The position numbers and the translations under genes were made by a program. A stretch of DNA of 64,000 nucleotides from an uncultured delta proteobacterium. Its GTDB lineage: Bacteria > Desulfobacterota > Desulfomonilia > UBA1062. Where the stretch lies: contig CAWAUM010000011.1 of NCBI GenBank assembly GCA_963785235.1, positions 233,724-297,723 on the forward strand, given 5' to 3'. Below are positions 1 through 64,000 of the stretch, one piece after another (positions within the stretch are counted from its first letter, which is position 1; each line of letters opens with the position of its first letter). The notes under the pieces are model-generated. The model was not told where the DNA came from and made no database searches. It worked only from the letters and a program-made list of their open reading frames with translations.

Positions 1-520
1 TTATGATGTTGCTCTGGAACGGGGGTTCTTGGGACAGACCTTTGATATATGGTGTTTTGGATTCAGAGCTTTCCTGGTTCTGTATGGTAGCAGTCGTTGT
101 GCCCAGCGCCACGGTCTTTAACGGCTGAACCTTATTCTTGATATCCTCTGGGATATCGAAGTCCATGATAAGGAGCTTGTTGTCCTGGGACACAAAGTAG
201 GGGGTCATCTGCTTCATGGCAATATCAAAGACCACATCCTCTTTGTCCTGTCTGGGAAGGATCTCCTGAATGGCTGTTGCAAACTCGGAGGTGATATACG
301 GCCGTGCAAGGCTGTTTGGTATTTTCGCCTTGTTCACCCTCAGCACGATGCTGTTGCCTTCACGGTTCACGTCGTAGGCAGCCTGTCCGTCAAGGCCGAT
401 CTGGAGCCTTGATTTGTTCTCCACATTCATGAAGTCCACACTCTTGATGGTCAATCCGAATGCGGTCAGCGGCATGGCCAGCAAGCCGATTATGAGTACT
501 AGGATGGTATGTCTCTTCAT
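1..520 (-). CDS. pilQ: Type IV pilus secretin PilQ, N-terminal part (gene continues beyond window start)
   Basis: The minus-strand ORF starts at the ATG at 520 and overlaps the pilP stop. Its translation begins MKRHTILVLIIGLLAMPLTAFGLTIKSVDFMNVENKSRLQIGLDG, a signal peptide followed by an AMIN-like beta domain typical of the PilQ N-terminus. It follows pilMNOP in the same orientation. It is not in the ORF track because it runs off the window. Confidence 0.65.
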   Translation of the reverse strand, partial: MKRHTILVLIIGLLAMPLTAFGLTIKSVDFMNVENKSRLQIGLDGQAAYDVNREGNSIVLRVNKAKIPNSLARPYITSEFATAIQEILPRQDKEDVVFDIAMKQMTPYFVSQDNKLLIMDFDIPEDIKNKVQPLKTVALGTTTATIQNQESSESKTPYIKGLSQEPPFQSNII

Positions 521-521
521 G

Positions 522-1046
522 CTACTTTACCCCCTCTTCCTTCTTGAGAGCCAATACAACTTCTCGGGTGGTTATGCGACCCATGTAGTCTTTGAAGTGT
601 TGTTTGATGGTAACGCCGTCTTTTGCAACCCTGGTGACAATTCCATTATTATCACCGATAAGTGTGCCTTCGGTGATAATGTATCCCATTCCTGATGAAT
701 CCTGGATAAGGGCACGGTTCTGTTTGGAGAGGATAACTCCAACGACATAGACCTGTGAAATGGAGAGCCTCTGGAGCGCATCCGGACCCTTATCGCTACC
801 CTGGCCTATCTCACCTGGGTTGATACCCGCGAAGGGCTGGAAAGGGTCGCGAATGCCTATTATTTGGTATTCCGGTTTTTTCTCTTCCTCCTGGACAAGC
901 ACCGGTGTAACCACTTCAGCCTTTTTCTGGGTTGCGGGATGCGGGGGCTGACCTGTTGTACCTGTTGACGGCTGCTTGCAACCTGGCAAGGCGAAGAGCA
1001 CTCCGGTCAAAAGCACGATCAGGAAGGAGTAGATAATTCTTTTCAT
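522..1046 (-). CDS. pilP: Type IV pilus assembly lipoprotein PilP
   Basis: 174 aa with a lipobox (LFALPGCKQ), a Pro/Thr-rich linker and a C-terminal beta domain. It sits in the pilM-N-O-P-Q gene order. Confidence 0.65.
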   Translation of the reverse strand: MKRIIYSFLIVLLTGVLFALPGCKQPSTGTTGQPPHPATQKKAEVVTPVLVQEEEKKPEYQIIGIRDPFQPFAGINPGEIGQGSDKGPDALQRLSISQVYVVGVILSKQNRALIQDSSGMGYIITEGTLIGDNNGIVTRVAKDGVTIKQHFKDYMGRITTREVVLALKKEEGVK

Positions 1047-1660
1047 TTCTTCCCTCCTTTAGCTGCATCCGCAACTGGTGGTTCGGGCTTTGCCGTTTCA
1101 ATGAACTTATAGGTAACGGCCTTGCAGGACGTGGCCACCATCGTACCGCCCGCGGGGTCTTTTTTAGGGGTGCCTGTAGAGATGTCCACGATGTTGACTA
1201 TCCTGGGCATCCTGGAAACATTGTTAAAGAAGGTTACTATGTCGCGGTATTTCCCCTCAACCTGGATATCTACCGGGATCTCAGCAAAAAAGTTCTTGGC
1301 AACCTCGGGCAAGGGTTTGAAAAGTTTAAACTGCAACCCCGCTGCTGTCCCCAGCGAGGAGACATTTTCCAGCAGTGTCGGTATTTCACTTTTATCAGGG
1401 AGTTGTTTCAGGGCAATGTAGAGCTTGGCCCTTGTTTGTTCAAGTTCGGCAAGGTACCTGGCTTTTTCCTTTACGATCACCTTTTTGGCTGCAAGCTCGG
1501 ACTTGAGTTGATTCAACTCCGGCTCTATGGTCCTGATATCGGTGAGTACCGGTTTGTAGAATACCTGCCAGTAGACACCGAGGATTGCAGCCAGGATGAC
1601 CACGAGGACAAGCACCTTAATAAGCGCTTTCTGTCGTAAGAGTATATCGATTATATTCAT
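1043..1660 (-). CDS. pilO: Type IV pilus assembly protein PilO
   Basis: 205 aa with a single N-terminal TM helix followed by a coiled-coil. It occupies the position after pilN in the conserved pilMNOPQ order. Its start overlaps the pilP stop. Confidence 0.65.
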   Translation of the reverse strand: MNIIDILLRQKALIKVLVLVVILAAILGVYWQVFYKPVLTDIRTIEPELNQLKSELAAKKVIVKEKARYLAELEQTRAKLYIALKQLPDKSEIPTLLENVSSLGTAAGLQFKLFKPLPEVAKNFFAEIPVDIQVEGKYRDIVTFFNNVSRMPRIVNIVDISTGTPKKDPAGGTMVATSCKAVTYKFIETAKPEPPVADAAKGGKK

Positions 1661-1668
1661 AATCTACC

Positions 1669-2202
1669 TCAGGCTGACAACTTAATCGTGCACGTGATGG
1701 AAAACTTCTGTTTGCCCCCTTCTTGTTGAGAGAGCACAAGGGTCACATTATCGAAATGCTTGGATGCCTGAAGCTGTTTCATGAATGTGGCAATGGTGGT
1801 ATTGTCCACTGCCTGACCTTCTATCACCATGCTGTCGCCCTTGTTGCTCAGAGAGGTGAGCCATGCCTTATCGGGGATTATTGTGCTCAATTCATCCAGT
1901 ACTTCCACCGGGCCGGTTTTCTTGGCATTGAGGTCTTGGATTACATCGAGCTTTTTTTCCAGCTCCTGTTTTTGTTGTTTGAACTTTTCGATCTCGCCGG
2001 CTTCAACGGTGAGCTTCTTGATCTCTATCTTTGTGGCTGCAACTTCCCTTATGAGGGATTCCCTCTGTGATACAATAGAGGCTTGGACGAACCATTCAAA
2101 GATGAGCGTGAGAACAACACAGAGGCCTATAAGGACTATATGCTCCACCAGGGCCTTTTTCCTCAGTTCCAGCCGGATGGGTAATAGATTTATCTTTACC
2201 AT
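1669..2202 (-). CDS. pilN: Type IV pilus assembly protein PilN
   Basis: 177 aa. The N-terminus (MVKINLLP...RKK, then a TM helix) matches the conserved PilN INLLP motif. It overlaps the pilM stop. Confidence 0.7.
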   Translation of the reverse strand: MVKINLLPIRLELRKKALVEHIVLIGLCVVLTLIFEWFVQASIVSQRESLIREVAATKIEIKKLTVEAGEIEKFKQQKQELEKKLDVIQDLNAKKTGPVEVLDELSTIIPDKAWLTSLSNKGDSMVIEGQAVDNTTIATFMKQLQASKHFDNVTLVLSQQEGGKQKFSITCTIKLSA

Positions 2203-3254
2203 TTATAGTCGGCCCTCCTTAATGCAAGGCCCACGGCCACAGCCATCTGTGGTGCGATATAGGCCATATATTCCGGGTCAAACACCCTATCGTCCCATTT
2301 GATATTATTAAAGGGATTGACCACCTCAACCGGGATCTCCATCTGTTTCTCCAGCAGCTTGACAAGACCTGGTATCTTGCTGGATCCGCCACTCATGTAG
2401 ATCTTCTCGATATTCTCATTGACCATGGTGGACAGGAAAAAGTCCAGTGTCCGCCTGATTTCCTGGACATAGGTTTCTGATGCCATCTTAAAGATGTAGT
2501 TGATCTTCTCAAGGTCGATGCCCTCGATGTTCGCCCCGGTCTTAATGTTCTCAGCCCGTTCGTAACTCACGCTGAATTCGCGCTGGATCCTCTCTGTAAG
2601 CTGTCTGCCACCCATGGAGATGTCACGTGCAAAGATCGACATGCCGTCTTTAATGACATTGATGTTGATCATGGAGGCTCCGGCGTTCACGAGCGCCACA
2701 ATAGACTCCGTAGCATCCGGGTAGTTGACTTCATACATGCTCTCCAGGGAGAAGACGTCGATGTCCATGAGCATGGGCTTTAAGCCGGCATTCTTTACGG
2801 CTGAAGAGTAATCATCAACCAATTCCCTCTTGGCGGCTACGATGAGCACATCCATCATGTCTGTTCGCTCCAGGCTCTCGCCTAAGATGAAGGAGTCAAA
2901 ATAGACATCGTTAATATCAAAGGGTATATACTGCTCCGCCTCAACAGGGAGTGTCTGTCTGAGTTCAGCTTCGCTCTGGAGGGGGAGTTCGGCCTTTTTC
3001 ACAATAACGGAATGGCCGGATATTGCAGTGGCCGCGCCGCGGGACCTCACCTTCAGGTTTTCCCTGAGGTTCTTGATGGTATCCACCACGGTCTCAGAAT
3101 CCATAATATCCTTGTCTACGATACACTCGGCAGGGATCAGGCCAAGCCCTAAGGCCTTAAGCTGGTAGCCGCTTCGTGTCTTGGCTATATCCACCATCTT
3201 GATGGATTGTGAGCCGATATCCAAACCAAGCAGATTTTTTTCAAAAAACATCAC
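2196..3254 (-). CDS. pilM: Type IV pilus assembly ATPase-like protein PilM
   Basis: 352 aa. LLGLDIGSQSIKMV is the actin-like ATPase fold start characteristic of PilM. It is the first gene of pilMNOPQ. Confidence 0.85.
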   Translation of the reverse strand: MMFFEKNLLGLDIGSQSIKMVDIAKTRSGYQLKALGLGLIPAECIVDKDIMDSETVVDTIKNLRENLKVRSRGAATAISGHSVIVKKAELPLQSEAELRQTLPVEAEQYIPFDINDVYFDSFILGESLERTDMMDVLIVAAKRELVDDYSSAVKNAGLKPMLMDIDVFSLESMYEVNYPDATESIVALVNAGASMININVIKDGMSIFARDISMGGRQLTERIQREFSVSYERAENIKTGANIEGIDLEKINYIFKMASETYVQEIRRTLDFFLSTMVNENIEKIYMSGGSSKIPGLVKLLEKQMEIPVEVVNPFNNIKWDDRVFDPEYMAYIAPQMAVAVGLALRRADYKW

Positions 3255-3266
3255 ACCACCCCGCGA

Positions 3267-3590
3267 TCAAGACTTTTTCTTTTTGAACACTACGATGGTA
3301 TCTCCGGATCTCACCAAGTTCAACTCCTTTACGATCACATGCTCGATGTATGCCATGTTGTCTTTGAGCATAGTGGCTTCCTGCATCAGCGAAGCATTTT
3401 CCTTTTCGAGCGCTGCAGTTCGATTTTTCAGAGTAGCAAGCTCGCGGTGGAGTTGATAACCTCGAATGATCCCCTTCTCGCCTGGAAGAGTGAACACGAG
3501 CAGTAACGCAATAACCAAGATCAAACCAAAGGTTAAGGAATGCGTAACTGTCATTGTGTTTACTATACTCCATTTGTATTGGGATCGCAT
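3267..3590 (-). CDS. ftsB: Cell division protein FtsB/DivIC family (septum formation initiator)
   Basis: 107 aa with an N-terminal TM helix, then a leucine-zipper-like coiled coil (YQLHRELATLKNRTAALEKENASL) and a C-terminal GDTIVVF motif. Confidence 0.55.
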   Translation of the reverse strand: MRSQYKWSIVNTMTVTHSLTFGLILVIALLLVFTLPGEKGIIRGYQLHRELATLKNRTAALEKENASLMQEATMLKDNMAYIEHVIVKELNLVRSGDTIVVFKKKKS

Positions 3591-3743
3591 TAAAAATCAG
3601 TTCTTCCCTATGCATAGCCTATCTATCGGGAAGGGGAAAGTGAATCTTTAGGAAAATATCAAATTGGTAACAGAGGTTGTCGAGGGAATAGGAATTTGGC
3701 TTGCCGGGTTACGATGTCGTAATGATAGTTCCCATTGTGATGG

Positions 3744-4433
3744 TCATCTTGAGAACCGGTAATGGATCCCTGTGCCCAAACCCAGAAGAAAGCCGCCAAT
3801 ATGGGAAAACCACGCCACCGAACTTGCAGAGTGCATACTGAGGTACCCATGTACACCCTGGATGAAGAACCAGATGAGGATGAAGATAATGGAAGGGACC
3901 TCAATAATCTCAATCAGCAGAATCAATGGGATCAATGTAAGAATACGACCCTTGGGGTTCAGGATAAGATAGGCCCCCATGACGGCTGCAATGGCACCTG
4001 AGGCGCCCACCACAGGGACGGATGACTGGGGATTTATTATGGTGTGTGCATAGAAGGCTGCAAAGATTGCAACGATATAGAAGAGCATAAAGCGAATTAC
4101 TCCCAGATTCTTTTCCAAGGGCGGGCCGAAGACTGACAAGAAGATGAGATTACCGATGAGATGGATGTAGCCTGAATGGATGAACCCCGAGGCAAGAATG
4201 GCCGTATGTACCTTTAAAAAATTTGTATTGCCTACGATGAGGTACCCGGCAATATCAGCAGGGCTTACGCGAAACATATGAAATAGCTGTTCGCCGAGCC
4301 TGATCTCCTGAATGAACATAGCTAGGTTCAAGATTATAAGACAGGCGGTTGCTGGGGCAAAACCTCTGGGGGCGCTTGTGTCCCGGACGGGGATCATGGG
4401 TGAAGCAATACCATGAAAAGATCTATGGGGCAA
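3744..4433 (-). CDS. Rhomboid family intramembrane serine protease
   Basis: 229 aa, multi-TM. It carries the GASGAIAAVMGAY (GxSG) catalytic serine motif and a downstream HIGGFLLG catalytic His helix. Confidence 0.75.
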   Translation of the reverse strand: MPHRSFHGIASPMIPVRDTSAPRGFAPATACLIILNLAMFIQEIRLGEQLFHMFRVSPADIAGYLIVGNTNFLKVHTAILASGFIHSGYIHLIGNLIFLSVFGPPLEKNLGVIRFMLFYIVAIFAAFYAHTIINPQSSVPVVGASGAIAAVMGAYLILNPKGRILTLIPLILLIEIIEVPSIIFILIWFFIQGVHGYLSMHSASSVAWFSHIGGFLLGLGTGIHYRFSR

Positions 4434-4465
4434 GGTGATCGCATTATGGTATATATGTACTTGCC

Positions 4466-4684
4466 ATGAGACAACTCGGGACCCCGCTTATCTTTGCCGG
4501 TATCATAGTGATACTTCTGGGCATCTTTTTTAGTATGGGAGGCAGCTTATCCTGGCTGGGAAGGTTGCCCGGCGATATGAGGATTACAAGGCCGGGCTTC
4601 AATTTCTATTTCCCCATAACAACGTCCATATTTTTAAGCATCATAGTCAGCCTGGTGCTGTACCTTATCAGGCATTTCAGATGA
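4466..4684 (+). CDS. DUF2905 family small membrane protein
   Basis: 72 aa with two TM helices and the conserved motifs LPGD...NF.FYFPITTSI.LSIIVS. Confidence 0.55.
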   Translation: MRQLGTPLIFAGIIVILLGIFFSMGGSLSWLGRLPGDMRITRPGFNFYFPITTSIFLSIIVSLVLYLIRHFR

Positions 4685-5952
4685 GAGATGTGTCTTTAGA
4701 CAACTTCATTGCATGGTTTGTTCGCATGAACTCAAAGGCCAGCTTTACCTTTGATGAAGGGGGGAGAGCATTTCATCCGGTTGCACCTTCTCATCCGGTT
4801 AATCTTTACATCCACATTCCATTTTGCGTGCAGCTCTGCCCGTACTGCTCTTTCCACCGTTATCAATTTGAAGAGGGTGTGGCCAGGGAATATTTCCTGG
4901 CATTGAGACAGGAGTTGCAGCTCTATGCGCAGAAGGGTTTTTGTTTCTCATCGGTCTATATAGGGGGCGGAACCCCAACGGTCCTGATGGATGAGCTTTT
5001 TTGTACCATCGGGCTCATCAATACCCTGTTCTCTCCGGCAGAGATTTCTGTAGAGACAAACCCGGACCGTCTTGATAAAGGGCTCCTGGCTTCTCTTGCC
5101 AATGCGGGGGTGGGAAGGGTATCGGTGGGCATCCAGAGCTTTTCTGACGAGATCTTGAAGGCTATCGGGCGATATGAAAAGTACGGCAGCGGAGATGAAC
5201 TGGCCCACAAGGTCTCAGAGGCAATGGGTATTGTGGAAACCTTGAATGTGGACATGATATACAACTTCCCCATTCAGGACTCCTCTATGCTCGAACATGA
5301 CCTCAGGACACTTCTGAAGATTCTCCCGGACCAGGTCACCTTCTATCCTCTTATGATATCCCAGGCCACCCGTGCTCAGATGGAAGGTATCATGGGGAAA
5401 GGCAGCCCTGAGACAGGGAGGTTTTTTTATGCCATGATTACATCAGAGCTTGAATCTGTGTATACGCCAAATTCAGCGTGGTGCTTTTCCCGGGGCGGTG
5501 CACCCATGATCGATGAATACGTGGTTGGCGGCCAGGAGTACGCAGGAGCCGGTAGCGGTGCCTTTGGTCTGGTGAATGGGGTAATGTATGCGAATACCTT
5601 TTCACTACCAGAGTATGTGAAATCGATAAAATCCTCTAAGCTGCCCATCAAACATGCCAAGACCTTCTCGCGCCATGAAATGGCCCGCTACTGCCTTCTC
5701 ATGAACCTTTTCGGACTCAAGCTTGATCTCGGATTATTCAGACAACGTTTCGGGCATTCCGTGTGGAGGCTGCTCGGGCCGGAGATACTCTTTTTTATTC
5801 TGGCCGGGGCTTTTCGCATAACACCCGGACAGATAAGCCTGACCAAGCGTGGGCGATACTACTGGGTCATCATGATGAGAGAATTCTTTACCGGTGTGGA
5901 CAATTTTCGTGATGCAAGCAGGGAGGCTGTTCTCCTTAAAGCAGGCGATTGA
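4681..5952 (+). CDS. hemW: Radical SAM HemN/HemW family protein (heme chaperone / coproporphyrinogen-III oxidase-like)
   Basis: 423 aa. CVQLCPYCSF is a CxxxCxxC radical-SAM cluster, and IYIGGGTPT is the HemN-family signature. Confidence 0.7.
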   Translation: MRDVSLDNFIAWFVRMNSKASFTFDEGGRAFHPVAPSHPVNLYIHIPFCVQLCPYCSFHRYQFEEGVAREYFLALRQELQLYAQKGFCFSSVYIGGGTPTVLMDELFCTIGLINTLFSPAEISVETNPDRLDKGLLASLANAGVGRVSVGIQSFSDEILKAIGRYEKYGSGDELAHKVSEAMGIVETLNVDMIYNFPIQDSSMLEHDLRTLLKILPDQVTFYPLMISQATRAQMEGIMGKGSPETGRFFYAMITSELESVYTPNSAWCFSRGGAPMIDEYVVGGQEYAGAGSGAFGLVNGVMYANTFSLPEYVKSIKSSKLPIKHAKTFSRHEMARYCLLMNLFGLKLDLGLFRQRFGHSVWRLLGPEILFFILAGAFRITPGQISLTKRGRYYWVIMMREFFTGVDNFRDASREAVLLKAGD

Positions 5953-5994
5953 AGTGACCCCTGCATAGCCTTCCAGACATTTTGTTGCGAGAGG

Positions 5995-6070
5995 AAAAAA
6001 CCTTACCCGTTCAAAACATGCATCTTGGTGAAACCAAGATGCATGTTTTGAACGGGCCAATTTTTGGTTT
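5995..6070. repeat. Palindromic repeat element copy 1 (23-bp perfect stem, 5-nt loop, T-runs on both sides; candidate bidirectional terminator between convergent hemW-like and dnaA)
   Basis: The sequence is aaaaccttaCCCGTTcaaaacatgcatcttgg-tgaaa-ccaagatgcatgttttgAACGGGccaatttttgg. The same architecture and flanks recur at 22946-23017 in inverted orientation and at 41655-41756. Confidence 0.8.
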
Positions 6071-6122
6071 GCATCTCAAGGATTCTTTTGTTGTGAAATG
6101 TTCTGATGAGGGTAAAAAGCCC

Positions 6123-7469
6123 TCAAGCCGACTCACTGTCAAGCTTCTCAATGAGGAAATCAATCTCCCGCTTCACCTTGAGGTTCTGTGTGTACTGGGC
6201 CTCGATTGTCTCTAGGGAGTGGATGACAGAGGAGTGCTTCCGGGAGAAGGCCTCGCCAATGATCTGCAGCGGCTCCTCAGTATAACGTCTGCACAGGAAG
6301 ATAGCCACCTGGCGTGGATATACGATGTCCTTCTTCCGTGAAGGTGAGACAATCTTGTCTTTGGGTATGGAAAAATTTTTCGAGATGAAATCAAGAATAT
6401 ACGGGATGTTTATCCGCTGCTGTTTTTCCAGGGTCCCTTCAAGGAGTTCCCGGGCAAGCTCCAGGGTGATCGTACGCTTCATGAGAGAGCTCATGGCGGA
6501 AATGGTCATCACCGCACTTTCCAAGTCCCTGATGCTGGTATGGATGGTATTGCTCATGAACTCCACCACCTCATCGGGCATGCTTACCCCGTTCTTTTTT
6601 GCCTTGTGGCGGACAATCTTGGCCCTCGTTGTCTTATCAGGGCGCTTGATATCGATAACGAGCCCAGAAGATAAGCGTGACCTGAGTCCCTTGTCGATCT
6701 GGGGTATGGAAGTGGGCGGACGGAAGCCCGAGAGGATCACCTGCTTGCCCGCACTGATGAGGTCGTCAAGCACATGGCATAATTCAACCTGGGTCTTTTC
6801 CTTATTTTTGAAGAGATGGACATCATCAATAAAAAAGATATCCATGTTTTGGCTTCGGTATGAGCTTTTGAAGGAACTGAGAAAATTGTTTCTCACCGAG
6901 TGGACATAATCCTGCGTAAAGTCCCTGGCTGTAGTGTACCGCACACTGGTCCCATTGCGTAATGAAACGAGCTTGTTCCCTATGGCATGGGAGATGTGGC
7001 TCTTTCCAAGACCCACATCGGAATAAAAGTACAGAGGGTTATACCGGCGCAGATCCCCTTCGGAGACCGCAAGTGCCGCCTCATAGGCAAAGGCATTGCA
7101 TTTGCCCACTACAAACTCGTCAAAGGTGAATTGGGCATTGAGTCCGGATGAGGCCGGCGTTGGAAGATGTGAGGGCAGGCTCATCTGAATGGGAAGGCTA
7201 TCAGCCTGCGCCGGCCTTTGTGCCTGATGCTCGCTGAGAGGATTTACGCAGAACTCAACATCTGCCGGTCTGCCGAGATGAGACCTGACAGATGAGATGA
7301 TAAGATCTTTATAAACCCGGGATATATGCCTCTGGGCAAAGACATTGGGACAGCGGACAAAGACAGTGCCATCCTCCTCACAGATATCGATCTGGTCTAT
7401 GAGCGCCCTGTCCGATGCGGCATGCGACATTGAGAGAATAGATTCTTTAATAATTGCAAAGTGATTCAC
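6123..7469 (-). CDS. dnaA: Chromosomal replication initiator protein DnaA
   Basis: 448 aa. It has Walker A (GLGKSHISHAIGNK), Walker B (FFIDDVHLF), a sensor region and the C-terminal DnaA DNA-binding helix (VYPRQVAIFLCRRYTEEPLQIIGEAF). Confidence 0.92.
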   Translation of the reverse strand: MNHFAIIKESILSMSHAASDRALIDQIDICEEDGTVFVRCPNVFAQRHISRVYKDLIISSVRSHLGRPADVEFCVNPLSEHQAQRPAQADSLPIQMSLPSHLPTPASSGLNAQFTFDEFVVGKCNAFAYEAALAVSEGDLRRYNPLYFYSDVGLGKSHISHAIGNKLVSLRNGTSVRYTTARDFTQDYVHSVRNNFLSSFKSSYRSQNMDIFFIDDVHLFKNKEKTQVELCHVLDDLISAGKQVILSGFRPPTSIPQIDKGLRSRLSSGLVIDIKRPDKTTRAKIVRHKAKKNGVSMPDEVVEFMSNTIHTSIRDLESAVMTISAMSSLMKRTITLELARELLEGTLEKQQRINIPYILDFISKNFSIPKDKIVSPSRKKDIVYPRQVAIFLCRRYTEEPLQIIGEAFSRKHSSVIHSLETIEAQYTQNLKVKREIDFLIEKLDSESA

Positions 7470-7727
7470 AAAAAACCCCCACAGAGAGTAAATTCATAGT
7501 TAACGGGTGACATAATGGGTCTAGTGAAAAAAAAGGTCAAAGGTGAAACACCCCGGTTATAGGTAGACCGTGTTAATTTTGTGTAAAGGGAAATAACTAT
7601 AGTAATATTAATAACATGAATAGCGGATCGCGACATTCAGGGCATCTGGTGGCACCCGTTCAGGACTCTGGTCGTACCTGGTTCCGGAAGTCTTATCTAC
7701 ATTTTGTAGAAAACTGATGAGCTCTTA
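7470..7727. promoter_or_regulatory. dnaA upstream AT-rich region with one DnaA-box-like 9-mer (TTATCTACA at about 7694)
   Basis: This is the intergenic region between the dnaA start and the glgA end. It contains an AT-rich tract (ctatagtaatattaataacatgaatag) and a single box one mismatch from the TTATCCACA consensus. Confidence 0.25.
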
Positions 7728-9162
7728 TTATCTTGATCTTTCTTTGAAAACTTTGAGATTACGATAGATGAGTGAATACTGCCCGGCAGGTTTTGCCCAG
7801 CTCACATCGAGTTCCATTGCATTGCTTATCATAGCATTAAGCAGGTCTCTCTCATCTTTAAAGATTCTGCATGCCTGTGAGACCGCATGCAGCAGTGCTT
7901 CCGTGTCTGGGGTAGGTCACCCGCAGGCCTGTGGGGTTATCGCCTTCGCCAAGGGCAGTGACCGTATCCCGTAAGCCCCCTACACCGGTAACGATGGGGA
8001 TGGTACCATAGCGCATGCTGATCAGCTGGTTTAGCCCGCACGGCTCGAACCGGGAAGGCATGAGAAAAAAATCAGATCCTGCCTCGATGGCATGGGCCTT
8101 TGTCTCATCGAACCCTATGAAGATACCGACCTGTCCGCCGAATTCCTGATGGAGTTCGGCGAGTTTGCGCTCAAAGGCAGGGTTCCCGTTTCCGAGAATG
8201 ACTAATTTGGCACCCATGGCCGCTATCTTCGGGATGGCATCCAGTACGCAATCGATGCCCTTCTGCTCAACGAGGCGGCTGATGAGCCCGAATACCGGGG
8301 CGTCGTCAAGGGCCAATGAGAACATCTCCAGTAGAGCCCTTTTGCACAAGGCCTTGCCCTTTAAATCCCTTGCAGAATACTGAGAAGCTATGAGGATGTC
8401 TTCAGCCGGATTCCATGTATCGATATCTATGCCGTTGGCAATACCGGTGAGCTTATATGAAATGGCTTTGAGGAGCCCATCGAGGCCGCTTCCGAACTCA
8501 CTTGTCTGGATCTCCTGGGCATAAGTGGGGCTCACGGTATTCACTGCATCGGCAAATATAAGCCCGGCCTTCATGATGTTTATCCTGCCATAATATTCCA
8601 TGGCATCAGGGTGGAATAACTCGTGCGGCAGGAAGAGCATGGACCAGAGTATGGCATCGAAGAGGCCCTGGTAGGCTAGGTTATGGATGGTGAACAGGCT
8701 GCCGACCTTCTCGATGCCTGCGTCTTTCATGTAGGCAAGCACCAGGGCTGTCTGCCAGTCATTGCAGTGGACGATATCCACATCACCCATGAGCCTGATC
8801 ATCTCCACACATGCCCGCGAGAAGAAGGCGAAGCGCTCGAGGTTATCCGGATAATCGTAGCCCGCAAAGGAATACAGACCTGTCCGGTCAGAGAACAGCG
8901 GATGCGAAATGAAGTAGGTCGTGCCATGCGAGAAGATCTTCGCTTCCGAAATCCCCGTTCCGGTGAGGACCGATATATCGCCATGGGGCTTCAGTGCAAG
9001 TCCCATGTTCATGACTTCACGGTACAGCGGCATCACCACGGAACAATCAATACCCTGCCGGTTAAGCTCGGCAGGCAGGGCCGCGCTTACATCCGCCAGT
9101 CCCCCGGTCTTTGCATACGGAGTGACCTCGGATGAACATACCAATACCTTCATAACAGCCAT
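7728..9162 (-). CDS. glgA: Glycogen synthase GlgA (interrupted by one apparent frameshift near 7885)
   Basis: The N-terminus VCSSEVTPYAKTGGLADV carries the KTGGL motif. The ORF 7858-9162 ends prematurely. The authentic C-terminus (EALLHAVSQACRIFKDERDLLNAMISNAMELDVSWAKPAGQYSLIYRNL) is read in the +1 frame down to about 7728. Confidence 0.8.
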
Positions 9163-9520
9163 AGTTTATACCATACACTAAGAATGGTCGGGCAGTAAAG
9201 ACAAGGGAGTACAAACCCGGATTTTACAGGTGGACATGTCCATGAATAGGTTCTGTACTTCAGAAGCACCTTAAACAGTAAACCAAAAGTGTCCATGGAT
9301 TGCTTTTAAAATAGGCCGTTCATCCTTCACTTGCAGCTCAGGACAGAAATTAGCATTCCCAAACTGCATGAATGCACAAAATCCATGGGATACAAGGGGT
9401 TCTTCCTATGGAAGTATCCTTTTATATCAGAGAAAAGATCCCTGCATAAAAATAAAAGATCACACATGACATCAGAACGTGAGGTTTACTTTTAGTGCGC
9501 TATCGGGTTAAGCTGAGTTC

Positions 9521-10117
9521 ATGACCAGGGAGGAGTTTGAAATATCGCTTAAGGAATTCGAGTCGCAGATCAAGAAGAAGCTCCCCTCCATGATCAACAG
9601 CTACCTCATGAATCGAGGGAACCGTGAGTTTGAAACGGCCTTCACCCATCTTGTGGAGATCCTGGGCAGACAGAGGAAGAATCTCCTGAAGGACCTGACC
9701 AGGGTGGCAAGGCTCGAACAGAAGACCCGGTACTTCAATGCCACCAATAATATGGATTCCCAGCTCAGGAGCATGGGAAACAGAGATGCCTTGAAACAAC
9801 AGACGAAATTGCGGCAGCATCGTGTCCATGCACCGCTTGTCTATGACCTCGGGGCAGGGCCTGAAGCGGGTGACCTCCTGAACGCCGATGATTTAGGCGT
9901 CTTGCTGGAGACTACGGAAAAGGTATCCATCGACCATGAGGTGAGGATAAGCCTCTCAGGGAAAAAGGCGCGCGGCAAGGCCATGTGGTCAATCCCTGAT
10001 GAGACAGGCCGCATGGAGACGGGGGTCAAACTGCTCAATCCATCTGAGGATTTCCTGGAAGAACTCAAGAAGATTATCAAGAAGCCTGCAAAAAAGCAGA
10101 AAAATCCTCATGATTGA
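9521..10117 (+). CDS. Hypothetical protein (charged and coiled N-terminus; no confident family)
   Basis: 198-aa ORF in an otherwise empty 1-kb gap with reasonable coding periodicity. It has a weak RxxR...NADDLG PilZ-like pattern that is not convincing. Confidence 0.4.
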   Translation: MTREEFEISLKEFESQIKKKLPSMINSYLMNRGNREFETAFTHLVEILGRQRKNLLKDLTRVARLEQKTRYFNATNNMDSQLRSMGNRDALKQQTKLRQHRVHAPLVYDLGAGPEAGDLLNADDLGVLLETTEKVSIDHEVRISLSGKKARGKAMWSIPDETGRMETGVKLLNPSEDFLEELKKIIKKPAKKQKNPHD

Positions 10118-10151
10118 CACCCCTACGGGTGCATAGTATTCCTTTATAAGT

Positions 10152-11357
10152 ATGAGATTCGCTATTCTCACCTTAGGATGCAAGGTCAACCAATATGAAA
10201 GCCAGCGGATCAGGCAGGGGCTTGTCACAGCAGGCCACACGGAGCAGTCCTTTGCTGAACCCGGCGCCGAGTGTTACATCATCAATACCTGTACCATCAC
10301 CCATAAGGCCGATGCTGAAACGCGCAGGGTAATCCGCAAGGCACTGAGCCTAGGCGGTAGGGTAATAGTAACAGGCTGCCAGGCTGTTGTAGATGCCAAA
10401 GGCATCAGGGAGGTCTCCGAGGCAATTGAGATAGCCACGCCGGATCATCTCTCCGAGATACTCCAGGTAGACCTGCCATCCATTATTACAGGCTTCGGCG
10501 ATCACCATCGGGCCTTTGTGAAGGTCCAGCAAGGATGTGACAAGTATTGCACGTACTGTATCGTCCCTTTTGCCAGAGGAAGGCCTGTGAGCAGGCCTTG
10601 GCAGGAGGTTGTCACTGAGGTGAGAACCCTTTATGATAAGGGTTTTCATGAGGTGGTGCTTACCGGGATCAATATCGGTCTGTATGAGGGAGGGCTTTCA
10701 AGGCTTGTGGAAAGGGTGCTTTCCCACACATCCATCCCAAGGATCAGGGTAAGCTCCATGGAACCCTGGACCGTTGAAGACGGGCTCATATCCATAATCA
10801 AGGACAACTCCAGGCTCTGCAAACACCTTCACCTGCCGTTGCAGCACGGAAGCGATTCCATTCTTCGAGTCATGGGAAGGCCGTATACGGCCTCATATTT
10901 CAGGTCACTCATAGACCGAATCAGGAATGCGCTACCTGAGGCTGCAATCGGCCTGGACGTTATCGTGGGATTCCCAGGTGAGGATGACAAATCTTTTGAG
11001 GAATCCTATAGCCTTATCGAAGACCTCTATGTAACCTATTTCCATGTCTTCCCCTTCTCGCCAAGGCAAGGCACTGCCGCCGCTCTACTGCCCGGACGCC
11101 CGGATGAGGCGGCTGTGAAGAAGAGGTCTTCCCACCTCAGGGCTTTATCCAGAGAAAAGAGGCATGCCTTTGCCTGTTCACGACAGGGCATGGTTGAGGA
11201 AGTGCTTGTCACCGGGATTTGTGAGGGGCATTTTCATGGAGTGACCTCGAATTATCTTACCGTTCAGGCCCAGGGTAGTGTAACGCCAGGAAACATTGTG
11301 AGCGTTCTTCTCAAAAGTATGGAAGGGCAAACCCTTACAGGAGAGCTCGTTGGATAA
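10152..11357 (+). CDS. mtaB: MiaB-like tRNA-modifying radical SAM methylthiotransferase (MtaB family)
   Basis: 401 aa. The N-terminus LTLGCKVNQYES is the MTTase domain. QQGCDKYCTYC is the radical-SAM CxxxCxxC. A C-terminal TRAM-like domain is present. Confidence 0.8.
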   Translation: MRFAILTLGCKVNQYESQRIRQGLVTAGHTEQSFAEPGAECYIINTCTITHKADAETRRVIRKALSLGGRVIVTGCQAVVDAKGIREVSEAIEIATPDHLSEILQVDLPSIITGFGDHHRAFVKVQQGCDKYCTYCIVPFARGRPVSRPWQEVVTEVRTLYDKGFHEVVLTGINIGLYEGGLSRLVERVLSHTSIPRIRVSSMEPWTVEDGLISIIKDNSRLCKHLHLPLQHGSDSILRVMGRPYTASYFRSLIDRIRNALPEAAIGLDVIVGFPGEDDKSFEESYSLIEDLYVTYFHVFPFSPRQGTAAALLPGRPDEAAVKKRSSHLRALSREKRHAFACSRQGMVEEVLVTGICEGHFHGVTSNYLTVQAQGSVTPGNIVSVLLKSMEGQTLTGELVG

Positions 11358-13066
11358 CAGCACCCTGGTAGATTCCTTGCTTGAGATGGCATTCGCGTTA
11401 GAGTTCCTGGAAGAGAATCCTTTCAAGGCAAAGGCATATGAGAAGGCTGCCAGATCTCTGTCCGGAATTGCCACACCCATGGAAGAACTCATCGATACAG
11501 GCGCAATAAGCCATATAGAGGGAGTCGGAAAGACCATCGCCGCAACGCTTACGGCCTGGGTGAAGGATCATGATTTTTCTGCATTGAAAGATCTGCAAGC
11601 CAGGCTGCCAGGTGGATTCGATGAATTGATAAAGGTGCCGGGGCTCGGGATGAAGAGGCTGAAGCTCCTGTCTAAGGAGCTTAACATCTCTACACTTGAT
11701 GAGCTTCTTGAGGCAATAAATACGAGCAGGCTTTCATCCGTTAAGGGTTTCTCCGATAAAAGCATTGCCAAGCTCAGAGGCTCTGTGCAGGCTATCCTCG
11801 ATTACCGGGGATGGTTTCTGCTTGATGCCGGGTGGGACTGGGCAGCAACTTATATATCACTCCTTAAGGATAGCGGACTTAATGTGCAGGTCAGTGGTGT
11901 CTGCCGCAGGTCCATGGAGATTATCTCTGCCATCGACCTCCTCGTAGAAGATGGCCCCGGTATGCATGACGCACTTGTTCAGTGCATTACCGGCATCCCT
12001 GATATGCAGCTTGTCCACGATGGGGCCGTACTTGTGGCGACATATCCCGGCAAGCCCCCTGCAAGGATCCACACCGTATCTCAGGCCTTGGTTGTACCTG
12101 CCCTGTTTATCACAACCGGCTCGGATGCCCATGTGGAAATGGTGAACAGGCACGGGGCGCTGCGATCCGTCCGGGTCAGCTATGAAGGGGTCTTTAAAGA
12201 CGAGGTGCTTGTGCCTATTCAAGCCGAATGGGAGATTTATGATCTGTTCGGCATGCACTACCTCCCACCCGAGGTAAGGGAGGGCAGGCCCATGGAGATG
12301 GACCTTGCCTTGAACTGCAGTGTGCCTGAGCTTATTGTGCAAGAAGACCTGAAAGGTATCATCCATGTCCATTCCACCTATAGCGACGGCAAGGCTACGT
12401 CTGGCCGACATGGTGCAGGGCGCTCATGAGAGAGGTTATTCCTGGATAGGCATCTCTGATCACAGCAAGAGCGCCTATTATGCAGGTGGATTGAGCGTGA
12501 AGGACCTGAAGCGGCAGTTCGAGGAAATCCATGAGCTCTCCCACATATTCCCTGATATGACGATCTTCAAGGGGATCGAATCCGATATCCTGCCCGACGG
12601 CTCACTGGATTATCCTCAGGCCGTGCTCAAACAATTCGATTTTGTCATTGCCAGCATCCATTCCCACATGGATATGGACAGATCGACCATGACAGAGCGT
12701 ATCATAAAGGCCATCCGCAATCCCTTTACCACCATACTTGGCCACCCCACAGGCAGGGTACTGCTTGCCCGCAGGCCCTATGAGGTGGATATGGCCGCAG
12801 TTCTGGCAGAGGCGGCAGGCCTTGGTGTCATAGTGGAGCTCAATGCCAACCCCTTAAGGCTCGACCTGGACTGGCGACTTATGCCGGACTTCACTGCAAA
12901 GGGAGGGCGTGTTGTCATAGCACCTGATGCCCATAGCGTTTCCGGGCTTGATGATATGCGTTATGGCCTGGCCATTGCCAGGAAAGGCCTGCTCTTAAGG
13001 GACTCCTGCATGAATGCACTCAGTGCCCGGGAAGCGAGGGAGGCGTTTAAAATCAGGTGGTCATAG
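11350..13066 (+). CDS. polX: DNA polymerase X family protein with C-terminal PHP domain (one apparent frameshift near 12390)
   Basis: ORF1 (11350-12429) has Pol-beta-like HhH and nucleotidyltransferase domains and ends in HVHSTYSDG, the start of the PHP domain. ORF2 (12365-13066) continues the PHP domain in another frame (ADMVQGAHERGYSWIGISDHS...). Confidence 0.8.
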
Positions 13067-13094
13067 AGTGCGCCGGTGTTTCTTACTGCTATGA

Positions 13095-13963
13095 GGTCGC
13101 GCTGGCGATGAATGGGCGCTTGTTGATATGGACCTGAAGATCGGCCAGGGTGAAAAGGTCGTCATCGCAGGGCCGGCAGGATCAGGAAAGACCACCCTGC
13201 TGCAACTGCTGGATGCACTGATCCTGCCCACCAAAGGAGACATCCTCTATGACGGTATCAGTGTGCGTACACTCGCCAGGAAGAAGGGCCTTACAATGGT
13301 GCGCAGGCGTATGGGGGTCCTATTCCAGTTCCCTGAAGACCAGTTTTTCCAGGAGACTGCTTATGACGAGCTTGTCTTTGCCATGAGGAATTTTTATCGA
13401 CCTCACAAGGGGAGTTGGAAGAAAGGGCATACCATGTCACTGCGGGTTTCGGCCTTGAGCTTGAGCGGCTCAAAAACACGTCGCCATTTCGTTTGAGCTC
13501 AGGAGAGAAGCGAAAACTCGCCTTAGCATCCGCCCTCATGATAGGCCCTGAGATATTGATGCTGGATGAACCCACAGCAGGCCTCGATGCCTCAGGCAGG
13601 CGCGAACTTACGGGTATGATATCTTCACTTGCGGATACAACCGTCATCATTGTCACCCACAACCAGGAGGATTTCCTCTCTCTGAATGATCGTTTTATCG
13701 GTATCACTTCAGGCAGAAAGGTCATTGATGTGAGGAAGGAGGAACTTCTTGATAAGATCGAGGCCATGGATGCCTCCGGTATCGATGCCCCGCTTGTACT
13801 CCTGGTCCAGCACTGGCTAAAACGCTCAGGCCTTGCATTGGATCATACCTTTTATGAAATGGATGAACTCATTGGCTTTCTCAGGGAAAAAAGTGCTCAT
13901 GAAAAGTGCTTTAAGGAAGCCAATCATCCTCTACTTGTCGTTACCCTTTTGTGTATTGACTAA
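13095..13963 (+). CDS. ABC transporter ATP-binding protein, ECF/cobalt (EcfA/CbiO-like), with apparent frameshift(s) near 13420-13490 and an uncertain start
   Basis: It has Walker A (GPAGSGKTT), Q-loop (FQFPEDQ), ABC signature (LSSGEKRKLALA), Walker B (LMLDEPTAGLD) and H-loop (VTHN). The first half is in ORF 13128-13496 and the second half in ORF 13415-13963. Confidence 0.7.
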
Positions 13964-13992
13964 TACCACCTTCAGTCTTAATCTATTGTTTC

Positions 13993-14524
13993 ATGGAGGA
14001 TACACCCATGTCGAGCTTTGTTGAAATGAAGGTGGCAGGCATTGCGCTTGACCCCACCAACAATGCCCCCATCGTGGTCCTGCGTGACCTTGATGGCAAG
14101 TTCATCCTCCCCATCTGGATCGGCATTATGGAGGCAAGCGCCATAGCTTCAGCACTTGAAGGGGTTCAGTATTCAAGGCCCATGACCCATGATCTTTTCA
14201 GGTCTTTCATCGAAACGTTAGGCGCCACCATTGAAAAGATAGAGGTAGTTGATATCAGGGACAATGTATTCTATGCACTTATCACCATCATCCATGGCGG
14301 AAACCGTCTTACCATTGATGCGAGGCCATCGGATGCCATAGCCATAGCGCTTCGCACCAAGTCCGCCATCTTTGTGGCAAGTCATGTGATAAAAGACGCC
14401 ATCCACCTGGACTCCAAGAGCAAGTGCCGGCAAGGTCATGGTGGGGTTCGAGCAGGATACCGAGAAGCTCAAGGAGATCCTTGAGAAGATGAATCCGGAG
14501 GACTTCGGTAAGTTCAAGGCTTAG
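13993..14524 (+). CDS. Bifunctional nuclease (DUF151) family protein, apparent frameshift near 14415
   Basis: The core IWIGIMEASAIASALEG...RPSDAIAIALR is the BFN domain. The listed ORF ends in nonsense. The conserved tail EKLKEILEKMNPEDFGKFKA is read in the +1 frame to the stop at 14522-14524. Confidence 0.7.
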
Positions 14525-14582
14525 CCTCTTTCGGCATTTTGTATTGATAGACTTGGCTGCATCGTGTATTTCCCATTGATAT

Positions 14583-16898
14583 ATGCATGCCCATGACTCT
14601 GCTCATCAAAAGGCGAAAAAGATCAGCAAGGCCATCTTCGAGACCATTGTCGAGATGGCATATGAGGGCATCTTTGTATATCAGGGTCGCCGGTTTTTCT
14701 ATGTAAACACCGCATTTGAGCGCATGCTTGGATATTCTGCCGAGGAACTCGATGAAATGGGTTTCAAGGATGTATTGGATGCAAGCTCTTCCGCCCTTAT
14801 GGAACAGCGTTATCTTGCCCTGATCAGGGGTGAGGATATCCGCCCAAGGCGCGTGGACGTGATCTTCCGGACCAGGACCGGACATGAACGCATCATCTCG
14901 CTGTCCACATCGGCCATCACCCTGGTCGGCGGTATCAGGGCCACCCTGAATATCGCCCGCGACATCACCAGGCGCAAAGGTATGGAAAACAGCCTGGAGT
15001 CAACGAACAAATTTCTGGCCGGTCTCATTGCAAGTTCATCCGATGCCATCGTTGCCTCTGACCTGAAGGGAAGGGCACTAATCTTTAACAAGGCAGCCGA
15101 GGAGATCACGGGGTATAGCGCCGAGGACATGCTCAACCACAAAACCAACATAGCCGATTTCATGGTGCCGGGCGAGCGTGACCGGATCCTGGCCATCCTG
15201 GATGAGGGCACCGAGGAGGTCCCCAGGTGGGTCGTGGGCGAAGAGACCTCAATCTACCACAAGGACGGTACACTCGTCCCCATATCGATTTCCGTGTCCT
15301 ATCTGTATTCCGAAGAGAAACCCGTCGCAGCCATCAGCGTCTTCCGCGACCTCAGGCCCTTGAAGAAGGTGGAGAATAAGCTCCGGGAGTCGGTGCAGAA
15401 ATACCAGATGCTTGTGGAAAAGACCGCCGACGGTATCTTTGTCTACCAGGATCATTGCTTCAAATACACCAATCCTGCGTTCAGGGAGTTGCTTGGTTAT
15501 AATGAAGAGGAACTCCTGCACAAGGGTCTCAAAGATATCGTGAGGCCGGAGCTGGCCGGGATGATCGAGGCGCGTTATACCAAACGAATCCAGGGTGAAA
15601 AGGTGCCGGACCAGTACGAGATTGCCCTGTGCAGCAAAGACGGCAACTGGCGCGCCTTTGAGATCACTCCTTCGGTCATCGAGTATGAAGGCGGACTTGC
15701 GACCCAGAATGTAATAAGGGACATAACCCAAAAGAGAGAGGCCCAGAAGGCGCTTCGTGCCAGTGAGTCCAAGTACCGAGCCACCGTGGAGCATACCGGC
15801 ACGGCCATGATGATCCTGAATGAAGACTACACGATAACCTTTGCGAATAACCAGCTGGAAAAGCTCAGCGGTTACACCAAGGAGGAGATCGAAGGTAAGA
15901 TGCACTGGACCGATGTGGTGCATCCCGATGACGTGGAACGCATGAAGGGCTACCACATGGCCAGGAGGCAAGGGGATAAGGATGCTCCATCCCAGTATGA
16001 GTTCCGGTTCATAGACAAGGCAGGCAATGTCAGGGACTCCTTCCTCACCATAGGCATGATACCCGGCACCAGGCAGAGCATTGTCTCCATCATGGACATT
16101 ACCCAGATCAAGCAGATGCAGCGCGAGCTGGAGCAGACAAGGAAGATGGCCATCTTAGGCGAGATGTCCGCCCATGTGGCCCATGAGGTAAGAAACCCGC
16201 TGCAGAAGATTAAGACCGGTGTCGAGCTGCTGTCCAACTCATTATCGGTGGATGAGCGGCAGCGCAGACAACTCGACGGAGTGAAGCACGGGGTGGACAA
16301 CCTGGAAAAGTTCGTCACCCAGATCCTCGAATGGACGCGCTCGGGTGAACTCAGGCCCAGGCCTCACCGCATCAGCAATATCATTGATGGCCTGCTGTTC
16401 AACATTGAGGACGCCTTCAGTCTAAAAGAGGTTAAGGTCCAGACCTTCTATGACCCGGATGCCGACATTGTTGTCGTGGACGGCATCCAGCTCCGGCAGG
16501 TCTTTGGAAACATCATAGATAACGCCCTGGATGCCATGCCCCATGGAGGGTCGTTGAAAATCTCCTCAACCTTCGTTCCCAGGCACCCCTTTGCGGCAGG
16601 GAAAGAGGTTGTTGTCCTTGATGCCTCTGAGATACGCATTGAAGATACCGGCAGCGGCATTGCCAAGGAAGACCTGGAACGTATATTCCAGCCTTTCTTT
16701 ACAAAGAAGGCCAAGGGAACCGGGCTTGGTCTTGCCCTGGTGAAGAAGGTCATTGACATGCACCACGGCGAGGTTGAGGCCTTAAGCGCCAAAGGCAAGG
16801 GCTCTGAGTTTATTATCAGGATCCCCTGTGAAAAGGGTGGTTCCTTGCGGGCTTCAGACAGCCGGACAGTCGGGGCCCATAAAAAACACAAAGGCTAA
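14583..16898 (+). CDS. Multi-PAS sensor histidine kinase (cytoplasmic)
   Basis: 771 aa with several PAS/PAC modules. The H-box is HEVRNPLQ, and the C-terminal HATPase_c has G-boxes (DTGSGIAKEDLERIFQPFFT, GTGLGLALVKKVID). Confidence 0.85.
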   Translation: MHAHDSAHQKAKKISKAIFETIVEMAYEGIFVYQGRRFFYVNTAFERMLGYSAEELDEMGFKDVLDASSSALMEQRYLALIRGEDIRPRRVDVIFRTRTGHERIISLSTSAITLVGGIRATLNIARDITRRKGMENSLESTNKFLAGLIASSSDAIVASDLKGRALIFNKAAEEITGYSAEDMLNHKTNIADFMVPGERDRILAILDEGTEEVPRWVVGEETSIYHKDGTLVPISISVSYLYSEEKPVAAISVFRDLRPLKKVENKLRESVQKYQMLVEKTADGIFVYQDHCFKYTNPAFRELLGYNEEELLHKGLKDIVRPELAGMIEARYTKRIQGEKVPDQYEIALCSKDGNWRAFEITPSVIEYEGGLATQNVIRDITQKREAQKALRASESKYRATVEHTGTAMMILNEDYTITFANNQLEKLSGYTKEEIEGKMHWTDVVHPDDVERMKGYHMARRQGDKDAPSQYEFRFIDKAGNVRDSFLTIGMIPGTRQSIVSIMDITQIKQMQRELEQTRKMAILGEMSAHVAHEVRNPLQKIKTGVELLSNSLSVDERQRRQLDGVKHGVDNLEKFVTQILEWTRSGELRPRPHRISNIIDGLLFNIEDAFSLKEVKVQTFYDPDADIVVVDGIQLRQVFGNIIDNALDAMPHGGSLKISSTFVPRHPFAAGKEVVVLDASEIRIEDTGSGIAKEDLERIFQPFFTKKAKGTGLGLALVKKVIDMHHGEVEALSAKGKGSEFIIRIPCEKGGSLRASDSRTVGAHKKHKG

Positions 16899-16906
16899 GG
16901 AGACGC

Positions 16907-18350
16907 GTGGAAGATAAAAAAAAGGTCCTGCTCGTGGATGATGAAGAGGTATTTCTTGAACAACTCAAGGACGCCCTTGAAAACTCGAGCCTTGACCTCC
17001 AGATAGATACCGCATCCGACGGTGTGGAGGCCCTGGAGAAGATAGAGGCGAATCACCATGACATCGTCATCACGGACGTCAAGATGCCCAGGATGGACGG
17101 GTATAGCCTCCTGAAAGAGATCCAGAACCGCTTCCCGTCCACCTATGTTGTGGTGATCACCGCATTCGGGAGCATATCCGGGGCGGTTGAGGCCATTAAG
17201 TACGGGGCGTATGACTTCCTGGAAAAACCTTTCAACATGGACTCGCTTGAGATATCGCTGACCAAGATCCTCAGGCAGCACGAGATCCTCAAAGAAAATA
17301 TCGTCCTCAAGGGTCAGATCCAGCAGCACACCGAGGGGCTGGACCAGCTTGTGGGGTCCCATCCCAAGATGCAGAGGCTCTATGAGCAGATACTGACCGC
17401 CTCAGAGACGGACCTCACCGTGCTCATTTTAGGTGAGACCGGCACCGGAAAGGAGCTCATCGCCCGTTCCATCCACTCCAGGAGTGACAGACGCTCCAAG
17501 CCCTTTGTGGTGATCAACTGCGCCGCCATACCCGAGAACCTTCTGGAATCGGAATTCTTCGGCCACGAGAAGGGGGCCTTCAGCGGCGCCATTTCCCAGA
17601 GGATAGGCAAGTTCGAAAAGGCCCATACCGGCACGCTCTTCCTCGATGAGATAGGCGACATCCCGCTGGACCTCCAGGCCAAGATCCTGCGCGTGATAGA
17701 AGACCACAAGATCACGCGCATCGGCAGCAACCGCGAGGTGGAGCTGGACTTCCGGGTGATCTGCGCCACGAACCGGCCCATCCAGGACATGATCAAGAAG
17801 GAGCTTTTCAGGGAAGACCTCTACTACCGCATCAGCGTTTTCCCCATCATCGTTCCGCCTCTGCGGGATCGGAAGGAAGATATCTCGCTGCTCTCCGGCC
17901 ATTTTATCGCCAAGAATCTCAAGAGGCTCAACTCCAGTGTAAAGGGGATCTCGCCAAAGGCCATGGATCAGCTTACCGCATATCCGTGGCCGGGCAATGT
18001 CCGGGAGCTGGAGAACAGTATCCAGCACGCCATGGTCTCTACCCGCGCCGAGCTCATCACCGGATTCTCCGAACTGCGCAATGTCGCGGTGGGCACACAG
18101 GCCAGCGCCGCCCATATCCATGACAGAGGAGCCCACCATATGGGTGGAGGCAGGCGAAGGGAACGACTATCATACCATCAAGCAGACCCTGCTTGAGCAG
18201 TTCGAACGGAAGTATCTTGCCCACCTGCTGGATAAGCACGGCGGCGTCATTGCCGAGGCGGCCAGGGAGTCGGGCCTGAATTACAAGACATTCTACCTGA
18301 AGGTGGAGAAGTATCAGCTCACCAGGAAGAGAGAAAGAATACCGCAGTGA
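16907..18350 (+). CDS. Sigma-54-dependent response regulator (NtrC family), apparent frameshift near 18100-18140
   Basis: It has a REC domain (LLVDDEEVF...ITDVKMPRMDGY) and an AAA+ sigma-54 activator domain (GETGTGKELIARSIH, ESEFFGHEKGAFSGA). The Fis-type HTH (LLDKHGGVIAEAARESGLNYKTFYLK) lies in ORF 17997-18350 in another frame. Confidence 0.85.
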
Positions 18351-18565
18351 TGCCAGAAAAATAGTATACACAAGATCGAGAAGTACCTTTTAATCTGGAG
18401 GTTGCAGTTGAAAGTGCCCATGAGCACTCCATGCCCTTCGTGAGCGGCTTAAGCATAAGACTCATGGTGGTGATCTATAATATTTTAACGGATTAAGTTT
18501 TAACACATCCTGAATGCAAAATCCGGGTTATTGTTGTCTCCCGGAGACAACATACCCACAAAGCT

Positions 18566-18600
18566 CTTGACAGACATACCCTGCCCATATATTAAGATTC
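18566..18600 (+). promoter_or_regulatory. Candidate sigma-70 promoter of rpsT (TTGACA with a spaced TATATT/TATTAA); an AAGGAGG RBS lies at about 18621
   Basis: The sequence cTTGACAgacataccctgcccaTATATTaagat lies about 40 nt upstream of the rpsT ATG. A GTTGTCTCCcGGAGACAAC hairpin sits just upstream. Confidence 0.4.
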
Positions 18601-18637
18601 ACTTCGTAGCAGTGATACTAAGGAGGATACAGAGTTA

Positions 18638-18904
18638 ATGGCTAACCATGCTTCAGCCCTGAAGAGACAGCGCCAGAGTGAAAAACGGCGTTCAAGGAAT
18701 AGAGGTCACAAGTCCGCTATTAATACGACCGTCAAGAAGGTTCTCACTTCTATAAGCGCCAAAGAATCTGATAAGGCACGTGAATTATCCCGTGAGGCAG
18801 TGGCCCTAATGGACAGCGCCGTTACCAAGGGTGTGCTGCACAGGAAGACCGCTTCCCGGAAGATCTCACGCCTCACCAAGATGGTGAACGCCCAGGTTTC
18901 TTAA
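18638..18904 (+). CDS. rpsT: 30S ribosomal protein S20
   Basis: 88 aa. The N-terminus MANHASALKRQRQSEKRRSRNR is the bS20 signature. Confidence 0.9.
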   Translation: MANHASALKRQRQSEKRRSRNRGHKSAINTTVKKVLTSISAKESDKARELSREAVALMDSAVTKGVLHRKTASRKISRLTKMVNAQVS

Positions 18905-18907
18905 GGC

Positions 18908-19905
18908 TTAAGGCCTGCCGGATATCCTTCCCTCATTCCTGGGGGAAAGCACAAGCCGCCCGATCAATTCGGTCAGGGCCGCATATACGTGTATCAGTGA
19001 GCTCGATTTTATCTGTTGTTCTATCCCGCGGACATCTTTAAGCAGAGTGGTAAGTTGCGCAATGCTCCATGAGGACTTGCGCCTCATGGCCTTGTCTGCC
19101 ACGAAGTCGTGGATCTTCATCTTCTTCCAGTCGTGTGCCGGAAAGCACTACATAGTGGGTGATGATCTGGTTTTCTATCCTGCTGATTATCTCCAGCTCG
19201 GCGACACCTGAGAGCTCAAGTTCATAGAGGCGTGACAGGGCATCCTTTTTCCGGTCGAACAGCGCATCAAGGAATGCAAATATTACGGGTTCATGCGTGC
19301 GCATGACTGCCTCATGAACATCCTTGCCGGTTATGGAGGGGCTCTGGTGGGCGTACAGGCACAGTTTCTGAATCTCGCTGTCCAGATACCACATGCTGCT
19401 TCCCCCGGTCATGTCGGCAAGCAGCACGGCAGCATCCCTGTCAATCTTCTTCCCATGCAGCGGCGTCCTTTCCATGATCCAGTTGATTCGCTCGCCCCTG
19501 TTCTTGATGGACTCGAAACGGACTATCTCAGCCTTGCCATCGAATTTCTTGATAAGCTTGTTCAGTTCCTTATCCGTCTTCTCAATCTCCATGAATCAGG
19601 ATGAAGGTTGTGATTTCGCATGGATTATCAAGGTAGAGTATCACCTGGTCCAGCTGCTTGGCAGAAAGCTTCTGGCCGTTTTTGATGATGACGACCCTTT
19701 GCTCAGACAGGAAGGGCATGGTGTTGCACAGGCTTATGATCTCATTCATACTCAGGTCTTCTTCAGCGTTGAAGGTAGCCCAGTTCATGGATATGTTCTC
19801 GCCCAGCTGTTGTTTTAATCTTACGAGCTCCTCCTCAACAAGGAACGTCTCCTGGGCTATGAAAACGGAATTGGAAAGCGGGCTTTGAGGTTTCTTTGTG
19901 CTCAT
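18908..19905 (-). CDS. holA: DNA polymerase III delta subunit HolA (split into three ORFs by two apparent frameshifts)
   Basis: The N-terminal piece (19582-19905), middle piece (19038-19592) and C-terminal piece (18908-19120) together reconstruct a delta subunit of about 330 aa. Its position after leuS-lptE matches the conserved leuS-lptE-holA synteny. Confidence 0.7.
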
Positions 19906-20378
19906 AGCTGCAGTACTGCAACGGCCCGGGCGATCTGCAGGGAGACCTGTCTGCAGGCCTCATCCAGGGCATCTTCGTCCTGGCCTCCTTCTGAGAAGGT
20001 CCCGGTATCGGAAAAGGTTGCCTGCCAGAGGGACTTACCCGAGGTATCGCTTAAGTTTGCAAGCACACTGATGGTAAGCCGGTAACGGTTCCCGCTCTTG
20101 AGTGAGTTGGAGGTGATGGTCTCGCGGGATGAAGATACCATGGAGCATGTGAGTCTGTATTTTGCGTCTTTGTTTGATATCATGCCCATGGAGGCGAATG
20201 ACTGCTCCAGGAATGAGTCCAGCACAATGGCGGCCTCACGAAGATGGGTCTTGTTCGTGCTCGGGTCCAGGGCGATCTTTCTGCCGCCCTCGGCCCCTTC
20301 CGGCAAAAATCCGTATCTGCAGGAGATAAGGCTACTTGCCAGCAGCAACAATAATATTAATGATCTTGTTCGGGACAT
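19902..20378 (-). CDS. lptE: LPS-assembly lipoprotein LptE-like
   Basis: 158 aa with a lipoprotein signal ([10 protein letters not shown]). It sits between leuS and holA as in Proteobacteria. The call is by position, lipobox and size only. Confidence 0.5.
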
Positions 20379-22815
20379 AGATGACCTTGCGTATGGATAC
20401 CCCTTCGATAAAGCGCTTCACGTTCGTGTCGGAATACGCAGCGGTTTCCACCTCAGCCTGAGGCGTATCCTTGGGCATTTCGATGGTGGCGCGCAGCTTG
20501 CCGTTCACCTGTACCGCGATTGTCACATTCGAGTCCTGGGCCCATGTGGGATCGAATTCGGGCCAGGGGTGCTCGAAGAGCCTGCCTGACAACCCTATGG
20601 TTTCCCACAGCTCATCGGCGATATGCGGGACAAAGGGCGAGAGCATGATGATCAGGTGCTCGATGGAATACTTCAGCACAGCCGCTTCTTCGGCGTCCTT
20701 TACCACTTCTTTTGTCTTATAGAGATCGTTTATGAGCTCCATCATGGCGGCTATGGCCGTATTGAACCGGAAGCGCTTGTCTATGTCCTCAGTGACCTTG
20801 CGGATGGTCTGGTGTGTCTTCCTCATGATGGGCTCTACGGATGCCGGTACCCGGGTAACCTTAGATGTCCCCTCCATTGCCTTGATGTCCATGGCAAGAC
20901 GCCAGAGCCGGGTCAGAAACCGGTAGGTCCCCTCAATACCCTGGTCGCTCCAGTCCATGTCCTTCTCGGGCGGGGCGGCAAAGAGGGTGAAGAGCCTGGT
21001 GGCGTCAGCGCCGTAGCGTGCTATCATGTCTTCGGGATCAATCACGTTACCCTTGGACTTACTCATCTTGGCGCCGTCTTTGATGACCATGCCCTGGGTC
21101 AGCAGCCTCTCAAACGGTTCATCAAATGCCACATAACCCAGGTCGCGCAGCACCATGGTAAAGAACCGTGAGTACATGAGGTGCAATATGGCATGCTCGA
21201 TGCCGCCGATGTACTGGTCCACCGGCATCCAGTACGCAACCTCCTTGGCGTCAAAGGCCTTGTCCTTGTGGTTGGGGCTGGTATAGCGGATGAAGTACCA
21301 GGAGGACTCCACAAAGGTGTCCATGGTGTCGGTCTCACGCTTGGCCTTGCCGCCGCATGAAGGGCACTTCGTGTTCACGAATGACTCCACCTGGGCTATG
21401 GGTGATTCGCCGGCGCCGGTGAGCTTTACGTCCTCGGGCAGGATAATGGGCAGGTCTTCTTTTTTTACCGGGACGGTTCCGCACTTTTCGCAGTGCACCA
21501 CCGGGATGGGTGCGCCCCAGTAACGCTGTCTCGATATGCCCCAGTCACGCAGTTTGAAGTTGATTGTGGGCTCACCCCTGCCAAGGGACTGGAGATGTTC
21601 GGTGATGCCCTTCATGGCGTCGGTATTCTTCATGCCGTTGAACTGCTGTGAATTCACCAGCACACCTTCACCCTCGTAGGCAGCTTCCATAGTCTCCGCC
21701 TTGAGTTCTTCGCCCTCAGGCTGGATGACCACTATGATGGTAAGGCCGTATTTCTTGGCAAACTCGAAGTCGCGCTGATCGTGCGAGGGCACGGCCATGA
21801 CTGCGCCGGTGCCGTAGTCATACAGCACGAAGTTGGCCACATAGATGGGCATCAGAAAGCCGGTGAGCGGATTTGTGCAGTATTTGCCCGTGAACACGCC
21901 CTCTTTCTCATAGGAATCCGAGGTACGGGTGATCTTGTCCTCCTTGAGGGTCTTGTCTATAAAGGCCTTCACTGCTCCTTCCTGGCCGGTCCCTTTGGGC
22001 AGGGTCTTGGCCAGGGGGTGCTCCGGCGCAATGCTCATGAAGGTGGCGCCATAGAGGGTATCGGGTCTGGTGGTGAAGACCTCGATGTCATCATTGGTGC
22101 CATCGATGGCAAACTTCAGGAGCGAGCCTGTGCTCCTGCCGATCCAGTTTCTCTGCATGGTCAGCACGCGCTCGGGCCAGCCTTCTTTGAGGCGCTCGGT
22201 ATTGTCTAGAAGCTCCTGGGCGTATTTGGTGATCTTGAAGAACCACTGGTCGTATTCCCTGAGGTACACCTGTGTGCCGCAGCGCCAGCATGCCCCTGCT
22301 TCCACCTGCTCGTTGGCCAGCACGGTCTTGCAGCTGTCGCACCAGTTCAGAAAGGTGCGGTCCTTGTAGACGAGGCCCTTCTCGAACATCTCTATGAAGA
22401 AGAGCTGCTCCCACTGGTAGTAGTTCGCATCACAGGTGGCGATCTCCCGGTCCCAGTCATAGCTGAATCCCATGCGTTTGAGCTGGACCTTCATGTATGC
22501 CATGTTCTCATAAGTCCATTTTTTGGGGTGCACACCGCTTGCAATGGCGGCGTTCTCAGCGGGCATGCCGAAGGCGTCCCATCCCATGGGATGCAGCACG
22601 TTAAAGCCTTTCATCTTCTTGTAGCGGGCCACCACGTCGCCGATGGTATAGTTGCGGACGTGGCCCATGTGGATACGGCCCGAGGGGTAGGGGAACATCT
22701 CCAGGAGATAGTATTTCTGTTTGGAATCATCGACCTCCACCTTGAAGAGCTTGCTGTCTTCCCAGCGCTTCTGCCATTTGGCCTCGATCTCCTGAGGTCT
22801 GTAGTCCGTCGTCAT
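20332..22815 (-). CDS. leuS: Leucine--tRNA ligase
   Basis: The HIGH motif is [15 protein letters not shown], the KMSKS motif is KMSKSKGN, and the editing domain is present. The likely true start is [15 protein letters not shown] at about 22815. The track ORF extends to 22902. Confidence 0.92.
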
Positions 22816-22945
22816 ACGTTCCTCCACATGAATGGTGAGAGCACAATTAACACAACACCTCCCCTTCGTCCAGTCCCCGTTCCCGCGTATCGAACCGTAC
22901 ATTCCAAGATGATATACATCTTAAATATTTCTTCAGATACAAACC

Positions 22946-23017
22946 AAAAATTGGCCCGTTAAAATCATGAATCTCGGTGAAGCCGAGATTCATGATTTTA
23001 ACGGGTAAGGTTTTTTT
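22946..23017. repeat. Palindromic repeat element copy 2 (inverted orientation relative to copy 1), in the divergent leuS/mrcA intergenic region
   Basis: The sequence is aaaaattggCCCGTTaaaatcatgaatctcgg-tgaag-ccgagattcatgattttAACGGGtaaggttttttt. Its flanks are reverse complements of the copy-1 flanks. The stem differs from copy 1 by compensatory changes. Confidence 0.8.
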
Positions 23018-23141
23018 ATCCGAGACCCTTTCCGGAATTGTGCAAAGCTCTTAACTTTTGTAACTGCATTGGTGTCCCTGAGGTCTCTTCAGGCTCTTTG
23101 CGCTTGCATTTCATGGCCATATTGATATGTAAGGGGACACT

Positions 23142-25547
23142 ATGAGGTGGCTCAAATTCATACTTCTTATCATGGTGATCATCATTGTCCTGTGTGGAGC
23201 AGCAATCTATGTATTCGTACTCAGGGGGCTTCCTTCCCTTGAAGAGCTCAAAGGCGATGAGGTGACCAAGCTCAGCAAGGTTACCGCTGCCGACGGTACA
23301 CCCATCGGCTACTTCCCGCCCGAAGGAAGGGTTGTCATGAACGGGCACAACATCCCCATTACCCTCAAGCAGGCCATCATCGCTGCAGAGGATTCCACCT
23401 TTTATGATCATGTGGGACTTGAACCGCGCAGGATCATAAGTGCATTGCTCGCTGATATCAGGGCAAACTCCTATGTCCAGGGCGCATCTACCATAACCCA
23501 GCAGGTTGTCAGGTCGTATCTGCTCACCAATGAAAAGACCCTTGCCAGGAAGGTCAGGGAGATCGTTCTGGCGCTGCGCATCGAACAGGCCCTGACCAAA
23601 GAGCAGATTTTAAACCTGTACCTTGACCGCATCTACCTGGGAAGCGGGGCCTATGGAGTACAGGCGGCCTCCTTTCGTTATTTCGGCAAGGAGTGCAGAG
23701 AGCTCGAGCTCTCGGAGATGGCACTGCTTGCAGGGCTTGCCCCTGCGCCTACGAGATATTCTCCGCTGAATGATTTCACTGCTGCAAAAAGAAGGCAGTG
23801 GTATGTCCTTTCCCGCATGGTGTCCGAAGGTTACATTACCGGAGACGAGGCCCGTGAGGCATACAAGGACCCTTTGAGGATCATAGCCAAGGATGTGGCC
23901 CAATTTTCCGAATACCCCTATATCACCGACTATGTGAAGACGCTCGTGACCAAGCAGTTCGGCGAAGATATCTTCAACAAAGGGATCATTATCCGCACTT
24001 CGATAATACCTGAGCTCCAGCGCTCGGCAATGCTCGCTGTCCGCAAGGGGGTTATCGAGCTGGAGATGAGACAGGGCAAGTATCGTGGCCCCATAAAGGA
24101 TGTACCCCAAAGCGATGGTACGCTCAAGCCATTGGCCCTGCCGACAAGGATCGCATCTTTGCATTGCAGTCAAACCAGCTTGCATGGAAAGGATACGAAC
24201 CCTATGAGCTCTATTGGGCAGAGGTGACAAGACTGGATCCATTAACGGTAAAACTCGGCACCAGAAGCCTGGAACTCGGCCCGGGCAGCTACGCCTGGAT
24301 CAACCCCAAGGGGAATTGGAATCCCGGCAGCGTGCTCAAGCCCGGCGATCTCATAGCAGCTCTGCTCTACGCCCGGCGGTTTTGTGATCTCGCAACACCC
24401 TCAGGTTCAGGGGGTGCTTGTAGCCTTTGATTTGGAAAAGGCCGGCATCCTTGCCATGGTTGGAGGGGTCGACTATGCCCAGAGCCAGTTCAACAGGGCC
24501 ATATACGCAAGGAGGCAGAGCGGTTCGGCAATAAAACCCTTCATCTATGCGGCAGCTATCGACAAGGGGCTGACCCCGGCCTCCATCATCTTCGACTCGC
24601 CGGTGACCTATAATGCCGGGGCGGATGAGGAAATGTGGCAACCTAAAAACTACGAAAACCGCTTCTATGGTGCAACCACATTGAGGACCGGCCTTGTCCT
24701 GTCAAGAAACGTGGTTACCATAAAGATTTTAAACCAGATCGGCCTTGATTTTGCCATCTCATATATCAGACGGTTCGACATGCAATCGGATCTGCCTCGG
24801 AACCTTTCCCTGGCCCTGGGTTCAGGTTCGGTAACCCCTATTAACCTCTTTAAGGGGTATGCCGAGCTGGCCATCTATGGTCAGAAGTTTGATCCCCATA
24901 TGATCGAGAGCATTGTCCAAAGCGGAAAGGGGACTATCTTTCGTGCCCCTGCAGGCCCGGCAGCACTTACTTCTCCTGTTGTACCTGCGGTAACCGCCGG
25001 AACCGAAGGCATTACGGCAGATACGGCCTCTTTGACCAATGTCTTGCAAGATGGTATTGATGCCATCACGTCTATACCGGACCGGGGAGTTATCTCATCT
25101 CAGACGGCCTTCATTATCACGAACATCCTCAAGGACGTGGTGCAGGCGGGAACAGGTTGGCGTGCAAAGGCGCTTATGAGGCCTATTGCGGGAAAGACAG
25201 GTACCAGCGATGACAGCAAGGATACCTGGTTTATCGGATACTCCCCTGATGTCTTATGCGGTGTATGGGTCGGCTATGACAGCATGACTTCGCTTGGCGC
25301 GAATGAGACAGGCGGTAAAACCGCATGCCCAATATTTGTCGACTTCATGACAACAGCGTTGCGTGACAGGCCTGTGCGCGACTTCAGGGTCCCTGCGGGT
25401 GTGGTATTCGCCAGGGTCAACTCCAATACGGGCAAAGGGGCTGGTGAGGATTCTCTGGAATCACGTTTTGAGGTCTTTAAGCAAGGCAGCGTACCTGCAG
25501 CCGAGAAGGCCGTTAATGATGATCAATTGTTAAAGGAGGTCTTCTGA
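23142..25547 (+). CDS. mrcA: Class A penicillin-binding protein (PBP1A-like; two apparent frameshifts near 24150 and 24390)
   Basis: ORF1 has the transglycosylase motifs (EDSTFYDH, GASTITQQ, RKVRE). ORF 24164-24430 and ORF 24384-25547 carry the transpeptidase motifs SAIKP (SxxK), SRN and KTGT. Confidence 0.85.
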
Positions 25548-27334
25548 TGCATGTCCGTGCGGTCTTGCTTCTGGTTGCCCTGATCGCATATTCGCTGAGT
25601 GTTTTTGCTGCGGACATCACCCTTGTGAAACATGCAAGGAGGGCCAAGCCTCTTGGGGCGAGTCAGTATGTAGTGAAGGAAGGCGATACCTTGCGAAGGA
25701 TTCTGATGGAGGGATACAACGCAAAGGAGGAAGACCTTCCTACTCTCTATAAGAGATTCAGGCAGGAAAATCCCGGCATAGCAGATCTTGATTACATACC
25801 TTCAGGCACCAAGATCGTGGTCCCCATAAAAGGAGAGCCCGGCCTTGTTGCCGACCAGAAGAAACCCCCTGGCGAGCTTGAGGTGAGAGAGGCTTCTCCC
25901 AATGAATACGTCATAAAGCAGGGTGAGTATCTCGCCAGGATCATGAGGAAGGTGTACGGTGTCTCGGATGACCTCATCTTTCATGAGTACATGGCCCTGG
26001 TAAAGAAATTAAACCCCGGGATCAGCGATCCGAACCTTATCAAGGCGGGTCAAAAGCTTATTCTGCCGGACATCAAACGGGTAATGGCCAAGGCAAAGAA
26101 TTCCCAGGGGCCTGCTGCCGGAGTGTTATCGGTTTCAACCGCGGGCGTACCCCCACAAGATGTAAGCAATAATACCCCTCCTGCCCTGATAAGTGATGCA
26201 TCAGTCCCTCAGGCAAAGCAGGATACGGATGCATCCGAGCAGCTTCCCAAAACGGCCCCTGCAGCGCCCCCTGTGTTGCCCGGAGTGAAACAGGCAAGTA
26301 ATGGCAAATCGCCGGAACCCGGGAAAGCCAGGGATCTGAAGATGGTCAAAGGTGCAGTCCTGCCGGCCCTGAAGAACATGGGGGGTACGAAGAGGGACAA
26401 AGGGATATATTATATGCCGACCTCGGGAGGCACCGGGTTGTCCATCAACACCTCCGAGATCCCTGTCATGGAACTCGATACGGGGAAGAAGATAATTTTT
26501 GACATGAACGGGACCATCAGCACCGAGGTTAAAGGGTATATCGAGAAGGCCTTCCCATCTTTCACCGTTGTATCCGGTTCGCAAGGGGACCTAGAGGGCC
26601 TGATGGACAAGGTCTTAAGCGTTTCCGGCTATTTCTCCATCAATAAAGACTCAAGTCCTCTTCTCGTGGGAGCAGAAGAAAAACTAAGATTTTTCGGCAA
26701 GTGGATCGTATACAAGGACTTCTCCCGAAACAATGTGTTTGTCGTTAATCTCCTGGGCAATGAAGATCAGAAGACGCCCGGCGGCATTAGAAACTATGCT
26801 AAGCATTTTGGTATCGACCTCATTGAGATCGGCGGTAAAGACACAGGGAGTGCACTGAAAAAATCCGCACAAGTTGCTGACCTGAATCACTCGTATCCGG
26901 CCCTTTTGGGCCGTCTTAAGATCCCTCATGATACGAATAAGGAGATAGACCTGGTAAAAAGCGGCGTGGTGAAGATAACCTACAAGGCCCCGGTGCTTAC
27001 GGGTAAGGTCGTACTCACCGATGTCATGCCTGAAACGGATATGGCCTCACTGCTTCATGAGAAGTCATATGTGTTGCTGAATACCGGCACAGCTGGGCCT
27101 GTTGATGTGCTGGGCGCTCTCGGGCTGGAATTTGAAGGCCCCCCCCTGAAGATGACAATAGCCAAGGGAAGGACAGAACTGGAGATCCCTGGAATACGTC
27201 TTGGGAACAATATCATCCTCTTAAAGAAGATCGATAAAGATATAGCGGCCTATCTTGCAGATTTCGGGGATGAAGGTGATGGTGTGGTAAGGCCCCCGAT
27301 AGGGGGACAGGGTCACAATGAAAAGACTAGATAA
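25547..27334 (+). CDS. Secreted LysM-like domain protein with Pro-rich linker and a C-terminal domain of about 330 aa of unknown function
   Basis: 595 aa with a signal peptide. It has two LysM-like repeats (QYVVKEGDTLRRIL..., EYVIKQGEYLARIM...). Its start overlaps the PBP1A stop (ATGA). Confidence 0.5.
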   Translation: MHVRAVLLLVALIAYSLSVFAADITLVKHARRAKPLGASQYVVKEGDTLRRILMEGYNAKEEDLPTLYKRFRQENPGIADLDYIPSGTKIVVPIKGEPGLVADQKKPPGELEVREASPNEYVIKQGEYLARIMRKVYGVSDDLIFHEYMALVKKLNPGISDPNLIKAGQKLILPDIKRVMAKAKNSQGPAAGVLSVSTAGVPPQDVSNNTPPALISDASVPQAKQDTDASEQLPKTAPAAPPVLPGVKQASNGKSPEPGKARDLKMVKGAVLPALKNMGGTKRDKGIYYMPTSGGTGLSINTSEIPVMELDTGKKIIFDMNGTISTEVKGYIEKAFPSFTVVSGSQGDLEGLMDKVLSVSGYFSINKDSSPLLVGAEEKLRFFGKWIVYKDFSRNNVFVVNLLGNEDQKTPGGIRNYAKHFGIDLIEIGGKDTGSALKKSAQVADLNHSYPALLGRLKIPHDTNKEIDLVKSGVVKITYKAPVLTGKVVLTDVMPETDMASLLHEKSYVLLNTGTAGPVDVLGALGLEFEGPPLKMTIAKGRTELEIPGIRLGNNIILLKKIDKDIAAYLADFGDEGDGVVRPPIGGQGHNEKTR

Positions 27335-27352
27335 CTTTATGCCCTGGGTTAA

Positions 27353-28669
27353 TTATATTTTTGCCGTGGAGATGAAACATGTTCCCCCTGACCCACTGCC
27401 TTCATTAATTGGTTTATCCTCTGTTGTGAATGATACTGAATAATCTGATTTCATTGAATTTCCAGTAAGGTCTTTAACACCATTACTTCCACCCCTTAAG
27501 GTTATCGTATAGGGTGTGGAAAATGCATCTGCACCACTTACAGAGACGGCCATGCCATTAGGAGAGAGACTCAGCTTTGCGGGAACTGTTGTCGAACCAG
27601 ACGTCATAATTATTGTTGAACTGGTAATGGTTGCCGCATTGAGCTTCTCTGTAAATGAAAACTCTATGGGATTTGATACATAGGCCTTTCCGCCAGTACC
27701 CTCGATTCTGTCGTAATAGATCACGGGTGGTATTGAATCTGTTCTGCTGTAAGTAACCATCACGCCATTTTTGCATGCGAAGTAAACCTTTCCCGAGGTG
27801 CTTCCCCATATTGCATAAATGTCAACAAGAGAGGTATTTCCCAGCTTGGTCCATGAAATCCCGTCGTAATGATATACGGCACCGTAATCGCCTGCAGCAA
27901 AGACGTCAGTTGGACCACTTCCCCAGAGACTGTTGAATTTAATGCCGCTGGATGTAGCCGCGAGTTTCCATGTCCCATCATAGTGAAGTATGTCCCCATA
28001 TGAGCCCGCGGCATAGATATCTAAGGTAGATGATCCCCAGAGGGCACGGATATCCTGGCTGGTTCCTGAGCTTGCAGAACTCCATTCACTGCCGTTAAAA
28101 TGGAACAGCTTACCAAGTTCGCCACCAGTGTATACATCATTTGCAGAACTGCCCCAGATGCAATAAAGGTTGATCCCGGTTGTAATAGTAATGGGAGATG
28201 CCAGTTTAGAGGATGTCAGGTTGGTCCATGAGCTTCCGTTAAAGAACAGAATTGTGCCTAACGAACCAACGGCATAGGCGTTTGTGACCGATGCTCCCCA
28301 GATGGCATTAAGGCTAAGGCCATTCAATGATGGGTATTTAACCCACCTGAGGCTATCATTGAGAAAAATATTTCCAAAATTATCTGTAGTGATAATGACA
28401 ATGGGTGATATTCCCCACACTGCCATCAGATCATAGGGGGTATTGCTTTGTATCCATGCAGACTCTTGCCATGAGGTTCCATCATAACTCAAGAATGTAC
28501 CATTTGCTCCGGCAACATAGATATCCTCGTCCGTTGCGCCCCAAATGGCATTGAGATTCTGATCGACAAGGGTAGTTGCTTGCCAATCATCCGCGCAATA
28601 ACCAAAACAAGGCGAAAGAAGAATAAGGAATAATGCTGTGAGCACACCGTATAATACGTTTGTTCTCAT
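27353..28669 (-). CDS. Secreted repeat protein, predicted 7-bladed beta-propeller (W-G / Y-D-G-S-W repeats) plus C-terminal Ig-like domain
   Basis: 438 aa with a signal peptide. It has seven repeats of about 45 aa following a.WG.s..dvYavG..G.ilhydGt.W. A beta-rich tail is consistent with Big-like domains. Confidence 0.5.
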   Translation of the reverse strand: MRTNVLYGVLTALFLILLSPCFGYCADDWQATTLVDQNLNAIWGATDEDIYVAGANGTFLSYDGTSWQESAWIQSNTPYDLMAVWGISPIVIITTDNFGNIFLNDSLRWVKYPSLNGLSLNAIWGASVTNAYAVGSLGTILFFNGSSWTNLTSSKLASPITITTGINLYCIWGSSANDVYTGGELGKLFHFNGSEWSSASSGTSQDIRALWGSSTLDIYAAGSYGDILHYDGTWKLAATSSGIKFNSLWGSGPTDVFAAGDYGAVYHYDGISWTKLGNTSLVDIYAIWGSTSGKVYFACKNGVMVTYSRTDSIPPVIYYDRIEGTGGKAYVSNPIEFSFTEKLNAATITSSTIIMTSGSTTVPAKLSLSPNGMAVSVSGADAFSTPYTITLRGGSNGVKDLTGNSMKSDYSVSFTTEDKPINEGSGSGGTCFISTAKI

Positions 28670-28862
28670 AATGTATCCTTTCCAGAAATACCCAAGGATG
28701 GTTTATTTCAATATATATGTATAATTATAATAACGACGACCTTTGGTCTTTTCAATTCTTTTCTCGACAAAATCCTTTCTATGATCACATCCATAAAGAT
28801 ATGAGAGCAGGTAAAAGTACAGTATGGTATACATTGTCTGACAAACCACTAAGATTTTTGTA

Positions 28863-30302
28863 TTATTGATGATAAATGGTCAGTTTGTCGCCGGGTTTGA
28901 TCTGTGCAGTGGAGGTCAGCTGGTTCCACCGAAGGATGTCCACGGTGGAGACATAGAACTGTTTTGAGATCCCCCAGAGGGTATCGCCTTTCTTTACCTT
29001 ATACTTGGTAGACTTCACGTGTGCCTGTTTGCTTTGTGCCGAGGGGATGATAAGTGCTATTCCTAATTTCAGGCCCTGTTTTTTGGAGATCCGGTTCGCC
29101 TTGGTAATGGCATCTACACTTGAGGAATATTTCCTGGCAAGGGAATATAAGGTGTCGCCCTTACGCACGGTATGATTAACGTTTGTGGCGGATTCTTCGT
29201 TGGTATCCGGTTGGGCTGCAATACCTTTCTTTGATGATTTCGGCGTGTTTCTGCGGACCTTATCCCCGCCATTCTTTATTGACAAAGACTGGGCGTCAGT
29301 AAAGGATTCAGGGTTATTATCCGCCAAGGACACAGTAAGGCCGCTGTTTGATTTTGCGATTCTATCCAGATACTCCTGGCTATCCACTGTCTCGGGTGTC
29401 CCGGGGGCAGTGCCCGGCAAGGGATTCGGCAGCCCGTAGGCGTTACGGTTTTTAGCCAGGATGACAGTGGCGATATATTTCGGCACATAATCGATAGTCT
29501 CAGGCTTTATGTTCATGGAATTGTTTATGTCCCAGAATGTGTAAACCCCATGGTTTTTCATGAGACGGATGAGCGTCCCTTCTCCTGCGTTGTATGCAGC
29601 AATAGCCAAATACCAATCGCCGAAGATGGAATAGAGGTGTCTCAGGTACTGTGCTGCTGCTTGTGTGGATTTCTCCAGGTGTTTACGCTCATCCACATAT
29701 TTGTTCACTTGCAGGCCATATCTCTTTGCGGTATCCGGGATGAACTGCCAGTAACCAGTTGCTCCGGAGCTTGAGACTGCATGCGGGTTGGCATTACTCT
29801 CAACCAGGCATAAGTAGACGAGGTCCTTGGGGATGCCGTTTTGTTTGAATATCCGCTCCAATGTAGGGCGTATCTTATCAAGCCTGGACAGAGAGCCCTT
29901 GAATGCATCACGGTCTTTAACCGAGAGGCGTTCGATCCAGAGCTGCACTATGGCATTGACCTCATAGGTGCCGTCTGCAGTCTTTTTTTTCTGCGGTTTC
30001 CCCTTTTTCTGAACAAGCTCATCCTCCTTCATTTTTCCCGGGATTATTTCTTTGGATTCTTCCTGGATCTGGGGTAAATCGATTTCTTTGGGAGGCTGCT
30101 CTTTTAGTGTCATAGGTTCCTGGATTGAGCTAAGGTCCAGAACCTGACTAGGCGGATGTGTCGGCGGATAGTTGGAATGGAGGTCGTGCGCGCATCCAAG
30201 CAGTGCGAACACAAAGGTATACATGAGTGTTGCCCTGAACGAGTTCATTCTCATCAACCTCCGAATTGTTGTTTTTTTATCTGGATTGGATGAAACCTTC
30301 AA
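28863..30302 (-). CDS. mltD: Membrane-bound lytic murein transglycosylase D-like (SLT domain + two C-terminal LysM domains)
   Basis: The SLT catalytic region is LCLVESNANPHAVSSSGATGYWQFIP. The LysM domains are HTVRKGDTLYSLARKY and YKVKKGDTLWGISKQF. A lipobox (ALLGC) suggests an internal start at about 30250. Confidence 0.8.
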   Translation of the reverse strand: MKVSSNPDKKTTIRRLMRMNSFRATLMYTFVFALLGCAHDLHSNYPPTHPPSQVLDLSSIQEPMTLKEQPPKEIDLPQIQEESKEIIPGKMKEDELVQKKGKPQKKKTADGTYEVNAIVQLWIERLSVKDRDAFKGSLSRLDKIRPTLERIFKQNGIPKDLVYLCLVESNANPHAVSSSGATGYWQFIPDTAKRYGLQVNKYVDERKHLEKSTQAAAQYLRHLYSIFGDWYLAIAAYNAGEGTLIRLMKNHGVYTFWDINNSMNIKPETIDYVPKYIATVILAKNRNAYGLPNPLPGTAPGTPETVDSQEYLDRIAKSNSGLTVSLADNNPESFTDAQSLSIKNGGDKVRRNTPKSSKKGIAAQPDTNEESATNVNHTVRKGDTLYSLARKYSSSVDAITKANRISKKQGLKLGIALIIPSAQSKQAHVKSTKYKVKKGDTLWGISKQFYVSTVDILRWNQLTSTAQIKPGDKLTIYHQ

Positions 30303-30391
30303 CCCTTTTTTTCATCTAAAAATACGGATTGTTGGTACCGATAGATTTAATTAACTTTTAGGTCATATTTTATAAAGGAGATAAATGATAA

Positions 30392-31249
30392 ATGCAACTC
30401 CCAATTGTACACAATAATGCTGTTGCGGCGCTCATCAGTAAATTTGATCGATTACCCGCACTGACCAAAGAGGAAGAATCCAACCTGGCCTTGCGTTTAA
30501 AGGAAAAGGGCGATATCGATGCCGCCCAGAGGCTTATCACTGCCAACTTGCGCAACGTTGTCCGTATCGCCATGGATTATAGCGGTTATGGGCTCCCCAT
30601 GGAGGACATTATCCAGGAAGGCACTATCGGCTTGATGATAGCCGTGAAAAAGTTTGATCCCCATAAGGGATACAGGCTTATGACTTATGCCGTCTGGTGG
30701 GTCAAGGCCATGATTCACGATTATATACTCAGGTTCTACTCACAGGTGAAACTTGGCACTACCAAGCTGCAGAAGAGGCTCTTTTACGGTCTTAACCGTA
30801 TGTCGGCCGAGGAGGATGTAGTTGACGAACACATAACCGAGAAGTCCCATGCCCTTTCGGCCAGGCTCGATGCTGATCCCCAAGCCATCGAGGAGATCAT
30901 ATCACGTCTGACCAACAGAGATCAGTCCCTCGACAGCCCCATGACGGACGGAAGTGACTCCAGTTTTATGGATTTCCTGGTGGATACAAGGGCAACTCCC
31001 GAGGACAGGGTCATGGAGTCCCAGCGGGCGTCTTTTGTTAAGGGCCAGATTGACGCCGCCCTTGAAAAGCTATCGCCGCGCGAGCAGGAAATCGCCCGGC
31101 AGCGCCTCATGGCAGAGAACCCATTGACATTGGAGGATTTAGGAAGGCAATATGCCATTTCCAAAGAGAGGGTCAGGCAGATCGAGAATAACGTGAAGGT
31201 CAAACTCAAGAAGGCCCTTGCAGGTCATCTAGATCTCATGCTGCCATAA
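30392..31249 (+). CDS. rpoH: RNA polymerase sigma-32 factor RpoH
   Basis: 285 aa, sigma-70 family with regions 2 and 4. It carries an RpoH-box-like LQKRLFYGLNRM (consensus QRKLFFNLR). Confidence 0.8.
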   Translation: MQLPIVHNNAVAALISKFDRLPALTKEEESNLALRLKEKGDIDAAQRLITANLRNVVRIAMDYSGYGLPMEDIIQEGTIGLMIAVKKFDPHKGYRLMTYAVWWVKAMIHDYILRFYSQVKLGTTKLQKRLFYGLNRMSAEEDVVDEHITEKSHALSARLDADPQAIEEIISRLTNRDQSLDSPMTDGSDSSFMDFLVDTRATPEDRVMESQRASFVKGQIDAALEKLSPREQEIARQRLMAENPLTLEDLGRQYAISKERVRQIENNVKVKLKKALAGHLDLMLP

Positions 31250-31267
31250 AAATTAAGGGGTATTTCC

Positions 31268-31714
31268 ATGATAACCCGCAAGAAGGCATTTGCAGAAGAT
31301 CTCCTGCTCCTTCAGGACAGGATGAACAGGGTTTTTGAGGAGAGTCTGAGGGAAACCGGTATTTCCCGGAATCCAGGACAGTGGATTCCCTACGTGGATA
31401 TGTTTGAGGATGATGTATCGCTTATACTCAAGGTCGAGCTTCCTGGTGTGAGGCGCGAGGATATTGGACTCGATATTACTGAGGGTATTCTCACCATCAG
31501 CGGCAAGAAGCCCTTTGAGCACGAGGAAACCTCTGAGAGTTTTCATGTCATGGAGCGGCAATACGGGCTTTTCAAGAGATCTTTCACCTTGCCCGGGTCG
31601 GTGGATGTTGAGAGCATTGAAGCCGGATATCATGCAGGTGTCCTGGAGGTGGTCCTTCCAAAACCCGCGGACACGAAGTCGAGAAGGATACCCATTATCA
31701 GGCAAGGCGATTAA
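31268..31714 (+). CDS. Hsp20/alpha-crystallin family small heat-shock protein
   Basis: 148 aa. The alpha-crystallin domain is KVELPGVRREDIGLDITEGILTISGKK...GVLEVVLPK. It starts 18 nt downstream of rpoH. Confidence 0.85.
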   Translation: MITRKKAFAEDLLLLQDRMNRVFEESLRETGISRNPGQWIPYVDMFEDDVSLILKVELPGVRREDIGLDITEGILTISGKKPFEHEETSESFHVMERQYGLFKRSFTLPGSVDVESIEAGYHAGVLEVVLPKPADTKSRRIPIIRQGD

Positions 31715-32240
31715 AGATCGCAAGGTTCAGGGTATTCATCGCACTCTTTTTCGATATGATATCAACTAACTTAAAGGGATGGGGGAGTTCAGGCGTACTG
31801 AGGGTGAAAAGGTAATAAAGCCTCCCTCCCGGCATGAGGAGCTTCAAACAGACATCTTCCAAGGTGCTCAGTGGTGAAAATGACCTTGCGAGTACGGCAT
31901 CGAATTGCCCGACTTCATCATGGAAAGGGTCATGTGGGAGGATTTCCACATCAGATAGGTTAAGCAATTCGATTGTATGCTGCAAGAAGGTGCATTTTTT
32001 GACGCTCCGCTCAATCAGGCAGATATGCGAGTCAGGATGGAGGATTTTGTAAGGGATTGCAGGCAATCCTGATCCTGAGCCAAGATCGGCAAGAACAGGC
32101 TCTTCTATTTGCATTAGCAGGGGCAGCATTACTTCAAGCTCATCTTCAATACCTGTAAGCATAGAAGGCCCCATCAGGTGGAGCTTGCCGTTATAACGCC
32201 TCAGCTCCCGGATCCATGTTTTTAGCCTCTCGTCCATCAT
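31698..32240 (-). CDS. rsmG: 16S rRNA (guanine527-N7)-methyltransferase RsmG (GidB)
   Basis: 180 aa. The SAM-binding motif is LADLGSGSGLPAIP. It is the last gene of the mnmE-rsmG block. Confidence 0.85.
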   Translation of the reverse strand: MMDERLKTWIRELRRYNGKLHLMGPSMLTGIEDELEVMLPLLMQIEEPVLADLGSGSGLPAIPYKILHPDSHICLIERSVKKCTFLQHTIELLNLSDVEILPHDPFHDEVGQFDAVLARSFSPLSTLEDVCLKLLMPGGRLYYLFTLSTPELPHPFKLVDIISKKSAMNTLNLAIFNRLA

Positions 32241-33560
32241 TTTCCGACGCAGAAACGGGAGAATATCCGCTCAAGGATGTCCTCATCAGCGGTCTCGCCG
32301 GTCATTTGTCTGAGATGATCCATTGCATGCTTCAGATCAATAGTGAGTACGTCTGCGGTGAATCCTTCTAGGGTGGCCTTCAGGCAGGAGTTAAGGCTGT
32401 CAAGGGTCTTGCCAAGGAGGTATGTGTGCCTGTCCAGGAACACCAGCGGCTGGTCGTGTGGAAATGCCCGCCTCATGGCGGTTAATAACTCGTCAATGCC
32501 AAGAGCATATTTGGCCGAGATGCCAACCGTATCATACCCCGGGGCATCATTGACCTCTCCTTCAACCAGGTCCTTCTTATTCATTACCACAATAGTCTTT
32601 TCCGCCAGGTCCAGCCACTGTCTCTCATGGGATTTGATCCCCTCCCGGGCATCCACTACATAAAGGACAAGGTTGGATGCCTTCAAGGTCTCAATGGTCT
32701 TTTCCACCCCGATCCGCTCAGGTCCTGATGCAGTTTCCCTGATTCCGGCGGTGTCGTGGAATACAAAGTCCATACCGCCCAGGTACAAATGCTCCCTCAG
32801 GACATCCCGGGTCGTTCCTTCCTCATGGTGTACAATGGCCCTGTTATACCCTAAGATAGCGTTGAAGAGCGATGACTTGCCCACATTGGGCAGTCCTGCA
32901 ATGGTTGTAACAATACCTTCATATATCCCTTTGGCCTCTGTAGCGTCTTTGAGAAGCCCGGAGATTTGTGAAGTGATGTGGGTAAGCGTTTCGAGGAGTG
33001 TTTCTTGCCCGATGGGTTCATCCTCAATGATAAAGGATGCTTCAATATCGGCTAGTATCACCATGATAACTTCGATCATAGACTTGACCCTGCCTGAAAG
33101 CTCACCTTTCAGGAGTGCATGTGCCATCTCGCAGCCTATTGGACTTGAAGAGCCGATGAGTGCGCCAACGGCCTCGGCCTGGACCAGGTCCATCTTGTGG
33201 TTTAAAAAGGCCCTCCTGGTGAATTCTCCCTTGTGTGCCAGGCGTGCTAGGCCGGTGGATGAGATTGCTCCCATAATACGCTCCACCACCAGCGGGTTGC
33301 CGTGGCAGCTTATTTCGGCCAGGTCTTCTCCGGTATATGAGTCAGGGCCGGGGTGGAACACGAGCATAGTCTGGTCTATGATAGCGCCCTTGCTATCTTT
33401 AATGAGTTCGAGGAACTGAGTGTGGGGTGAGAGTTTATGGTTTGAGCTGATCCTTGAAATAATATCAAGCGTATGCACTCCGCTCATGCGGATAATGCTG
33501 ATAGCGCCGTGACCTCTCGGGGTCGACTCGGCATAGATGGTGTCTTTTACCGTCTCGATG
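32237..33560 (-). CDS. mnmE: tRNA modification GTPase MnmE (TrmE); start codon uncertain
   Basis: The G-domain is GLPNVGKSSLFNAILG, DTAGIRE. The C-terminus ends CVGK. The conserved N-terminus KDTIYAESTPRGHGAISIIRMSG lies in frame upstream of the track ORF start (33487) and overlaps the jag stop. The open frame has no ATG, GTG or TTG upstream. Confidence 0.85.
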
Positions 33561-34284
33561 CCTTCCTCGGCACAATGATCACTTTTTTATAAATACCTTC
33601 GCCAATACTCTTGGTATTAAGCCCGTTCTCATTCTTGAGGGCAAGATGAATGATCCTGCGGTCATAAGGATTCATCTTTTCCAGAGAGATGGCCTGGCCG
33701 GTGCGCTTGGCCTTTTGCCCCATCTTCAACGCCATGGACTTGAGATAGCTCACATGCCTTTGTCGGTACCCTTCCGTGTCCAGGGTTATAAACACCGGTT
33801 CGGACCTCGATTTGTTGATGATCCGGTTGAGGATAAACTGTAAAGAATCCAGTGTCTGTCCTCGTTTGCCGATTATCAGACCGGAACCGTCACCCATGAT
33901 CTCAAGGAGACCTTCTTCACGGACCTTTACCTCTCCGGGCATGTTCAGCAGCCTTAAGAGGTCGCTGACAACCCCTTGTGCCTCTAGAAGCATTTCCGGC
34001 GTTGGTGCCTGGGATTCGCTGGGAGGCTCCGGTTTAGGTTCTGCAGAAGGGGCCGGGGTTGTCTTAATTACTTCTGCTTTGATTCTATCGGGTTTTAAGA
34101 CGGCCTTTTCATGCCTGACCAGTATCTTTGCAGTTTTGTTACCAATGATTCCGAACAGACCCTTGGAGCCCTCGGAAACGACCTTGACCTCGAGGTCGTC
34201 AAAATCAGCATGCAAGGTCTTCATGGCAAGGATGACTGCCTCGTCTACGGTCTTGGCTTCAAATTCTCGGAAATCCTCTTCCAT
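33548..34284 (-). CDS. jag: Jag/KhpB RNA-binding protein (Jag_N, KH, R3H)
   Basis: 245 aa. The KH GxxG is IGKRGQTLDSLQ, and an R3H domain sits at the C-terminus. It occupies the yidC-jag-mnmE position. Confidence 0.8.
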
Positions 34285-34293
34285 TCTTCTCTC

Positions 34294-35887
34294 CTATGCG
34301 GTTTTCCTGTTTATGTAAGCCTGCTGGGCAATTGAGAGGATATTGCTCACGAGCCAGTATATGACCAGACCGGAGGGGAAGCTCAGGAACATGAAGGTAA
34401 AGACAACCGGCATGAAAAGCATGATCTTCTGCTGCATGGGATCACCCGTGGTAGGCGTCATTTTCTGCATGATAAACTGGCTCGCCCCCATGAGGATGGG
34501 AGTGATGTAGTAGGGATCGCTGGCTGAAAGATCCGGGAGCCAGGTGCCGAACATATGGAACGGGGTGTGTCTGAGCTCAATGGCCTGGTAGAACACCTTG
34601 TAGAGGGCAAAGAGAATGGGGATCTGCAGGAGCATGGGCAGGCAACCACCCATGGGGTTGATCTTGTGCTCCTTGTAGAGCCGCATGAGCTCCTGGTTCA
34701 TCTTCTGTTTGTCGTCCTTGTACTGCTGCTGGACCTCCTTCATGAGCGGCTGGATCTTCTGGAGCTCCTTCATGGAGGTGAAGCTCTTGAGGGTCAGAGG
34801 ATAGAGAAGGAACTTGATGATGATGGTCAGGATGATGATAGTCCACCCGTAGCTGCCCACGTATTTGTAAATCCAGTTCATGGACATGAGCAGCGGTTTG
34901 GCGATGATGTCGAAGAATCCGAAATCCAGGGCCTTGTTCAGCTTGTATCCCACAGCCTCCAGGGGTTTCAGCTCTTTGGGGCCTAAGAAGATGATATTGT
35001 CCTTGATCAGTGATGAACCGGCTGCAATAGTGGCTGGGGCAAAGGTGTAGTTGAGCTCCACAGTCTTGTCGCTGGTACGTTTTATGATGAGAGTGGTACT
35101 CGAAGGTGTCTTGGGAATGATGGTCTGGAGAAAGTACTTATCCTCAAACCCGAACCACTGGATCTCTCCGGTGAAATCCCTATAACTCCCGATATTCTTA
35201 ACCTTGTCGATCTTGAATTCTTCAAGGTGCTTGCCGTTCAGCAGAACAGGGCCTTCAAAGGCGTACCCGCTGCTCTTTTCATCAATCTTATAGGTATGGT
35301 TAAACACGATCCCGCCGGATACGGACATGGGTGAGGCGGTATGATTTTCAATAATAGCCTGGTATCCTATCTGATAGGTTTTGGGGTCTATGGTGAATAC
35401 TTTTTTCAGGGTGATGGCGGGCGATGCCTGGCTTCGGAATTCAATGACCTGTGGTATGTCGGCAAGTGTCACGGGACCCTGCTGGGATGATTCATAAACA
35501 AGGCCGACATCTGTGAACCCACCGGAAAGAACAAGGTTAGGCATTGGGGCTTTGATGATCTCAACCGGCTTTGCGTCCTTGTCCATGGAGGTAAGGTATT
35601 TCTTCAATTTTAAAGAGGTGATCTGGGCACCTTTCGTGCTGAAGGTGGCAGTATACAAGGGGGTATCTATGATGACATCGTTACCAGCAATACTGAGAGT
35701 TTGCGGGGCTGTGGTCGGGGCGACATCGATGGGTTGTACCTCCTGAGTCGGCTGGCTTGGCGCTGCAACAATGGGCTGCCGGCTTCGGCTCAGGTGCGGT
35801 TTTTATCTTTGTCTGGTCAAAAAGCAAGCCCCAGCCGAACAGAATGGCCATTGATAAAATGATGGCAAGCAGAGTCCTTTTTTCCAT
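34294..35887 (-). CDS. yidC: Membrane protein insertase YidC (apparent frameshift near 35660-35700)
   Basis: The conserved C-terminal 5-TM core is YPLTLKSFTSMKELQKIQPLMKEVQQQYK...GGCLPMLLQIPILFALY. The N-terminal TM/signal segment is in the separate ORF 35681-35887. Confidence 0.85.
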
Positions 35888-35911
35888 CTCGTCTTCATCT
35901 CCAGATAAGTA

Positions 35912-36121
35912 TTACACAGGGTCGAAGCCGCCTTTGTGAAGCGGGTTGCAGCGAAGCACCCTCCATGCCGCCTTCAGGAGACCTCGCACAGGACCGTACT
36001 TGGCAATGGCCTGGGCTGCATACTCAGAGCAGCTTGGATAAAATCTGCACGAAGGCCTGAGCAGCGGAGAGATAACCTTCTGGTAGAGACGTATCAGTGC
36101 GATGAGTAAGGCTTTTCCCAT
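35912..36121 (-). CDS. yidD: Membrane protein insertion efficiency factor YidD
   Basis: 69 aa. [23 protein letters not shown] is the YidD signature. Confidence 0.85.
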
Positions 36122-36462
36122 GTGTGTGATCCAATGGCCTTTGCTATCTCCTGGGTGAGTTCTTGGTAACCGGTATCCGCCATGCCGTGTTTTGCGATCA
36201 GGATATAATCATGGCCCTGAGGAAACAGATGTTTGTTTCTTCTGTATATCTCTCGCAAGAGCCTTTTTGCCCTGTTTCTAACGACAGCACCCCCGACTTT
36301 TTTGCTCGCAGTTAATCCAATACGAACGTGGGGCAGATCATTTGGAGCAGCGAGGATGACCAGGTGTTTGGTGACCAGTCTCGCAACCTTGTTTTTCTCA
36401 GCCCTTTTGAATTCAATGCGTTTCCTCAGCCGTTCAGCCTGGGGGAATTTCTCGTCCGGCAT
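36094..36462 (-). CDS. rnpA: Ribonuclease P protein component RnpA
   Basis: 122 aa. It has the basic RNR motif region ([12 protein letters not shown]) and sits between rpmH and yidD. Confidence 0.85.
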
Positions 36463-36596
36463 CAGACCGACAGACGTTTCCGTCCCTTGGCCCTCCTCCG
36501 GTTGATGACGAGCCTTCCACCCTTGGTGCGCATACGAATCAGGAATCCGTGCGTACGTTTCCGCCTGGTATTGTGCGGTTGAAATGTGCGCTTCAT
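36462..36596 (-). CDS. rpmH: 50S ribosomal protein L34
   Basis: This is a manual translation. The minus strand reads [44 protein letters not shown]. Its stop overlaps the rnpA ATG. It is too short for the ORF track. Confidence 0.85.
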
Positions 36597-36676
36597 GAAT
36601 TACCTCAATTTCTTATAGTTTTGAGCGGTAAGTATTTACATGCAGGGTAGGCCATTGTCAAGCAACAAAAGGCACT

Positions 36677-37393
36677 ATGGCTTCTCCTTGTCAGACACTG
36701 GCCTTGTACGCTATAGCTCACATCATGCAAAGGGTATTCTGCAAACGCGAGGTGACCCATGGTCTGGACAGGGGTCCTGATGCCGTATCCGCAAGGCTCG
36801 CTGAGCTCCTGCCGGGCAGCCGTATTGTCTGCCTGGCGCAGATTCATTCGGACAGGATCGTAAGGGCCGAGGATATCCCCCCCGGGGTGTTCCCGGAGGC
36901 GGACGGGGTCATTTCTCTGGACCCGTCCCTGGTGCTGTGCATCCGCACTGCCGACTGCGTACCGCTGCTCATGTGGGCGGAAAATACGCCAATAATCGCA
37001 GCGGTTCATGCCGGATGGAAAGGACTCGCGAAGAAGATTGTCTCCAAAACAATCGATCTCATGCGCGCACTAGGCGCGCATGAGATCCATGTAAGCATGG
37101 GGCCATCCATCGGGCCATGCTGCTATGCCGTGGGGACAGAGGTCATTGAGGCACTTCAGACCGGGCCTGACCGACACTTTGGTGGAAGGCTTTATGTGGA
37201 TCTGCACCGCATCTCGGCGCTGCAGGCCAAAAACGCCGGCGTATCGCCTGATATGATCCATCAGGTGCAGGCCTGCACCTACTGCAACAGTGACTCGTTT
37301 TTTTCCTACCGGAGAGAAGGGGAGCATACCGGCAGGAACATATCGCTCATCGGAGGACTCTCATGCTCGTTGCCGGGCTTACAGGCTCTATAG
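36677..37393 (+). CDS. pgeF: YfiH/PgeF family protein (purine nucleoside phosphorylase / peptidoglycan editing factor, DUF152)
   Basis: 238 aa. It has the conserved HS..I, TADCVPLL, HAGWKG and CCY motifs. Confidence 0.8.
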   Translation: MASPCQTLALYAIAHIMQRVFCKREVTHGLDRGPDAVSARLAELLPGSRIVCLAQIHSDRIVRAEDIPPGVFPEADGVISLDPSLVLCIRTADCVPLLMWAENTPIIAAVHAGWKGLAKKIVSKTIDLMRALGAHEIHVSMGPSIGPCCYAVGTEVIEALQTGPDRHFGGRLYVDLHRISALQAKNAGVSPDMIHQVQACTYCNSDSFFSYRREGEHTGRNISLIGGLSCSLPGLQAL

Positions 37394-37980
37394 CCACCGG
37401 GAAATCCACGGTTTCGGGTATCCTGAAGGAACTTGGTGCATTCATCGTGGATGCAGACCGTGCAGCCCATGAGGTAGTTCTTCCGGGTACGAAGGCATGG
37501 AACGAGATAGTTCGGATCTTCGGTAAGAAAATATTGCAGAAATCCGGCGAGATAGATCGGGAACACTTGGGTCGTATCATATTCAACGATTCAGCCATGC
37601 GAAGCATCCTCGAGGAGGTCGTCCACCCCGAGGTTATGCACTCCATGGACGAGCAGATCAGATCCATCACGTCGGGTTTCCCCGATGCAGTAGTGATCCT
37701 TGACGTGCCGCTGCTCATTGAGACGGGCATGCATAAAGGGGTAAGCGAGGTCATCGTGGTATATTGCCCTGAAGACATGCAGATAACGCGGCTCATGATC
37801 AGGGACAATATCAGCAGGGAAGAGGCTCTCACAAAAGTCCGCGCCCAGATATCCATTGAGGAGAAGAGGAACTATGCCTCCTTGCTCATCGACAACAGCG
37901 CTTCAAGGGACAATACCAGGAAGCAGGTGAAGAACACCTATAATCGTATCAAAGAAAAGGCAGGAGATGCTCAAGGGTAA
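37363..37980 (+). CDS. coaE: Dephospho-CoA kinase
   Basis: 205 aa. The N-terminal P-loop is GLTGSIATGKST. It overlaps the pgeF end. Confidence 0.85.
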   Translation: MLVAGLTGSIATGKSTVSGILKELGAFIVDADRAAHEVVLPGTKAWNEIVRIFGKKILQKSGEIDREHLGRIIFNDSAMRSILEEVVHPEVMHSMDEQIRSITSGFPDAVVILDVPLLIETGMHKGVSEVIVVYCPEDMQITRLMIRDNISREEALTKVRAQISIEEKRNYASLLIDNSASRDNTRKQVKNTYNRIKEKAGDAQG

Positions 37981-38003
37981 AGGAAGCAATCGGGGCATGC
38001 CCT

Positions 38004-38906
38004 TTATCGCTTGATGGGCTGTTTGGCAGGGGGGGCTACGGTCTTTTTTATTACGATCGGAGGTTTTTCCGACAATCCGGCATCCAGGAGTTCTTTGTCA
38101 AGATCCGACAATTCATCTCCTTCCATGGCTTCGGCCACTGGCTCATCAGTATCCTCTGGGGTTATCCCCAGTGCTGCCATCTCTTTGCCGATGAGCGCTT
38201 GAAAACTCTTGGCGTCCCTGAAATGAGGGTTTATCTCAAGGGCTTTTTTCAGCCATACCAGGGCATTATTCCATTCCTTTATGTCATAATAGATCCGCGC
38301 GATATTGAAATAGAGGTGCTCGTCCTGGGGTGAGATGGTAATTGCCTTCTGATAGTTTGCCAGGGCCTCTTCCAGCATATTGGCCTTTCTCAGTTCTATT
38401 CCGAATTCATTGAAGATATGTTTGTTATCTTCTTCAAAGATGGCCTCGACCTCGGAGAGCTTTCTGAACACGTCCTTTGCTTTTGCGGTATCACCCATCT
38501 CCATGTACAGGGTCCCTATACCGAAGTTGGCCCTGATGCTTTCGGGGTCTATCTTCAATGCATTGGTATACTCGAACTCAGCCGAAAAGAGCTCGCCCCG
38601 TGCCCTTTGTTTTTCAGCCACGGCCACATGCCGGTCGTGCTCAGCCTCATTTTTTGTCTTTACCCGGTAGTTGGGGTCAAAGGTATATCGTTTCAGGAAC
38701 TCGTCATAGGCGATTTCTATGACAATGCCGGTGGGTTTTCCTTCGTTGCCCAGGAAGCTTAGTTTGACCTTTTCACTATCAATCTGTTCGGCCTGGCAAT
38801 AGTTCTTCATCTTCTGGTTCTTCTGAGTATGACCGGTCCCCAGGGTAATGGTGGATTCTTCGAAAAAAACTCCTTGAATTTTCTTGACGTATTTTGTTTG
38901 GTCCAT
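38004..38906 (-). CDS. TPR-repeat protein (hypothetical)
   Basis: 300 aa with TPR-like repeats (YEMGDTAKAKDVF..., ALANYQKAITISPQD..., ARIYYDIKEWNNALVWLKKALEINP) and an acidic C-terminus. Confidence 0.5.
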   Translation of the reverse strand: MDQTKYVKKIQGVFFEESTITLGTGHTQKNQKMKNYCQAEQIDSEKVKLSFLGNEGKPTGIVIEIAYDEFLKRYTFDPNYRVKTKNEAEHDRHVAVAEKQRARGELFSAEFEYTNALKIDPESIRANFGIGTLYMEMGDTAKAKDVFRKLSEVEAIFEEDNKHIFNEFGIELRKANMLEEALANYQKAITISPQDEHLYFNIARIYYDIKEWNNALVWLKKALEINPHFRDAKSFQALIGKEMAALGITPEDTDEPVAEAMEGDELSDLDKELLDAGLSEKPPIVIKKTVAPPAKQPIKR

Positions 38907-39029
38907 ATTTTTTTATTATCGGTTCTTCATGCACAGAAGTTTACATAATATCATGACCAGAACCGGAGGTTGACGCATGAGCATGTAATATGGCAACCCT
39001 ATGAAGTATCACGTACATGGTAAGGGGGT

Positions 39030-39839
39030 GTGATGAAACCGATCGGCTTTATCGGCGCAGGGAATATGGCAGAGGCGATTATCTCAGGATTGATAAAGAA
39101 AGGCCTGATAAACCCCCAAGAAATCAAAGTATTCGACATCAAGCCGGAACGTATGGATCATTTGTGCAGCGTTTTGAGCATAGAATGTGCCGCATCCATG
39201 CAGGAGCTTGTCCGCTCGCGGGATATTGTAATACTCGCAACCAAGCCCGACCAGATATCGACCCTGCTGCAAGGCATTAAGGGATCTCTCGCCGGGAAGC
39301 TCATCATAAGCATAGCAGCCGGCGTAACATTGAAAAGCATGCTTGATGTACTAGGGCCACAGGCCAGGATAGTGAGGGTGATGCCCAACACGCCGGCCCT
39401 GGTGCTCGAAGGTGCCACAGTACTTGCGGCTTCATCATCATGCACAGAACAGGATAAAGAGATTGCAAAGGAGATCTTCTTTGCTGTGGGCATATGCCTT
39501 GAGATGGATGAGAAATTCATCAATGCGGTCACGGCCCTTTCAGGTTCGGGCCCGGCCTTCTGCTTCCTGTTCCTGGAGGCGATGTGCGATGGGGCGGTAA
39601 AGGCCGGTCTGCCGAGGGATGTAGCCCTACGGCTTGCAGCCGCAACCATGAAGGGGGCTGGTGCAATGGTCCTCGAACTCGGGAAGCACCCGGGCCAGCT
39701 CAAGGACATGGTAACCTCTCCTTCCGGCACAACCATTGAGGGGATATCCGTTCTTGAGTCAAAGGGTTTTCGCTCAGCCGTTATAGAGGCAATAACCGCA
39801 GCCTATAAGAGGGCAGAGATCATGTCGGGGAAGGGTTGA
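39030..39839 (+). CDS. proC: Pyrroline-5-carboxylate reductase
   Basis: 269 aa. The Rossmann N-terminus is IGFIGAGNMAEAIISG, and a ProC dimerisation domain sits at the C-terminus. Confidence 0.85.
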   Translation: MMKPIGFIGAGNMAEAIISGLIKKGLINPQEIKVFDIKPERMDHLCSVLSIECAASMQELVRSRDIVILATKPDQISTLLQGIKGSLAGKLIISIAAGVTLKSMLDVLGPQARIVRVMPNTPALVLEGATVLAASSSCTEQDKEIAKEIFFAVGICLEMDEKFINAVTALSGSGPAFCFLFLEAMCDGAVKAGLPRDVALRLAAATMKGAGAMVLELGKHPGQLKDMVTSPSGTTIEGISVLESKGFRSAVIEAITAAYKRAEIMSGKG

Positions 39840-39901
39840 TACCTTAAGACTCCTACCATGCTCTAAATCTCGGCTTGTAAATCTCGGCTTGAAAAACCTG
39901 T

Positions 39902-39950
39902 CCTCTACAGAATGATCATCTCGCCATGCGAGATGATCATTCTGTAGAGG
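39902..39950. terminator. 49-bp perfect palindrome (23-bp stem, 3-nt loop) between convergent proC and LOG genes; candidate bidirectional terminator or REP-like element
   Basis: The sequence is cctctacagaatgatcatctcgc-cat-gcgagatgatcattctgtagagg. It is preceded by the direct repeat aaatctcggcttg x2 (39866-39891). Confidence 0.6.
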
Positions 39951-39998
39951 CTAAATAAAGCTTACTTGCAGCAGACAACAGGGTATCTAAGGTTATTA

Positions 39999-40652
39999 TT
40001 AATACACCTTTGAATTCTTGATGATCTCCACGGCGTCTCTCGGCGAGTCCACCAGTGTATAGATGGACCTGTCTTCAGGCAGTATCATGCCGTCTTCCAG
40101 CATGGTGTCCTCGATCCATTCAAGCAGGCCGGCCCAGTACTGTGAACCTATCATGATCACCGGGAAGGGCTTGAGCTTGTCGGTCTGGATCAGGGTGAGG
40201 GCCTCGAAGAGTTCGTCCATGGTTCCGAATCCGCCGGGGAAAATGACATAGCTCATGGCATACTTGACAAACATGACCTTGCGCACGAAGAAGTAACGGA
40301 AATTGATGTGTATGGTGGTATAGGGGTTGGACTTCTGTTCAAAGGGCAGAACGATATTCAGCCCCACTGACTGTCCTCCTGCCTCATGGGCCCCTTTGTT
40401 TGCCGCCTCCATGATGCCCGGGCCGCCACCTGTTATTACCGAGAATCCTTCATTGGCCAGCATCCGTCCCAACTCTTCGGCCATGTTATAATACTTGTCT
40501 CCTGGTTTTGACCTGGCAGAGCCGAAGATTGTTACTGCCGGCTCCAGGGGGGACAATTGCTCGATGCCGTCAACGAACTCGGCCATGACCCTGAAGACCC
40601 TCCACGATTCCTGTGGTTTGATCTGGTCGATGATATATTTCTCGCTCTTCAT
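39999..40652 (-). CDS. LOG family protein (cytokinin riboside 5'-monophosphate phosphoribohydrolase-like, TIGR00730)
   Basis: 217 aa with the GGGPGIMEAANKGA and PGGFGTMDELFE motifs. Confidence 0.8.
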   Translation of the reverse strand: MKSEKYIIDQIKPQESWRVFRVMAEFVDGIEQLSPLEPAVTIFGSARSKPGDKYYNMAEELGRMLANEGFSVITGGGPGIMEAANKGAHEAGGQSVGLNIVLPFEQKSNPYTTIHINFRYFFVRKVMFVKYAMSYVIFPGGFGTMDELFEALTLIQTDKLKPFPVIMIGSQYWAGLLEWIEDTMLEDGMILPEDRSIYTLVDSPRDAVEIIKNSKVY

Positions 40653-40722
40653 GGAAGCTCTCCTTAAAGAAACTCACAATCAATTGCCTTATCGGCATTG
40701 AGAGTGGTAGGATTTATCAGTC

Positions 40723-41583
40723 GTGTACGACCTCCACATCCATACATCACATTCTTCAGACGGGCAATACGGGCCTGGCGAAATCCTGCGTATGGCTAAG
40801 GCCTGCAATCTGAAAGGCCTGGCCTTTACCGATCATATGGACACCTCTGCCGTGGCTGAAGGTATACGCCTGGCCCCTGCATACGGACTGAACTTTATTT
40901 CCGGTGTGGAGCTCTCAACCGTACTCCATGACCGGGAATATCACCTCCTGCTCTATGGGTTCCACCCGGATAATAGGATAATAAAAGCCTTTCTTGATCA
41001 GCACTGCCGGGCCATCTGGGATAAGGCCCTTGAGGTACTCAATGTATTCAATCAGATGGGTTTTGATATCAGGAAGGACGATATCCCGTCATGGGGCCTC
41101 TCGGTGCCCACCGGGGTTACCTTTCTCAATGCGCTGATCAAGAGGAACCAAGGGGACAAGAGGCTTCAGGAATACCTCTGTGGGCACAAGGCGTCCTCTC
41201 CATATCTGAACTTCTATAAGGATTATGCCCTGACTGATATCGGAACCATGGTACGCTCCGCCTTGCCGGATCTCATAGAGACCATGCGGCTGCTTAAGGA
41301 CTCCGGCGTGTTCATCCTCGCCCATCCCGGCAATACAAGCAATACTATTTTGAAGGAATTGAAGGGTGAAGGTCTTTGCGGGATCGAGGTCTACAGCACT
41401 CATCACACAGCCCGGATAATGGAGCATCTAGTGGAAGAGGCCAGGTCGCTGAATCTTATGGTAAGTTCGGGATCCGATTTCCACGGAGAGTTTATCAAAC
41501 CGGGCATCGGTCTTGGTGATTCATCCGGGGAGCCTGATGATCAGCTCATCACTATGATTTTAGGCATGACCGCAAGAGGATAA
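40723..41583 (+). CDS. PHP domain phosphoesterase
   Basis: 286 aa. MYDLHIHTSHSSDG...FTDHMD carries the PHP metal-binding His motifs. Confidence 0.7.
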   Translation: MYDLHIHTSHSSDGQYGPGEILRMAKACNLKGLAFTDHMDTSAVAEGIRLAPAYGLNFISGVELSTVLHDREYHLLLYGFHPDNRIIKAFLDQHCRAIWDKALEVLNVFNQMGFDIRKDDIPSWGLSVPTGVTFLNALIKRNQGDKRLQEYLCGHKASSPYLNFYKDYALTDIGTMVRSALPDLIETMRLLKDSGVFILAHPGNTSNTILKELKGEGLCGIEVYSTHHTARIMEHLVEEARSLNLMVSSGSDFHGEFIKPGIGLGDSSGEPDDQLITMILGMTARG

Positions 41584-41654
41584 TGAATAGGACCGCTTAT
41601 GCAATTCTGATGGTCTTAAGCAGAGTACTCATAGTGAACATGGAATTGTCTTTT

Positions 41655-41756
41655 CATAGGTCCGTTCAAAACCTGCATCTTGCAGCTTTGAAGGTCCGAC
41701 AGAATAAGCATAGAGAAAAGGCTGCAAGATGCAGGTTTTGAACGGATAAGGTTTTT
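41655..41756. repeat. Palindromic repeat element copy 3 (same conserved termini, enlarged loop of about 37 nt), between convergent PHP gene and secretin gene
   Basis: The sequence is CCGTTcaaaacctgcatcttgcagc...gctgcaagatgcaggttttgAACGGataaggttttt. Confidence 0.75.
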
Positions 41757-41822
41757 ACACCTCGTAACCGCAAAATCTGTCTTAAAGGCCTTGGAATGGT
41801 CGCAGCCATTCCCTACCATTCC

Positions 41823-43437
41823 CTACTGGGCCAGGATAATCGGTTCAAGCAGGATAACCAGCTCTGCGGTCTCAACGCTTTTTATCTGCTGGCTGAAGAG
41901 GTATCCAATACCGGGGATACTGCCCAGTATGGGTATACTCGTATTTTCCTGTTTCAGATTCTTGCTGATAAGCCCACCTAAGGCAATAATGTTTCCGCTT
42001 TTAACACGGATCTGGGTGGTGGCCTCTTCAAGCTGCACTGTGGGCAGCGTATAGACATTACCGCTGATGTCGCGTTCTTCAAGCTTCACTATCCGGCTCT
42101 TGATGGGGGTGATGCTCAGGTTTATCGAACCGGTATCCAGGTCGATATTGGGCACGACACCCAGCATGATGCCATCGAAGATAGAACCCACGGTCACCTC
42201 TGGTGTAGTGATTGTCGGGCCACCTTCTGTGGAAGTGGTTGTGAGCTTGATCTCCTGGATATATGAGGTGTTCGTGCCCACACTGATCAGCGCCGGCTGT
42301 CCGTTGGTCACCCTTATCCGGGGATTCGAGAGGACCTTTATGTCTCCGAATTCCTGCAGGGCGTTCATGGCTGCATTAAAGCCGTGAACGTCCGATTGTG
42401 CCTGGATCACCAGGGCAGGGGTGAGGTTAGTCGTTGAGAGCGCAAGGTTCTGCTGGATCGGATTGAAGACGATATCATTGATACTGAGGTGGGTGCTGGT
42501 CCAATCGATGCCGTACTGGCTTTTATCCTTCAGCGCGACCTCAATGATCTTTGCCGTGATGAGGATCTGTGAATTATAATAGGCCTTGATGGTCTTGATG
42601 TAGGCATCGATACGATCTATGGCGTCTCTCCTGTCATTTACCTCAAGGAAACCCAAGGCCCTGTTGAGGGAATACGACCCATCGCGGGTCAGGGTTGACT
42701 TCACATGATCCTCGATCTGTGTGCAGATGTCGCTGGTTGCTACAGGGATGGTGTCCTTGATGGAAAATTCACCGCTCAGGCCGTTATCACTTGATCCGCC
42801 ACTTGATCCGCCACCTGAGCCGCCACTTGAGGAGCCCGAAGAAGAACTGCTTGTAGAGCTGCTGATAACATCTCCTCCCACAGACATGGTGGTCTGTTTC
42901 TGGGAAGACAGGAAATTAAGGTGATAGGTTCTTGAGTCAGTACCCTTTACAGACAGTGCGCGTCCGTCCACCTTATAGAAAATGTGCAGTGCAGATGCTA
43001 CGTTCTCCAGGGCCTCTTCCAGTGGCGTCCTGTTAAATGCAATGGATACGGGCGGTAGAATAATGGGACCTTTGGCTGTTTGTTTATCTTTGGCCGCATC
43101 AGCTGTTTCTTCGGATAGATCGGTGCCGGTGCCCGCCTTAAGGCGTGAGTCAACCACCAGGTCCAGTCCCGCCCTTTCCGCAACGGCTGCAAATACATCG
43201 GTGAAAGCGGCATTGCTTGCGTTAAGGGTTATGGTCTTGCCTTTCAATGGATTCAGCTTGGCCACCTTTGCTTTGGGCAAAAGACTCTAAAGGTTTTGCC
43301 GCCTCAAGAGGTGTTGCAGCTTCCTTTTCTTTTTCAATGGAGAAATCCTCTTTCTTCATCAATTTGTCTGTGGTGCATCCGGAAAGGAAGACGCAACAGA
43401 TAACCGTGAGTAGTGAATACCTAATAAACTTTAACAT
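41823..43437 (-). CDS. Secretin (GspD/PilQ family) lipoprotein of a second T2SS/T4P-like system; apparent frameshift near 43250
   Basis: The C-terminal secretin domain is GQPALISVG...TSIPILGSIPGIGYLFSQ...AELVILLEPIIL. A Gly/Ser linker follows. The N-terminal lipoprotein signal (VFLSGC) is in the separate ORF 43222-43437. Confidence 0.75.
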
Positions 43438-43870
43438 GAAGGGTCTCCCTGGTACCGTTTTTGTTAGTAGTGATCACCTGGTCCGGTCCAATGGATGATA
43501 TTTGAAAGCTTTGTGTCTTGTCGCCAAGGCGCATTTTCTTTCCATTGATGATACAATAGCTTTGAGAACCTGCCTCAACAATCATACTTACCCTGACCGG
43601 TTCTGCTTCGGCCTTAACAGGAGGGTTTCCATATAAGGCATCCAAAGGCATGGTCCACTCGTGGCGAAAGACATCCCGGATGTCTTTGGCTGCAAGATCG
43701 GAATCGTCTTTAAGGGTGAAGATGCTCAGTTTATCAACATAGGTGAGGAACTCAGGTTGCTCGAGAGTAATGTTTTTGTTTTCGCGAAAAACATATGGAA
43801 CTGCGATGCACAATATAAGCGCAATGAGGGGCAGCATAAAGATCAGGATGAGGTTTTTGTCCAACTTCAT
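43421..43870 (-). CDS. PilP/GspC-like secretin-interacting protein (single TM + C-terminal beta domain)
   Basis: 149 aa with an N-terminal TM helix. The C-terminal IINGKKMRLGDKTQSFQISSIGPDQVI resembles the PilP/GspC homology region. It lies immediately upstream of the secretin. Confidence 0.45.
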   Translation of the reverse strand: MKLDKNLILIFMLPLIALILCIAVPYVFRENKNITLEQPEFLTYVDKLSIFTLKDDSDLAAKDIRDVFRHEWTMPLDALYGNPPVKAEAEPVRVSMIVEAGSQSYCIINGKKMRLGDKTQSFQISSIGPDQVITTNKNGTRETLHVKVY

Positions 43871-44281
43871 TCAGTTCCCGCCCCCAAGCTTGAAGCCTTT
43901 CATGCTGACCGTGATACCTGATGAAGTGCTTGTAACAATTGCCTTTTCAAGAAAGAACATGTCTTGTGCATAGGTCGAGGCAACCTCGGAAAACAGTTTT
44001 TTTACATCGTGGTCCGTCAGGGTGATTTCATAGTCCACGTTGATACCCCGTTCATGGGAAAGGGTGATCAGTTTGGCGCTGTATGCCTTGATGGACTCGA
44101 TCTTTTTTACATATTGTTTACGCTGCTCACTGGTCGCCAGGATCGCTCCCAGCTTGGCCTGGTTGAAGGTTATCTCCCTTGCTGCATGTACGTAATAGGC
44201 AAAGCCGGATATAACCAGCACGGCGCTGATGATGCCCATTATCAGGGCGAGGCGATAATACCTCATGGTTTTATCTCGCAA
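43871..44281 (-). CDS. GspM/PilO-like bitopic inner-membrane assembly protein
   Basis: 136 aa with a single TM helix after a short cytoplasmic N-terminus and a periplasmic alpha/beta domain. Its position between the GspL-like and GspC-like genes supports the call. Confidence 0.4.
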   Translation of the reverse strand: MRDKTMRYYRLALIMGIISAVLVISGFAYYVHAAREITFNQAKLGAILATSEQRKQYVKKIESIKAYSAKLITLSHERGINVDYEITLTDHDVKKLFSEVASTYAQDMFFLEKAIVTSTSSGITVSMKGFKLGGGN

Positions 44282-45699
44282 TTCAGGCTGAATTCAGCAA
44301 GCTGTTCCTTGTGGTTGTAAGCGGCCTTTGAGACGGGAAAGACCTCCTGCATGGTCATGATGAAAGATGAGAAGATCTCTTTGGATTTCGGGTAGGGAGA
44401 GTTGATGATGCCTTCTATTGCTATCCCGAATGAATTTGCATGAGATGTGCGATGAGCTTCTGCAGCGACAGGCATGGCCCTGCCCTTGGGAATGTCTTCC
44501 TGCAGGGAGGACCTGTTGACCTCGATCCTTGTAATGAAGACATTGGCCGGTACTCCCTGGGTTATGGTTTGTACAATTGATTGCAACTTGGGCTCAGCCT
44601 GGAAATCTTTATAGGTATCGACGATGGTGTTGATATTCGTCAGGTCAAGATTTTTGCTCAGGGATGTATAATCGTCTTCAAGCTCTTTGAGCTGCTTGGA
44701 GCTCTTATAAATTGCCGAATTGGTCCTCTTCTCCAAGGCCTCGGCCTTTGTGGTGTTGCTCCACCCCAATGCAAAAAACACAAAGGCCATCAGGATCATT
44801 ACCAATGATATGGCGCAAGAGATTTTTGCATATCCCACAATCCTTCTGGTCCGGTGCAGTTTTTCAGGGGTGAAGTCATAGCAGGGTTTCATGGCGGTTC
44901 CGAAGAGCACGATTGCAGCGGCGTCCGGATCTCCGGTTTCACTCAGGCTGAAAGGGACTGTATGGATGTTATGCTTTTCGAGATCGGATATATTGATCTC
45001 TCCTTGTCCTATATAGTAGATCTTCTGGACCTTTTCCTGGTTGGAGCTCTGCAGCATGGAGGTCATTTCCCGAATGCCGGAAACCGTATCGGCCTGGGCA
45101 TCGAAGGACTCGGCATAGTTAACGGTTATGAGGTAATAGATGATCCCGGATTTTGCGCCGATGATCCGGATGAAACGGGTGTCTTCATAGACGATGATCA
45201 CCATGTTTTTGTCAATGGAACCCACTGCCGAGGCGATGGATGACTCGATGGGGCAGAACATGTCCACAAGGGCCTCATCCTCGTCAATGAGATCGGTCCT
45301 GGTCAGTTCATTTGAAGGGATGGCCAGGTAGGAATACCTGCCCTTGAGGTTGTCTATATCCTGAATCTTGGCAAAGGCGACATGGTAAGTGTCCTTGAAG
45401 AGACCGAGTTTATCAATGGTAGATCGGATATGGGCTGTTGTGGCCTCCTTGCTGATACGGGAAAACTCACCCACATCCGAGTAGATGCCTCTGGATGAGA
45501 AGCATATGGACATGCCGGGCGCCTTGCGCGAGATGTCTGTCAATGAAGTGGAATCGACCTTCTTCATGTCTTTAAGGACGATCTTCTGTCCGGCGCCGGA
45601 ATAGGATGCAATGCAATGCTCCTCTTCGCCCAGGATAACGGCAATGCCCTTTTTCGGCCCCATTTTCATCGAGATAAATTTAGTCAATATGTCATTCAT
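44263..45699 (-). CDS. GspL-like / PilM-PilN fusion-like assembly protein (cytoplasmic actin-like domain, TM, periplasmic domain)
   Basis: 478 aa with one central TM helix (AISLVMILMAFVFFALGW), a cytoplasmic domain of about 290 aa before it and a periplasmic domain of about 160 aa after it. The architecture matches GspL. Confidence 0.45.
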   Translation of the reverse strand: MNDILTKFISMKMGPKKGIAVILGEEEHCIASYSGAGQKIVLKDMKKVDSTSLTDISRKAPGMSICFSSRGIYSDVGEFSRISKEATTAHIRSTIDKLGLFKDTYHVAFAKIQDIDNLKGRYSYLAIPSNELTRTDLIDEDEALVDMFCPIESSIASAVGSIDKNMVIIVYEDTRFIRIIGAKSGIIYYLITVNYAESFDAQADTVSGIREMTSMLQSSNQEKVQKIYYIGQGEINISDLEKHNIHTVPFSLSETGDPDAAAIVLFGTAMKPCYDFTPEKLHRTRRIVGYAKISCAISLVMILMAFVFFALGWSNTTKAEALEKRTNSAIYKSSKQLKELEDDYTSLSKNLDLTNINTIVDTYKDFQAEPKLQSIVQTITQGVPANVFITRIEVNRSSLQEDIPKGRAMPVAAEAHRTSHANSFGIAIEGIINSPYPKSKEIFSSFIMTMQEVFPVSKAAYNHKEQLAEFSLNCEIKP

Positions 45700-45773
45700 A
45701 TTTGTGAGTGTAGAGGATAAACCTCTCCACTTACTATGTTCTCGGAATTACGATTTGGTTTCTTTAGGATATT

Positions 45774-46412
45774 TTAAGGGAGTAATCCATGGAGATACGT
45801 GAGGCTCACAGTCTCGAGGATATCATCATAATTTGAGTTTATTAATGCAGAAGGAGAGGCGAATTGGTTATTATCACTGTTCGTGATACGCCCATCTCCG
45901 GTGTCGTCATTGGGAGTGTCTGCCCGCAGGTTTTCTCCCCCGGAAAGAACGACAAAGGCCACCTTCATGTTTCCATTGTCACAGAAGAGATCCGGAGCTG
46001 TTGTTCCATTGATAAGCTGACCGATTGTTGTTTTAAGCGTGGCGGGCGTAGTTGAGGTCAGATGTGATTCAACGGAATAAAAGAGGGTGGTCTGATAAGG
46101 GTCCTTGCCATTGATGCCGAGCGTTACCCAGGGCAGATAGCCATTTAGTCTGTTAGTAGTTTCAGCCCCATTGATGTTAGCGCTGGCAAACGGCAACCTT
46201 CCTGTGGCCAGGGCATACCCGATGATGGCGGTCCTGACTTCTTTGACAAACATCCGGTCATCCTTCAACTTGTTCTGCTTGATCAGCATGGGGAGGAGTT
46301 GTGCGCCAAGTCCCACAAGGATGCCGACTATCACGAGCACAAAGGCCATCTCGATGAGGGTAAACCCCTTTCGTGAAAAAGGCTTGCTCAGGCAGCAGCC
46401 TCTCCTTGTCAT
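45774..46412 (-). CDS. Prepilin-type N-terminal cleavage/methylation domain protein (pseudopilin)
   Basis: The class-III signal is SRKG|FTLIEMAFVLVIVGILVGLG, with E at +5. The likely start is MTRRG at 46412. The track ORF starts further upstream. Confidence 0.7.
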   Translation of the reverse strand: MTRRGCCLSKPFSRKGFTLIEMAFVLVIVGILVGLGAQLLPMLIKQNKLKDDRMFVKEVRTAIIGYALATGRLPFASANINGAETTNRLNGYLPWVTLGINGKDPYQTTLFYSVESHLTSTTPATLKTTIGQLINGTTAPDLFCDNGNMKVAFVVLSGGENLRADTPNDDTGDGRITNSDNNQFASPSALINSNYDDILETVSLTYLHGLLP

Positions 46413-46428
46413 AAGGTCATTGTTCACC

Positions 46429-47643
46429 CTAGCCACCCCCAAGCTTGGACATGAGGTCGTAAACCGGACCGATAAGGGAAATGACGATGAAGACGAAGAT
46501 GCCGCCCGTTATGACTATGGCAATGGGCTCAATCATCTTGCCCAAGATGTCTACAAAACGCGATGTCTTCAATTCGTAGGTATCTGCAAGATATTTCAGC
46601 CTCTGATCCAGGGTACCGGTCTTCTCGCCCACGCTGACCATCTTCAACGTGATGGCATCAAAGAATTTCGTTACAGTGAAGGCCGTCAGCAACGAATTGC
46701 CCATGTTGGTTTCATTACGTATACGTATGATGACCGAGCGGATGAGGTCGTTGTGAAAGACCTTTTCAAGGATATCAAGCGCTTTTGTAAGTGTCACGCC
46801 GGACTGAAGCATGAGGGACATATTCGAGAATACCAGGGTAAGGGTTGAGCATTTCAGCAGATCGCCCACCACGGGAAGACTGAAGGCAACACGGCTCAGC
46901 ATCAATCGTGTTCTAGGAATTTTTCCCAGAATGACAAACCCTATGGTAATCAATCCGAGTGCAATGGGGTATAGCAACCAGTTATCTTTGGAGAATTGGA
47001 CGAAATTGACAAGGCTCAACGTGATATTGGGGAGCTGGACATTGATCTCCTTGAAGGTTGAAACAAGGCGGGGCAGCACGAAAAAGAGCCAGAAGATGAT
47101 GACGCACAGCATGGCAGCCACCACGAAGCCCGGATAGATCAGCGCCCTCTTCACCTGGGAAACAATACTGTCCACCTTTTTTAAATAATTCGCGGTATTG
47201 TCCAGGGCTGTTTGAATGGTACCGGTCTCTTCTCCGATATGGCAGAAAAATATGAGCATCTCGGGAAACACCTCGGGCCGGCGTGAAAATGCCCCTGATA
47301 AAGACTCTCCCTGGGCAATGCCCCCGATGACCTCATCGATTGCATCTCGCAGGCGTTTTACCCTGATGGTTTCCTTGATGCTTTCCATGGATTCCAGTAG
47401 GGGCAGGCCGCTGCCGAGCATGGAGGCAAGGGATTCACAGAATTCCGCTATCTCGATCTTCTTAACTGCCGGCTGGGTAAGGGTCTTGATGGTTTCAATT
47501 ATCTGATACCTCTGTTCGCTGTAACGGATAAGCGTCATTTCCTGAGAGGAAAGGTTCTCCATCAGATCCCGGATGCCCTCGAAATCGCCCTTGGAGGCAA
47601 AGATTGTTCCGTCTTTCTTCAGGGCATTGTACGAAAGGATCAT
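46429..47643 (-). CDS. gspF: T2SS/T4P inner-membrane platform protein (GspF/PilC family)
   Basis: 404 aa with a duplicated T2SSF domain and three TM segments. Confidence 0.85.
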   Translation of the reverse strand: MILSYNALKKDGTIFASKGDFEGIRDLMENLSSQEMTLIRYSEQRYQIIETIKTLTQPAVKKIEIAEFCESLASMLGSGLPLLESMESIKETIRVKRLRDAIDEVIGGIAQGESLSGAFSRRPEVFPEMLIFFCHIGEETGTIQTALDNTANYLKKVDSIVSQVKRALIYPGFVVAAMLCVIIFWLFFVLPRLVSTFKEINVQLPNITLSLVNFVQFSKDNWLLYPIALGLITIGFVILGKIPRTRLMLSRVAFSLPVVGDLLKCSTLTLVFSNMSLMLQSGVTLTKALDILEKVFHNDLIRSVIIRIRNETNMGNSLLTAFTVTKFFDAITLKMVSVGEKTGTLDQRLKYLADTYELKTSRFVDILGKMIEPIAIVITGGIFVFIVISLIGPVYDLMSKLGGG

Positions 47644-49277
47644 TACCGCAAAACCCTCCAGATCTCTGCGAAGCTTGTCGTACCGTTAAGTATCTTGCGG
47701 ATGCCGTCACCCCGGAGCGTTACCATGCCTTCTTCCACAGCCTTGTCTTTGATCTCGAAGGGGTGTGACCCCACAGAGATGAGGCGCTCGATCTCTTTGG
47801 ATATAACCAGGATTTCCGCCACCATGATCCGGCCCAGGTAGCCGGTCTTTATGCACCTGGGGCATCCTACCGGGGCATACAGGGTTGTCCCTTTCTGGAT
47901 GCCGAATACACGGTGCTCTTCGTCGCCTGAATCATATGGCTGCTTGCAGCTCGGACAGAGTGCCCGGACGAGCCGCTGCGCTATGACGCAGATGAGTGAT
48001 GATGATATCATATAGTCCCTCATGCCAAGGTCTTTGAGCCTGGGTACGGCTCCGGAGGCATCGTTGGCATGCACCGTGGAAAGGACAAGGTGCCCTGTCT
48101 GCGCAGCGCGGAGCGCCATGGTCGCCGTATCGCCGTCCCGTATCTCACCGATAAGGATGACATCAGGGTCCTGCCGTAAAAAGGCCCTGACCGCGCTTGA
48201 GAAGATATACCCGGACTTCTCGTTAACCTGGGTCTGGCGGATCAGCGGGAACTGGTACTCAATGGGGTCTTCAACGGTCACGATATTTTTTTCAATGGAG
48301 CTGATCTCCCGCAAGGCCGCATATAAGGTTGTAGTTTTTCCTGACCCTGTGGGGCCGGAGACTAAGACCATGCCGTAGGGCTTGTGCAGAAGATCCCTGA
48401 GCTGGGTAATATCATCAGGATCCAGGCCAAGGCTCCGGATGTTATACAACTCCTCCGAGGAAGCCAGGATGCGCATGACCATGTTTTCCCCATTGGTAAC
48501 CTTTAAGGTAGAGACACGGATGTCATAGTGCTCATTTAAAAAATCAAAGGAGAGCCTTCCATCCTGGGGTTTGCGCTGTTCCGAGATGTCCATCTCGGCC
48601 TTTACCTTGATGCTGGAGATAACCCTGGAGTGCACCTCGATGGGAAAGGAGTAAAACGGGTAGAGTATGCCGTCGATGCGGTAGTGGATCTGTGTTGTCT
48701 TGTTCGTGGGGGTTACGTGGATGTCCGTTGCACGGGAGTTGATGGCGGACATGATCAGCAGCCTCACCAGTTTTTCTGTATCCACGTCGTGCGGATTATA
48801 CTTGGAATGTTCGAGCTGCTGCTCGATCTCTTCTTCTATGGGGTGTTCCAGGAGGTAATAGTCTTTTTCAATGTGCTTCTGTATCTGCGATGGCGATGCA
48901 GCCACAAACCGGATGCGTTTTTTCGAGATGCGTGAGGCAAGGTCTGACAGTTTCGTATTATCCGGTTCGCTCGTGGCTATGGTCAAGGTAGTGTCCTCGA
49001 CACTTATGGGAAGCAGGGAGTTCTCGCGTGCAAATTGCACGGGTAAAGCAGAGAGCGCTTCTTTCTGTGGTGAGAAATGACGCAGCTCTACAAACTCGAT
49101 GCTGAACTGTTTTGCAATGGACTGGGCAAGTTCCGTCTGGGTGACAAGGCCAAGACGGATCAGGATATCGCCGACCCGTTCCTTGGTGGCACGCTGTTCT
49201 ATAAGGGCAAGGCCGATTTCCTTATCGCTGATGATCCCTTCATCTTTGAGAAGATCACCAATGCGTTTTTTCTCCAT
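47643..49277 (-). CDS. gspE: T2SS/T4P assembly ATPase (GspE/MshE family) with N-terminal tandem MshEN-type c-di-GMP-binding motifs
   Basis: Walker A is GPTGSGKTT. Asp box, Walker B and His box are present. The tetracysteine is CPSC...CPRC. The N-terminus has RIGDLLKDEGIISDKEIGLALIEQ and RVGDILIRLGLVTQTELAQSIAKQ, each matching RLGxxLxxxGxIxxxxLxxALxxQ. Confidence 0.9.
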   Translation of the reverse strand: MEKKRIGDLLKDEGIISDKEIGLALIEQRATKERVGDILIRLGLVTQTELAQSIAKQFSIEFVELRHFSPQKEALSALPVQFARENSLLPISVEDTTLTIATSEPDNTKLSDLASRISKKRIRFVAASPSQIQKHIEKDYYLLEHPIEEEIEQQLEHSKYNPHDVDTEKLVRLLIMSAINSRATDIHVTPTNKTTQIHYRIDGILYPFYSFPIEVHSRVISSIKVKAEMDISEQRKPQDGRLSFDFLNEHYDIRVSTLKVTNGENMVMRILASSEELYNIRSLGLDPDDITQLRDLLHKPYGMVLVSGPTGSGKTTTLYAALREISSIEKNIVTVEDPIEYQFPLIRQTQVNEKSGYIFSSAVRAFLRQDPDVILIGEIRDGDTATMALRAAQTGHLVLSTVHANDASGAVPRLKDLGMRDYMISSSLICVIAQRLVRALCPSCKQPYDSGDEEHRVFGIQKGTTLYAPVGCPRCIKTGYLGRIMVAEILVISKEIERLISVGSHPFEIKDKAVEEGMVTLRGDGIRKILNGTTSFAEIWRVLR

Positions 49278-49466
49278 AAGACCCGTTCCCGCTCCTTAAG
49301 CAGTGCAAATTGAGAAATCACTCAAAGATATGTCCCTGCAAGAATCTCCTGTTGGAGAGTAGCCTTTCGGGTTTGTCTTCCACCTTCCTATCACGAGTGG
49401 GTGCATGATGTGTCATGCCCCAAACAACGCACGTGTGGGCCGGAAGACACCATCCTCGTGATACGG

Positions 49467-50060
49467 CTACATTCTCCAGTAGACAGTCTTAACCGTTGTT
49501 GCCGTATAAACAGTGTTGGCCCTCATGGTCCCTGTGTTGTAAACCGCGTCATCATATTTTCTGTCCATTTCCTGGGCAACCTCATAGGGGATCTGGGTGT
49601 ACACGATACAGTTCGCGTTCAGCGGTGTTGCAGACCCTGGGGGAGTAGCCAAATACTGGATGTAGGCCTGGCCTCCAAAGGGGTTTGTAGGGTAATCGTT
49701 AGCCGCTCCGGTATAGCCCCCGTTGATGATCTGTGCCAAGACGAGGTCCTGGAAGAGAACAGAGCGCTCGGTATTCGCATTGATCTGGCCGTTTCCTGCA
49801 GTCGCAGCAGGATCTGTATGGCCCTGTGTCGGGATATTAGCTACAGGTGCATCACCCGGATAATAGTTATACCTGTCATAATAGGTATAGAAGGCCGCGG
49901 TGAGTGAATCCTTCTGGTTGACTAACTTCTTGACCTTTGCATTCTGAATGAGGGCCTCGCCCTTGAGTACGCCTGTAATGAGCAAGCCGATGATCACCAA
50001 CACCAGTGCAAGTTCAACAAGGGTAAAGCCGCCTTTTTGTCGATTTCTAAACCGTTCCAT
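49467..50060 (-). CDS. Major (pseudo)pilin, GspG-like type IV pilin
   Basis: The prepilin leader is MERFRNRQKG|FTLVELALVLVIIGLL. The GspG-like region is NQKDSLTAAFYTYYDRYNYYPGD. Confidence 0.75.
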   Translation of the reverse strand: MERFRNRQKGGFTLVELALVLVIIGLLITGVLKGEALIQNAKVKKLVNQKDSLTAAFYTYYDRYNYYPGDAPVANIPTQGHTDPAATAGNGQINANTERSVLFQDLVLAQIINGGYTGAANDYPTNPFGGQAYIQYLATPPGSATPLNANCIVYTQIPYEVAQEMDRKYDDAVYNTGTMRANTVYTATTVKTVYWRM

Positions 50061-50180
50061 GCATACACCTCCTGATAGAGTAGCGCCTAGCTGTAAGCTC
50101 TAGTAAGCACCCAATCGGTATAATCCACATTCTTCTTTAGTAATTGCTCGATATGGCTTGAATTATGGAAAGGGAAGAGC

Positions 50181-52331
50181 TTATTCTTTATGCGTAATGA
50201 TTCGTCTCCCAAGTGTCAGGGGGGATATGCCCGGTATAGTGGAGATGTCCTTGTTATATACAGCTCCTGTTGAAGATATGAATTTCATGACACCATTGTC
50301 CAGATCAATGGAAGGACCAAAAGCGCTGCCCATAAACATGGCCTCTGACTTTGTTTGCCTTCCAGTGAGGGAATCATACTCTTGAAACATGGATATGCCG
50401 GTGTCAATACCTCCGCAGGGAGAATCTTCTTTCCAGGTGCTTAAGAATAACCTGTTATCCATGATTGTCATGCCTGAGGGTGAGCCTCCTTCAAGGGAGA
50501 CAGACCAAACGATATTCTCTTTGGTATAGCATTCAAGGCGTTTATTACTTGCCACGATGAGGTGAAGCTCCTTTCGCCAATGGAACGGACGTATCTCCAT
50601 AATGGGATTATTGGCGGTGGTGTTTATGATGCCCAAGAGTTCGAGCCTGTTGTTAAAAAGATAGACAAGTCCGTCGGATGTCCCTGCAAAAACCCCAGCT
50701 GTGCACGGATCATAGCGCACGACATTAATGGTATGATTAACTTCGAATTGAGCCGTCCCTATGCCGTTTCCAAGATTGTACGCATATATCGTGGAGCCGT
50801 TACTGATATAGGCCATGGATTCGGATGCGTCGATAAAAGACCCTTTATGCTGCCAGATTATCTGAGGTCCCTGGCCTATACACGAAATGATGCCCAGTCT
50901 GTTCGGGCCTGTTATGACCCGTTCGCCTCTCAGTCGCACCTCGCCCCCTATACCTGTCATGAGCCACGTCAGGCTGCCTTCGGGCATGGTGACATTGAGG
51001 AGCTGATCGCGGGATGTAGTGCAGTACAGGTCTGTCTGTGTGGCTGCAAGGTCATGGGCAAGGCCATTCAGGGAATAACCCGGGCAGGATACCAGGCTTA
51101 AAGGACTGACGACACTCGGTCTGTAAAACCGGCATTTGTCGGTTTTGAGCCATGGCGGATCGAGCCGTGCACGGAGGTTTTTCAGTATCATGTCCTGGTC
51201 GTTACGAACCACTATAGGCTGGGTAACCAGCATCTGTTCAGGAACGAGTATCTCCCGTGCCGGCATATACTGACCCCCGCCCTTTATAGCAACACTTCTC
51301 AGATACGCCGTATCAGGGCCGATAATGTGGACATTGATGCCCAGAGACTTCGCATAGGATGAGACATCATCAAGGCAGTGAGAGCCTTCCCCTTCAAAGG
51401 CAGCATCTTTGGCGTTTCCATCATGATCAAAGTCCTTCAGCCAGGAGGGGAGATGGCCGTCGTTTATGGGAACACCTGCAGTAACCAGAATGATATGTTT
51501 GCCGGATACACACTGCGAAGGGAACAGGGTTGTTGCATTATAAAGTGCCTCCGATAAAGGGGCTGAGCCCGATGCCGGATGAACGCCGTCAAGGCCCTGA
51601 AGGATCTGCTGCCATTCAATGGTAAAAGTTTGGATCAGGCCTTGTGACGTGCTCATAAGGGACACTTCACACAGATCCAGTGATTCAAAGAGCGACTTTG
51701 CGTAGGAGAAGGACTTTGTCCACACTGACATTGCACCTGTCAGGCTGCCGAGTGCCGGGGCCCTTTGATATGAGTTGCCCCAGCTTCCCTTGAAATAGGT
51801 GCCCTCAGCGTTCGTGTAGGTGTCTTCAAACTCACAGATATCACTGATGTGGGTTATGCCGCCTGTGGCCCATTTTGAGTAGAGCGCATCGTCTAAGAAA
51901 TCTTGGCCGGATGATGTAATCGTGCTTAATGAATCATCGATGATAATTATGATATGTGGTCTCTGGGCAATCCGGGTGGTGCCTTGTGGGATATCCGCAC
52001 TCTGTTCCCTTAGTGCCACACACCAGGAATATGACTGCATGGCGCTGGTTGCATGTTCGGTGAGCCTGGTGGAAAAACATATATGGTCCCACCCTTCAGG
52101 CGCCACAAGCAGTTTATGGGTTGCGGATGGCATAGTCCCGTTTTGGGGAGCAAAGAGCTGATCTTTAATAATACGATAGAAGGCGTTGCTCGATTTCATA
52201 TGGTACAAGGTTATGGAAGCGGACGCCATGGTAAGCCCCAGGATCACGGTAAGGAGTAGGAGTACAAAGGCAAGGATAAAACCTTGCTCATTGGATGGGG
52301 GATGATAAAGAGAGTTCCTTCTCTGTTCCAT
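50181..52331 (-). CDS. Large modular pilin-like protein with vWA (MIDAS DxSxS) domain and C-terminal beta-rich domain (PilY1-like / tip adhesin candidate)
   Basis: 716 aa. The pilin-like N-terminus is NEQG|FILAFVLLLLTVILG. HIIIIIDDSLSTITSSG is a vWA MIDAS motif, and a conserved Thr motif (HIILVTAGVP) is downstream. Its start overlaps the upstream minor pilin gene. Confidence 0.55.
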   Translation of the reverse strand: MEQRRNSLYHPPSNEQGFILAFVLLLLTVILGLTMASASITLYHMKSSNAFYRIIKDQLFAPQNGTMPSATHKLLVAPEGWDHICFSTRLTEHATSAMQSYSWCVALREQSADIPQGTTRIAQRPHIIIIIDDSLSTITSSGQDFLDDALYSKWATGGITHISDICEFEDTYTNAEGTYFKGSWGNSYQRAPALGSLTGAMSVWTKSFSYAKSLFESLDLCEVSLMSTSQGLIQTFTIEWQQILQGLDGVHPASGSAPLSEALYNATTLFPSQCVSGKHIILVTAGVPINDGHLPSWLKDFDHDGNAKDAAFEGEGSHCLDDVSSYAKSLGINVHIIGPDTAYLRSVAIKGGGQYMPAREILVPEQMLVTQPIVVRNDQDMILKNLRARLDPPWLKTDKCRFYRPSVVSPLSLVSCPGYSLNGLAHDLAATQTDLYCTTSRDQLLNVTMPEGSLTWLMTGIGGEVRLRGERVITGPNRLGIISCIGQGPQIIWQHKGSFIDASESMAYISNGSTIYAYNLGNGIGTAQFEVNHTINVVRYDPCTAGVFAGTSDGLVYLFNNRLELLGIINTTANNPIMEIRPFHWRKELHLIVASNKRLECYTKENIVWSVSLEGGSPSGMTIMDNRLFLSTWKEDSPCGGIDTGISMFQEYDSLTGRQTKSEAMFMGSAFGPSIDLDNGVMKFISSTGAVYNKDISTIPGISPLTLGRRIITHKE

Positions 52332-52980
52332 GGTATCTTGACCTCATGCGAATTGTCAGATCATTGCCTGAAATCGTTGGATGAAAGAGGACTACTGCCT
52401 CTGCAAGCAGTTGGTTGTTCCGGTAGAGGCCGTCTCCCTTCAGTTCATAGTGGATAGCCGGGACCGCCCTGTTGCCTTGTACAGGCATTATGGCGCATGT
52501 CAGAGGGAGGGTTTTTTTATCCAGGCCCCGTGAATAGTTGTGGCCTACAACACAGGGGCCGTTCTCGGTTATTATTCCAAGGTCGGCCCAGAAGTCTGCG
52601 CGGCCGTCATTGTCGATATCTACGGTATCGAGTATTGCAACCCTTTCAGCTGAGGAATTGATGAGTGCATAGTAAGGTGCCGGATTGGTCAAGGATATGC
52701 TGATACCGGGATTTTCAGATGTGACAGGCACCCCTGCAATAAAAAGCTGGCTGCCTTCAATCGCAATCTTAAGGTCCTGCGGGAGCAATAATGCACACTG
52801 AACGAGATCTGCATTCAGCTGGATAGAGGCCTGGCGGAGCGACTGCATGCAATACCATGCCTCTCTCATTTCTTTATGCGTAACAGCCGAAACCTGGTAG
52901 AATTGATAGAGAGCGAGAAAAAGTATTGATGAGCATGCAAGCGCTATAAGCAACTCCACCATGCCCACACCTCTTTCCAT
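52288..52980 (-). CDS. Minor pseudopilin (prepilin-type N-terminal domain, GspJ/PilW-like)
   Basis: 230 aa. The N-terminus MERGVGMVELLIALACSSILFLAL has G at -1 and E at +5. It is the first gene of the operon. Confidence 0.5.
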   Translation of the reverse strand: MERGVGMVELLIALACSSILFLALYQFYQVSAVTHKEMREAWYCMQSLRQASIQLNADLVQCALLLPQDLKIAIEGSQLFIAGVPVTSENPGISISLTNPAPYYALINSSAERVAILDTVDIDNDGRADFWADLGIITENGPCVVGHNYSRGLDKKTLPLTCAIMPVQGNRAVPAIHYELKGDGLYRNNQLLAEAVVLFHPTISGNDLTIRMRSRYHGTEKELSLSSPIQ

Positions 52981-53200
52981 TGTATGCCCCTTCCACTATA
53001 AAATATACTTATATGAAAGGAGGGATAATTCTTGGGAATAGAGATTAAACAAGAGAGAGCAGCAAGCTCAACAACAATACAATAAATACAGTTTAATATA
53101 ATACTATGAACCCGGTGCTTGTCAAGGGATGAAAGTACGCCTTAGGAAAATGACAATGGACAACCTTAAGAGATATTGATAATAATCGCACCAAAACAAG

Positions 53201-54855
53201 ATGGAGCGCATGCAGAGCAGGGGAAATATACTTATCGCGGTTATTGTGGTGATCGCCATTGCCATGACCCTGTTCCTGATTGTACCCCTTGGCGGTAAGG
53301 TGGGGCAGCTCAGGGAAGCCACCATCTCGTTCATCTTCCGGAAGCCCCCGCAGTTCACCTCCATGGAGGTCGATGTGGAGGGGGCCCGCAAGGTGGTAAG
53401 AGCGGGTGAGTCACTCAAGATCAAGGGTGGTGAGACCATCATCATCACCAAGGTCCATGCAAATACGTTCTTCGATTCATACCTGTCTGCTGATGTTGTA
53501 GGCTTCAGTAAACCAAACGACATGAATGAACCCATCGATACGGTGGAGATCCGCAATCAGCTCATAGCCGCCGGCATCAAATCGGTCCCCATTGATATTT
53601 TCTACCTCGACCGGAAGATCGCCAAGGTCCCCCTTGAGTTGGATCTGAATGAGCAGGACTTTATCAATCAGATAAGATCAGCCAAGAGTGATGAGGAAAA
53701 GATCTCCCTTTTGCGCTCCGCACATGCAACATTTCCGAAGAATATGTCCTTTCTGGATGAGCTTGATAAGCTCTTGAGTGCTAAAGAAGATTACCAGGCA
53801 CTGGTGGGGATCTATAAGGGGGTTGTGGAAGCCGATCCTGCGAATTTGGCGGCATACTTGAATCTCTCAGCATATTACATAAAGCTGAAGAACTACGATG
53901 AGGCCCTTGCCATGTGCCGGAAAATTATCGATGCGGGCAAGGCGGATGCGGTCATTTACCGCCGCATGGCCTATATCGCAGGCGAAAAGGGTGATCTTGA
54001 AAACCGTGTTGTATACCTGAAAAAGGCCCTTGAACTTGATAAACAAAACGAAGCCGTGGTTGTCGACCTGGCCAAGACCTATGAACAGGCAGGCATGAAA
54101 CAGCAGGCCCTTGATGTGTACCAGTCTGCTTCGGATATTGCCAAGGACAGGGATATCCTTATCCCTCTGATTCAAAATGCGATGAAAAAAGAAGATTATA
54201 AAAAGGCGCTCGATCTTCTGAAGCGCTACATTCAGCGCTACCCCAATGATAAGAATGCCACTTGCTCAGCTTGCCATGGTCATGGGCAAGCTGGGTGATA
54301 CAAAGGCGCAGGTTATATATTACCAGAAGGCGGCTGAACTTTCGCCTTCAGACAGCGTGATCTGGTATAACCTCGGTGTTGCCCGCGAAAAACTCGGCGA
54401 TAACAAGGGCGCCCTTGACGCCTATGACAAAGGTGCTCCAGATGAAGCAGGCAGATATGGATTCCATGCAGGCTGCGGCAGGCCTGTCTTTGAAACTGGG
54501 CCAGTACAAGGATGCATACGCGTATTATTCATCCCTGGCGAAAAAGACATCCAAGAAGGAACACCTTAAGGGACTTGTGAGCGCCGCTGTCGGATTGAAG
54601 GACCAGGACAAGGTTATCGAGGCCGGTACCTTGTTCCTCAAGAACAACAAGGACCATGACGTGGCCATGGCACTCGGGTATGCCTATGAGTCCAGGGCTT
54701 CTACACGTGAGCCCCGGGCAAAGCTGGATGACCTGAATAAGGCCTTGGAGGCATATCAGACAGCCCGTAAGGTCAATCCCGCATCCAGGATTGCAGGCGA
54801 GAAGATACCCGAGCTTAAGATTGAGATCCTTAAGCTCAGGAAGGCAAGGCAGTAA
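53201..54855 (+). CDS. TPR-repeat membrane-anchored protein (two apparent frameshifts near 54250-54300 and 54400-54480)
   Basis: It has an N-terminal TM helix followed by many TPR repeats spread across ORFs 53201-54298, 54246-54569 and 54376-54855. It is transcribed divergently from the pilus/secretion operon. Confidence 0.5.
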
Positions 54856-54896
54856 GGCCGCGTGTGTATATGAGCCCTGGGAGTCAAACACACGTC

Positions 54897-55553
54897 ATGG
54901 ATAGGACGTTTGCCATCGGAGACATCCATGGATGTCTCGATAAACTCGAAGACCTCATAAAGCTCATCGATCCTGGCCCGAAGGACAGCCTGATTTTTCT
55001 GGGTGATTACGTCGACCGGGGCGAATCCGCCTCAGAGGTGATCGATTACCTTATAGATCTTGCGCGCAGGGTGCCCTGTGTTTTTTTGCGGGGCAACCAT
55101 GAGGATATGTTTATCACCTTCTTGGAGTTCGGCTCGAATAAGACGATCTTTTTTGCCAATGGCGGCCTTAAGACCATCGAGTCCTACATCAAGCCCGAAC
55201 GTTTTACCGGCAATGACCAGGTGGCCCGAAGGTTGCCCGAGGCACATAGAGATTTTCTCTCAAATCTCAAGCTGTATCATGAGGATGACGGGTATATTTA
55301 TGTGCATGCAGGCATCAAGCCCGGCAATCCCATGATAGAGCAGGACAGGTATGACCTTCTCTGGATCAGGGACGAGTTCATCTTTTCGCCCACCGGCATG
55401 GAGAAGAAGGTGATCTTCGGGCATACACCCTTTGCCAGGCCCATGGTGAAACCGGATAAGATCGGGATAGATACCGGGGCGGTCTATGGCGGGGTTCTCA
55501 CGGCCATAGAGATCCCGGGCGAAACATTCATCCAGTCCTTCAGGCAGGCATAG
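54897..55553 (+). CDS. Ser/Thr protein phosphatase family metallophosphoesterase (PrpA/ApaH-like)
   Basis: The motifs are AIGDIHGCLDKL, LGDYVDRG and GNHE. The likely start is MDRTF. Confidence 0.7.
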   Translation: MDRTFAIGDIHGCLDKLEDLIKLIDPGPKDSLIFLGDYVDRGESASEVIDYLIDLARRVPCVFLRGNHEDMFITFLEFGSNKTIFFANGGLKTIESYIKPERFTGNDQVARRLPEAHRDFLSNLKLYHEDDGYIYVHAGIKPGNPMIEQDRYDLLWIRDEFIFSPTGMEKKVIFGHTPFARPMVKPDKIGIDTGAVYGGVLTAIEIPGETFIQSFRQA

Positions 55554-55577
55554 GCCTTATAAACGAGAATAACAGCC

Positions 55578-56237
55578 ATGTCCAAGGATTATTACCGGAT
55601 TCTGGAAATATCCAAGGATGCAACGTCTTTAGAGATCAAGAAGACCTACCGCAGGCTCGCCCTTCAATATCACCCTGATCGTAACCCCGATAGACCCGGC
55701 CTATAGAGCATTTCAAGGAGATCACCGAGGCATACGGGGTGCTTATCGACCCGGACAAGCGGCGGAAATATGACATGCAGCGTGAGATTCTCCTTCAACC
55801 GGGAGACGGTGTTCGAAGATATCTTATCCAAATCAGAGTTCCGGGACGTCTTCGATGATCTGCCCATACGAAAAGAATGGATTGACCGCATATTGAACGT
55901 GAGCAAGGTCTTTGCCTATGAGGCCTTTGTGGTGGGAGGCACGCCCAGTGCAATCCTGAGGCGGTCCATGGTGCGCCTGGCATCGCAGGGATTGAACAGG
56001 ATGTTCCATGCAGTCATGGACATGCACGAAAAGGTTGCCATCCCTTCAAGCATTGCCGTGCTCGGGGGATACATAACCCTGGAGTACAGGCCGGGCTTTG
56101 TGAAACACAAGATCCGTGTGAAAATACCCAGGAACACGCAGCAAGGCACAATGCTCAGGGTCCTGGGGATGGGCAGGTCAAGCCCGTCAAGAAAGGCAGG
56201 GGACCTCTATTTGCAGGTGGACATCGAATCGTTGTAA
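55578..56237 (+). CDS. J-domain protein (CbpA/DnaJ-like), two apparent frameshifts
   Basis: The J domain is [34 protein letters not shown], then [23 protein letters not shown] in another frame. The C-terminal DnaJ_C-like [22 protein letters not shown]...GDLYLQVDI is in ORF 55770-56237. Confidence 0.65.
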
Positions 56238-57151
56238 ATGACGATCTGGTTCTTGCCGTGCGTCTTGCCCCAGTACATGGCCGCATCCGCCATTTTGATG
56301 ACCTCGTGCGGATCGCTGGAATCCTTCGGCAGGCTGGAAAGGCCTATGGTGACGCTGACCTCAAGCGTTGATTCAACCGTGCTGCAGATACGCTCTGACA
56401 CCACCACGGCCTCTTCAATGGAGGTTTCGGGGAAGAGGATAATGAACTCCTCGCCGCCATAACGGGCAAGGATGTCGCAGTTTCTCGTGTTATGCTTGAA
56501 CACATGGGACAGGCGCACGAGCATTTCGTTGCCCTATTCATGCCCTTTGGCGTCGTTGTACTTCTTGAAATCGTCGATATCGATCATGGCCAGAGACATT
56601 GTCCTGTTGTACCGCAGGTGTCTCGAAACCTCGTTCTTGAGTACGCTCATGAGGTGCCGGAAATTGTACATGCCCGTGAGTTCGTCGGTGCGGGAGAGGT
56701 TCCGGTAGTAGTCAGCCAGTTCGGCCTCCTCTTTGAGCCTGACCTCTTCGAGGATCCTTTGGATGGTGAGGTGGAGGTGGTCGAGCAGAATCGGTTTGGT
56801 AATAAAATCCGAGGCGCCGAGCTTCATGCATTCCACTGCATCACGAATGGTGCCGTACCCGGTAATCATGACAGCCTGGATATCGGACCTGATCTTTTTG
56901 ATGGATTTCAATAACTCCGAACCTGTCATGCCCGGCAGGTGAAGATCCACAATGGCTATATGAAAGAGGTCTTTCTGGACGAATGCAATTGCCTGCTCCC
57001 CACTCATGGCGGTTGTTACATCAAAATCGTGCCCTAAAAGATACTCTTCAATAAGATCAAGGGTCTCCTGTTCATCATCCACAATCAGGACCCGAGTTGT
57101 TTTCTTCACAAGCGTGGCACCCATCGTATCAGCCGTTCTCCTTGTCCTCAC
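56207..57151 (-). CDS. Response regulator with GGDEF output (diguanylate cyclase, PleD-like); one apparent frameshift near 56525
   Basis: REC is VLIVDDEQE...AIVDLHLPGMTG. The GGDEF domain has RYGGEEF in ORF 56207-56524. Confidence 0.8.
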
Positions 57152-57348
57152 ATAATAATTCCATGAAGAGAACTTACAACTATCTTCATACTAACGGATA
57201 ATTGTCTACAATTCATGAGAGTTATTTTCGTTTACCGTCAGGGGGTGCTAGTATTAGCGAAATAATTTCAAGTAGGTGTCTCATGAGCTTTTATGTATAA
57301 CAGAATTCCCTCTAAAGATATTTTAAAAAAAGTCCGTTAAAGGGTGGG

Positions 57349-58156
57349 ATGCAACAGGCTTGTCTTATCAAGAAGATTGAACAGCATATTGAGAGTATTC
57401 CGACGCTTGAGTCCAGCCGGATGAGGCTCTTTAATGTGCTCCAGGAGGAAGAATCCTCCATAGAGGGTATTGAGCAGGTAATATCCAGTGATCCTGCCCT
57501 TGTAGCCAAAGTGATCAAGCTGGCGAATTCGTCGTTCTACCGTCATGCCGACAGGCATGTGGGAATCCAGCAGGCATTACGCACCATCGGTCTTGACATG
57601 GTGAAATGCATCGCATTGTCCATGGCCGTGATGGAGACCTTCGGCACCCAGACCCCTTCAATGAAGCAGCTCTGGAGGCATTCCTATGCAGTGGCTTATA
57701 TATCAGGACTGCTCGGGAATTCCAAAGCCGAGAAGGAGTGTCTCTTCACCGGGGGGCTTCTCCATGATATCGGCAGGATGATACTGATCTGCAGAGACAC
57801 CTGAACACTATCTTCCCCTTTGCGAATTCACCGGTAGCTGGCCCGATCTGGCATTAGAGCGCGATGTTTTCTCCATGGACCACACAATAATCGGCGAAAT
57901 GATCGCGAAGCGCTGGCATTTTCCGCCGGAAGTCATAGCGCTGATAAGGTATCATCATGAACCAATGAGCCGAGCAACCGCCCTTGTTTATCTGACGGAT
58001 CAGGTCGTCATGCAGCATGAGAGGGGTTTGATCACAGAAGATTTTGAGCAGGAGGTCGGAATCAGAAACCATCTTGGTGATGAGTATAAAGATCTTGTAA
58101 ATACTATTAGACAAAGGTATAGAACGAACACGGTTATATTTGAAAATTTGGGGTAA
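57349..58156 (+). CDS. HDOD domain protein (apparent frameshift near 57800-57880)
   Basis: The HDOD signature is ALVAKVIKLANSSFY...ALRTIGLDMVKCIALSMAV...GGLLHDIGRMIL. The continuation is in ORF 57875-58156. Confidence 0.7.
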
Positions 58157-58164
58157 GGGGCATT

Positions 58165-60292
58165 GTGTTTGCCGTGAAGGAGCTGCATATTCTACGGGGC
58201 GAATCCACAGAGCTTACCTCGACTCGTGAAGCGATCCTGCTTGATCTCCTCAGCAAGGCCTCTGATTTCTATGAACAAACGGTAGGGGTACTTTCTTCCA
58301 TCTTCGAGATCACCGAATTCGTCTCTAAAGGCTCTCCGGAGAGCGATTTTTTCGCTTATGTAACAGGCGTGCTCATCGAGGAGTCAAGGTGTGAAAACGC
58401 CTCAATCTTCATGGTGGAGAACGGCATGGTAGTACTCAAGGCCGCTTCCGGTATAACAATAAACAATGCCAATCCTCATGTGAGCATGGCACTCGGAGAG
58501 GGTGTTGCCGGAACCTGTGCACAAGATGGAAAGACCATCTTAGTTCATGATGTACAAGACTGTGAATTTTTCAAAAAGATGGATTCCGCCAAGGTAACCA
58601 TTGGTTCCATGCTGTGCGTGCCCATTAAGGAAGGAAACCGGACGCTCGGCGTCATGAACCTGTCCCACTCATGCAAGGGCTTATTTCAATGTCCATTATG
58701 TCCGGGTGTTTGAGCTCATGGGCCTGCTCATCGGCCAGATGCTTACCCTGGTGCAGCTCTATGAAGTCTTCCATCGGAAAAATTCAGATTTGACTGAACT
58801 CTTAAGCGAAAGAGACGAATCTTTACGAAGCGTTACCGAGAGGTATAAGGCGGTTGTCGATATTTCCGAGGAGATGATATTCATTATCGACATGGCAGGC
58901 CGTGTCCTGTTTCTCAACAGGGCCCTGCAGTTACTCCTGACAAGGCCGCCAGTGACCATTTCGGATATCTTCGATGAGAGGTGCGTTTCCTTGATCCTTG
59001 AAACCGTTTCTCAGGCAGATACCGGACATTCCACCGAGTTTGATCTCAATGTGAAGGTGGGAGATAAGGCCGATGTCATCGCTCAGTTCTTTGTCAAGCA
59101 TATCGATACCGACCAGATTCTCGTAATTATGCGTGACATCACTGCCAAGAAGCGCATGGAGCAGAAGACCATGCAGACAGAGAAGCTCACCTCGCTCGGG
59201 CTTCTTACCTCCGGGATAGCCCATGAGCTCAACAACAAGCTCACGCCTATCCTGGGATTTGCCGACCTCATGGACCCGGATCATCTGACCCCTCAGGACA
59301 AAAAGAGGCTTTCCATCATCATCAACTCGGCCTCGGCCGCCAAGGGCATTGTGGAATCCCTGCTCAAGTTTTCCCGGAACAAACCCCCGGAGAAGAACAT
59401 CTTCGACATGCGTGATGTTATCAAGAGGACTATGAACCTCTATAGCCCCATCATCAAGAAGCGCGGTATAGAAATCATCAACGAGGATCCTGAAGAGCCG
59501 CTGTACATTAAGGCAGACATGAATTGCATGGAGCAGGTGCTCGTGAACTTCATCAACAATTCCATCGATGCCATTGATGAGCACCCCGGCACCATCTGGA
59601 TCAGGTCGTTCATCAATGATGAATTTGTAAATGTCACTATTGAGGATACTGGTCCAGGCATTGCTGAAGGCGTCAAGACAAAGATATTTGATCCGTTTTT
59701 CACCACCAAGCCGAAGGACAAGGGAACAGGACTCGGGCTTTCCATATGCTACGGGATCATTTCCGACCACAAGGGCGAGGTGTTCATTGAAAATACAAGC
59801 AATGGCGCCATGGCGACCATGAAGATCCCTGCCATCATGGATATGGACGCCAAAGACAGGGATGCTGTCATAGATGATGAGCCCGCCTGCACGCCCTCTG
59901 ACAGCCGGAAGAGGCAGAGCCTGATCATGGTGGTGGAGGACGAGGCGGATCTCCTTGACCTCATGGTGGACACCTTGAGCCCGCACTACAAGGTCATCAC
60001 CTTCGAGAACGGCAGGAAGGCCTGTGATAACATCGAAGAGTATGCCTGGGAACTCATCATATCCGACCTGAGGATGCCGGTGATGAACGGCATGGAATTC
60101 TACCACGAGGCGATAAAGAAGAACCCGGGTTTAAAAAAGAGGTTCTTGTTCATTACCGGTGATACCTATGACTTCCAGGTTAAGGAATTTCTTGAGACCA
60201 CCGGTGTAACATTCCTGAGGAAGCCTTTCAGGATCAAGGAGTTGAGGGAATCCGTGCACAAGCACCTGCAATTGAGGATGATTAAGGAATGA
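58165..60292 (+). CDS. Hybrid sensor histidine kinase, GAF-PAS-HisKA-HATPase-REC (apparent frameshift near 58700)
   Basis: GAF is in ORF 58165-58713. The H-box is IAHELNNKLTPIL, the G-box is GTGLGLSICYGII, and the C-terminal REC is LIMVVEDEADL...ISDLRMPVMNG. Confidence 0.8.
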
Positions 60293-60963
60293 GTATTAAG
60301 AGGATACTCGTTGTGGACGATGAAGAGATCGTCCGTTATTCACTGAAAAATATCCTTACAACCAATGGGTTTGAGGTGGATGAAGTAGGCTCTGCCGAGG
60401 AAGCGCTCAAACTCCTCTATACCAAGAGCTTTCATCTGGTGCTCACCGACCTTGTGCTGGAAGGCATGGGCGGGCTTGAGTTGCTGGAGAACATCAAGGT
60501 TATATCGCCCAGGACACTGGTGATCGTGATTACGGGCTATGGTTCCCTGAAGACCGCTGTGGCTGCCCTGAGGCTCGGGGTGTACGACTATCTCCTCAAG
60601 CCCTGTGACGAAAATGAACTCGTTTTGAGGGTGCGCAGGGCGCTTGAGATGCAGGGTTACGGCACGGAACAGAAAAAACTCCATGAATTAAGCGCCATTG
60701 CCAAGACCGCGGTGACACTCTCGGACAAGATCAATACCCCGCTCAACATCATCCTGGGCAACATCGAGATGCTCGAGCTCAGCCCGGAGCTTGAGAGGAA
60801 CACCAAGATACAAGAGACACTTCATGTCATGGAAACGCAGATATTCACCATCAAGAAGGTAATGGATAAGCTGGCCAGCCTCACGAACGCCGATACCAAA
60901 AGATACCCGGCTTTAAGGGATTATGAGATTATTGATTTGACAAGCGAGGGGGCCAATGATTAG
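60289..60963 (+). CDS. Response regulator receiver fused to a DHp-like (HisKA-like) helix lacking the phospho-His (SDKINTPL)
   Basis: REC is ILVVDDEEIV...LTDLVLEGMGG. The C-terminal helix LSDKINTPLNIILGNIEML aligns to an H-box with Asp in place of His. There is no ATPase domain. Confidence 0.65.
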   Translation: MSIKRILVVDDEEIVRYSLKNILTTNGFEVDEVGSAEEALKLLYTKSFHLVLTDLVLEGMGGLELLENIKVISPRTLVIVITGYGSLKTAVAALRLGVYDYLLKPCDENELVLRVRRALEMQGYGTEQKKLHELSAIAKTAVTLSDKINTPLNIILGNIEMLELSPELERNTKIQETLHVMETQIFTIKKVMDKLASLTNADTKRYPALRDYEIIDLTSEGAND

Positions 60964-61435
60964 TTCAAAGCAGATCCTGATCGTTGATGATTCCCATGAC
61001 CTGACCCATGTGATAGCGGATTTCCTGGGCATGTACGGATACCAGGTTCATACGGCGCACAATGGGTACGATGCCTTGGAATGTATGCACTCGCAGCATA
61101 TCCAGGTCGTGGTGAGCGACATCCATATGCCTCGCATGGATGGATTCACGCTGATGGGAGAGATCAAGGCAAAGTACCCCGAGGTGCCCATTGTCCTGAT
61201 TACGGGATTTTCCGTTAGCGAGGCCCAGAAAATGGCCTTTGACCATGGGGCTAATGCCTTTGTTGCAAAGCCCTTCAAACTCAAGGAGCTCAAGAGTGTG
61301 ATAGAATCGGTTTCACAAGAAGATATACACAACAGCATTGAGGAGGTAGATAATGAAGAAGACGACCAAGGTGAAGAAACCCCAGAAGGTTCTCTGCTAC
61401 ATCGATTATGCAAAGTACAGCGCCTTTATTGTTGA
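60956..61435 (+). CDS. Single-domain response regulator (CheY-like REC) with acidic tail
   Basis: ILIVDDSHD...VVSDIHMPRMDG...VAKPFKLKEL. Its 3' end overlaps the usp start by about 80 nt, so the true stop may be earlier. Confidence 0.7.
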   Translation: MISSKQILIVDDSHDLTHVIADFLGMYGYQVHTAHNGYDALECMHSQHIQVVVSDIHMPRMDGFTLMGEIKAKYPEVPIVLITGFSVSEAQKMAFDHGANAFVAKPFKLKELKSVIESVSQEDIHNSIEEVDNEEDDQGEETPEGSLLHRLCKVQRLYC

Positions 61436-61813
61436 TTATGCATACCAGCTCTCTTGCCTTATTGATGCAGAGCTCTTTGTCCTTCATACCGTCACCGACA
61501 TCAAGAATGCTGCGGGTTTTTATGTCCCCCACATCAATACCGACAAGCTTGAAGAGGAAGTAATAAGGCAGCCAAAGACAAGATGTATTCCATCTGCAGC
61601 CAGGTGGGTGATGATGTGATCGATGCGAAGCACAGGCTTGTCATGAGGGGAATTCCCATCGATGTGATCAATAAGGTGATCAAGGACAAGGCAATTGAGC
61701 TGCTCATTATCGGCCATGAGGTCAGCAAGGGTGCCCTTGCCGGGTTCAGGAGCGATTATGCGGAGAAGTTCATGAAGAACCCGTCGATTCCTTTCCTGGT
61801 CTTGCCGGTTTAA
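61353..61813 (+). CDS. Universal stress protein UspA family (apparent frameshift near 61590)
   Basis: The N-terminus KVLCYIDYAKYSAFIVDYAYQLS..LFVLHTV and the C-terminus LLIIGHEVSKGALAGFRSDYAEKFMKNPSIPFLVLPV are in two frames. Confidence 0.6.
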
Positions 61814-62162
61814 TAAGGCTTATGGATGACATGATCCCAACTGTAGCCTGAGGCGGGATCTTTCCTTTTACGGACATCATCAAGTGGCGCCTGGTTTGAA
61901 CAAGAACCCCAGGGACTGCTCCGGGGTATAAAAGACAAGGCCTTTATCTTCTCTTAGCATCAGGATACGGGCACCCATGTGCATTTTTCATCCAGGGCGG
62001 GATGAGGGCAGCCTTAGCCCCCATCAGTGAAGGGTTATACCTGTGCTGCAGGATGGAGACCATGAGTTCATAGGTGTCCATTTTATCAATATCCCCGATA
62101 AAAACCCTCATGAAAGGACTCTTCAAGCGATGCCCTCCACTGACGCTCCAGGGGAAGGCCTT

Positions 62163-62712
62163 TTATGATTTCAATGGTCCCCGGAGCTGCTTCCTGGCGG
62201 AATAGAACTCAATTGCGTCCCCCCTGCCCGAGAAGTCGATACCGGCAGGGATGCATGCAGACAGGCTATCTGAACTCGCCAATGAACATGGAAGCTCGGT
62301 TGCCTTGATGGCTTCCGGCAGGAGGAACAGCTCAGGGGAGTTTCTCATGCTCGTGCCCATATAGTATGCATAGATCGACAGCGCGATGATGAAGATGCCG
62401 AAAAAGAAACGCAGGGGTTCCTTGTCTGGTTTCTTATTTAGAACCATTTGGGATGGATGGGTTTGTTGGAGAAAGTTTCCTTTTGTGTGCGTGTCGTAGT
62501 CATGCCCTATAGGGGGCTCTTCGAGGTATTCGTGCATGCGTTCTTCAGGCATGGGCCTCCCGGTCCTGTTCAGGCGGCCTGTCTGCATCCTTGCCGGCAG
62601 CCGTGTACTGCCCGAGGCGTTTCAGCAGCGCGGGAAGAACCAGGAAGAGGAGGAGGAGAATGATAGGCAGGAGTGAGTTAATGTCAATGGCAAAGGAGTT
62701 TCTTTCCATAAT
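62163..62712 (-). CDS. Hypothetical membrane protein (apparent frameshift near 62590)
   Basis: Manual translation from the ATG at about 62712 gives MIMERNSFAIDINSLLPIILLLLFLVLPALLKRLGQY..., joined out of frame to ORF 62163-62588. The latter has a TM helix and an IDFSGRG (DxSxxG-like) motif. No family is assigned. Confidence 0.3.
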
Positions 62713-62759
62713 CATATGATAATAACATAACGATCAAGTGAGTAAACACAAAAAATTTA

Positions 62760-63352
62760 TCGTAGTACCTGGTCAGTCTCATGGAAGTTATGATCTGAGT
62801 CCAGAGTTCATCCATGCCGTCACCCTTGGCGGCAGAGGTTATAACCGGAGACAGCCCGCACTGCTTTGAAGCTCGGATGCACGCTTGAGCCGCTGGCCGT
62901 AGCTCAGCTTGTCGGTCTTGGTGGCAACGAGTACGACCTTGGCCGGGCTTTTCGCCATGAGTTCAATGAGCATACGCTCCTCATCCTTCAAGGTCCCTGC
63001 GTATGTCCACAAGCAGCATGACGAGCTTCAGTTCGTTGTTGTTCGAGAGATATGTGGCAATCAGCTCGTCCCAGTTCTGGCTTATGGTCCTTGGATACCT
63101 TGGCATAGCCATAGCCCGGCAGGTCCACCAGATAGATGGAGGGCTGGTCCACCAGGTCCACCCGGAAGAAGTTGACGGCCCTGGGTCTTGCCCGGCATCT
63201 TGCTTGTTTTTACCAGGGATTTGCGGTTCACCAGCGTGTTGATGAGCGAGGACTTGCCCACATTCGATCTGCCTGCAAAGGCGAACTGGGGAAGCCCGGC
63301 GCTTGATGGGGAAAGGGCCCGGCAAAGGTGCGTCGCGTATTTTCACCTTCAT
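62760..63352 (-). CDS. engB: Ribosome biogenesis GTP-binding protein YihA/EngB (at least three apparent frameshifts)
   Basis: Shifted frames give [35 protein letters not shown] (G1/G2), [12 protein letters not shown] (G3 region), [11 protein letters not shown] (G4) and [22 protein letters not shown] (C-terminus). Confidence 0.7.
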
Positions 63353-64000
63353 AGGCTTTTCAGATAGGAGGCCACCCGGGACACCCCCTCCACGATGTTT
63401 TTCTCCGAGTTGGCGTAGGAGAACCGGATATACCCTTCAGCCCCGGGCCCGAAATCGATGCCCGGGGTAACACCCACGCCCGTGTGCTCCAGGATATCCA
63501 TGGCAAACAGGCAGGGAGTCGGTGCAAAGATCGCCCATGTTCACCAGGACATAAAAGGCGCCGGTGGGCTCCACCTCCACGTTGAACCCGTGCCGGGACA
63601 TCTCGGCGAGCATGACCTTTCTCCGGCCGGCAAAGGTCTGACTGCATGTCCTCCACATCCGCACCCGCCTCGGTGAGTGCCGCGACCCCTCCCCACTGGG
63701 CGATGGAGGGCGCGCAGATCATGAGGTTCTGCTGGATCTTCTGGGCGGTACGGATCAGTGACGGGGGGAAGACGGCCCATCCCAGCCTCCAGCCGGTCAT
63801 GGCATAGGCCTTGGAGAAGCCGTTGATGACGATGGCATTGTCCGTGAATTCAAGGATGGTGTGCTGCTCGGATTCATAGACCAGCCCGTGGTAGATCTCG
63901 TCGGAGATAATGGGGATGCCGAGGTTGCCAAGGCCTTCAGGTGCTCCGTGTCCAGGCAGACGCCCGTGGGGTTTGCCGGCGAGTTGATGAGCAGGGTTTT
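63349..64000 (-). CDS. Class I/II aminotransferase (aspartate/aromatic type), C-terminal two-thirds; continues past window end; at least two apparent frameshifts
   Basis: NSPANPTG...GFSKAYAMTGWRLGW is the PLP-lysine region. Then FAGRRKVMLAEMSRHGFNVEVEPTGAFYVLVNMGDL and the C-terminus [43 protein letters not shown] are in different frames. The stop is at 63349-63351. Confidence 0.75.

Follow-up and report, generated by a model that had tools for sequence, protein, structure and literature searches.

A PilY1-type von Willebrand A protein that looks like a natural fusion of an apical minor pilin and a tip adhesin in a Desulfomonilia-type bacterium

A C-terminal strand that fills out the apical pilin's sheet has recently been proposed to license type IV filaments. 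The pilins of the PilK/PilX/GspK class lack Glu5 and are located at the filament apex, where PilY1 docks on them via its C-terminal strand, and where GspK and CpaL give that strand in cis (PMC12918778, PMC7541494). A 64,000-nucleotide stretch of DNA from an uncultured delta proteobacterium (hereafter, the window) raises the question of how a single protein that bears features of both partners would fit this scheme. The gene in question (50181..52331, minus strand) encodes 716 aa, comprising a prepilin-like N-terminus, a small beta module, a PilY1-type von Willebrand A (vWA) domain and a beta-propeller.

The open reading frame is present as originally claimed, and it is a real gene, because full-length homologues occur in ~35 species-level genomes and the dN/dS of the family lies at 0.17-0.30. 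The family is small, encompassing ~35 species of Desulfomonilia-type MAGs, and constitutes a lineage-restricted group of PilY1 relatives. Its sources are uncultured anaerobic Desulfomonilia-type bacteria of digesters, peat and sediments, and it is covered by no Pfam or NCBIfam model; single-protein searches of Pfam, NCBIfam and PDB sequences with the 716-aa protein gave no match. The AF2 model of the full-length protein has a pLDDT of 87.1 and a pTM of 0.82. Residue counts given below refer to 23 aligned family members, except for Gly17, for which 21 sequences cover the position.

Propeller matches swamped the fold search with the whole model, and residues 1-400 were therefore modelled separately, exposing a vWA fold and bearing out the original prediction by the structure modelling that it had put forward as a check. 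The domain spans residues 120-362 (51246..51974, minus strand). Within it, HIIIIIDDSLSTITSSG (D132-D-S134-L-S136) aligns with strand beta1 of PilY1-type vWA domains ('vlvilDnSgSM'), and HIILVTAGVP (residues 278-287), rightly listed beforehand as a vWA strand, aligns with their beta4 ('iivTDGyP'). With hhalign, residues 104-364 match P0075, a protein with VWA_2 and PF05567 domains, at 97.7% (E 2.5e-12), and P0097, another PF05567 protein, at 95.9%; furthermore, PF05567 PilY1 proteins are among the sole non-family matches of an exhaustive HMM search with the vWA region. These profile comparisons show the predicted vWA domain to be homologous to that of PilY1-family proteins, so that the proposed analogy with PilY1 holds. 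The C-terminal domain, foreseen as beta-rich, is all-beta in the AF2 model, with 30 strands in a propeller fold (residues about 365-700, 50232..51239, minus strand). It is PQQ/WD40-like, its best fold matches are 8-bladed, and it does not match the modified, seven-bladed propeller of PilY1 type (PF05567, 3HX6).

The protein had also been put forward as a metal-dependent adhesin operating through the metal ion-dependent adhesion site (MIDAS) of its vWA domain. The DxSxS string on which that proposal was based is present (51924..51938, minus strand) and largely conserved at its first two ligands (D132 in 21/23, S134 in 20/23, Ser or Thr at position 136 in 13/23), but the complete site is absent. 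The position of the MIDAS Thr is occupied by Ala257 in the window protein and by Ala, Cys or Ser in all 23 members (Thr 0/23), and that of the MIDAS Asp by Ala285 in the window protein and by Ala, Ser or Gly in 21 of the 23 (Asp 2/23). When all five ligand positions were mapped across the 23 members, the partner residues proved to be lost and no member was found to hold the five ligands together, leading to the rejection of a functional MIDAS. Adhesion dependent on the MIDAS is thus unlikely, its incompleteness throughout the family leaving it without support. The loop between beta4 and alpha5 is Asp-rich (D300-F-D302-H-D304-G-N306-A-K-D309; 51405..51434, minus strand) and a candidate Ca2+ site: D300, D302, D304 and D309 are invariant, N306 is kept in 22/23 members, and the homologous loop of PilY1 relatives includes an exact instance of PilY1 Ca motif 1 (DWDNDGWAD, in P0093). 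The loop of the window protein does not exactly reproduce PilY1 Ca motif 1, 2 or 3 as published; exact matches to these motifs occur nowhere else in this protein and in no member's propeller; RGD is not conserved in the family either. The PilW-like protein encoded next to it carries an exact Ca motif, DIDNDGRAD. Given the erosion of the MIDAS, any metal dependence would more likely operate through the D300-D309 loop, the likelier metal site, together with the Ca motif of the PilW-like partner.

A hydrophobic N-terminal segment preceded by Gly and devoid of Glu at +5 had been described for the window protein, and it is found to be conserved family-wide. The protein starts with MEQRRNSLYHPPSNEQG|FILAFVLLLLTVILG. 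Its leader (residues 1-17, 52281..52331, minus strand) is hydrophilic and basic, varies across the family at positions 2-16 and ends in a Gly17 that is kept in 21/21 sequences. W, F and L are the residues found at +1, and F, Y, L, H and M those at +5, with Glu in 0/23 members. The hydrophobic helix that follows (FILAFVLLLLTVILGLTMASASI..., residues 18-47, 52191..52280, minus strand; residues 16-47 in the AF2 model) thus shares the absence of Glu5 with PilX and PilK, and the first D, E, K or R after Gly17 appears only at about residue 42-46, yielding an uncharged stretch of ~24-26 residues. The N-terminus is a putative class III signal and the protein a putative pilin, which would probably be cut after Gly17 by a prepilin peptidase; no gene for such a peptidase was found in the scanned parts of the window. 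Neither N_methyl (PF07963; 0/23 members at E <= 1) nor the TIGR02532 prepilin signature matches any family member. The sole pilin-type Pfam family matching the N-terminus is PilX_N (PF14341), with weak, sub-threshold matches in 4/23 members (best E 0.051) and an E of 0.19 over residues 16-48 of the window protein; one N-terminal fragment (P0059) carries the JGI name 'PilX'. Comparison of the N-module by hhalign with a real PilX, itself a PilX_N protein, was not significant (1.7%), nor was comparison with a real PilW, and in a set of 5.8 billion proteins the N-module profile found nothing beyond fragments of its own family. Residues 41-60 have a pLDDT of 45-49 in the AF2 model, in which a pilin-like helix packed on a sheet is hence not seen.

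Two further conserved elements flank the large domains. Residues 48-110 (52002..52190, minus strand) form a KSSxAF helix followed by a three-strand beta meander (strands at 69-75, 86-94 and 98-107 in the AF2 model), with PEGWDH, F86, T88 and W103 invariant, and this module is proposed to be a small pilin-like head. It is modelled with a pLDDT of 82-96 in the context of the whole protein versus 54-63 once residues 401-716 are removed, indicating that it leans on the C-terminal half of the protein; PilY1 relatives lack it, as they lack the whole ~105-aa N-module. At the other end, a conserved C-terminal peptide (residues 701-716, 50184..50231, minus strand) features invariant G701 and G708, a conserved L707 and, after G708, a basic/hydrophobic strand, RRIITHKE; the AF2 model has a strand at residues 705-711. 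This design resembles PilY1 C-termini ending in ...SGLIYWREH and ...SGLKFWIEK, and the peptide is proposed to be a strand that would complete a pilin-type sheet. Covariation analysis aimed at placing this strand (MI/APC, 62 non-redundant sequences) yielded only phylogenetic noise.

The genomic setting is that of a pilus operon, as first described, with the gene located between two prepilin genes. The upstream one encodes a 230-aa minor prepilin with Glu5 present (MERG|VGMVE; 52288..52980, minus strand), N_methyl matches in 18/18 homologues and invariant G4 and E9. Its residues 2-71 match the PilW of a canonical cluster at 94.5% in hhalign, against 17.7% for PilV, 17.1% for FimU and 0.4% for PilX, and by this profile evidence it is PilW/GspJ-like specifically. 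It immediately precedes the target gene in 35/36 genome loci, which are all the loci with upstream sequence. The 44-nt overlap reported between both genes (52288..52331) is confirmed, and overlaps of 41-44 nt recur in homologous loci (L001, L002, L004, L042), extending the suggested translational coupling to the family as a conserved trait. The best sigma-70-like promoter match upstream of the PilW-like gene (TTGACA-16-TATTAT, 53098..53125, minus strand) is a consensus match only, at 11/12 positions. The downstream gene encodes a 197-aa prepilin with a GFTLVE motif (49467..50060, minus strand), a strong RBS and an intergenic region of its own, which make it a candidate major pilin; no good sigma-54 promoter match was seen by eye upstream of it. 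Farther along the same strand, Pfam and NCBIfam identify machine genes from ATPase to secretin (41823..49277): an MshEN-type PilB/GspE ATPase (47643-49277), a GspF/PilC platform protein (46429-47643) and an MshL-like secretin (41823-43280; 245 bits against TIGR02519 MshL, cut-off 250.2), accompanied by a 222-aa prepilin (45774-46442) and by proteins of 478, 136 and 149 aa. This gene order is shared by 22 related loci. The operon holds four prepilin-like N-termini, none of them Glu5-less except that of the target, and no separate gene for a Glu5-less, PilX/PilK-type pilin; the canonical cluster in locus L043 is arranged as FimU-PilV-PilW-PilX-PilY1. The PilW-like gene and the target form a two-gene module that, in roughly one third of the genomes, occurs without adjacent machine genes, implying that it is not strictly tied to this machine, and it is under purifying selection even where the ATPase-to-secretin genes are gone.

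On balance, these observations make it somewhat more likely than not that the 716-aa protein serves an MSHA-like type IV filament machine as its tip and priming protein. Its N-terminus would insert in the inner membrane and, probably after removal of the leader behind Gly17, act as an apical Glu5-less minor pilin of the PilX/PilK/GspK class. Translational coupling would supply it in a 1:1 ratio with its PilW-like partner, the pair nucleating filament assembly, and its vWA domain and propeller would be carried at the tip as an adhesive or sensing head. The protein would thereby fill the combined pilX and pilY1 slot of canonical pilW-pilX-pilY1 clusters, with the Glu5-less N-terminus borne by the target itself given the lack of a separate pilX in the operon, and the conserved C-terminal peptide may give in cis the beta-strand that PilY1 gives PilK in trans. 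Because a PilY1 relative here begins, unlike known PilY1 proteins, with a pilin-like Glu5-less helix, the protein looks like a natural fusion of an apical minor pilin and a tip adhesin. A more elaborate version, in which such a fusion serves a non-Tad, MSHA-like filament, completes its own pilin sheet with its own C-terminal strand, represents an evolutionary intermediate between trans and cis modes and forms, with its PilW-like partner, a portable two-gene tip cassette, is put forward as a tentative and rather doubtful extension. In that version the cassette, being kept under selection after loss of its cognate machine, could be used by another kind of type IV filament machine.

Alternative readings turn largely on the fate of the N-terminus. 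The protein could be an ordinary soluble, PilY1-style protein with a long Sec signal cut by signal peptidase I (SPI) after Ala38, docking non-covalently on the minor-pilin complex in the manner of canonical PilY1. The window protein does feature a plausible signal, with an n-region at residues 1-17, an h-region at 18-31, Gly32 and a c-region, LTMASA|S, ending in a classic AxA site (residues 36-38, ASA38|S); every PilC/PilY1 protein characterised so far relies on Sec/SPI (PMC7541494, PMC12918778), the closest vWA relatives have short signals of this type, and the low model confidence at residues 41-60 would suit a linker. Across the family, however, position -1 of this site is Ala in only 11/23 members, ten others having L, V, Y or F there and one having Gly, and a Gly17 fixed at the n/h boundary has no reason under an SPI signal. 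Moreover, the uncharged stretch is long for an SPI h-region, K46, S47 and F51, beyond the putative cut, rank among the most conserved residues, and the operon encodes no separate PilX/PilK-type pilin as a docking partner, making this reading unlikely.

We rate as similarly improbable an uncleaved, inner-membrane-anchored (type II) periplasmic factor acting in assembly or regulation off the filament, for instance in Ca2+ sensing or secretin gating. A basic leader followed by a long uncharged helix and the absence of a pilin signature would fit such an anchor, signalling roles of PilY1 outside the pilus have been reported (PMC5979040, PMC13001225), and the survival of the module under selection without the ATPase-to-secretin genes would be easier to explain if its role were not filament-bound. 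Yet an anchor leaves the invariant Gly17 without explanation, heads composed of PilY1-type vWA and propeller domains are known as tip adhesins, and such close coupling with a genuine prepilin that has Glu5 suggests that the protein enters the filament. The original reading as a bimodular pilin adhesin of the Streptococcus sanguinis PilB type, binding through a functional MIDAS, is highly improbable: the window protein has the DxSxS string, but its third Ser is not conserved, the Thr and Asp positions are substituted as detailed above, the vWA sequence is closest to PilY1 rather than PilB, and the propeller adds a second large module.

Under the preferred reading of a combined tip and priming protein, a PilY1 relative endowed with its own apical-pilin N-terminus would provide a natural test case linking the trans and cis modes of apical sheet completion, and would define a minimal tip set of a PilW-like pilin and one fused protein. 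The family also shows that a PilY1-type vWA domain can lose its MIDAS and keep the Asp-rich loop, a pattern that points to chemistry based on Ca2+ and not on Mg2+/Mn2+. In the digester, peat and sediment habitats of these bacteria, adhesion and syntrophic contacts are of importance.

Among the known systems close to the protein are the PilC/PilY1 tip adhesins of type IVa pili (PF05567; Pseudomonas aeruginosa PilY1, Myxococcus xanthus PilY1.3, Neisseria PilC), in which an N-terminal vWA domain is likewise followed by a C-terminal beta-propeller. Both vWA domains share the motif TDG.P..D..LP.WLKDYD.D...GS..LDDVA.YA, the target has conserved cysteines and an Asp-rich loop as PilY1 does, its gene directly follows one for a PilW-type minor pilin, and priming and tip adhesion would be expected of it as well. 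In contrast, it has about half or less of the length of the full-length PilY1-family proteins recovered (716 versus 1271-1524 aa), its propeller is of a generic PQQ/WD40-like type, without PF05567 or the published Ca motifs, a ~105-aa N-module with a Gly-preceded, Glu5-less helix apparently takes the place of the Sec/SPI signal, and its operon is without a separate pilX gene. S. sanguinis PilB differs in its canonical class III signal (IPR012902), full pilin fold and metal-binding MIDAS, none of them demonstrable in the target, and in lacking the extra propeller. Vibrio cholerae MshQ, of the MSHA pilus, is likewise a large protein encoded after minor-pilin genes and has been proposed as a functional analogue of PilY1 (PMC12918778), and the secretin and ATPase of the target locus are MSHA-like. 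However, MshQ is ~1200 aa long and, in the published model, binds in trans to MshP, a distinct homologue of PilK, and carries no pilin-like N-terminus of its own (PMC12918778). It shows no similarity to the target by NCBIfam or Pfam, and membership in its family was rejected on this absence of a match and on the wrong machine context.

The remaining parallels concern proteins that unite pilin and cargo in one chain. CpaL/TadG of the Tad (type IVc) system unites in one chain a pilin-like module at the N-terminus and a large middle part that contains a vWA domain, and the C-terminal strand of CpaL, an analogue of PilK at the tip, folds back on the pilin module (PMC11870444, PMC12918778). CpaL differs in that its predicted MIDAS is complete and that it has no propeller, and the machine of the target is made up of an MshEN ATPase of PilB/GspE type, a GspF platform protein and a secretin resembling MshL, with no Tad components. 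No TadG, TadE or other Tad family signature of Pfam or NCBIfam matches the target or its locus, and TadG membership was rejected for want of a match and on the wrong machine context. With the PilK/PilX/GspK class, the target shares, as sequence features only, Gly at -1 and a Glu5-less hydrophobic helix, as well as a gene position directly after a PilJ/PilW/GspJ-type gene. It differs in showing no significant sequence match to that class (sub-threshold for PilX_N, 1.7% in hhalign) and in its inserted cargo, a PilY1-type vWA domain and propeller being unknown there, but GspK too accommodates a large insertion and provides the C-terminal strand itself (PMC12918778, PMC8179133).

The 716-aa target gene (50181..52331, minus strand) lies in a minus-strand operon of ten genes, listed from a 230-aa PilW/GspJ-like prepilin, its partner (52288..52980, -). 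It stands, as originally predicted, between this gene and that of a 197-aa GFTLVE prepilin (49467..50060, -), and the overlap of 44 nt with the upstream pilin gene is real, measuring 41-44 nt in homologous loci; the literal statements of that prediction are all correct. The operon further encodes, on the same strand, a PilB/GspE-type ATPase that carries an MshEN domain (47643..49277) and a GspF/PilC platform (46429..47643), as well as a 222-aa GFTLIE prepilin, three proteins of 478, 136 and 149 aa, and an MshL-like secretin (41823..43280). The secretin scores 245 bits against the MshL model, narrowly short of the cut-off of 250.2 bits, and since neither the ATPase nor the platform reaches any equivalog cut-off, the machine is a type IV filament system that is divergent and has MSHA-like traits. 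The secretin also carries a long Ser/Gly low-complexity tract (SSSTSSSSSGSSSGGSGGGSSGGSS) at residues ~130-165, before its conserved C-terminal domain.

MshEN is a c-di-GMP-binding module in MshE, and the MshEN ATPase (47643-49277), together with the flanking GGDEF and HDOD genes, suggests that the filament is under c-di-GMP control. In all relatives, a response regulator with a GGDEF domain and an HDOD protein (56207-58156 in the window) flank the locus. Upstream of the operon, the conserved neighbouring genes seem damaged when set against their intact homologues in locus L042 of another genome: a 550-aa TPR gene (53201-54855, +) has two frameshifts, the HDOD gene (57349-58156, +) one, and the response-regulator GGDEF gene (56207-57151, -) an in-frame TAG within its GGDEF domain (56534-56536), changes that may reflect genuine decay or errors of assembly. 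Elsewhere in the window, ORFs for a transglycosylase (361 aa, 23142-24227, +) and a transpeptidase (387 aa, 24384-25547, +) follow one another head to tail, an arrangement that looks like a class A penicillin-binding protein split in two. Synteny with L042 assigns 31698-36462 (-) to the rnpA-yidC-jag-mnmE-gidB cluster, usually found near the chromosomal replication origin; the cumulative GC skew of the window rises steadily and does not turn.

The AF2 model of the target, built on a 23-sequence alignment (pLDDT 87.1, pTM 0.82), features helices at residues 16-47 and 49-59, with low confidence over 41-60, three strands at 69-107, an alpha/beta domain at 125-355 and then ~30 strands up to the C-terminus. 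The latter form a generic propeller, the family profile matching the PQQ-type propeller YxaL (E 1.7e-4), and weaker profile matches outside the family map either to the propeller or to residues 254-366. The predicted vWA fold and PilY1 likeness are both borne out. PF05567, the PilY1 propeller family, is present in four of the ten scanned vWA-region matches (P0075, which also carries VWA_2, P0093, P0097 and P0125), hhalign scores the target at 97.7% against P0075 (E 2.5e-12, residues 104-364) and at 95.9% against P0097, and the motif shared with both is TDG.P..D..LP.WLKDYD.D...GS..LDDVA.YA, so that the domain is PilY1-type by homology and not by mere analogy.

The claim of a MIDAS holds for the DxSxS string and is not supported for a working site. 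Mapping of the five ligands through alignment to PilY1-type vWA domains, over 23 family members, recovers the Asp of DxSxS at D132 (D in 21/23), the first Ser at S134 (20/23) and the second at S136 (S/T in 13/23), but the Thr position is Ala257 (Thr in 0/23) and the Asp of TDG is Ala285 (Asp in 2/23). No member has a complete MIDAS, and the site is eroded. What is invariant is the stretch D300-x-D302-x-D304-x-N306-x-x-D309, within the beta4-alpha5 loop; in ordinary vWA domains the MIDAS Asp sits in this loop, so the Asp-rich stretch should lie on the same face. In P0093 the homologous loop, DWDNDGWAD, fits PilY1 calcium motif 1 exactly (motifs as defined in PMC13190605). That of the target, longer by one residue, has no exact match among the three published calcium motifs; Ca2+ binding there is plausible. 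Residues 121-129 of the partner (52594-52620, -) also form an exact calcium motif 1, DIDNDGRAD (Dx[DN]xDGxxD), with D121, D123 and D129 invariant across 18 homologues, and three partner-family members show weak FG-GAP_3 matches.

In the PilY1 relatives P0075, P0111, P0071 and P0093, a short Sec/SPI signal leads directly into the vWA domain, whereas the target carries an N-terminal module of ~105 residues. Its Gly17 is kept in all 21 family sequences covering that position, after a leader variable at positions 2-16; position +1 holds W, F or L, position +5 never Glu, and the first charged residue comes only at ~42-46. The predicted class-III-like features (a preceding Gly, a hydrophobic segment, no Glu at +5) thus stand, but pilin signatures do not back them, N_methyl matching 0/23 members. 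PilX_N is the only pilin-type Pfam family touching this N-terminus, below threshold (E 0.19 in the window protein; sub-threshold in 4/23 members), and an N-terminal piece of a close homologue bears the name 'PilX' in the JGI pipeline. Besides the N_methyl result, an hhalign score of 1.7% between the module and a genuine PilX, the poor modelling of residues 41-60 and an AxA site at residues 36-38 of the window protein count against a pilin reading. The AxA site, however, is not conserved (Ala at position 38 in only 11/23 members), and a pilin-type N-terminus is a consistent, if putative, reading.

G4 and E9 are invariant in the partner family (MERG|VGMVE, with Glu5 present), all 18 members of which match N_methyl. 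Against a canonical FimU-PilV-PilW-PilX-PilY1 cluster (L043), hhalign pairs the partner with PilW (94.5% over residues 2-71) and scores PilV at 17.7%, FimU at 17.1% and PilX at 0.4%. A six-frame scan of the window finds only four prepilin-like N-termini, all in the operon, and the target's alone is without Glu5. Because the partner is PilW-like and the target follows as the sole Glu5-less N-terminus, the order is collinear with pilW-pilX-pilY1, the target filling the combined pilX and pilY1 position. In L044 (1-1383), a canonical FimU-PilW-PilV-PilX-PilY1 cluster adjoins the gene of a 539-aa protein whose N-terminus is of the PilX_N type, so that large modular proteins of the PilX type do occur elsewhere.

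The target family is small and conserved. Word-indexed search returned 30 clusters, without annotation and almost all of ~716 aa. Among 1.84 billion representatives, searched exhaustively with an HMM, only 29 members reach E < 1e-30, and 185,579 species genomes yield ~35 loci, all of them in MAGs that carry the label Desulfomonilia, Thermodesulfobacteriota, Syntrophaceae or 'Deltaproteobacteria'; dN/dS among members is 0.17-0.30. The partner gene lies directly upstream in 35/36 loci, that is, in every locus with upstream sequence. The full operon is kept in 22 loci, and in about one third a block of eight genes running from the 197-aa pilin to the secretin (41823-50060) is cleanly missing, with identical flanks. 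The PHP gene then follows without intervening machine genes in L042 (12151-12191), L002, L012, L001/L035, L039, L026 and L037, directly so in L042, where the target homologue is 84% identical. In such genomes the pair persists in intact form, with dN/dS values of 0.17-0.26 that indicate purifying selection (L001 and L039 targets, 66% identical, 0.17), and it therefore works without a cis-encoded machine, either using another filament machine or acting off the filament. This persistence is the main support for the target as an uncleaved, inner-membrane-anchored periplasmic regulator, an explanation that accordingly keeps weight.

The most likely reading is nonetheless that of a tip and priming protein. 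The priming complex has at its apex PilX, PilK and GspK, which are without Glu5, and PilY1, a Sec/SPI protein, docks on them (PMC7541494). The PilK sheet is completed in trans by the last ~ten residues of PilY1, whereas in GspK and in CpaL of Tad pili the completion is in cis (PMC12918778); CpaL joins a pilin-like module and a vWA domain in one chain (PMC11870444). The strongly conserved C-terminal peptide of the target (G701, L707, G708, then RRIITHKE) is modelled as a strand and resembles the PilY1 C-termini ...SGLIYWREH and ...SGLKFWIEK, and confidence in the N-terminal module drops from 82-96 to 54-63 once residues 401-716 are removed. Covariation in the family gave no informative signal for a cis arrangement; the conserved strand, the PilY1-like design and the confidence drop fit one in which this strand would pair with the protein's own N-terminal module. 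The target would join in one chain, made together with its PilW-like partner, the roles that PilX or PilK and PilY1 play as separate proteins.

Follow-up and report, generated by a model that had tools for sequence, protein, structure and literature searches.

What can a signalling protein do that joins a receiver domain (REC) to a DHp-like helical hairpin, with an Asp where the phospho-accepting His should be and no catalytic domain behind it? Such a protein is encoded in the 64,000-nucleotide stretch of DNA from an uncultured delta proteobacterium analysed here (the window), within a compact signalling island of six genes (positions 56207-61813). The original prediction described the island as REC-GGDEF, HDOD, a GAF-PAS hybrid kinase, REC-DHp, a single REC and Usp. 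A Pfam scan recovered every one of these domains where it had been placed, except that the PAS domain of the kinase was sub-threshold and that the HisKA-like stretch of REC-DHp fell below the gathering score.

The REC-GGDEF diguanylate cyclase gene (57151-56207, minus strand) is transcribed divergently from the other five, and its product carries a GGEEF motif with an RxxD five residues upstream. On the plus strand, as are all features described below, there follow the genes for the HDOD protein (57349-58156), the hybrid histidine kinase GAF-(weak PAS)-HisKA-HATPase_c-REC (58165-60292), REC-DHp (60289-60963), a free-standing single-domain REC (60956-61435; Pfam REC, E 1.4e-28) and the universal stress protein Usp (61353-61813). 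In intact orthologous loci the five genes from HDOD to Usp form a single, tightly overlapping operon, and in one of these loci (L003) all six genes are undamaged, with overlapping start and stop codons. Comparison with orthologous loci, including L001 and L002, revealed that five of the six genes are damaged in the window, one by a nonsense codon and the others by indels of 1-2 bp, REC-DHp being spared. The REC-GGDEF gene is interrupted by an in-frame TAG (56534-56536), a position that is K, N, E or S in relatives (intact orthologue, L003:3803-4786). The first gene of the operon, HDOD, is split by a 1-bp insertion at ~57796 (intact orthologue of 269 aa, L003:5060-5869, HDOD E 3e-48), and the last, Usp, by a 1-bp deletion at ~61566 (intact orthologue of 152 aa, L003:9063-9521, Usp E 9e-10). 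A 2-bp deletion at ~61327 lengthens the ORF of the free REC, whose L003 orthologue has 132 aa; judged by this comparison, the real end of the gene is probably near 61353. The hybrid kinase is split by a 1-bp insertion at ~58680 into a GAF piece (58165-58713) and a HisKA+HATPase_c+REC piece (58706-60292), the intact orthologue having 708 aa (L003:5878-8004). Its H-box is GIAHELNNKLTP, and its stop codon overlaps the start of REC-DHp. The GAF, HisKA, HATPase_c and REC domains attributed to this kinase were all found, whereas PAS remained below threshold (PAS_8, 20.4 bits against a Pfam cutoff of 21.8) and was not reported by Pfam at E<=0.001 in the L003 orthologue.

With a nonsense codon or frameshift in five of the six island genes, a sequencing artefact might be suspected behind the Asp of REC-DHp or its lack of a catalytic domain. 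It had been set down beforehand to look for a His restored at the H-box, or a HATPase domain downstream, once indels were fixed. Neither was found: the gene has no indels relative to its two closest relatives (L001 and L002), 120 independent homologues of equal length all carry the Asp, and in every syntenic locus that reaches far enough it is a REC, never a HATPase, that follows. An artefact was rejected as an explanation with practically no chance of being right.

REC-DHp is an undamaged protein of 224 aa (216-232 aa among its orthologues, in 19 syntenic loci), in which Pfam detects a REC (residues 6-115, E 6e-29) and, below the cutoff, a HisKA-like stretch (residues 143-199, E 3.8e-5). The receiver domain (60304-60633) has the full phospho-acceptor pocket (D10, D11, D54, T82 and K104), unchanged throughout the orthologue alignment. 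Its nearest solved structures are NtrC1, NtrX and DctD-type receivers, the best Foldseek matches being those of NtrC1 and NtrX, with a TM of up to 0.95 on the target. In the AlphaFold monomer model (mean pLDDT 82.8), helix α5 of the receiver runs unbroken into the DHp helix (residues 108-164), which is followed by a second helix (172-196). The resulting DHp-like hairpin, at about residues 128-197 (60670-60879), lacks the phospho-acceptor His and is modelled with a pLDDT of 75-90. Behind it stands a C-terminal tail (60895-60936) with the family motif K-x-Y...[MI]-I-D-L, modelled at low confidence (pLDDT ~60) as a β-hairpin with strands at residues 203-206 and 212-215. The family profile pairs this tail with 'LQINREKVDLCDL' of HK853, directly after the HK853 DHp, a stretch that we take to be the opening of its catalytic domain. 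On this alignment the tail is the apparent leftover of a lost catalytic domain, namely its first β-hairpin. The absence of the catalytic domain, as originally described, was borne out, since Pfam found no HATPase after REC-DHp in the window protein or across the 19 syntenic loci. The gene stops 78 residues past Asp146, overlapping the next gene, and in every syntenic locus that reaches that far the downstream neighbour is a REC gene.

The relationship of the hairpin to histidine kinases was addressed by profile comparison. The HisKA (PF00512) gathering score of 26.9 bits was missed by the window protein (24.1 bits) and by its L003 orthologue (22.8 bits); a precomputed PF00512 match is present on some REC-DHp orthologues, and relatives that have a His reach 36-49 bits. 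A profile built from 22 Asp-bearing relatives matched HK853 (PDB 4jas, 2c2a and 3dge) with E-values of 9e-7 to 7e-5 in an alignment that runs from the DHp into the segment behind it, placing the Asp at His260, the Thr at Thr264 and the Pro at Pro265. The same profile matched LvrB (E 1.3e-6), with both helices covered. PDB searches with the single sequence and with the family profile gave no match to Spo0B or ChpT. As judged by these alignments, the C-terminal module of REC-DHp is homologous to a true HisKA transmitter, and the claim of a recognisable H-box holds (family profile against the HK853 DHp, E ~1e-6).

Asp146 can be read directly from the sequence (codon GAC, 60724-60726). It pairs with the His of RetS in phmmer and with His260 of HK853 in the family profile, in agreement with the proposed His to Asp replacement. 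Asp146 and the surrounding TLSD[KR]INTPLNIIL are unchanged in 120 homologues of 74-97% identity, and the following Gly is present in 120 of 121; no other conserved His occurs in the DHp-like domain of the orthologue alignment. The Asp is also invariant in the 22 distant Asp-form relatives (17-30% identity), among which the sole invariant residues of the helix are D, N(+3), P(+5) and L(+6). In REC-DHp the residues at +3 to +5 are Asn149-Thr150-Pro151 (60733-60741), with Thr150 at the H+4 position. In HisKA kinases this position is needed only for phosphatase activity (Willett & Kirby 2012, PMC3510030).

When 1.84 billion representative proteins were searched, the C-terminal module of REC-DHp fell into a small family that combines a DHp hairpin with the remnant catalytic β-hairpin. 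REC-DHp is one member of this larger set of kinase-less transmitters, an observation that goes beyond the original prediction. The members are bacterial, from Desulfobacterota, Calditrichota, Delongbacteria and further metagenomic lineages (at least three phyla). Among 48 family representatives the residue at position 0 is Asp in 31 and His in 17; Asn at +3 and Pro at +5 do not vary across the family. All 31 Asp forms have Q, K, R or H at +1 in place of Glu, and 30 of them have Thr or Ser at +4 (Ser in nine), whereas 16 of the 17 His forms have Asn there. This clean covariation at three positions (D, Q/K/R at +1 and T/S at +4, against H-E...N) implies selection on a functional site. The tail motif was detected in 24 of the 31 Asp forms and 15 of the 17 His forms, and Pfam reported no HATPase in any of the 20 family representatives scanned. 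The module is placed after PAS, GAF, REC or SBP-PAS sensors, in the slot that HisKA-HATPase occupies in sensor kinases, which implies a regulated output. In one case a His-bearing protein (P0153, H-Q-V-N-S) and an Asp form (P0130) are 51% identical from end to end and have the same neighbours; within this one orthologous group, position 0 thus tolerates either H or D.

These conservation data bear on whether the H-box has any specific role. The hairpin could be a degenerate remnant, a mere dimerisation or coiled-coil output joining two receivers; REC-coiled-coil proteins are numerous, the Pfam HisKA score is under threshold, and the whole class of 'HisKA, no HATPase' proteins is without known function (PMC5847659). 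However, conservation in the module peaks at the polar residues of the H-box (D, N and T/S) and the neighbouring P and L, where it exceeds that of the heptad core, and it persists at 17-30% identity across the phyla listed above. We consider a remnant without a specific H-box function unlikely.

The genomic contexts point to a partner for the module. In seven of eight Asp-form contexts (the window and seven other loci), a REC is fused to the module or adjoins it. It is fused behind the module in P0130, P0137 and P0148, and encoded beside it, often in an overlapping gene, in the window and at L036, L037, L039 and L040; the exception is L041, where an HDOD gene adjoins the module and the contig ends shortly after. 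The free REC of the window scored 94-104 bits against the fused RECs and 97-100 bits against the adjacent ones, whereas the remaining RECs in the window gave only 54-60 bits with it. The fused and adjacent RECs and the window free REC therefore constitute one subfamily, and the phospho-acceptor residues are intact in all of them. From fusion and adjacency elsewhere, the functional partner of REC-DHp is predicted to be the free REC encoded directly downstream. Real kinases flank family members in the window and at L034, L037 and L043. No kinase was found within ~5-6 kb of the module at L036, L038 and L040, or within ~3.6-6 kb at L039, which weighs against the scheme proposed below.

REC-DHp has no ATP-binding domain, has Asp for the His, and belongs to a group with Lys, Arg or Gln in place of the +1 Glu; hence it cannot be a kinase, and it is unable to autophosphorylate or to pass on phosphate via a His. 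Its effect on the partner REC is most likely the removal of phosphate rather than its addition. We propose that REC-DHp acts on the partner REC as a phosphatase or receiver-binding module gated by its own REC, and give this reading a probability of about 0.4. The domain anatomy, the constancy of the H-box, the family, the covariation and the partnership with a REC are observed; the scheme that follows, from docking and phosphatase chemistry to the donor of each phosphate and the final output, is inferred. The DHp(Asp) module would dock a receiver as a kinase does in its phosphatase state, and would speed hydrolysis of the phospho-aspartate on its dedicated partner, the downstream single-domain REC. 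The adjacent hybrid kinase may phosphorylate the N-terminal REC of REC-DHp, which would switch the activity of the DHp through the continuous α5-DHp helix. The kinase would thus charge the partner REC and at the same time prepare its discharge through REC-DHp(Asp), which would amount to a negative branch acting with a delay.

The phosphatase reading is favoured by what the module has lost and kept: the kinase-only features (HATPase, His and +1 Glu) are gone, and the putative phosphatase-only Thr/Ser at +4 is retained. In CrdS, HK853 and others, the +1 Glu is needed only for the kinase and the +4 Asn/Thr only for the phosphatase activity (PMC3510030). The H371A variant keeps most of the phosphatase activity, with a CrdA~P half-life of 2.6 min versus 53.5 min without enzyme (PMC3510030). 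Phosphatase activity of 'HisKA, no HATPase' proteins was independently suggested by Galperin et al. 2018 (PMC5847659). A counter-case is PleC H610A, which indicates that in some kinases the His is required for phosphatase activity (PMC3510030). Furthermore, an Asp beside a phospho-aspartate would be electrostatically awkward unless Mg2+ or a Lys bridges the two. We also know of no documented case of Ser, present in nine Asp forms, acting as the phosphatase residue at +4. HisKA transmitters in the phosphatase state (Thermotoga HK853-RR468, EnvZ and CrdS) resemble REC-DHp in the DHp, homologous by profile (E 1e-6), in an identical H-box register (Thr at H+4, Pro at H+5), and in the cognate receiver encoded next door; they differ in that REC-DHp has Asp for the His, Lys/Arg/Gln for the +1 Glu, and no catalytic domain save the first β-hairpin. 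Auxiliary phosphatases, namely CheX/CheC (ExxN), CheZ and NarX-type HisKA_3 (DxxxQ), Spo0E and Rap, use a helix to bring an acidic residue and, one turn away, an amide or hydroxyl residue to the active site of the receiver. The D-x-x-N-T of the Asp forms and the E-x-x-N of the His forms may be likened to these at the level of the motif, as an analogy and not as homology.

The same anatomy and REC partnership would suit binding as well as catalysis, and the evidence leads towards the original idea that REC-DHp could be a DHp protein of the phosphatase or adaptor type. As a non-catalytic adaptor, REC-DHp might sequester the partner REC (phosphorylated or not) or report its state, in the manner of DivL, or its DHp might form a mixed bundle with that of the adjacent hybrid kinase and block the kinase, as RetS does to GacS. 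By imitating the negative charge of phospho-His, the Asp could promote docking that is tight but unproductive. Genuine kinases are encoded beside several family members, including that of the window, and the best single-sequence PDB match of the DHp domain is the RetS DHp, although it is not significant (E 1.2). GacS is inhibited by RetS through DHp-DHp contacts (PMC8498467), and the kinase core of DivL serves as an input for a phospho-REC (PMC4211667). RetS is a precedent for a DHp that is an inhibitor and not a phosphodonor, but it differs in its large size, its place in the membrane, its hybrid kinase-like build and its catalytic domain. DivL, a Caulobacter pseudokinase with Tyr for His, has likewise lost the phospho-acceptor and acts by contacting a single-domain receiver, DivK~P; however, it retains its catalytic domain, has Tyr and not Asp, and no sequence relationship to it was found beyond the HisKA fold. 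Binding alone would leave unexplained the strict retention of the water-positioning +4 Thr/Ser and of Asn at +3 while the remaining helix surface drifts. Over helix 1 the DHp of REC-DHp shares only ~24% identity with that of the neighbouring kinase, and at the four loci without a kinase in the examined flanks there is none to heterodimerise with. We regard a purely non-catalytic role as somewhat less likely.

The original prediction also took the island for a multi-step phosphorelay. This is unsupported, because a His-containing transfer step is required after the REC of the hybrid kinase and none was seen among the six island genes, which encode no HPt and no conserved DHp His for it. Nor was there support for the proposed feed into the diguanylate cyclase, the HDOD protein or the MshEN ATPase, for which the sole tie is proximity; the MshEN ATPase lies 7 kb off, with genes for a TPR protein, a metallophosphatase and a DnaJ-like protein in between.

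A relay could in principle run through aspartates only, with Asp146 as a phospho-acceptor that takes phosphate from REC~P and hands it on to the partner REC. The REC-DHp-REC order of P0130 and P0137, split in the window, mirrors Spo0F-Spo0B-Spo0A. Like REC-DHp, Spo0B and ChpT are DHp-like proteins that stand between receivers without kinase activity, and they form a four-helix bundle of the kind that REC-DHp may form as a dimer; they require their His, however, and have a full pseudo-catalytic α/β domain, whereas REC-DHp has no His and only a ~25-residue tail after helix 2. Receivers can be phosphorylated by small acyl phosphates (acetyl phosphate, for example), a Lys, Arg or Gln at +1 could stabilise an acyl phosphate, and His and Asp interchange inside one orthologous group. 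Such a relay would replace with an acyl phosphate the phosphohistidine intermediate that defines two-component signalling. Yet a phospho-Asp on a DHp helix is without precedent, a Mg2+-binding acidic pocket is absent around Asp146, and many family members carry PAS or GAF and not an upstream REC, so that they have no donor in cis. We judge this mechanism very improbable.

It would be compatible with the phosphatase reading if a sensor-DHp(Asp) protein with a partner REC and no kinase nearby were a kinase-less two-component system. Acetyl phosphate or a distant kinase would charge the receiver, leaving its discharge as the only step under the control of the sensor. The closest described proteins are the nonenzymatic HK-like proteins of the 'HisKA, no HATPase' class, the 'possible incomplete histidine kinases' of P2CS (such as Archaeoglobus AF_1472; PMC5847659), which also combine a sensor with a C-terminal HisKA-like domain and no HATPase. 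This class is experimentally unstudied, with phosphatase activity suggested for it, and is described as keeping the His (PMC5847659). The family reported here is bacterial, versus the archaeal AF_1472; compared with the class as described, what is new is the systematic Asp with covarying residues at +1 and +4.

The open reading frame (ORF) listing and Pfam scans confirmed the predicted domain content of the signalling island at 56207-61813, except that in the "GAF-PAS hybrid kinase" only GAF, HisKA, HATPase_c and REC were recovered, PAS giving a sub-threshold match. Pfam assigned REC-GGDEF to 57151-56207 (minus strand) and, on the plus strand, HDOD to 57349-58156, GAF to 58165-58713, joined to HisKA-HATPase_c-REC at 58706-60292, a 224-amino acid protein with REC and HisKA-like parts to 60289-60963 (REC-DHp, after the helical hairpin, DHp, of histidine kinases), a single REC to 60956 onward, and Usp to 61353-61813. 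No protein of the system matched an NCBIfam model at cutoff. Across 19 syntenic loci (70-98% identity) of Desulfomonilia-like MAGs, the island genes are collinear. In one of these, the reference locus L003, all six are intact and encode REC-GGDEF (327 amino acids, with GGEEF and an RxxD site), HDOD (269), GAF-HisKA-HATPase-REC (708), REC-DHp (224), REC (132) and Usp (152). The L003 kinase, REC-DHp, REC and Usp genes overlap successively by 4-8 bases, and HDOD ends 8 bases ahead of the kinase start. We conclude from this spacing that HDOD-kinase-REC-DHp-REC-Usp is one operon, with REC-GGDEF divergent. The operon boundaries were drawn from the gene overlaps, since a promoter and terminator scan returned sites no commoner than in shuffled sequence. 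Upstream, genes for a TPR protein (53201-54855), a metallophosphatase (54864-55553) and a DnaJ-like protein (55553-56237) are syntenic with the island in most of the 19 related loci that reach that far.

The window copy of the island is damaged. REC-GGDEF carries an in-frame TAG at 56534-56536; recoding of this stop codon was rejected, because relatives have the ordinary sense codons for Lys, Asn, Glu or Ser at that site. Aligned with L001 and L002, its closest loci (92-96% DNA identity), the window shows 1-bp insertions in HDOD (~57796) and at the GAF/kinase junction (~58680), a 2-bp deletion in the free REC (~61327), which lengthens its ORF, and a 1-bp deletion in Usp (~61566). The upstream TPR and DnaJ-like genes are likewise fragmented, so the damage is general to the assembly and not specific to the island. 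Over the whole stretch 53201-61813, most genes are hit by isolated indels of 1-2 bp (also near 55564-55783) or, once, by a nonsense codon relative to these 92-96% identical relatives, a pattern more like that of an error-prone assembly than of decaying genes. In L001, the closest relative, the hybrid kinase (~6687-6790) lacks the part matching residues 337-475 of the window ORF 58706-60292; this gap is a deletion or misassembly in that MAG.

REC-DHp is the only undamaged gene of the six, with no indel relative to L001 or L002. Its 120 homologues (74-97% identity) have the same length, 216-239 amino acids. Asp146, at the position of the phospho-accepting His, and the motif TLSD[KR]INTPLNIIL are invariant in all 120, and the following Gly is replaced by Ala in 1 of 121 sequences. 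No other conserved His was found in the C-terminal half in the homologue alignments. In every syntenic locus that reaches that far, the next gene encodes a REC and never a HATPase. Hence, the absence of both the H-box His and the catalytic domain, as proposed in the original prediction, is genuine, and a sequencing artefact is refuted. The receiver half has the complete D10/D11/D54/T82/K104 set and is closest to the receivers of NtrC1, NtrX and DctD.

In alignments to known transmitters, Asp146 falls exactly on the phospho-acceptor His. phmmer aligned TLSDKINTPLNIILGNIEML with KISHEIRTPMNGVLGMTELL of RetS. A profile of 22 distant relatives that also have Asp at this position matched Thermotoga HK853 (PDB 4jas, 2c2a and 3dge; E 9e-7 to 7e-5) and LvrB (E 1.3e-6). 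In the HK853 alignment the Asp corresponds to His260, the Thr to Thr264 and the Pro to Pro265. Beyond helix 2, the family tail K-x-Y-x4-6-M-[IL]-D-[LI], which is TKRYPALRDYEIIDL in REC-DHp, matches LQINREKVDLCDL of HK853, which we take to be the start of its catalytic domain. An AlphaFold model built with the distant relatives (mean pLDDT 82.8; one from a shallow orthologue alignment, pLDDT 51, was discarded) shows receiver α5 running unbroken into helix 108-164, a turn, a second helix (172-196) and a small β-hairpin (strands 203-206 and 212-215). The tail alignment and the model indicate that the module is a histidine-kinase transmitter cut just behind the opening hairpin of its ATP-binding domain. 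Foldseek matches to the full model were dominated by the receiver and uninformative on the DHp part. Elsewhere in the window, a second, ordinary H-box, VAHEVRNPL (16164-16226, plus strand), marks another histidine kinase.

When residues 120-224 were searched as a single sequence against 1.84 billion representative proteins, only 52 matches were obtained at E<=1e-3. Two of these, P0124 (11 repeats) and P0134 (8 repeats), were judged to be spurious, reflecting low complexity or coiled coils. A profile search with alignment A2 of a 5.8-billion-protein index gave 5 short matches only, its word index failing to reach the family; the family size was therefore taken from the single-sequence search. 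The H-box could be read in 48 representatives. Asp forms (31) have the motif VT.[SN]D[QKRH]IN[TS]PL, with Q, K, R or H at +1 in all 31 and T or S at +4 in 30; His forms (17) have VT.NHEINNPL, with E at +1 and N at +4 in 16 each. Positions 0, +1 and +4 thus covary almost perfectly between the two forms, and Asn+3, Pro+5, Leu+6 and the tail are common to both. Domain scans of the representatives found no HATPase in either form. The module follows REC, PAS, GAF-PAS, GAFx3-PASx2, REC-PAS or SBP-PAS-PAS sensors, in the slot that HisKA-HATPase occupies in real kinases. Members with a named source belong to Desulfobacterota, Calditrichota and Delongbacteria; most are metagenomic. Among the 22 distant Asp forms (17-30% identity) only the H-box D, N, P and L and the tail Met are invariant, which argues for selection beyond the dimerisation core, on the polar surface of the H-box. 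That the module is a mere dimerisation remnant is contradicted by this location of the conservation, and we consider it improbable.

The gene contexts of distant members were taken one by one. In P0130 and P0137 (REC-DHp-REC) and in P0148 (PAS-PAS-DHp-REC), a REC is fused behind the Asp-form module; P0130 lies between two kinase genes (locus L034). At other Asp-form loci a single-domain REC directly adjoins the module, the stop codon of one gene often overlapping the start codon of the other: GAF/PAS-DHp, REC, REC (L036); REC-PAS-DHp, REC, kinase (L037); REC, SBP-PAS-PAS-DHp (L039); and PAS-DHp, REC (L040). The window free REC scored 94-104 bits against RECs fused behind DHp(Asp/His) modules, 97-100 bits against the adjacent RECs of L039 and L040, 78 bits against that of L037 and 72 bits against REC1 of L036, versus 54-60 bits against the three other RECs of the window. 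At 117-150 bits, the N-terminal RECs of REC-DHp proteins make up another tight group. The phospho-acceptor residues are kept in all partner RECs. These scores and the fusions indicate that the window REC-DHp and REC genes are the split form of the three-domain REC-DHp(Asp)-REC proteins, which is classical gene-fusion evidence for an action of the module on the downstream REC. At L036, L038, L039 and L040, where sensor-DHp(Asp)/REC pairs or a fusion occur, there is no histidine kinase within ~5-6 kb (~3.6 kb on one side of L039); such pairs could possibly work with no kinase of their own, charged by acetyl phosphate or a distant kinase. In a Calditrichota genome (L037:5159-6004), the Asp-form gene is preceded by a gene for REC-HATPase_c_2, an RsbW-like anti-sigma kinase, and comes after genes for flagellin, FliD and FliS, which hints at an output in motility there.

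The module can neither autophosphorylate, because it has no ATPase, nor carry phospho-His. Mutagenesis of HisKA proteins (CrdS, HK853, HK1190 and HK4262) has shown that Glu at H+1 is required for kinase activity only, and Thr/Asn at H+4, which positions the attacking water, for phosphatase activity only (Willett & Kirby 2012, PMC3510030). The CrdS His is largely dispensable for phosphatase activity (half-life of CrdA~P 2.6 min with H371A, compared with 0.7 min for the wild type and 53.5 min when no enzyme is added), although PleC is an exception (PMC3510030). Asp forms lack all kinase-specific features (ATPase, His and +1 Glu) and keep a cognate receiver and, beside Pro+5, the phosphatase-specific Thr/Ser at +4. 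On the simplest reading, to which we give a probability of about 0.4, DHp(Asp) would act as a dedicated transmitter-type phosphatase of its partner REC. The upstream sensor would gate this activity; in the window this sensor would be the REC of the same protein, which the unbroken α5-DHp helix would couple rigidly to the module and which the neighbouring hybrid kinase presumably phosphorylates. Receiver phosphatases place an acidic residue one turn of helix from an amide, as in ExxN of CheX and DxxxQ of CheZ and NarX (summarised in PMC3510030). His forms read E(+1)-x-x-N(+4) and Asp forms D(0)-x-x-N(+3), a likeness that, as a motif-level analogy, may favour a phosphatase. A non-catalytic adaptor, which would read the partner REC in the manner of DivL or block the DHp of a neighbouring kinase in the manner of RetS, would fit the anatomy nearly as well; however, it leaves the strict retention of Asn+3 and Thr/Ser+4 unexplained, no kinase is present in the flanks examined at four loci, and we regard it as possible but doubtful.

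Position 0 itself can change within one orthologous group. P0153 (REC-DHp-REC; L043:2544-3680) has His with Asp-form neighbours, H-Q-V-N-S, and appears to be an evolutionary intermediate; it shares 51% identity from end to end with the Asp-form P0130 (L034:1944-3086) and has the same flanking REC-PAS-kinase gene. This swap, a single case, sits more easily with a residue in a supporting role than with one that must accept phosphate. It would also fit the exotic notion of His and Asp alike taking up phosphate; an all-aspartate relay through Asp146 is very unlikely, since it has no known precedent and the metal-binding pocket is absent.

Two-component signalling rests on His-to-Asp transfer driven by an ATP-binding domain. 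This conserved family has dropped both the His and the ATPase, yet keeps the receiver-docking helix, the water-positioning residue and a dedicated receiver. It therefore stands outside the histidine kinases, and REC-DHp is not a member of the Spo0B/ChpT phosphotransferases; the closest working likeness is a HisKA transmitter locked in phosphatase mode. Galperin et al. described "HisKA, no HATPase" proteins of archaea in which the His is conserved, for which P2CS uses "possible incomplete histidine kinase", and REC-(PAS/GAF)-HisKA response regulators such as AF_1472, none of them studied, and called phosphatase activity of that class an intriguing possibility (PMC5847659). A 2026 preprint on HisKA-like profiles treats incomplete kinases as a census class only. 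The literature covered, which leaves out most subscription journals, was checked for a DHp with Asp in place of His and for any characterised HisKA protein lacking the CA domain, and yielded census-level mentions only; nowhere did it describe the His-to-Asp form, the residues covarying with it, the retained hairpin tail or the REC subfamily dedicated to the module. If these proteins are signal-gated phosphatases, they would provide: i) compact, kinase-independent control of receiver phosphorylation, ii) a function for a large, mis-annotated class of "incomplete histidine kinases", and iii) a natural transmitter, kinase-dead and with phosphatase activity only, with which to dissect or engineer the phosphatase half-reaction.

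The observation behind the original prediction was thus confirmed, and its interpretation is supported in part. Pfam scans of the window and L003 found no HPt domain or other His-bearing transfer element among the six island genes, so the multi-step (His-Asp-His-Asp) phosphorelay proposed there is unsupported; the hybrid kinase more likely uses its own REC as a sink or for autoregulation. REC-GGDEF looks catalytically competent in relatives, judging by GGEEF and RxxD. A connection of this cyclase with the MshEN ATPase is conjectural; the latter lies 7 kb off behind unrelated genes. This T2SS/T4P-type (T2SSE-family) ATPase (47643-49277, minus strand), within a pseudopilin/T2SSF/secretin operon (41823-52980), carries RVGDILIRLGLVTQTELAQSIAKQ in its N-terminal MshEN domain, presumably fitting the 24-residue c-di-GMP-binding motif of MshEN; a looser copy precedes it at residue 5. 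Rfam gave zero matches in the whole window, and hence no c-di-GMP riboswitch. HDOD is first in the window operon, and on an unrelated metagenome contig an HDOD gene (L041:5779-6660) directly follows a GAF-PAS-DHp(Asp) gene, the contig ending shortly after. Its product and the L003 orthologue of the window HDOD share 32% identity, and HDOD may be a recurrent associate of the kinase-less transmitter family (n=2).
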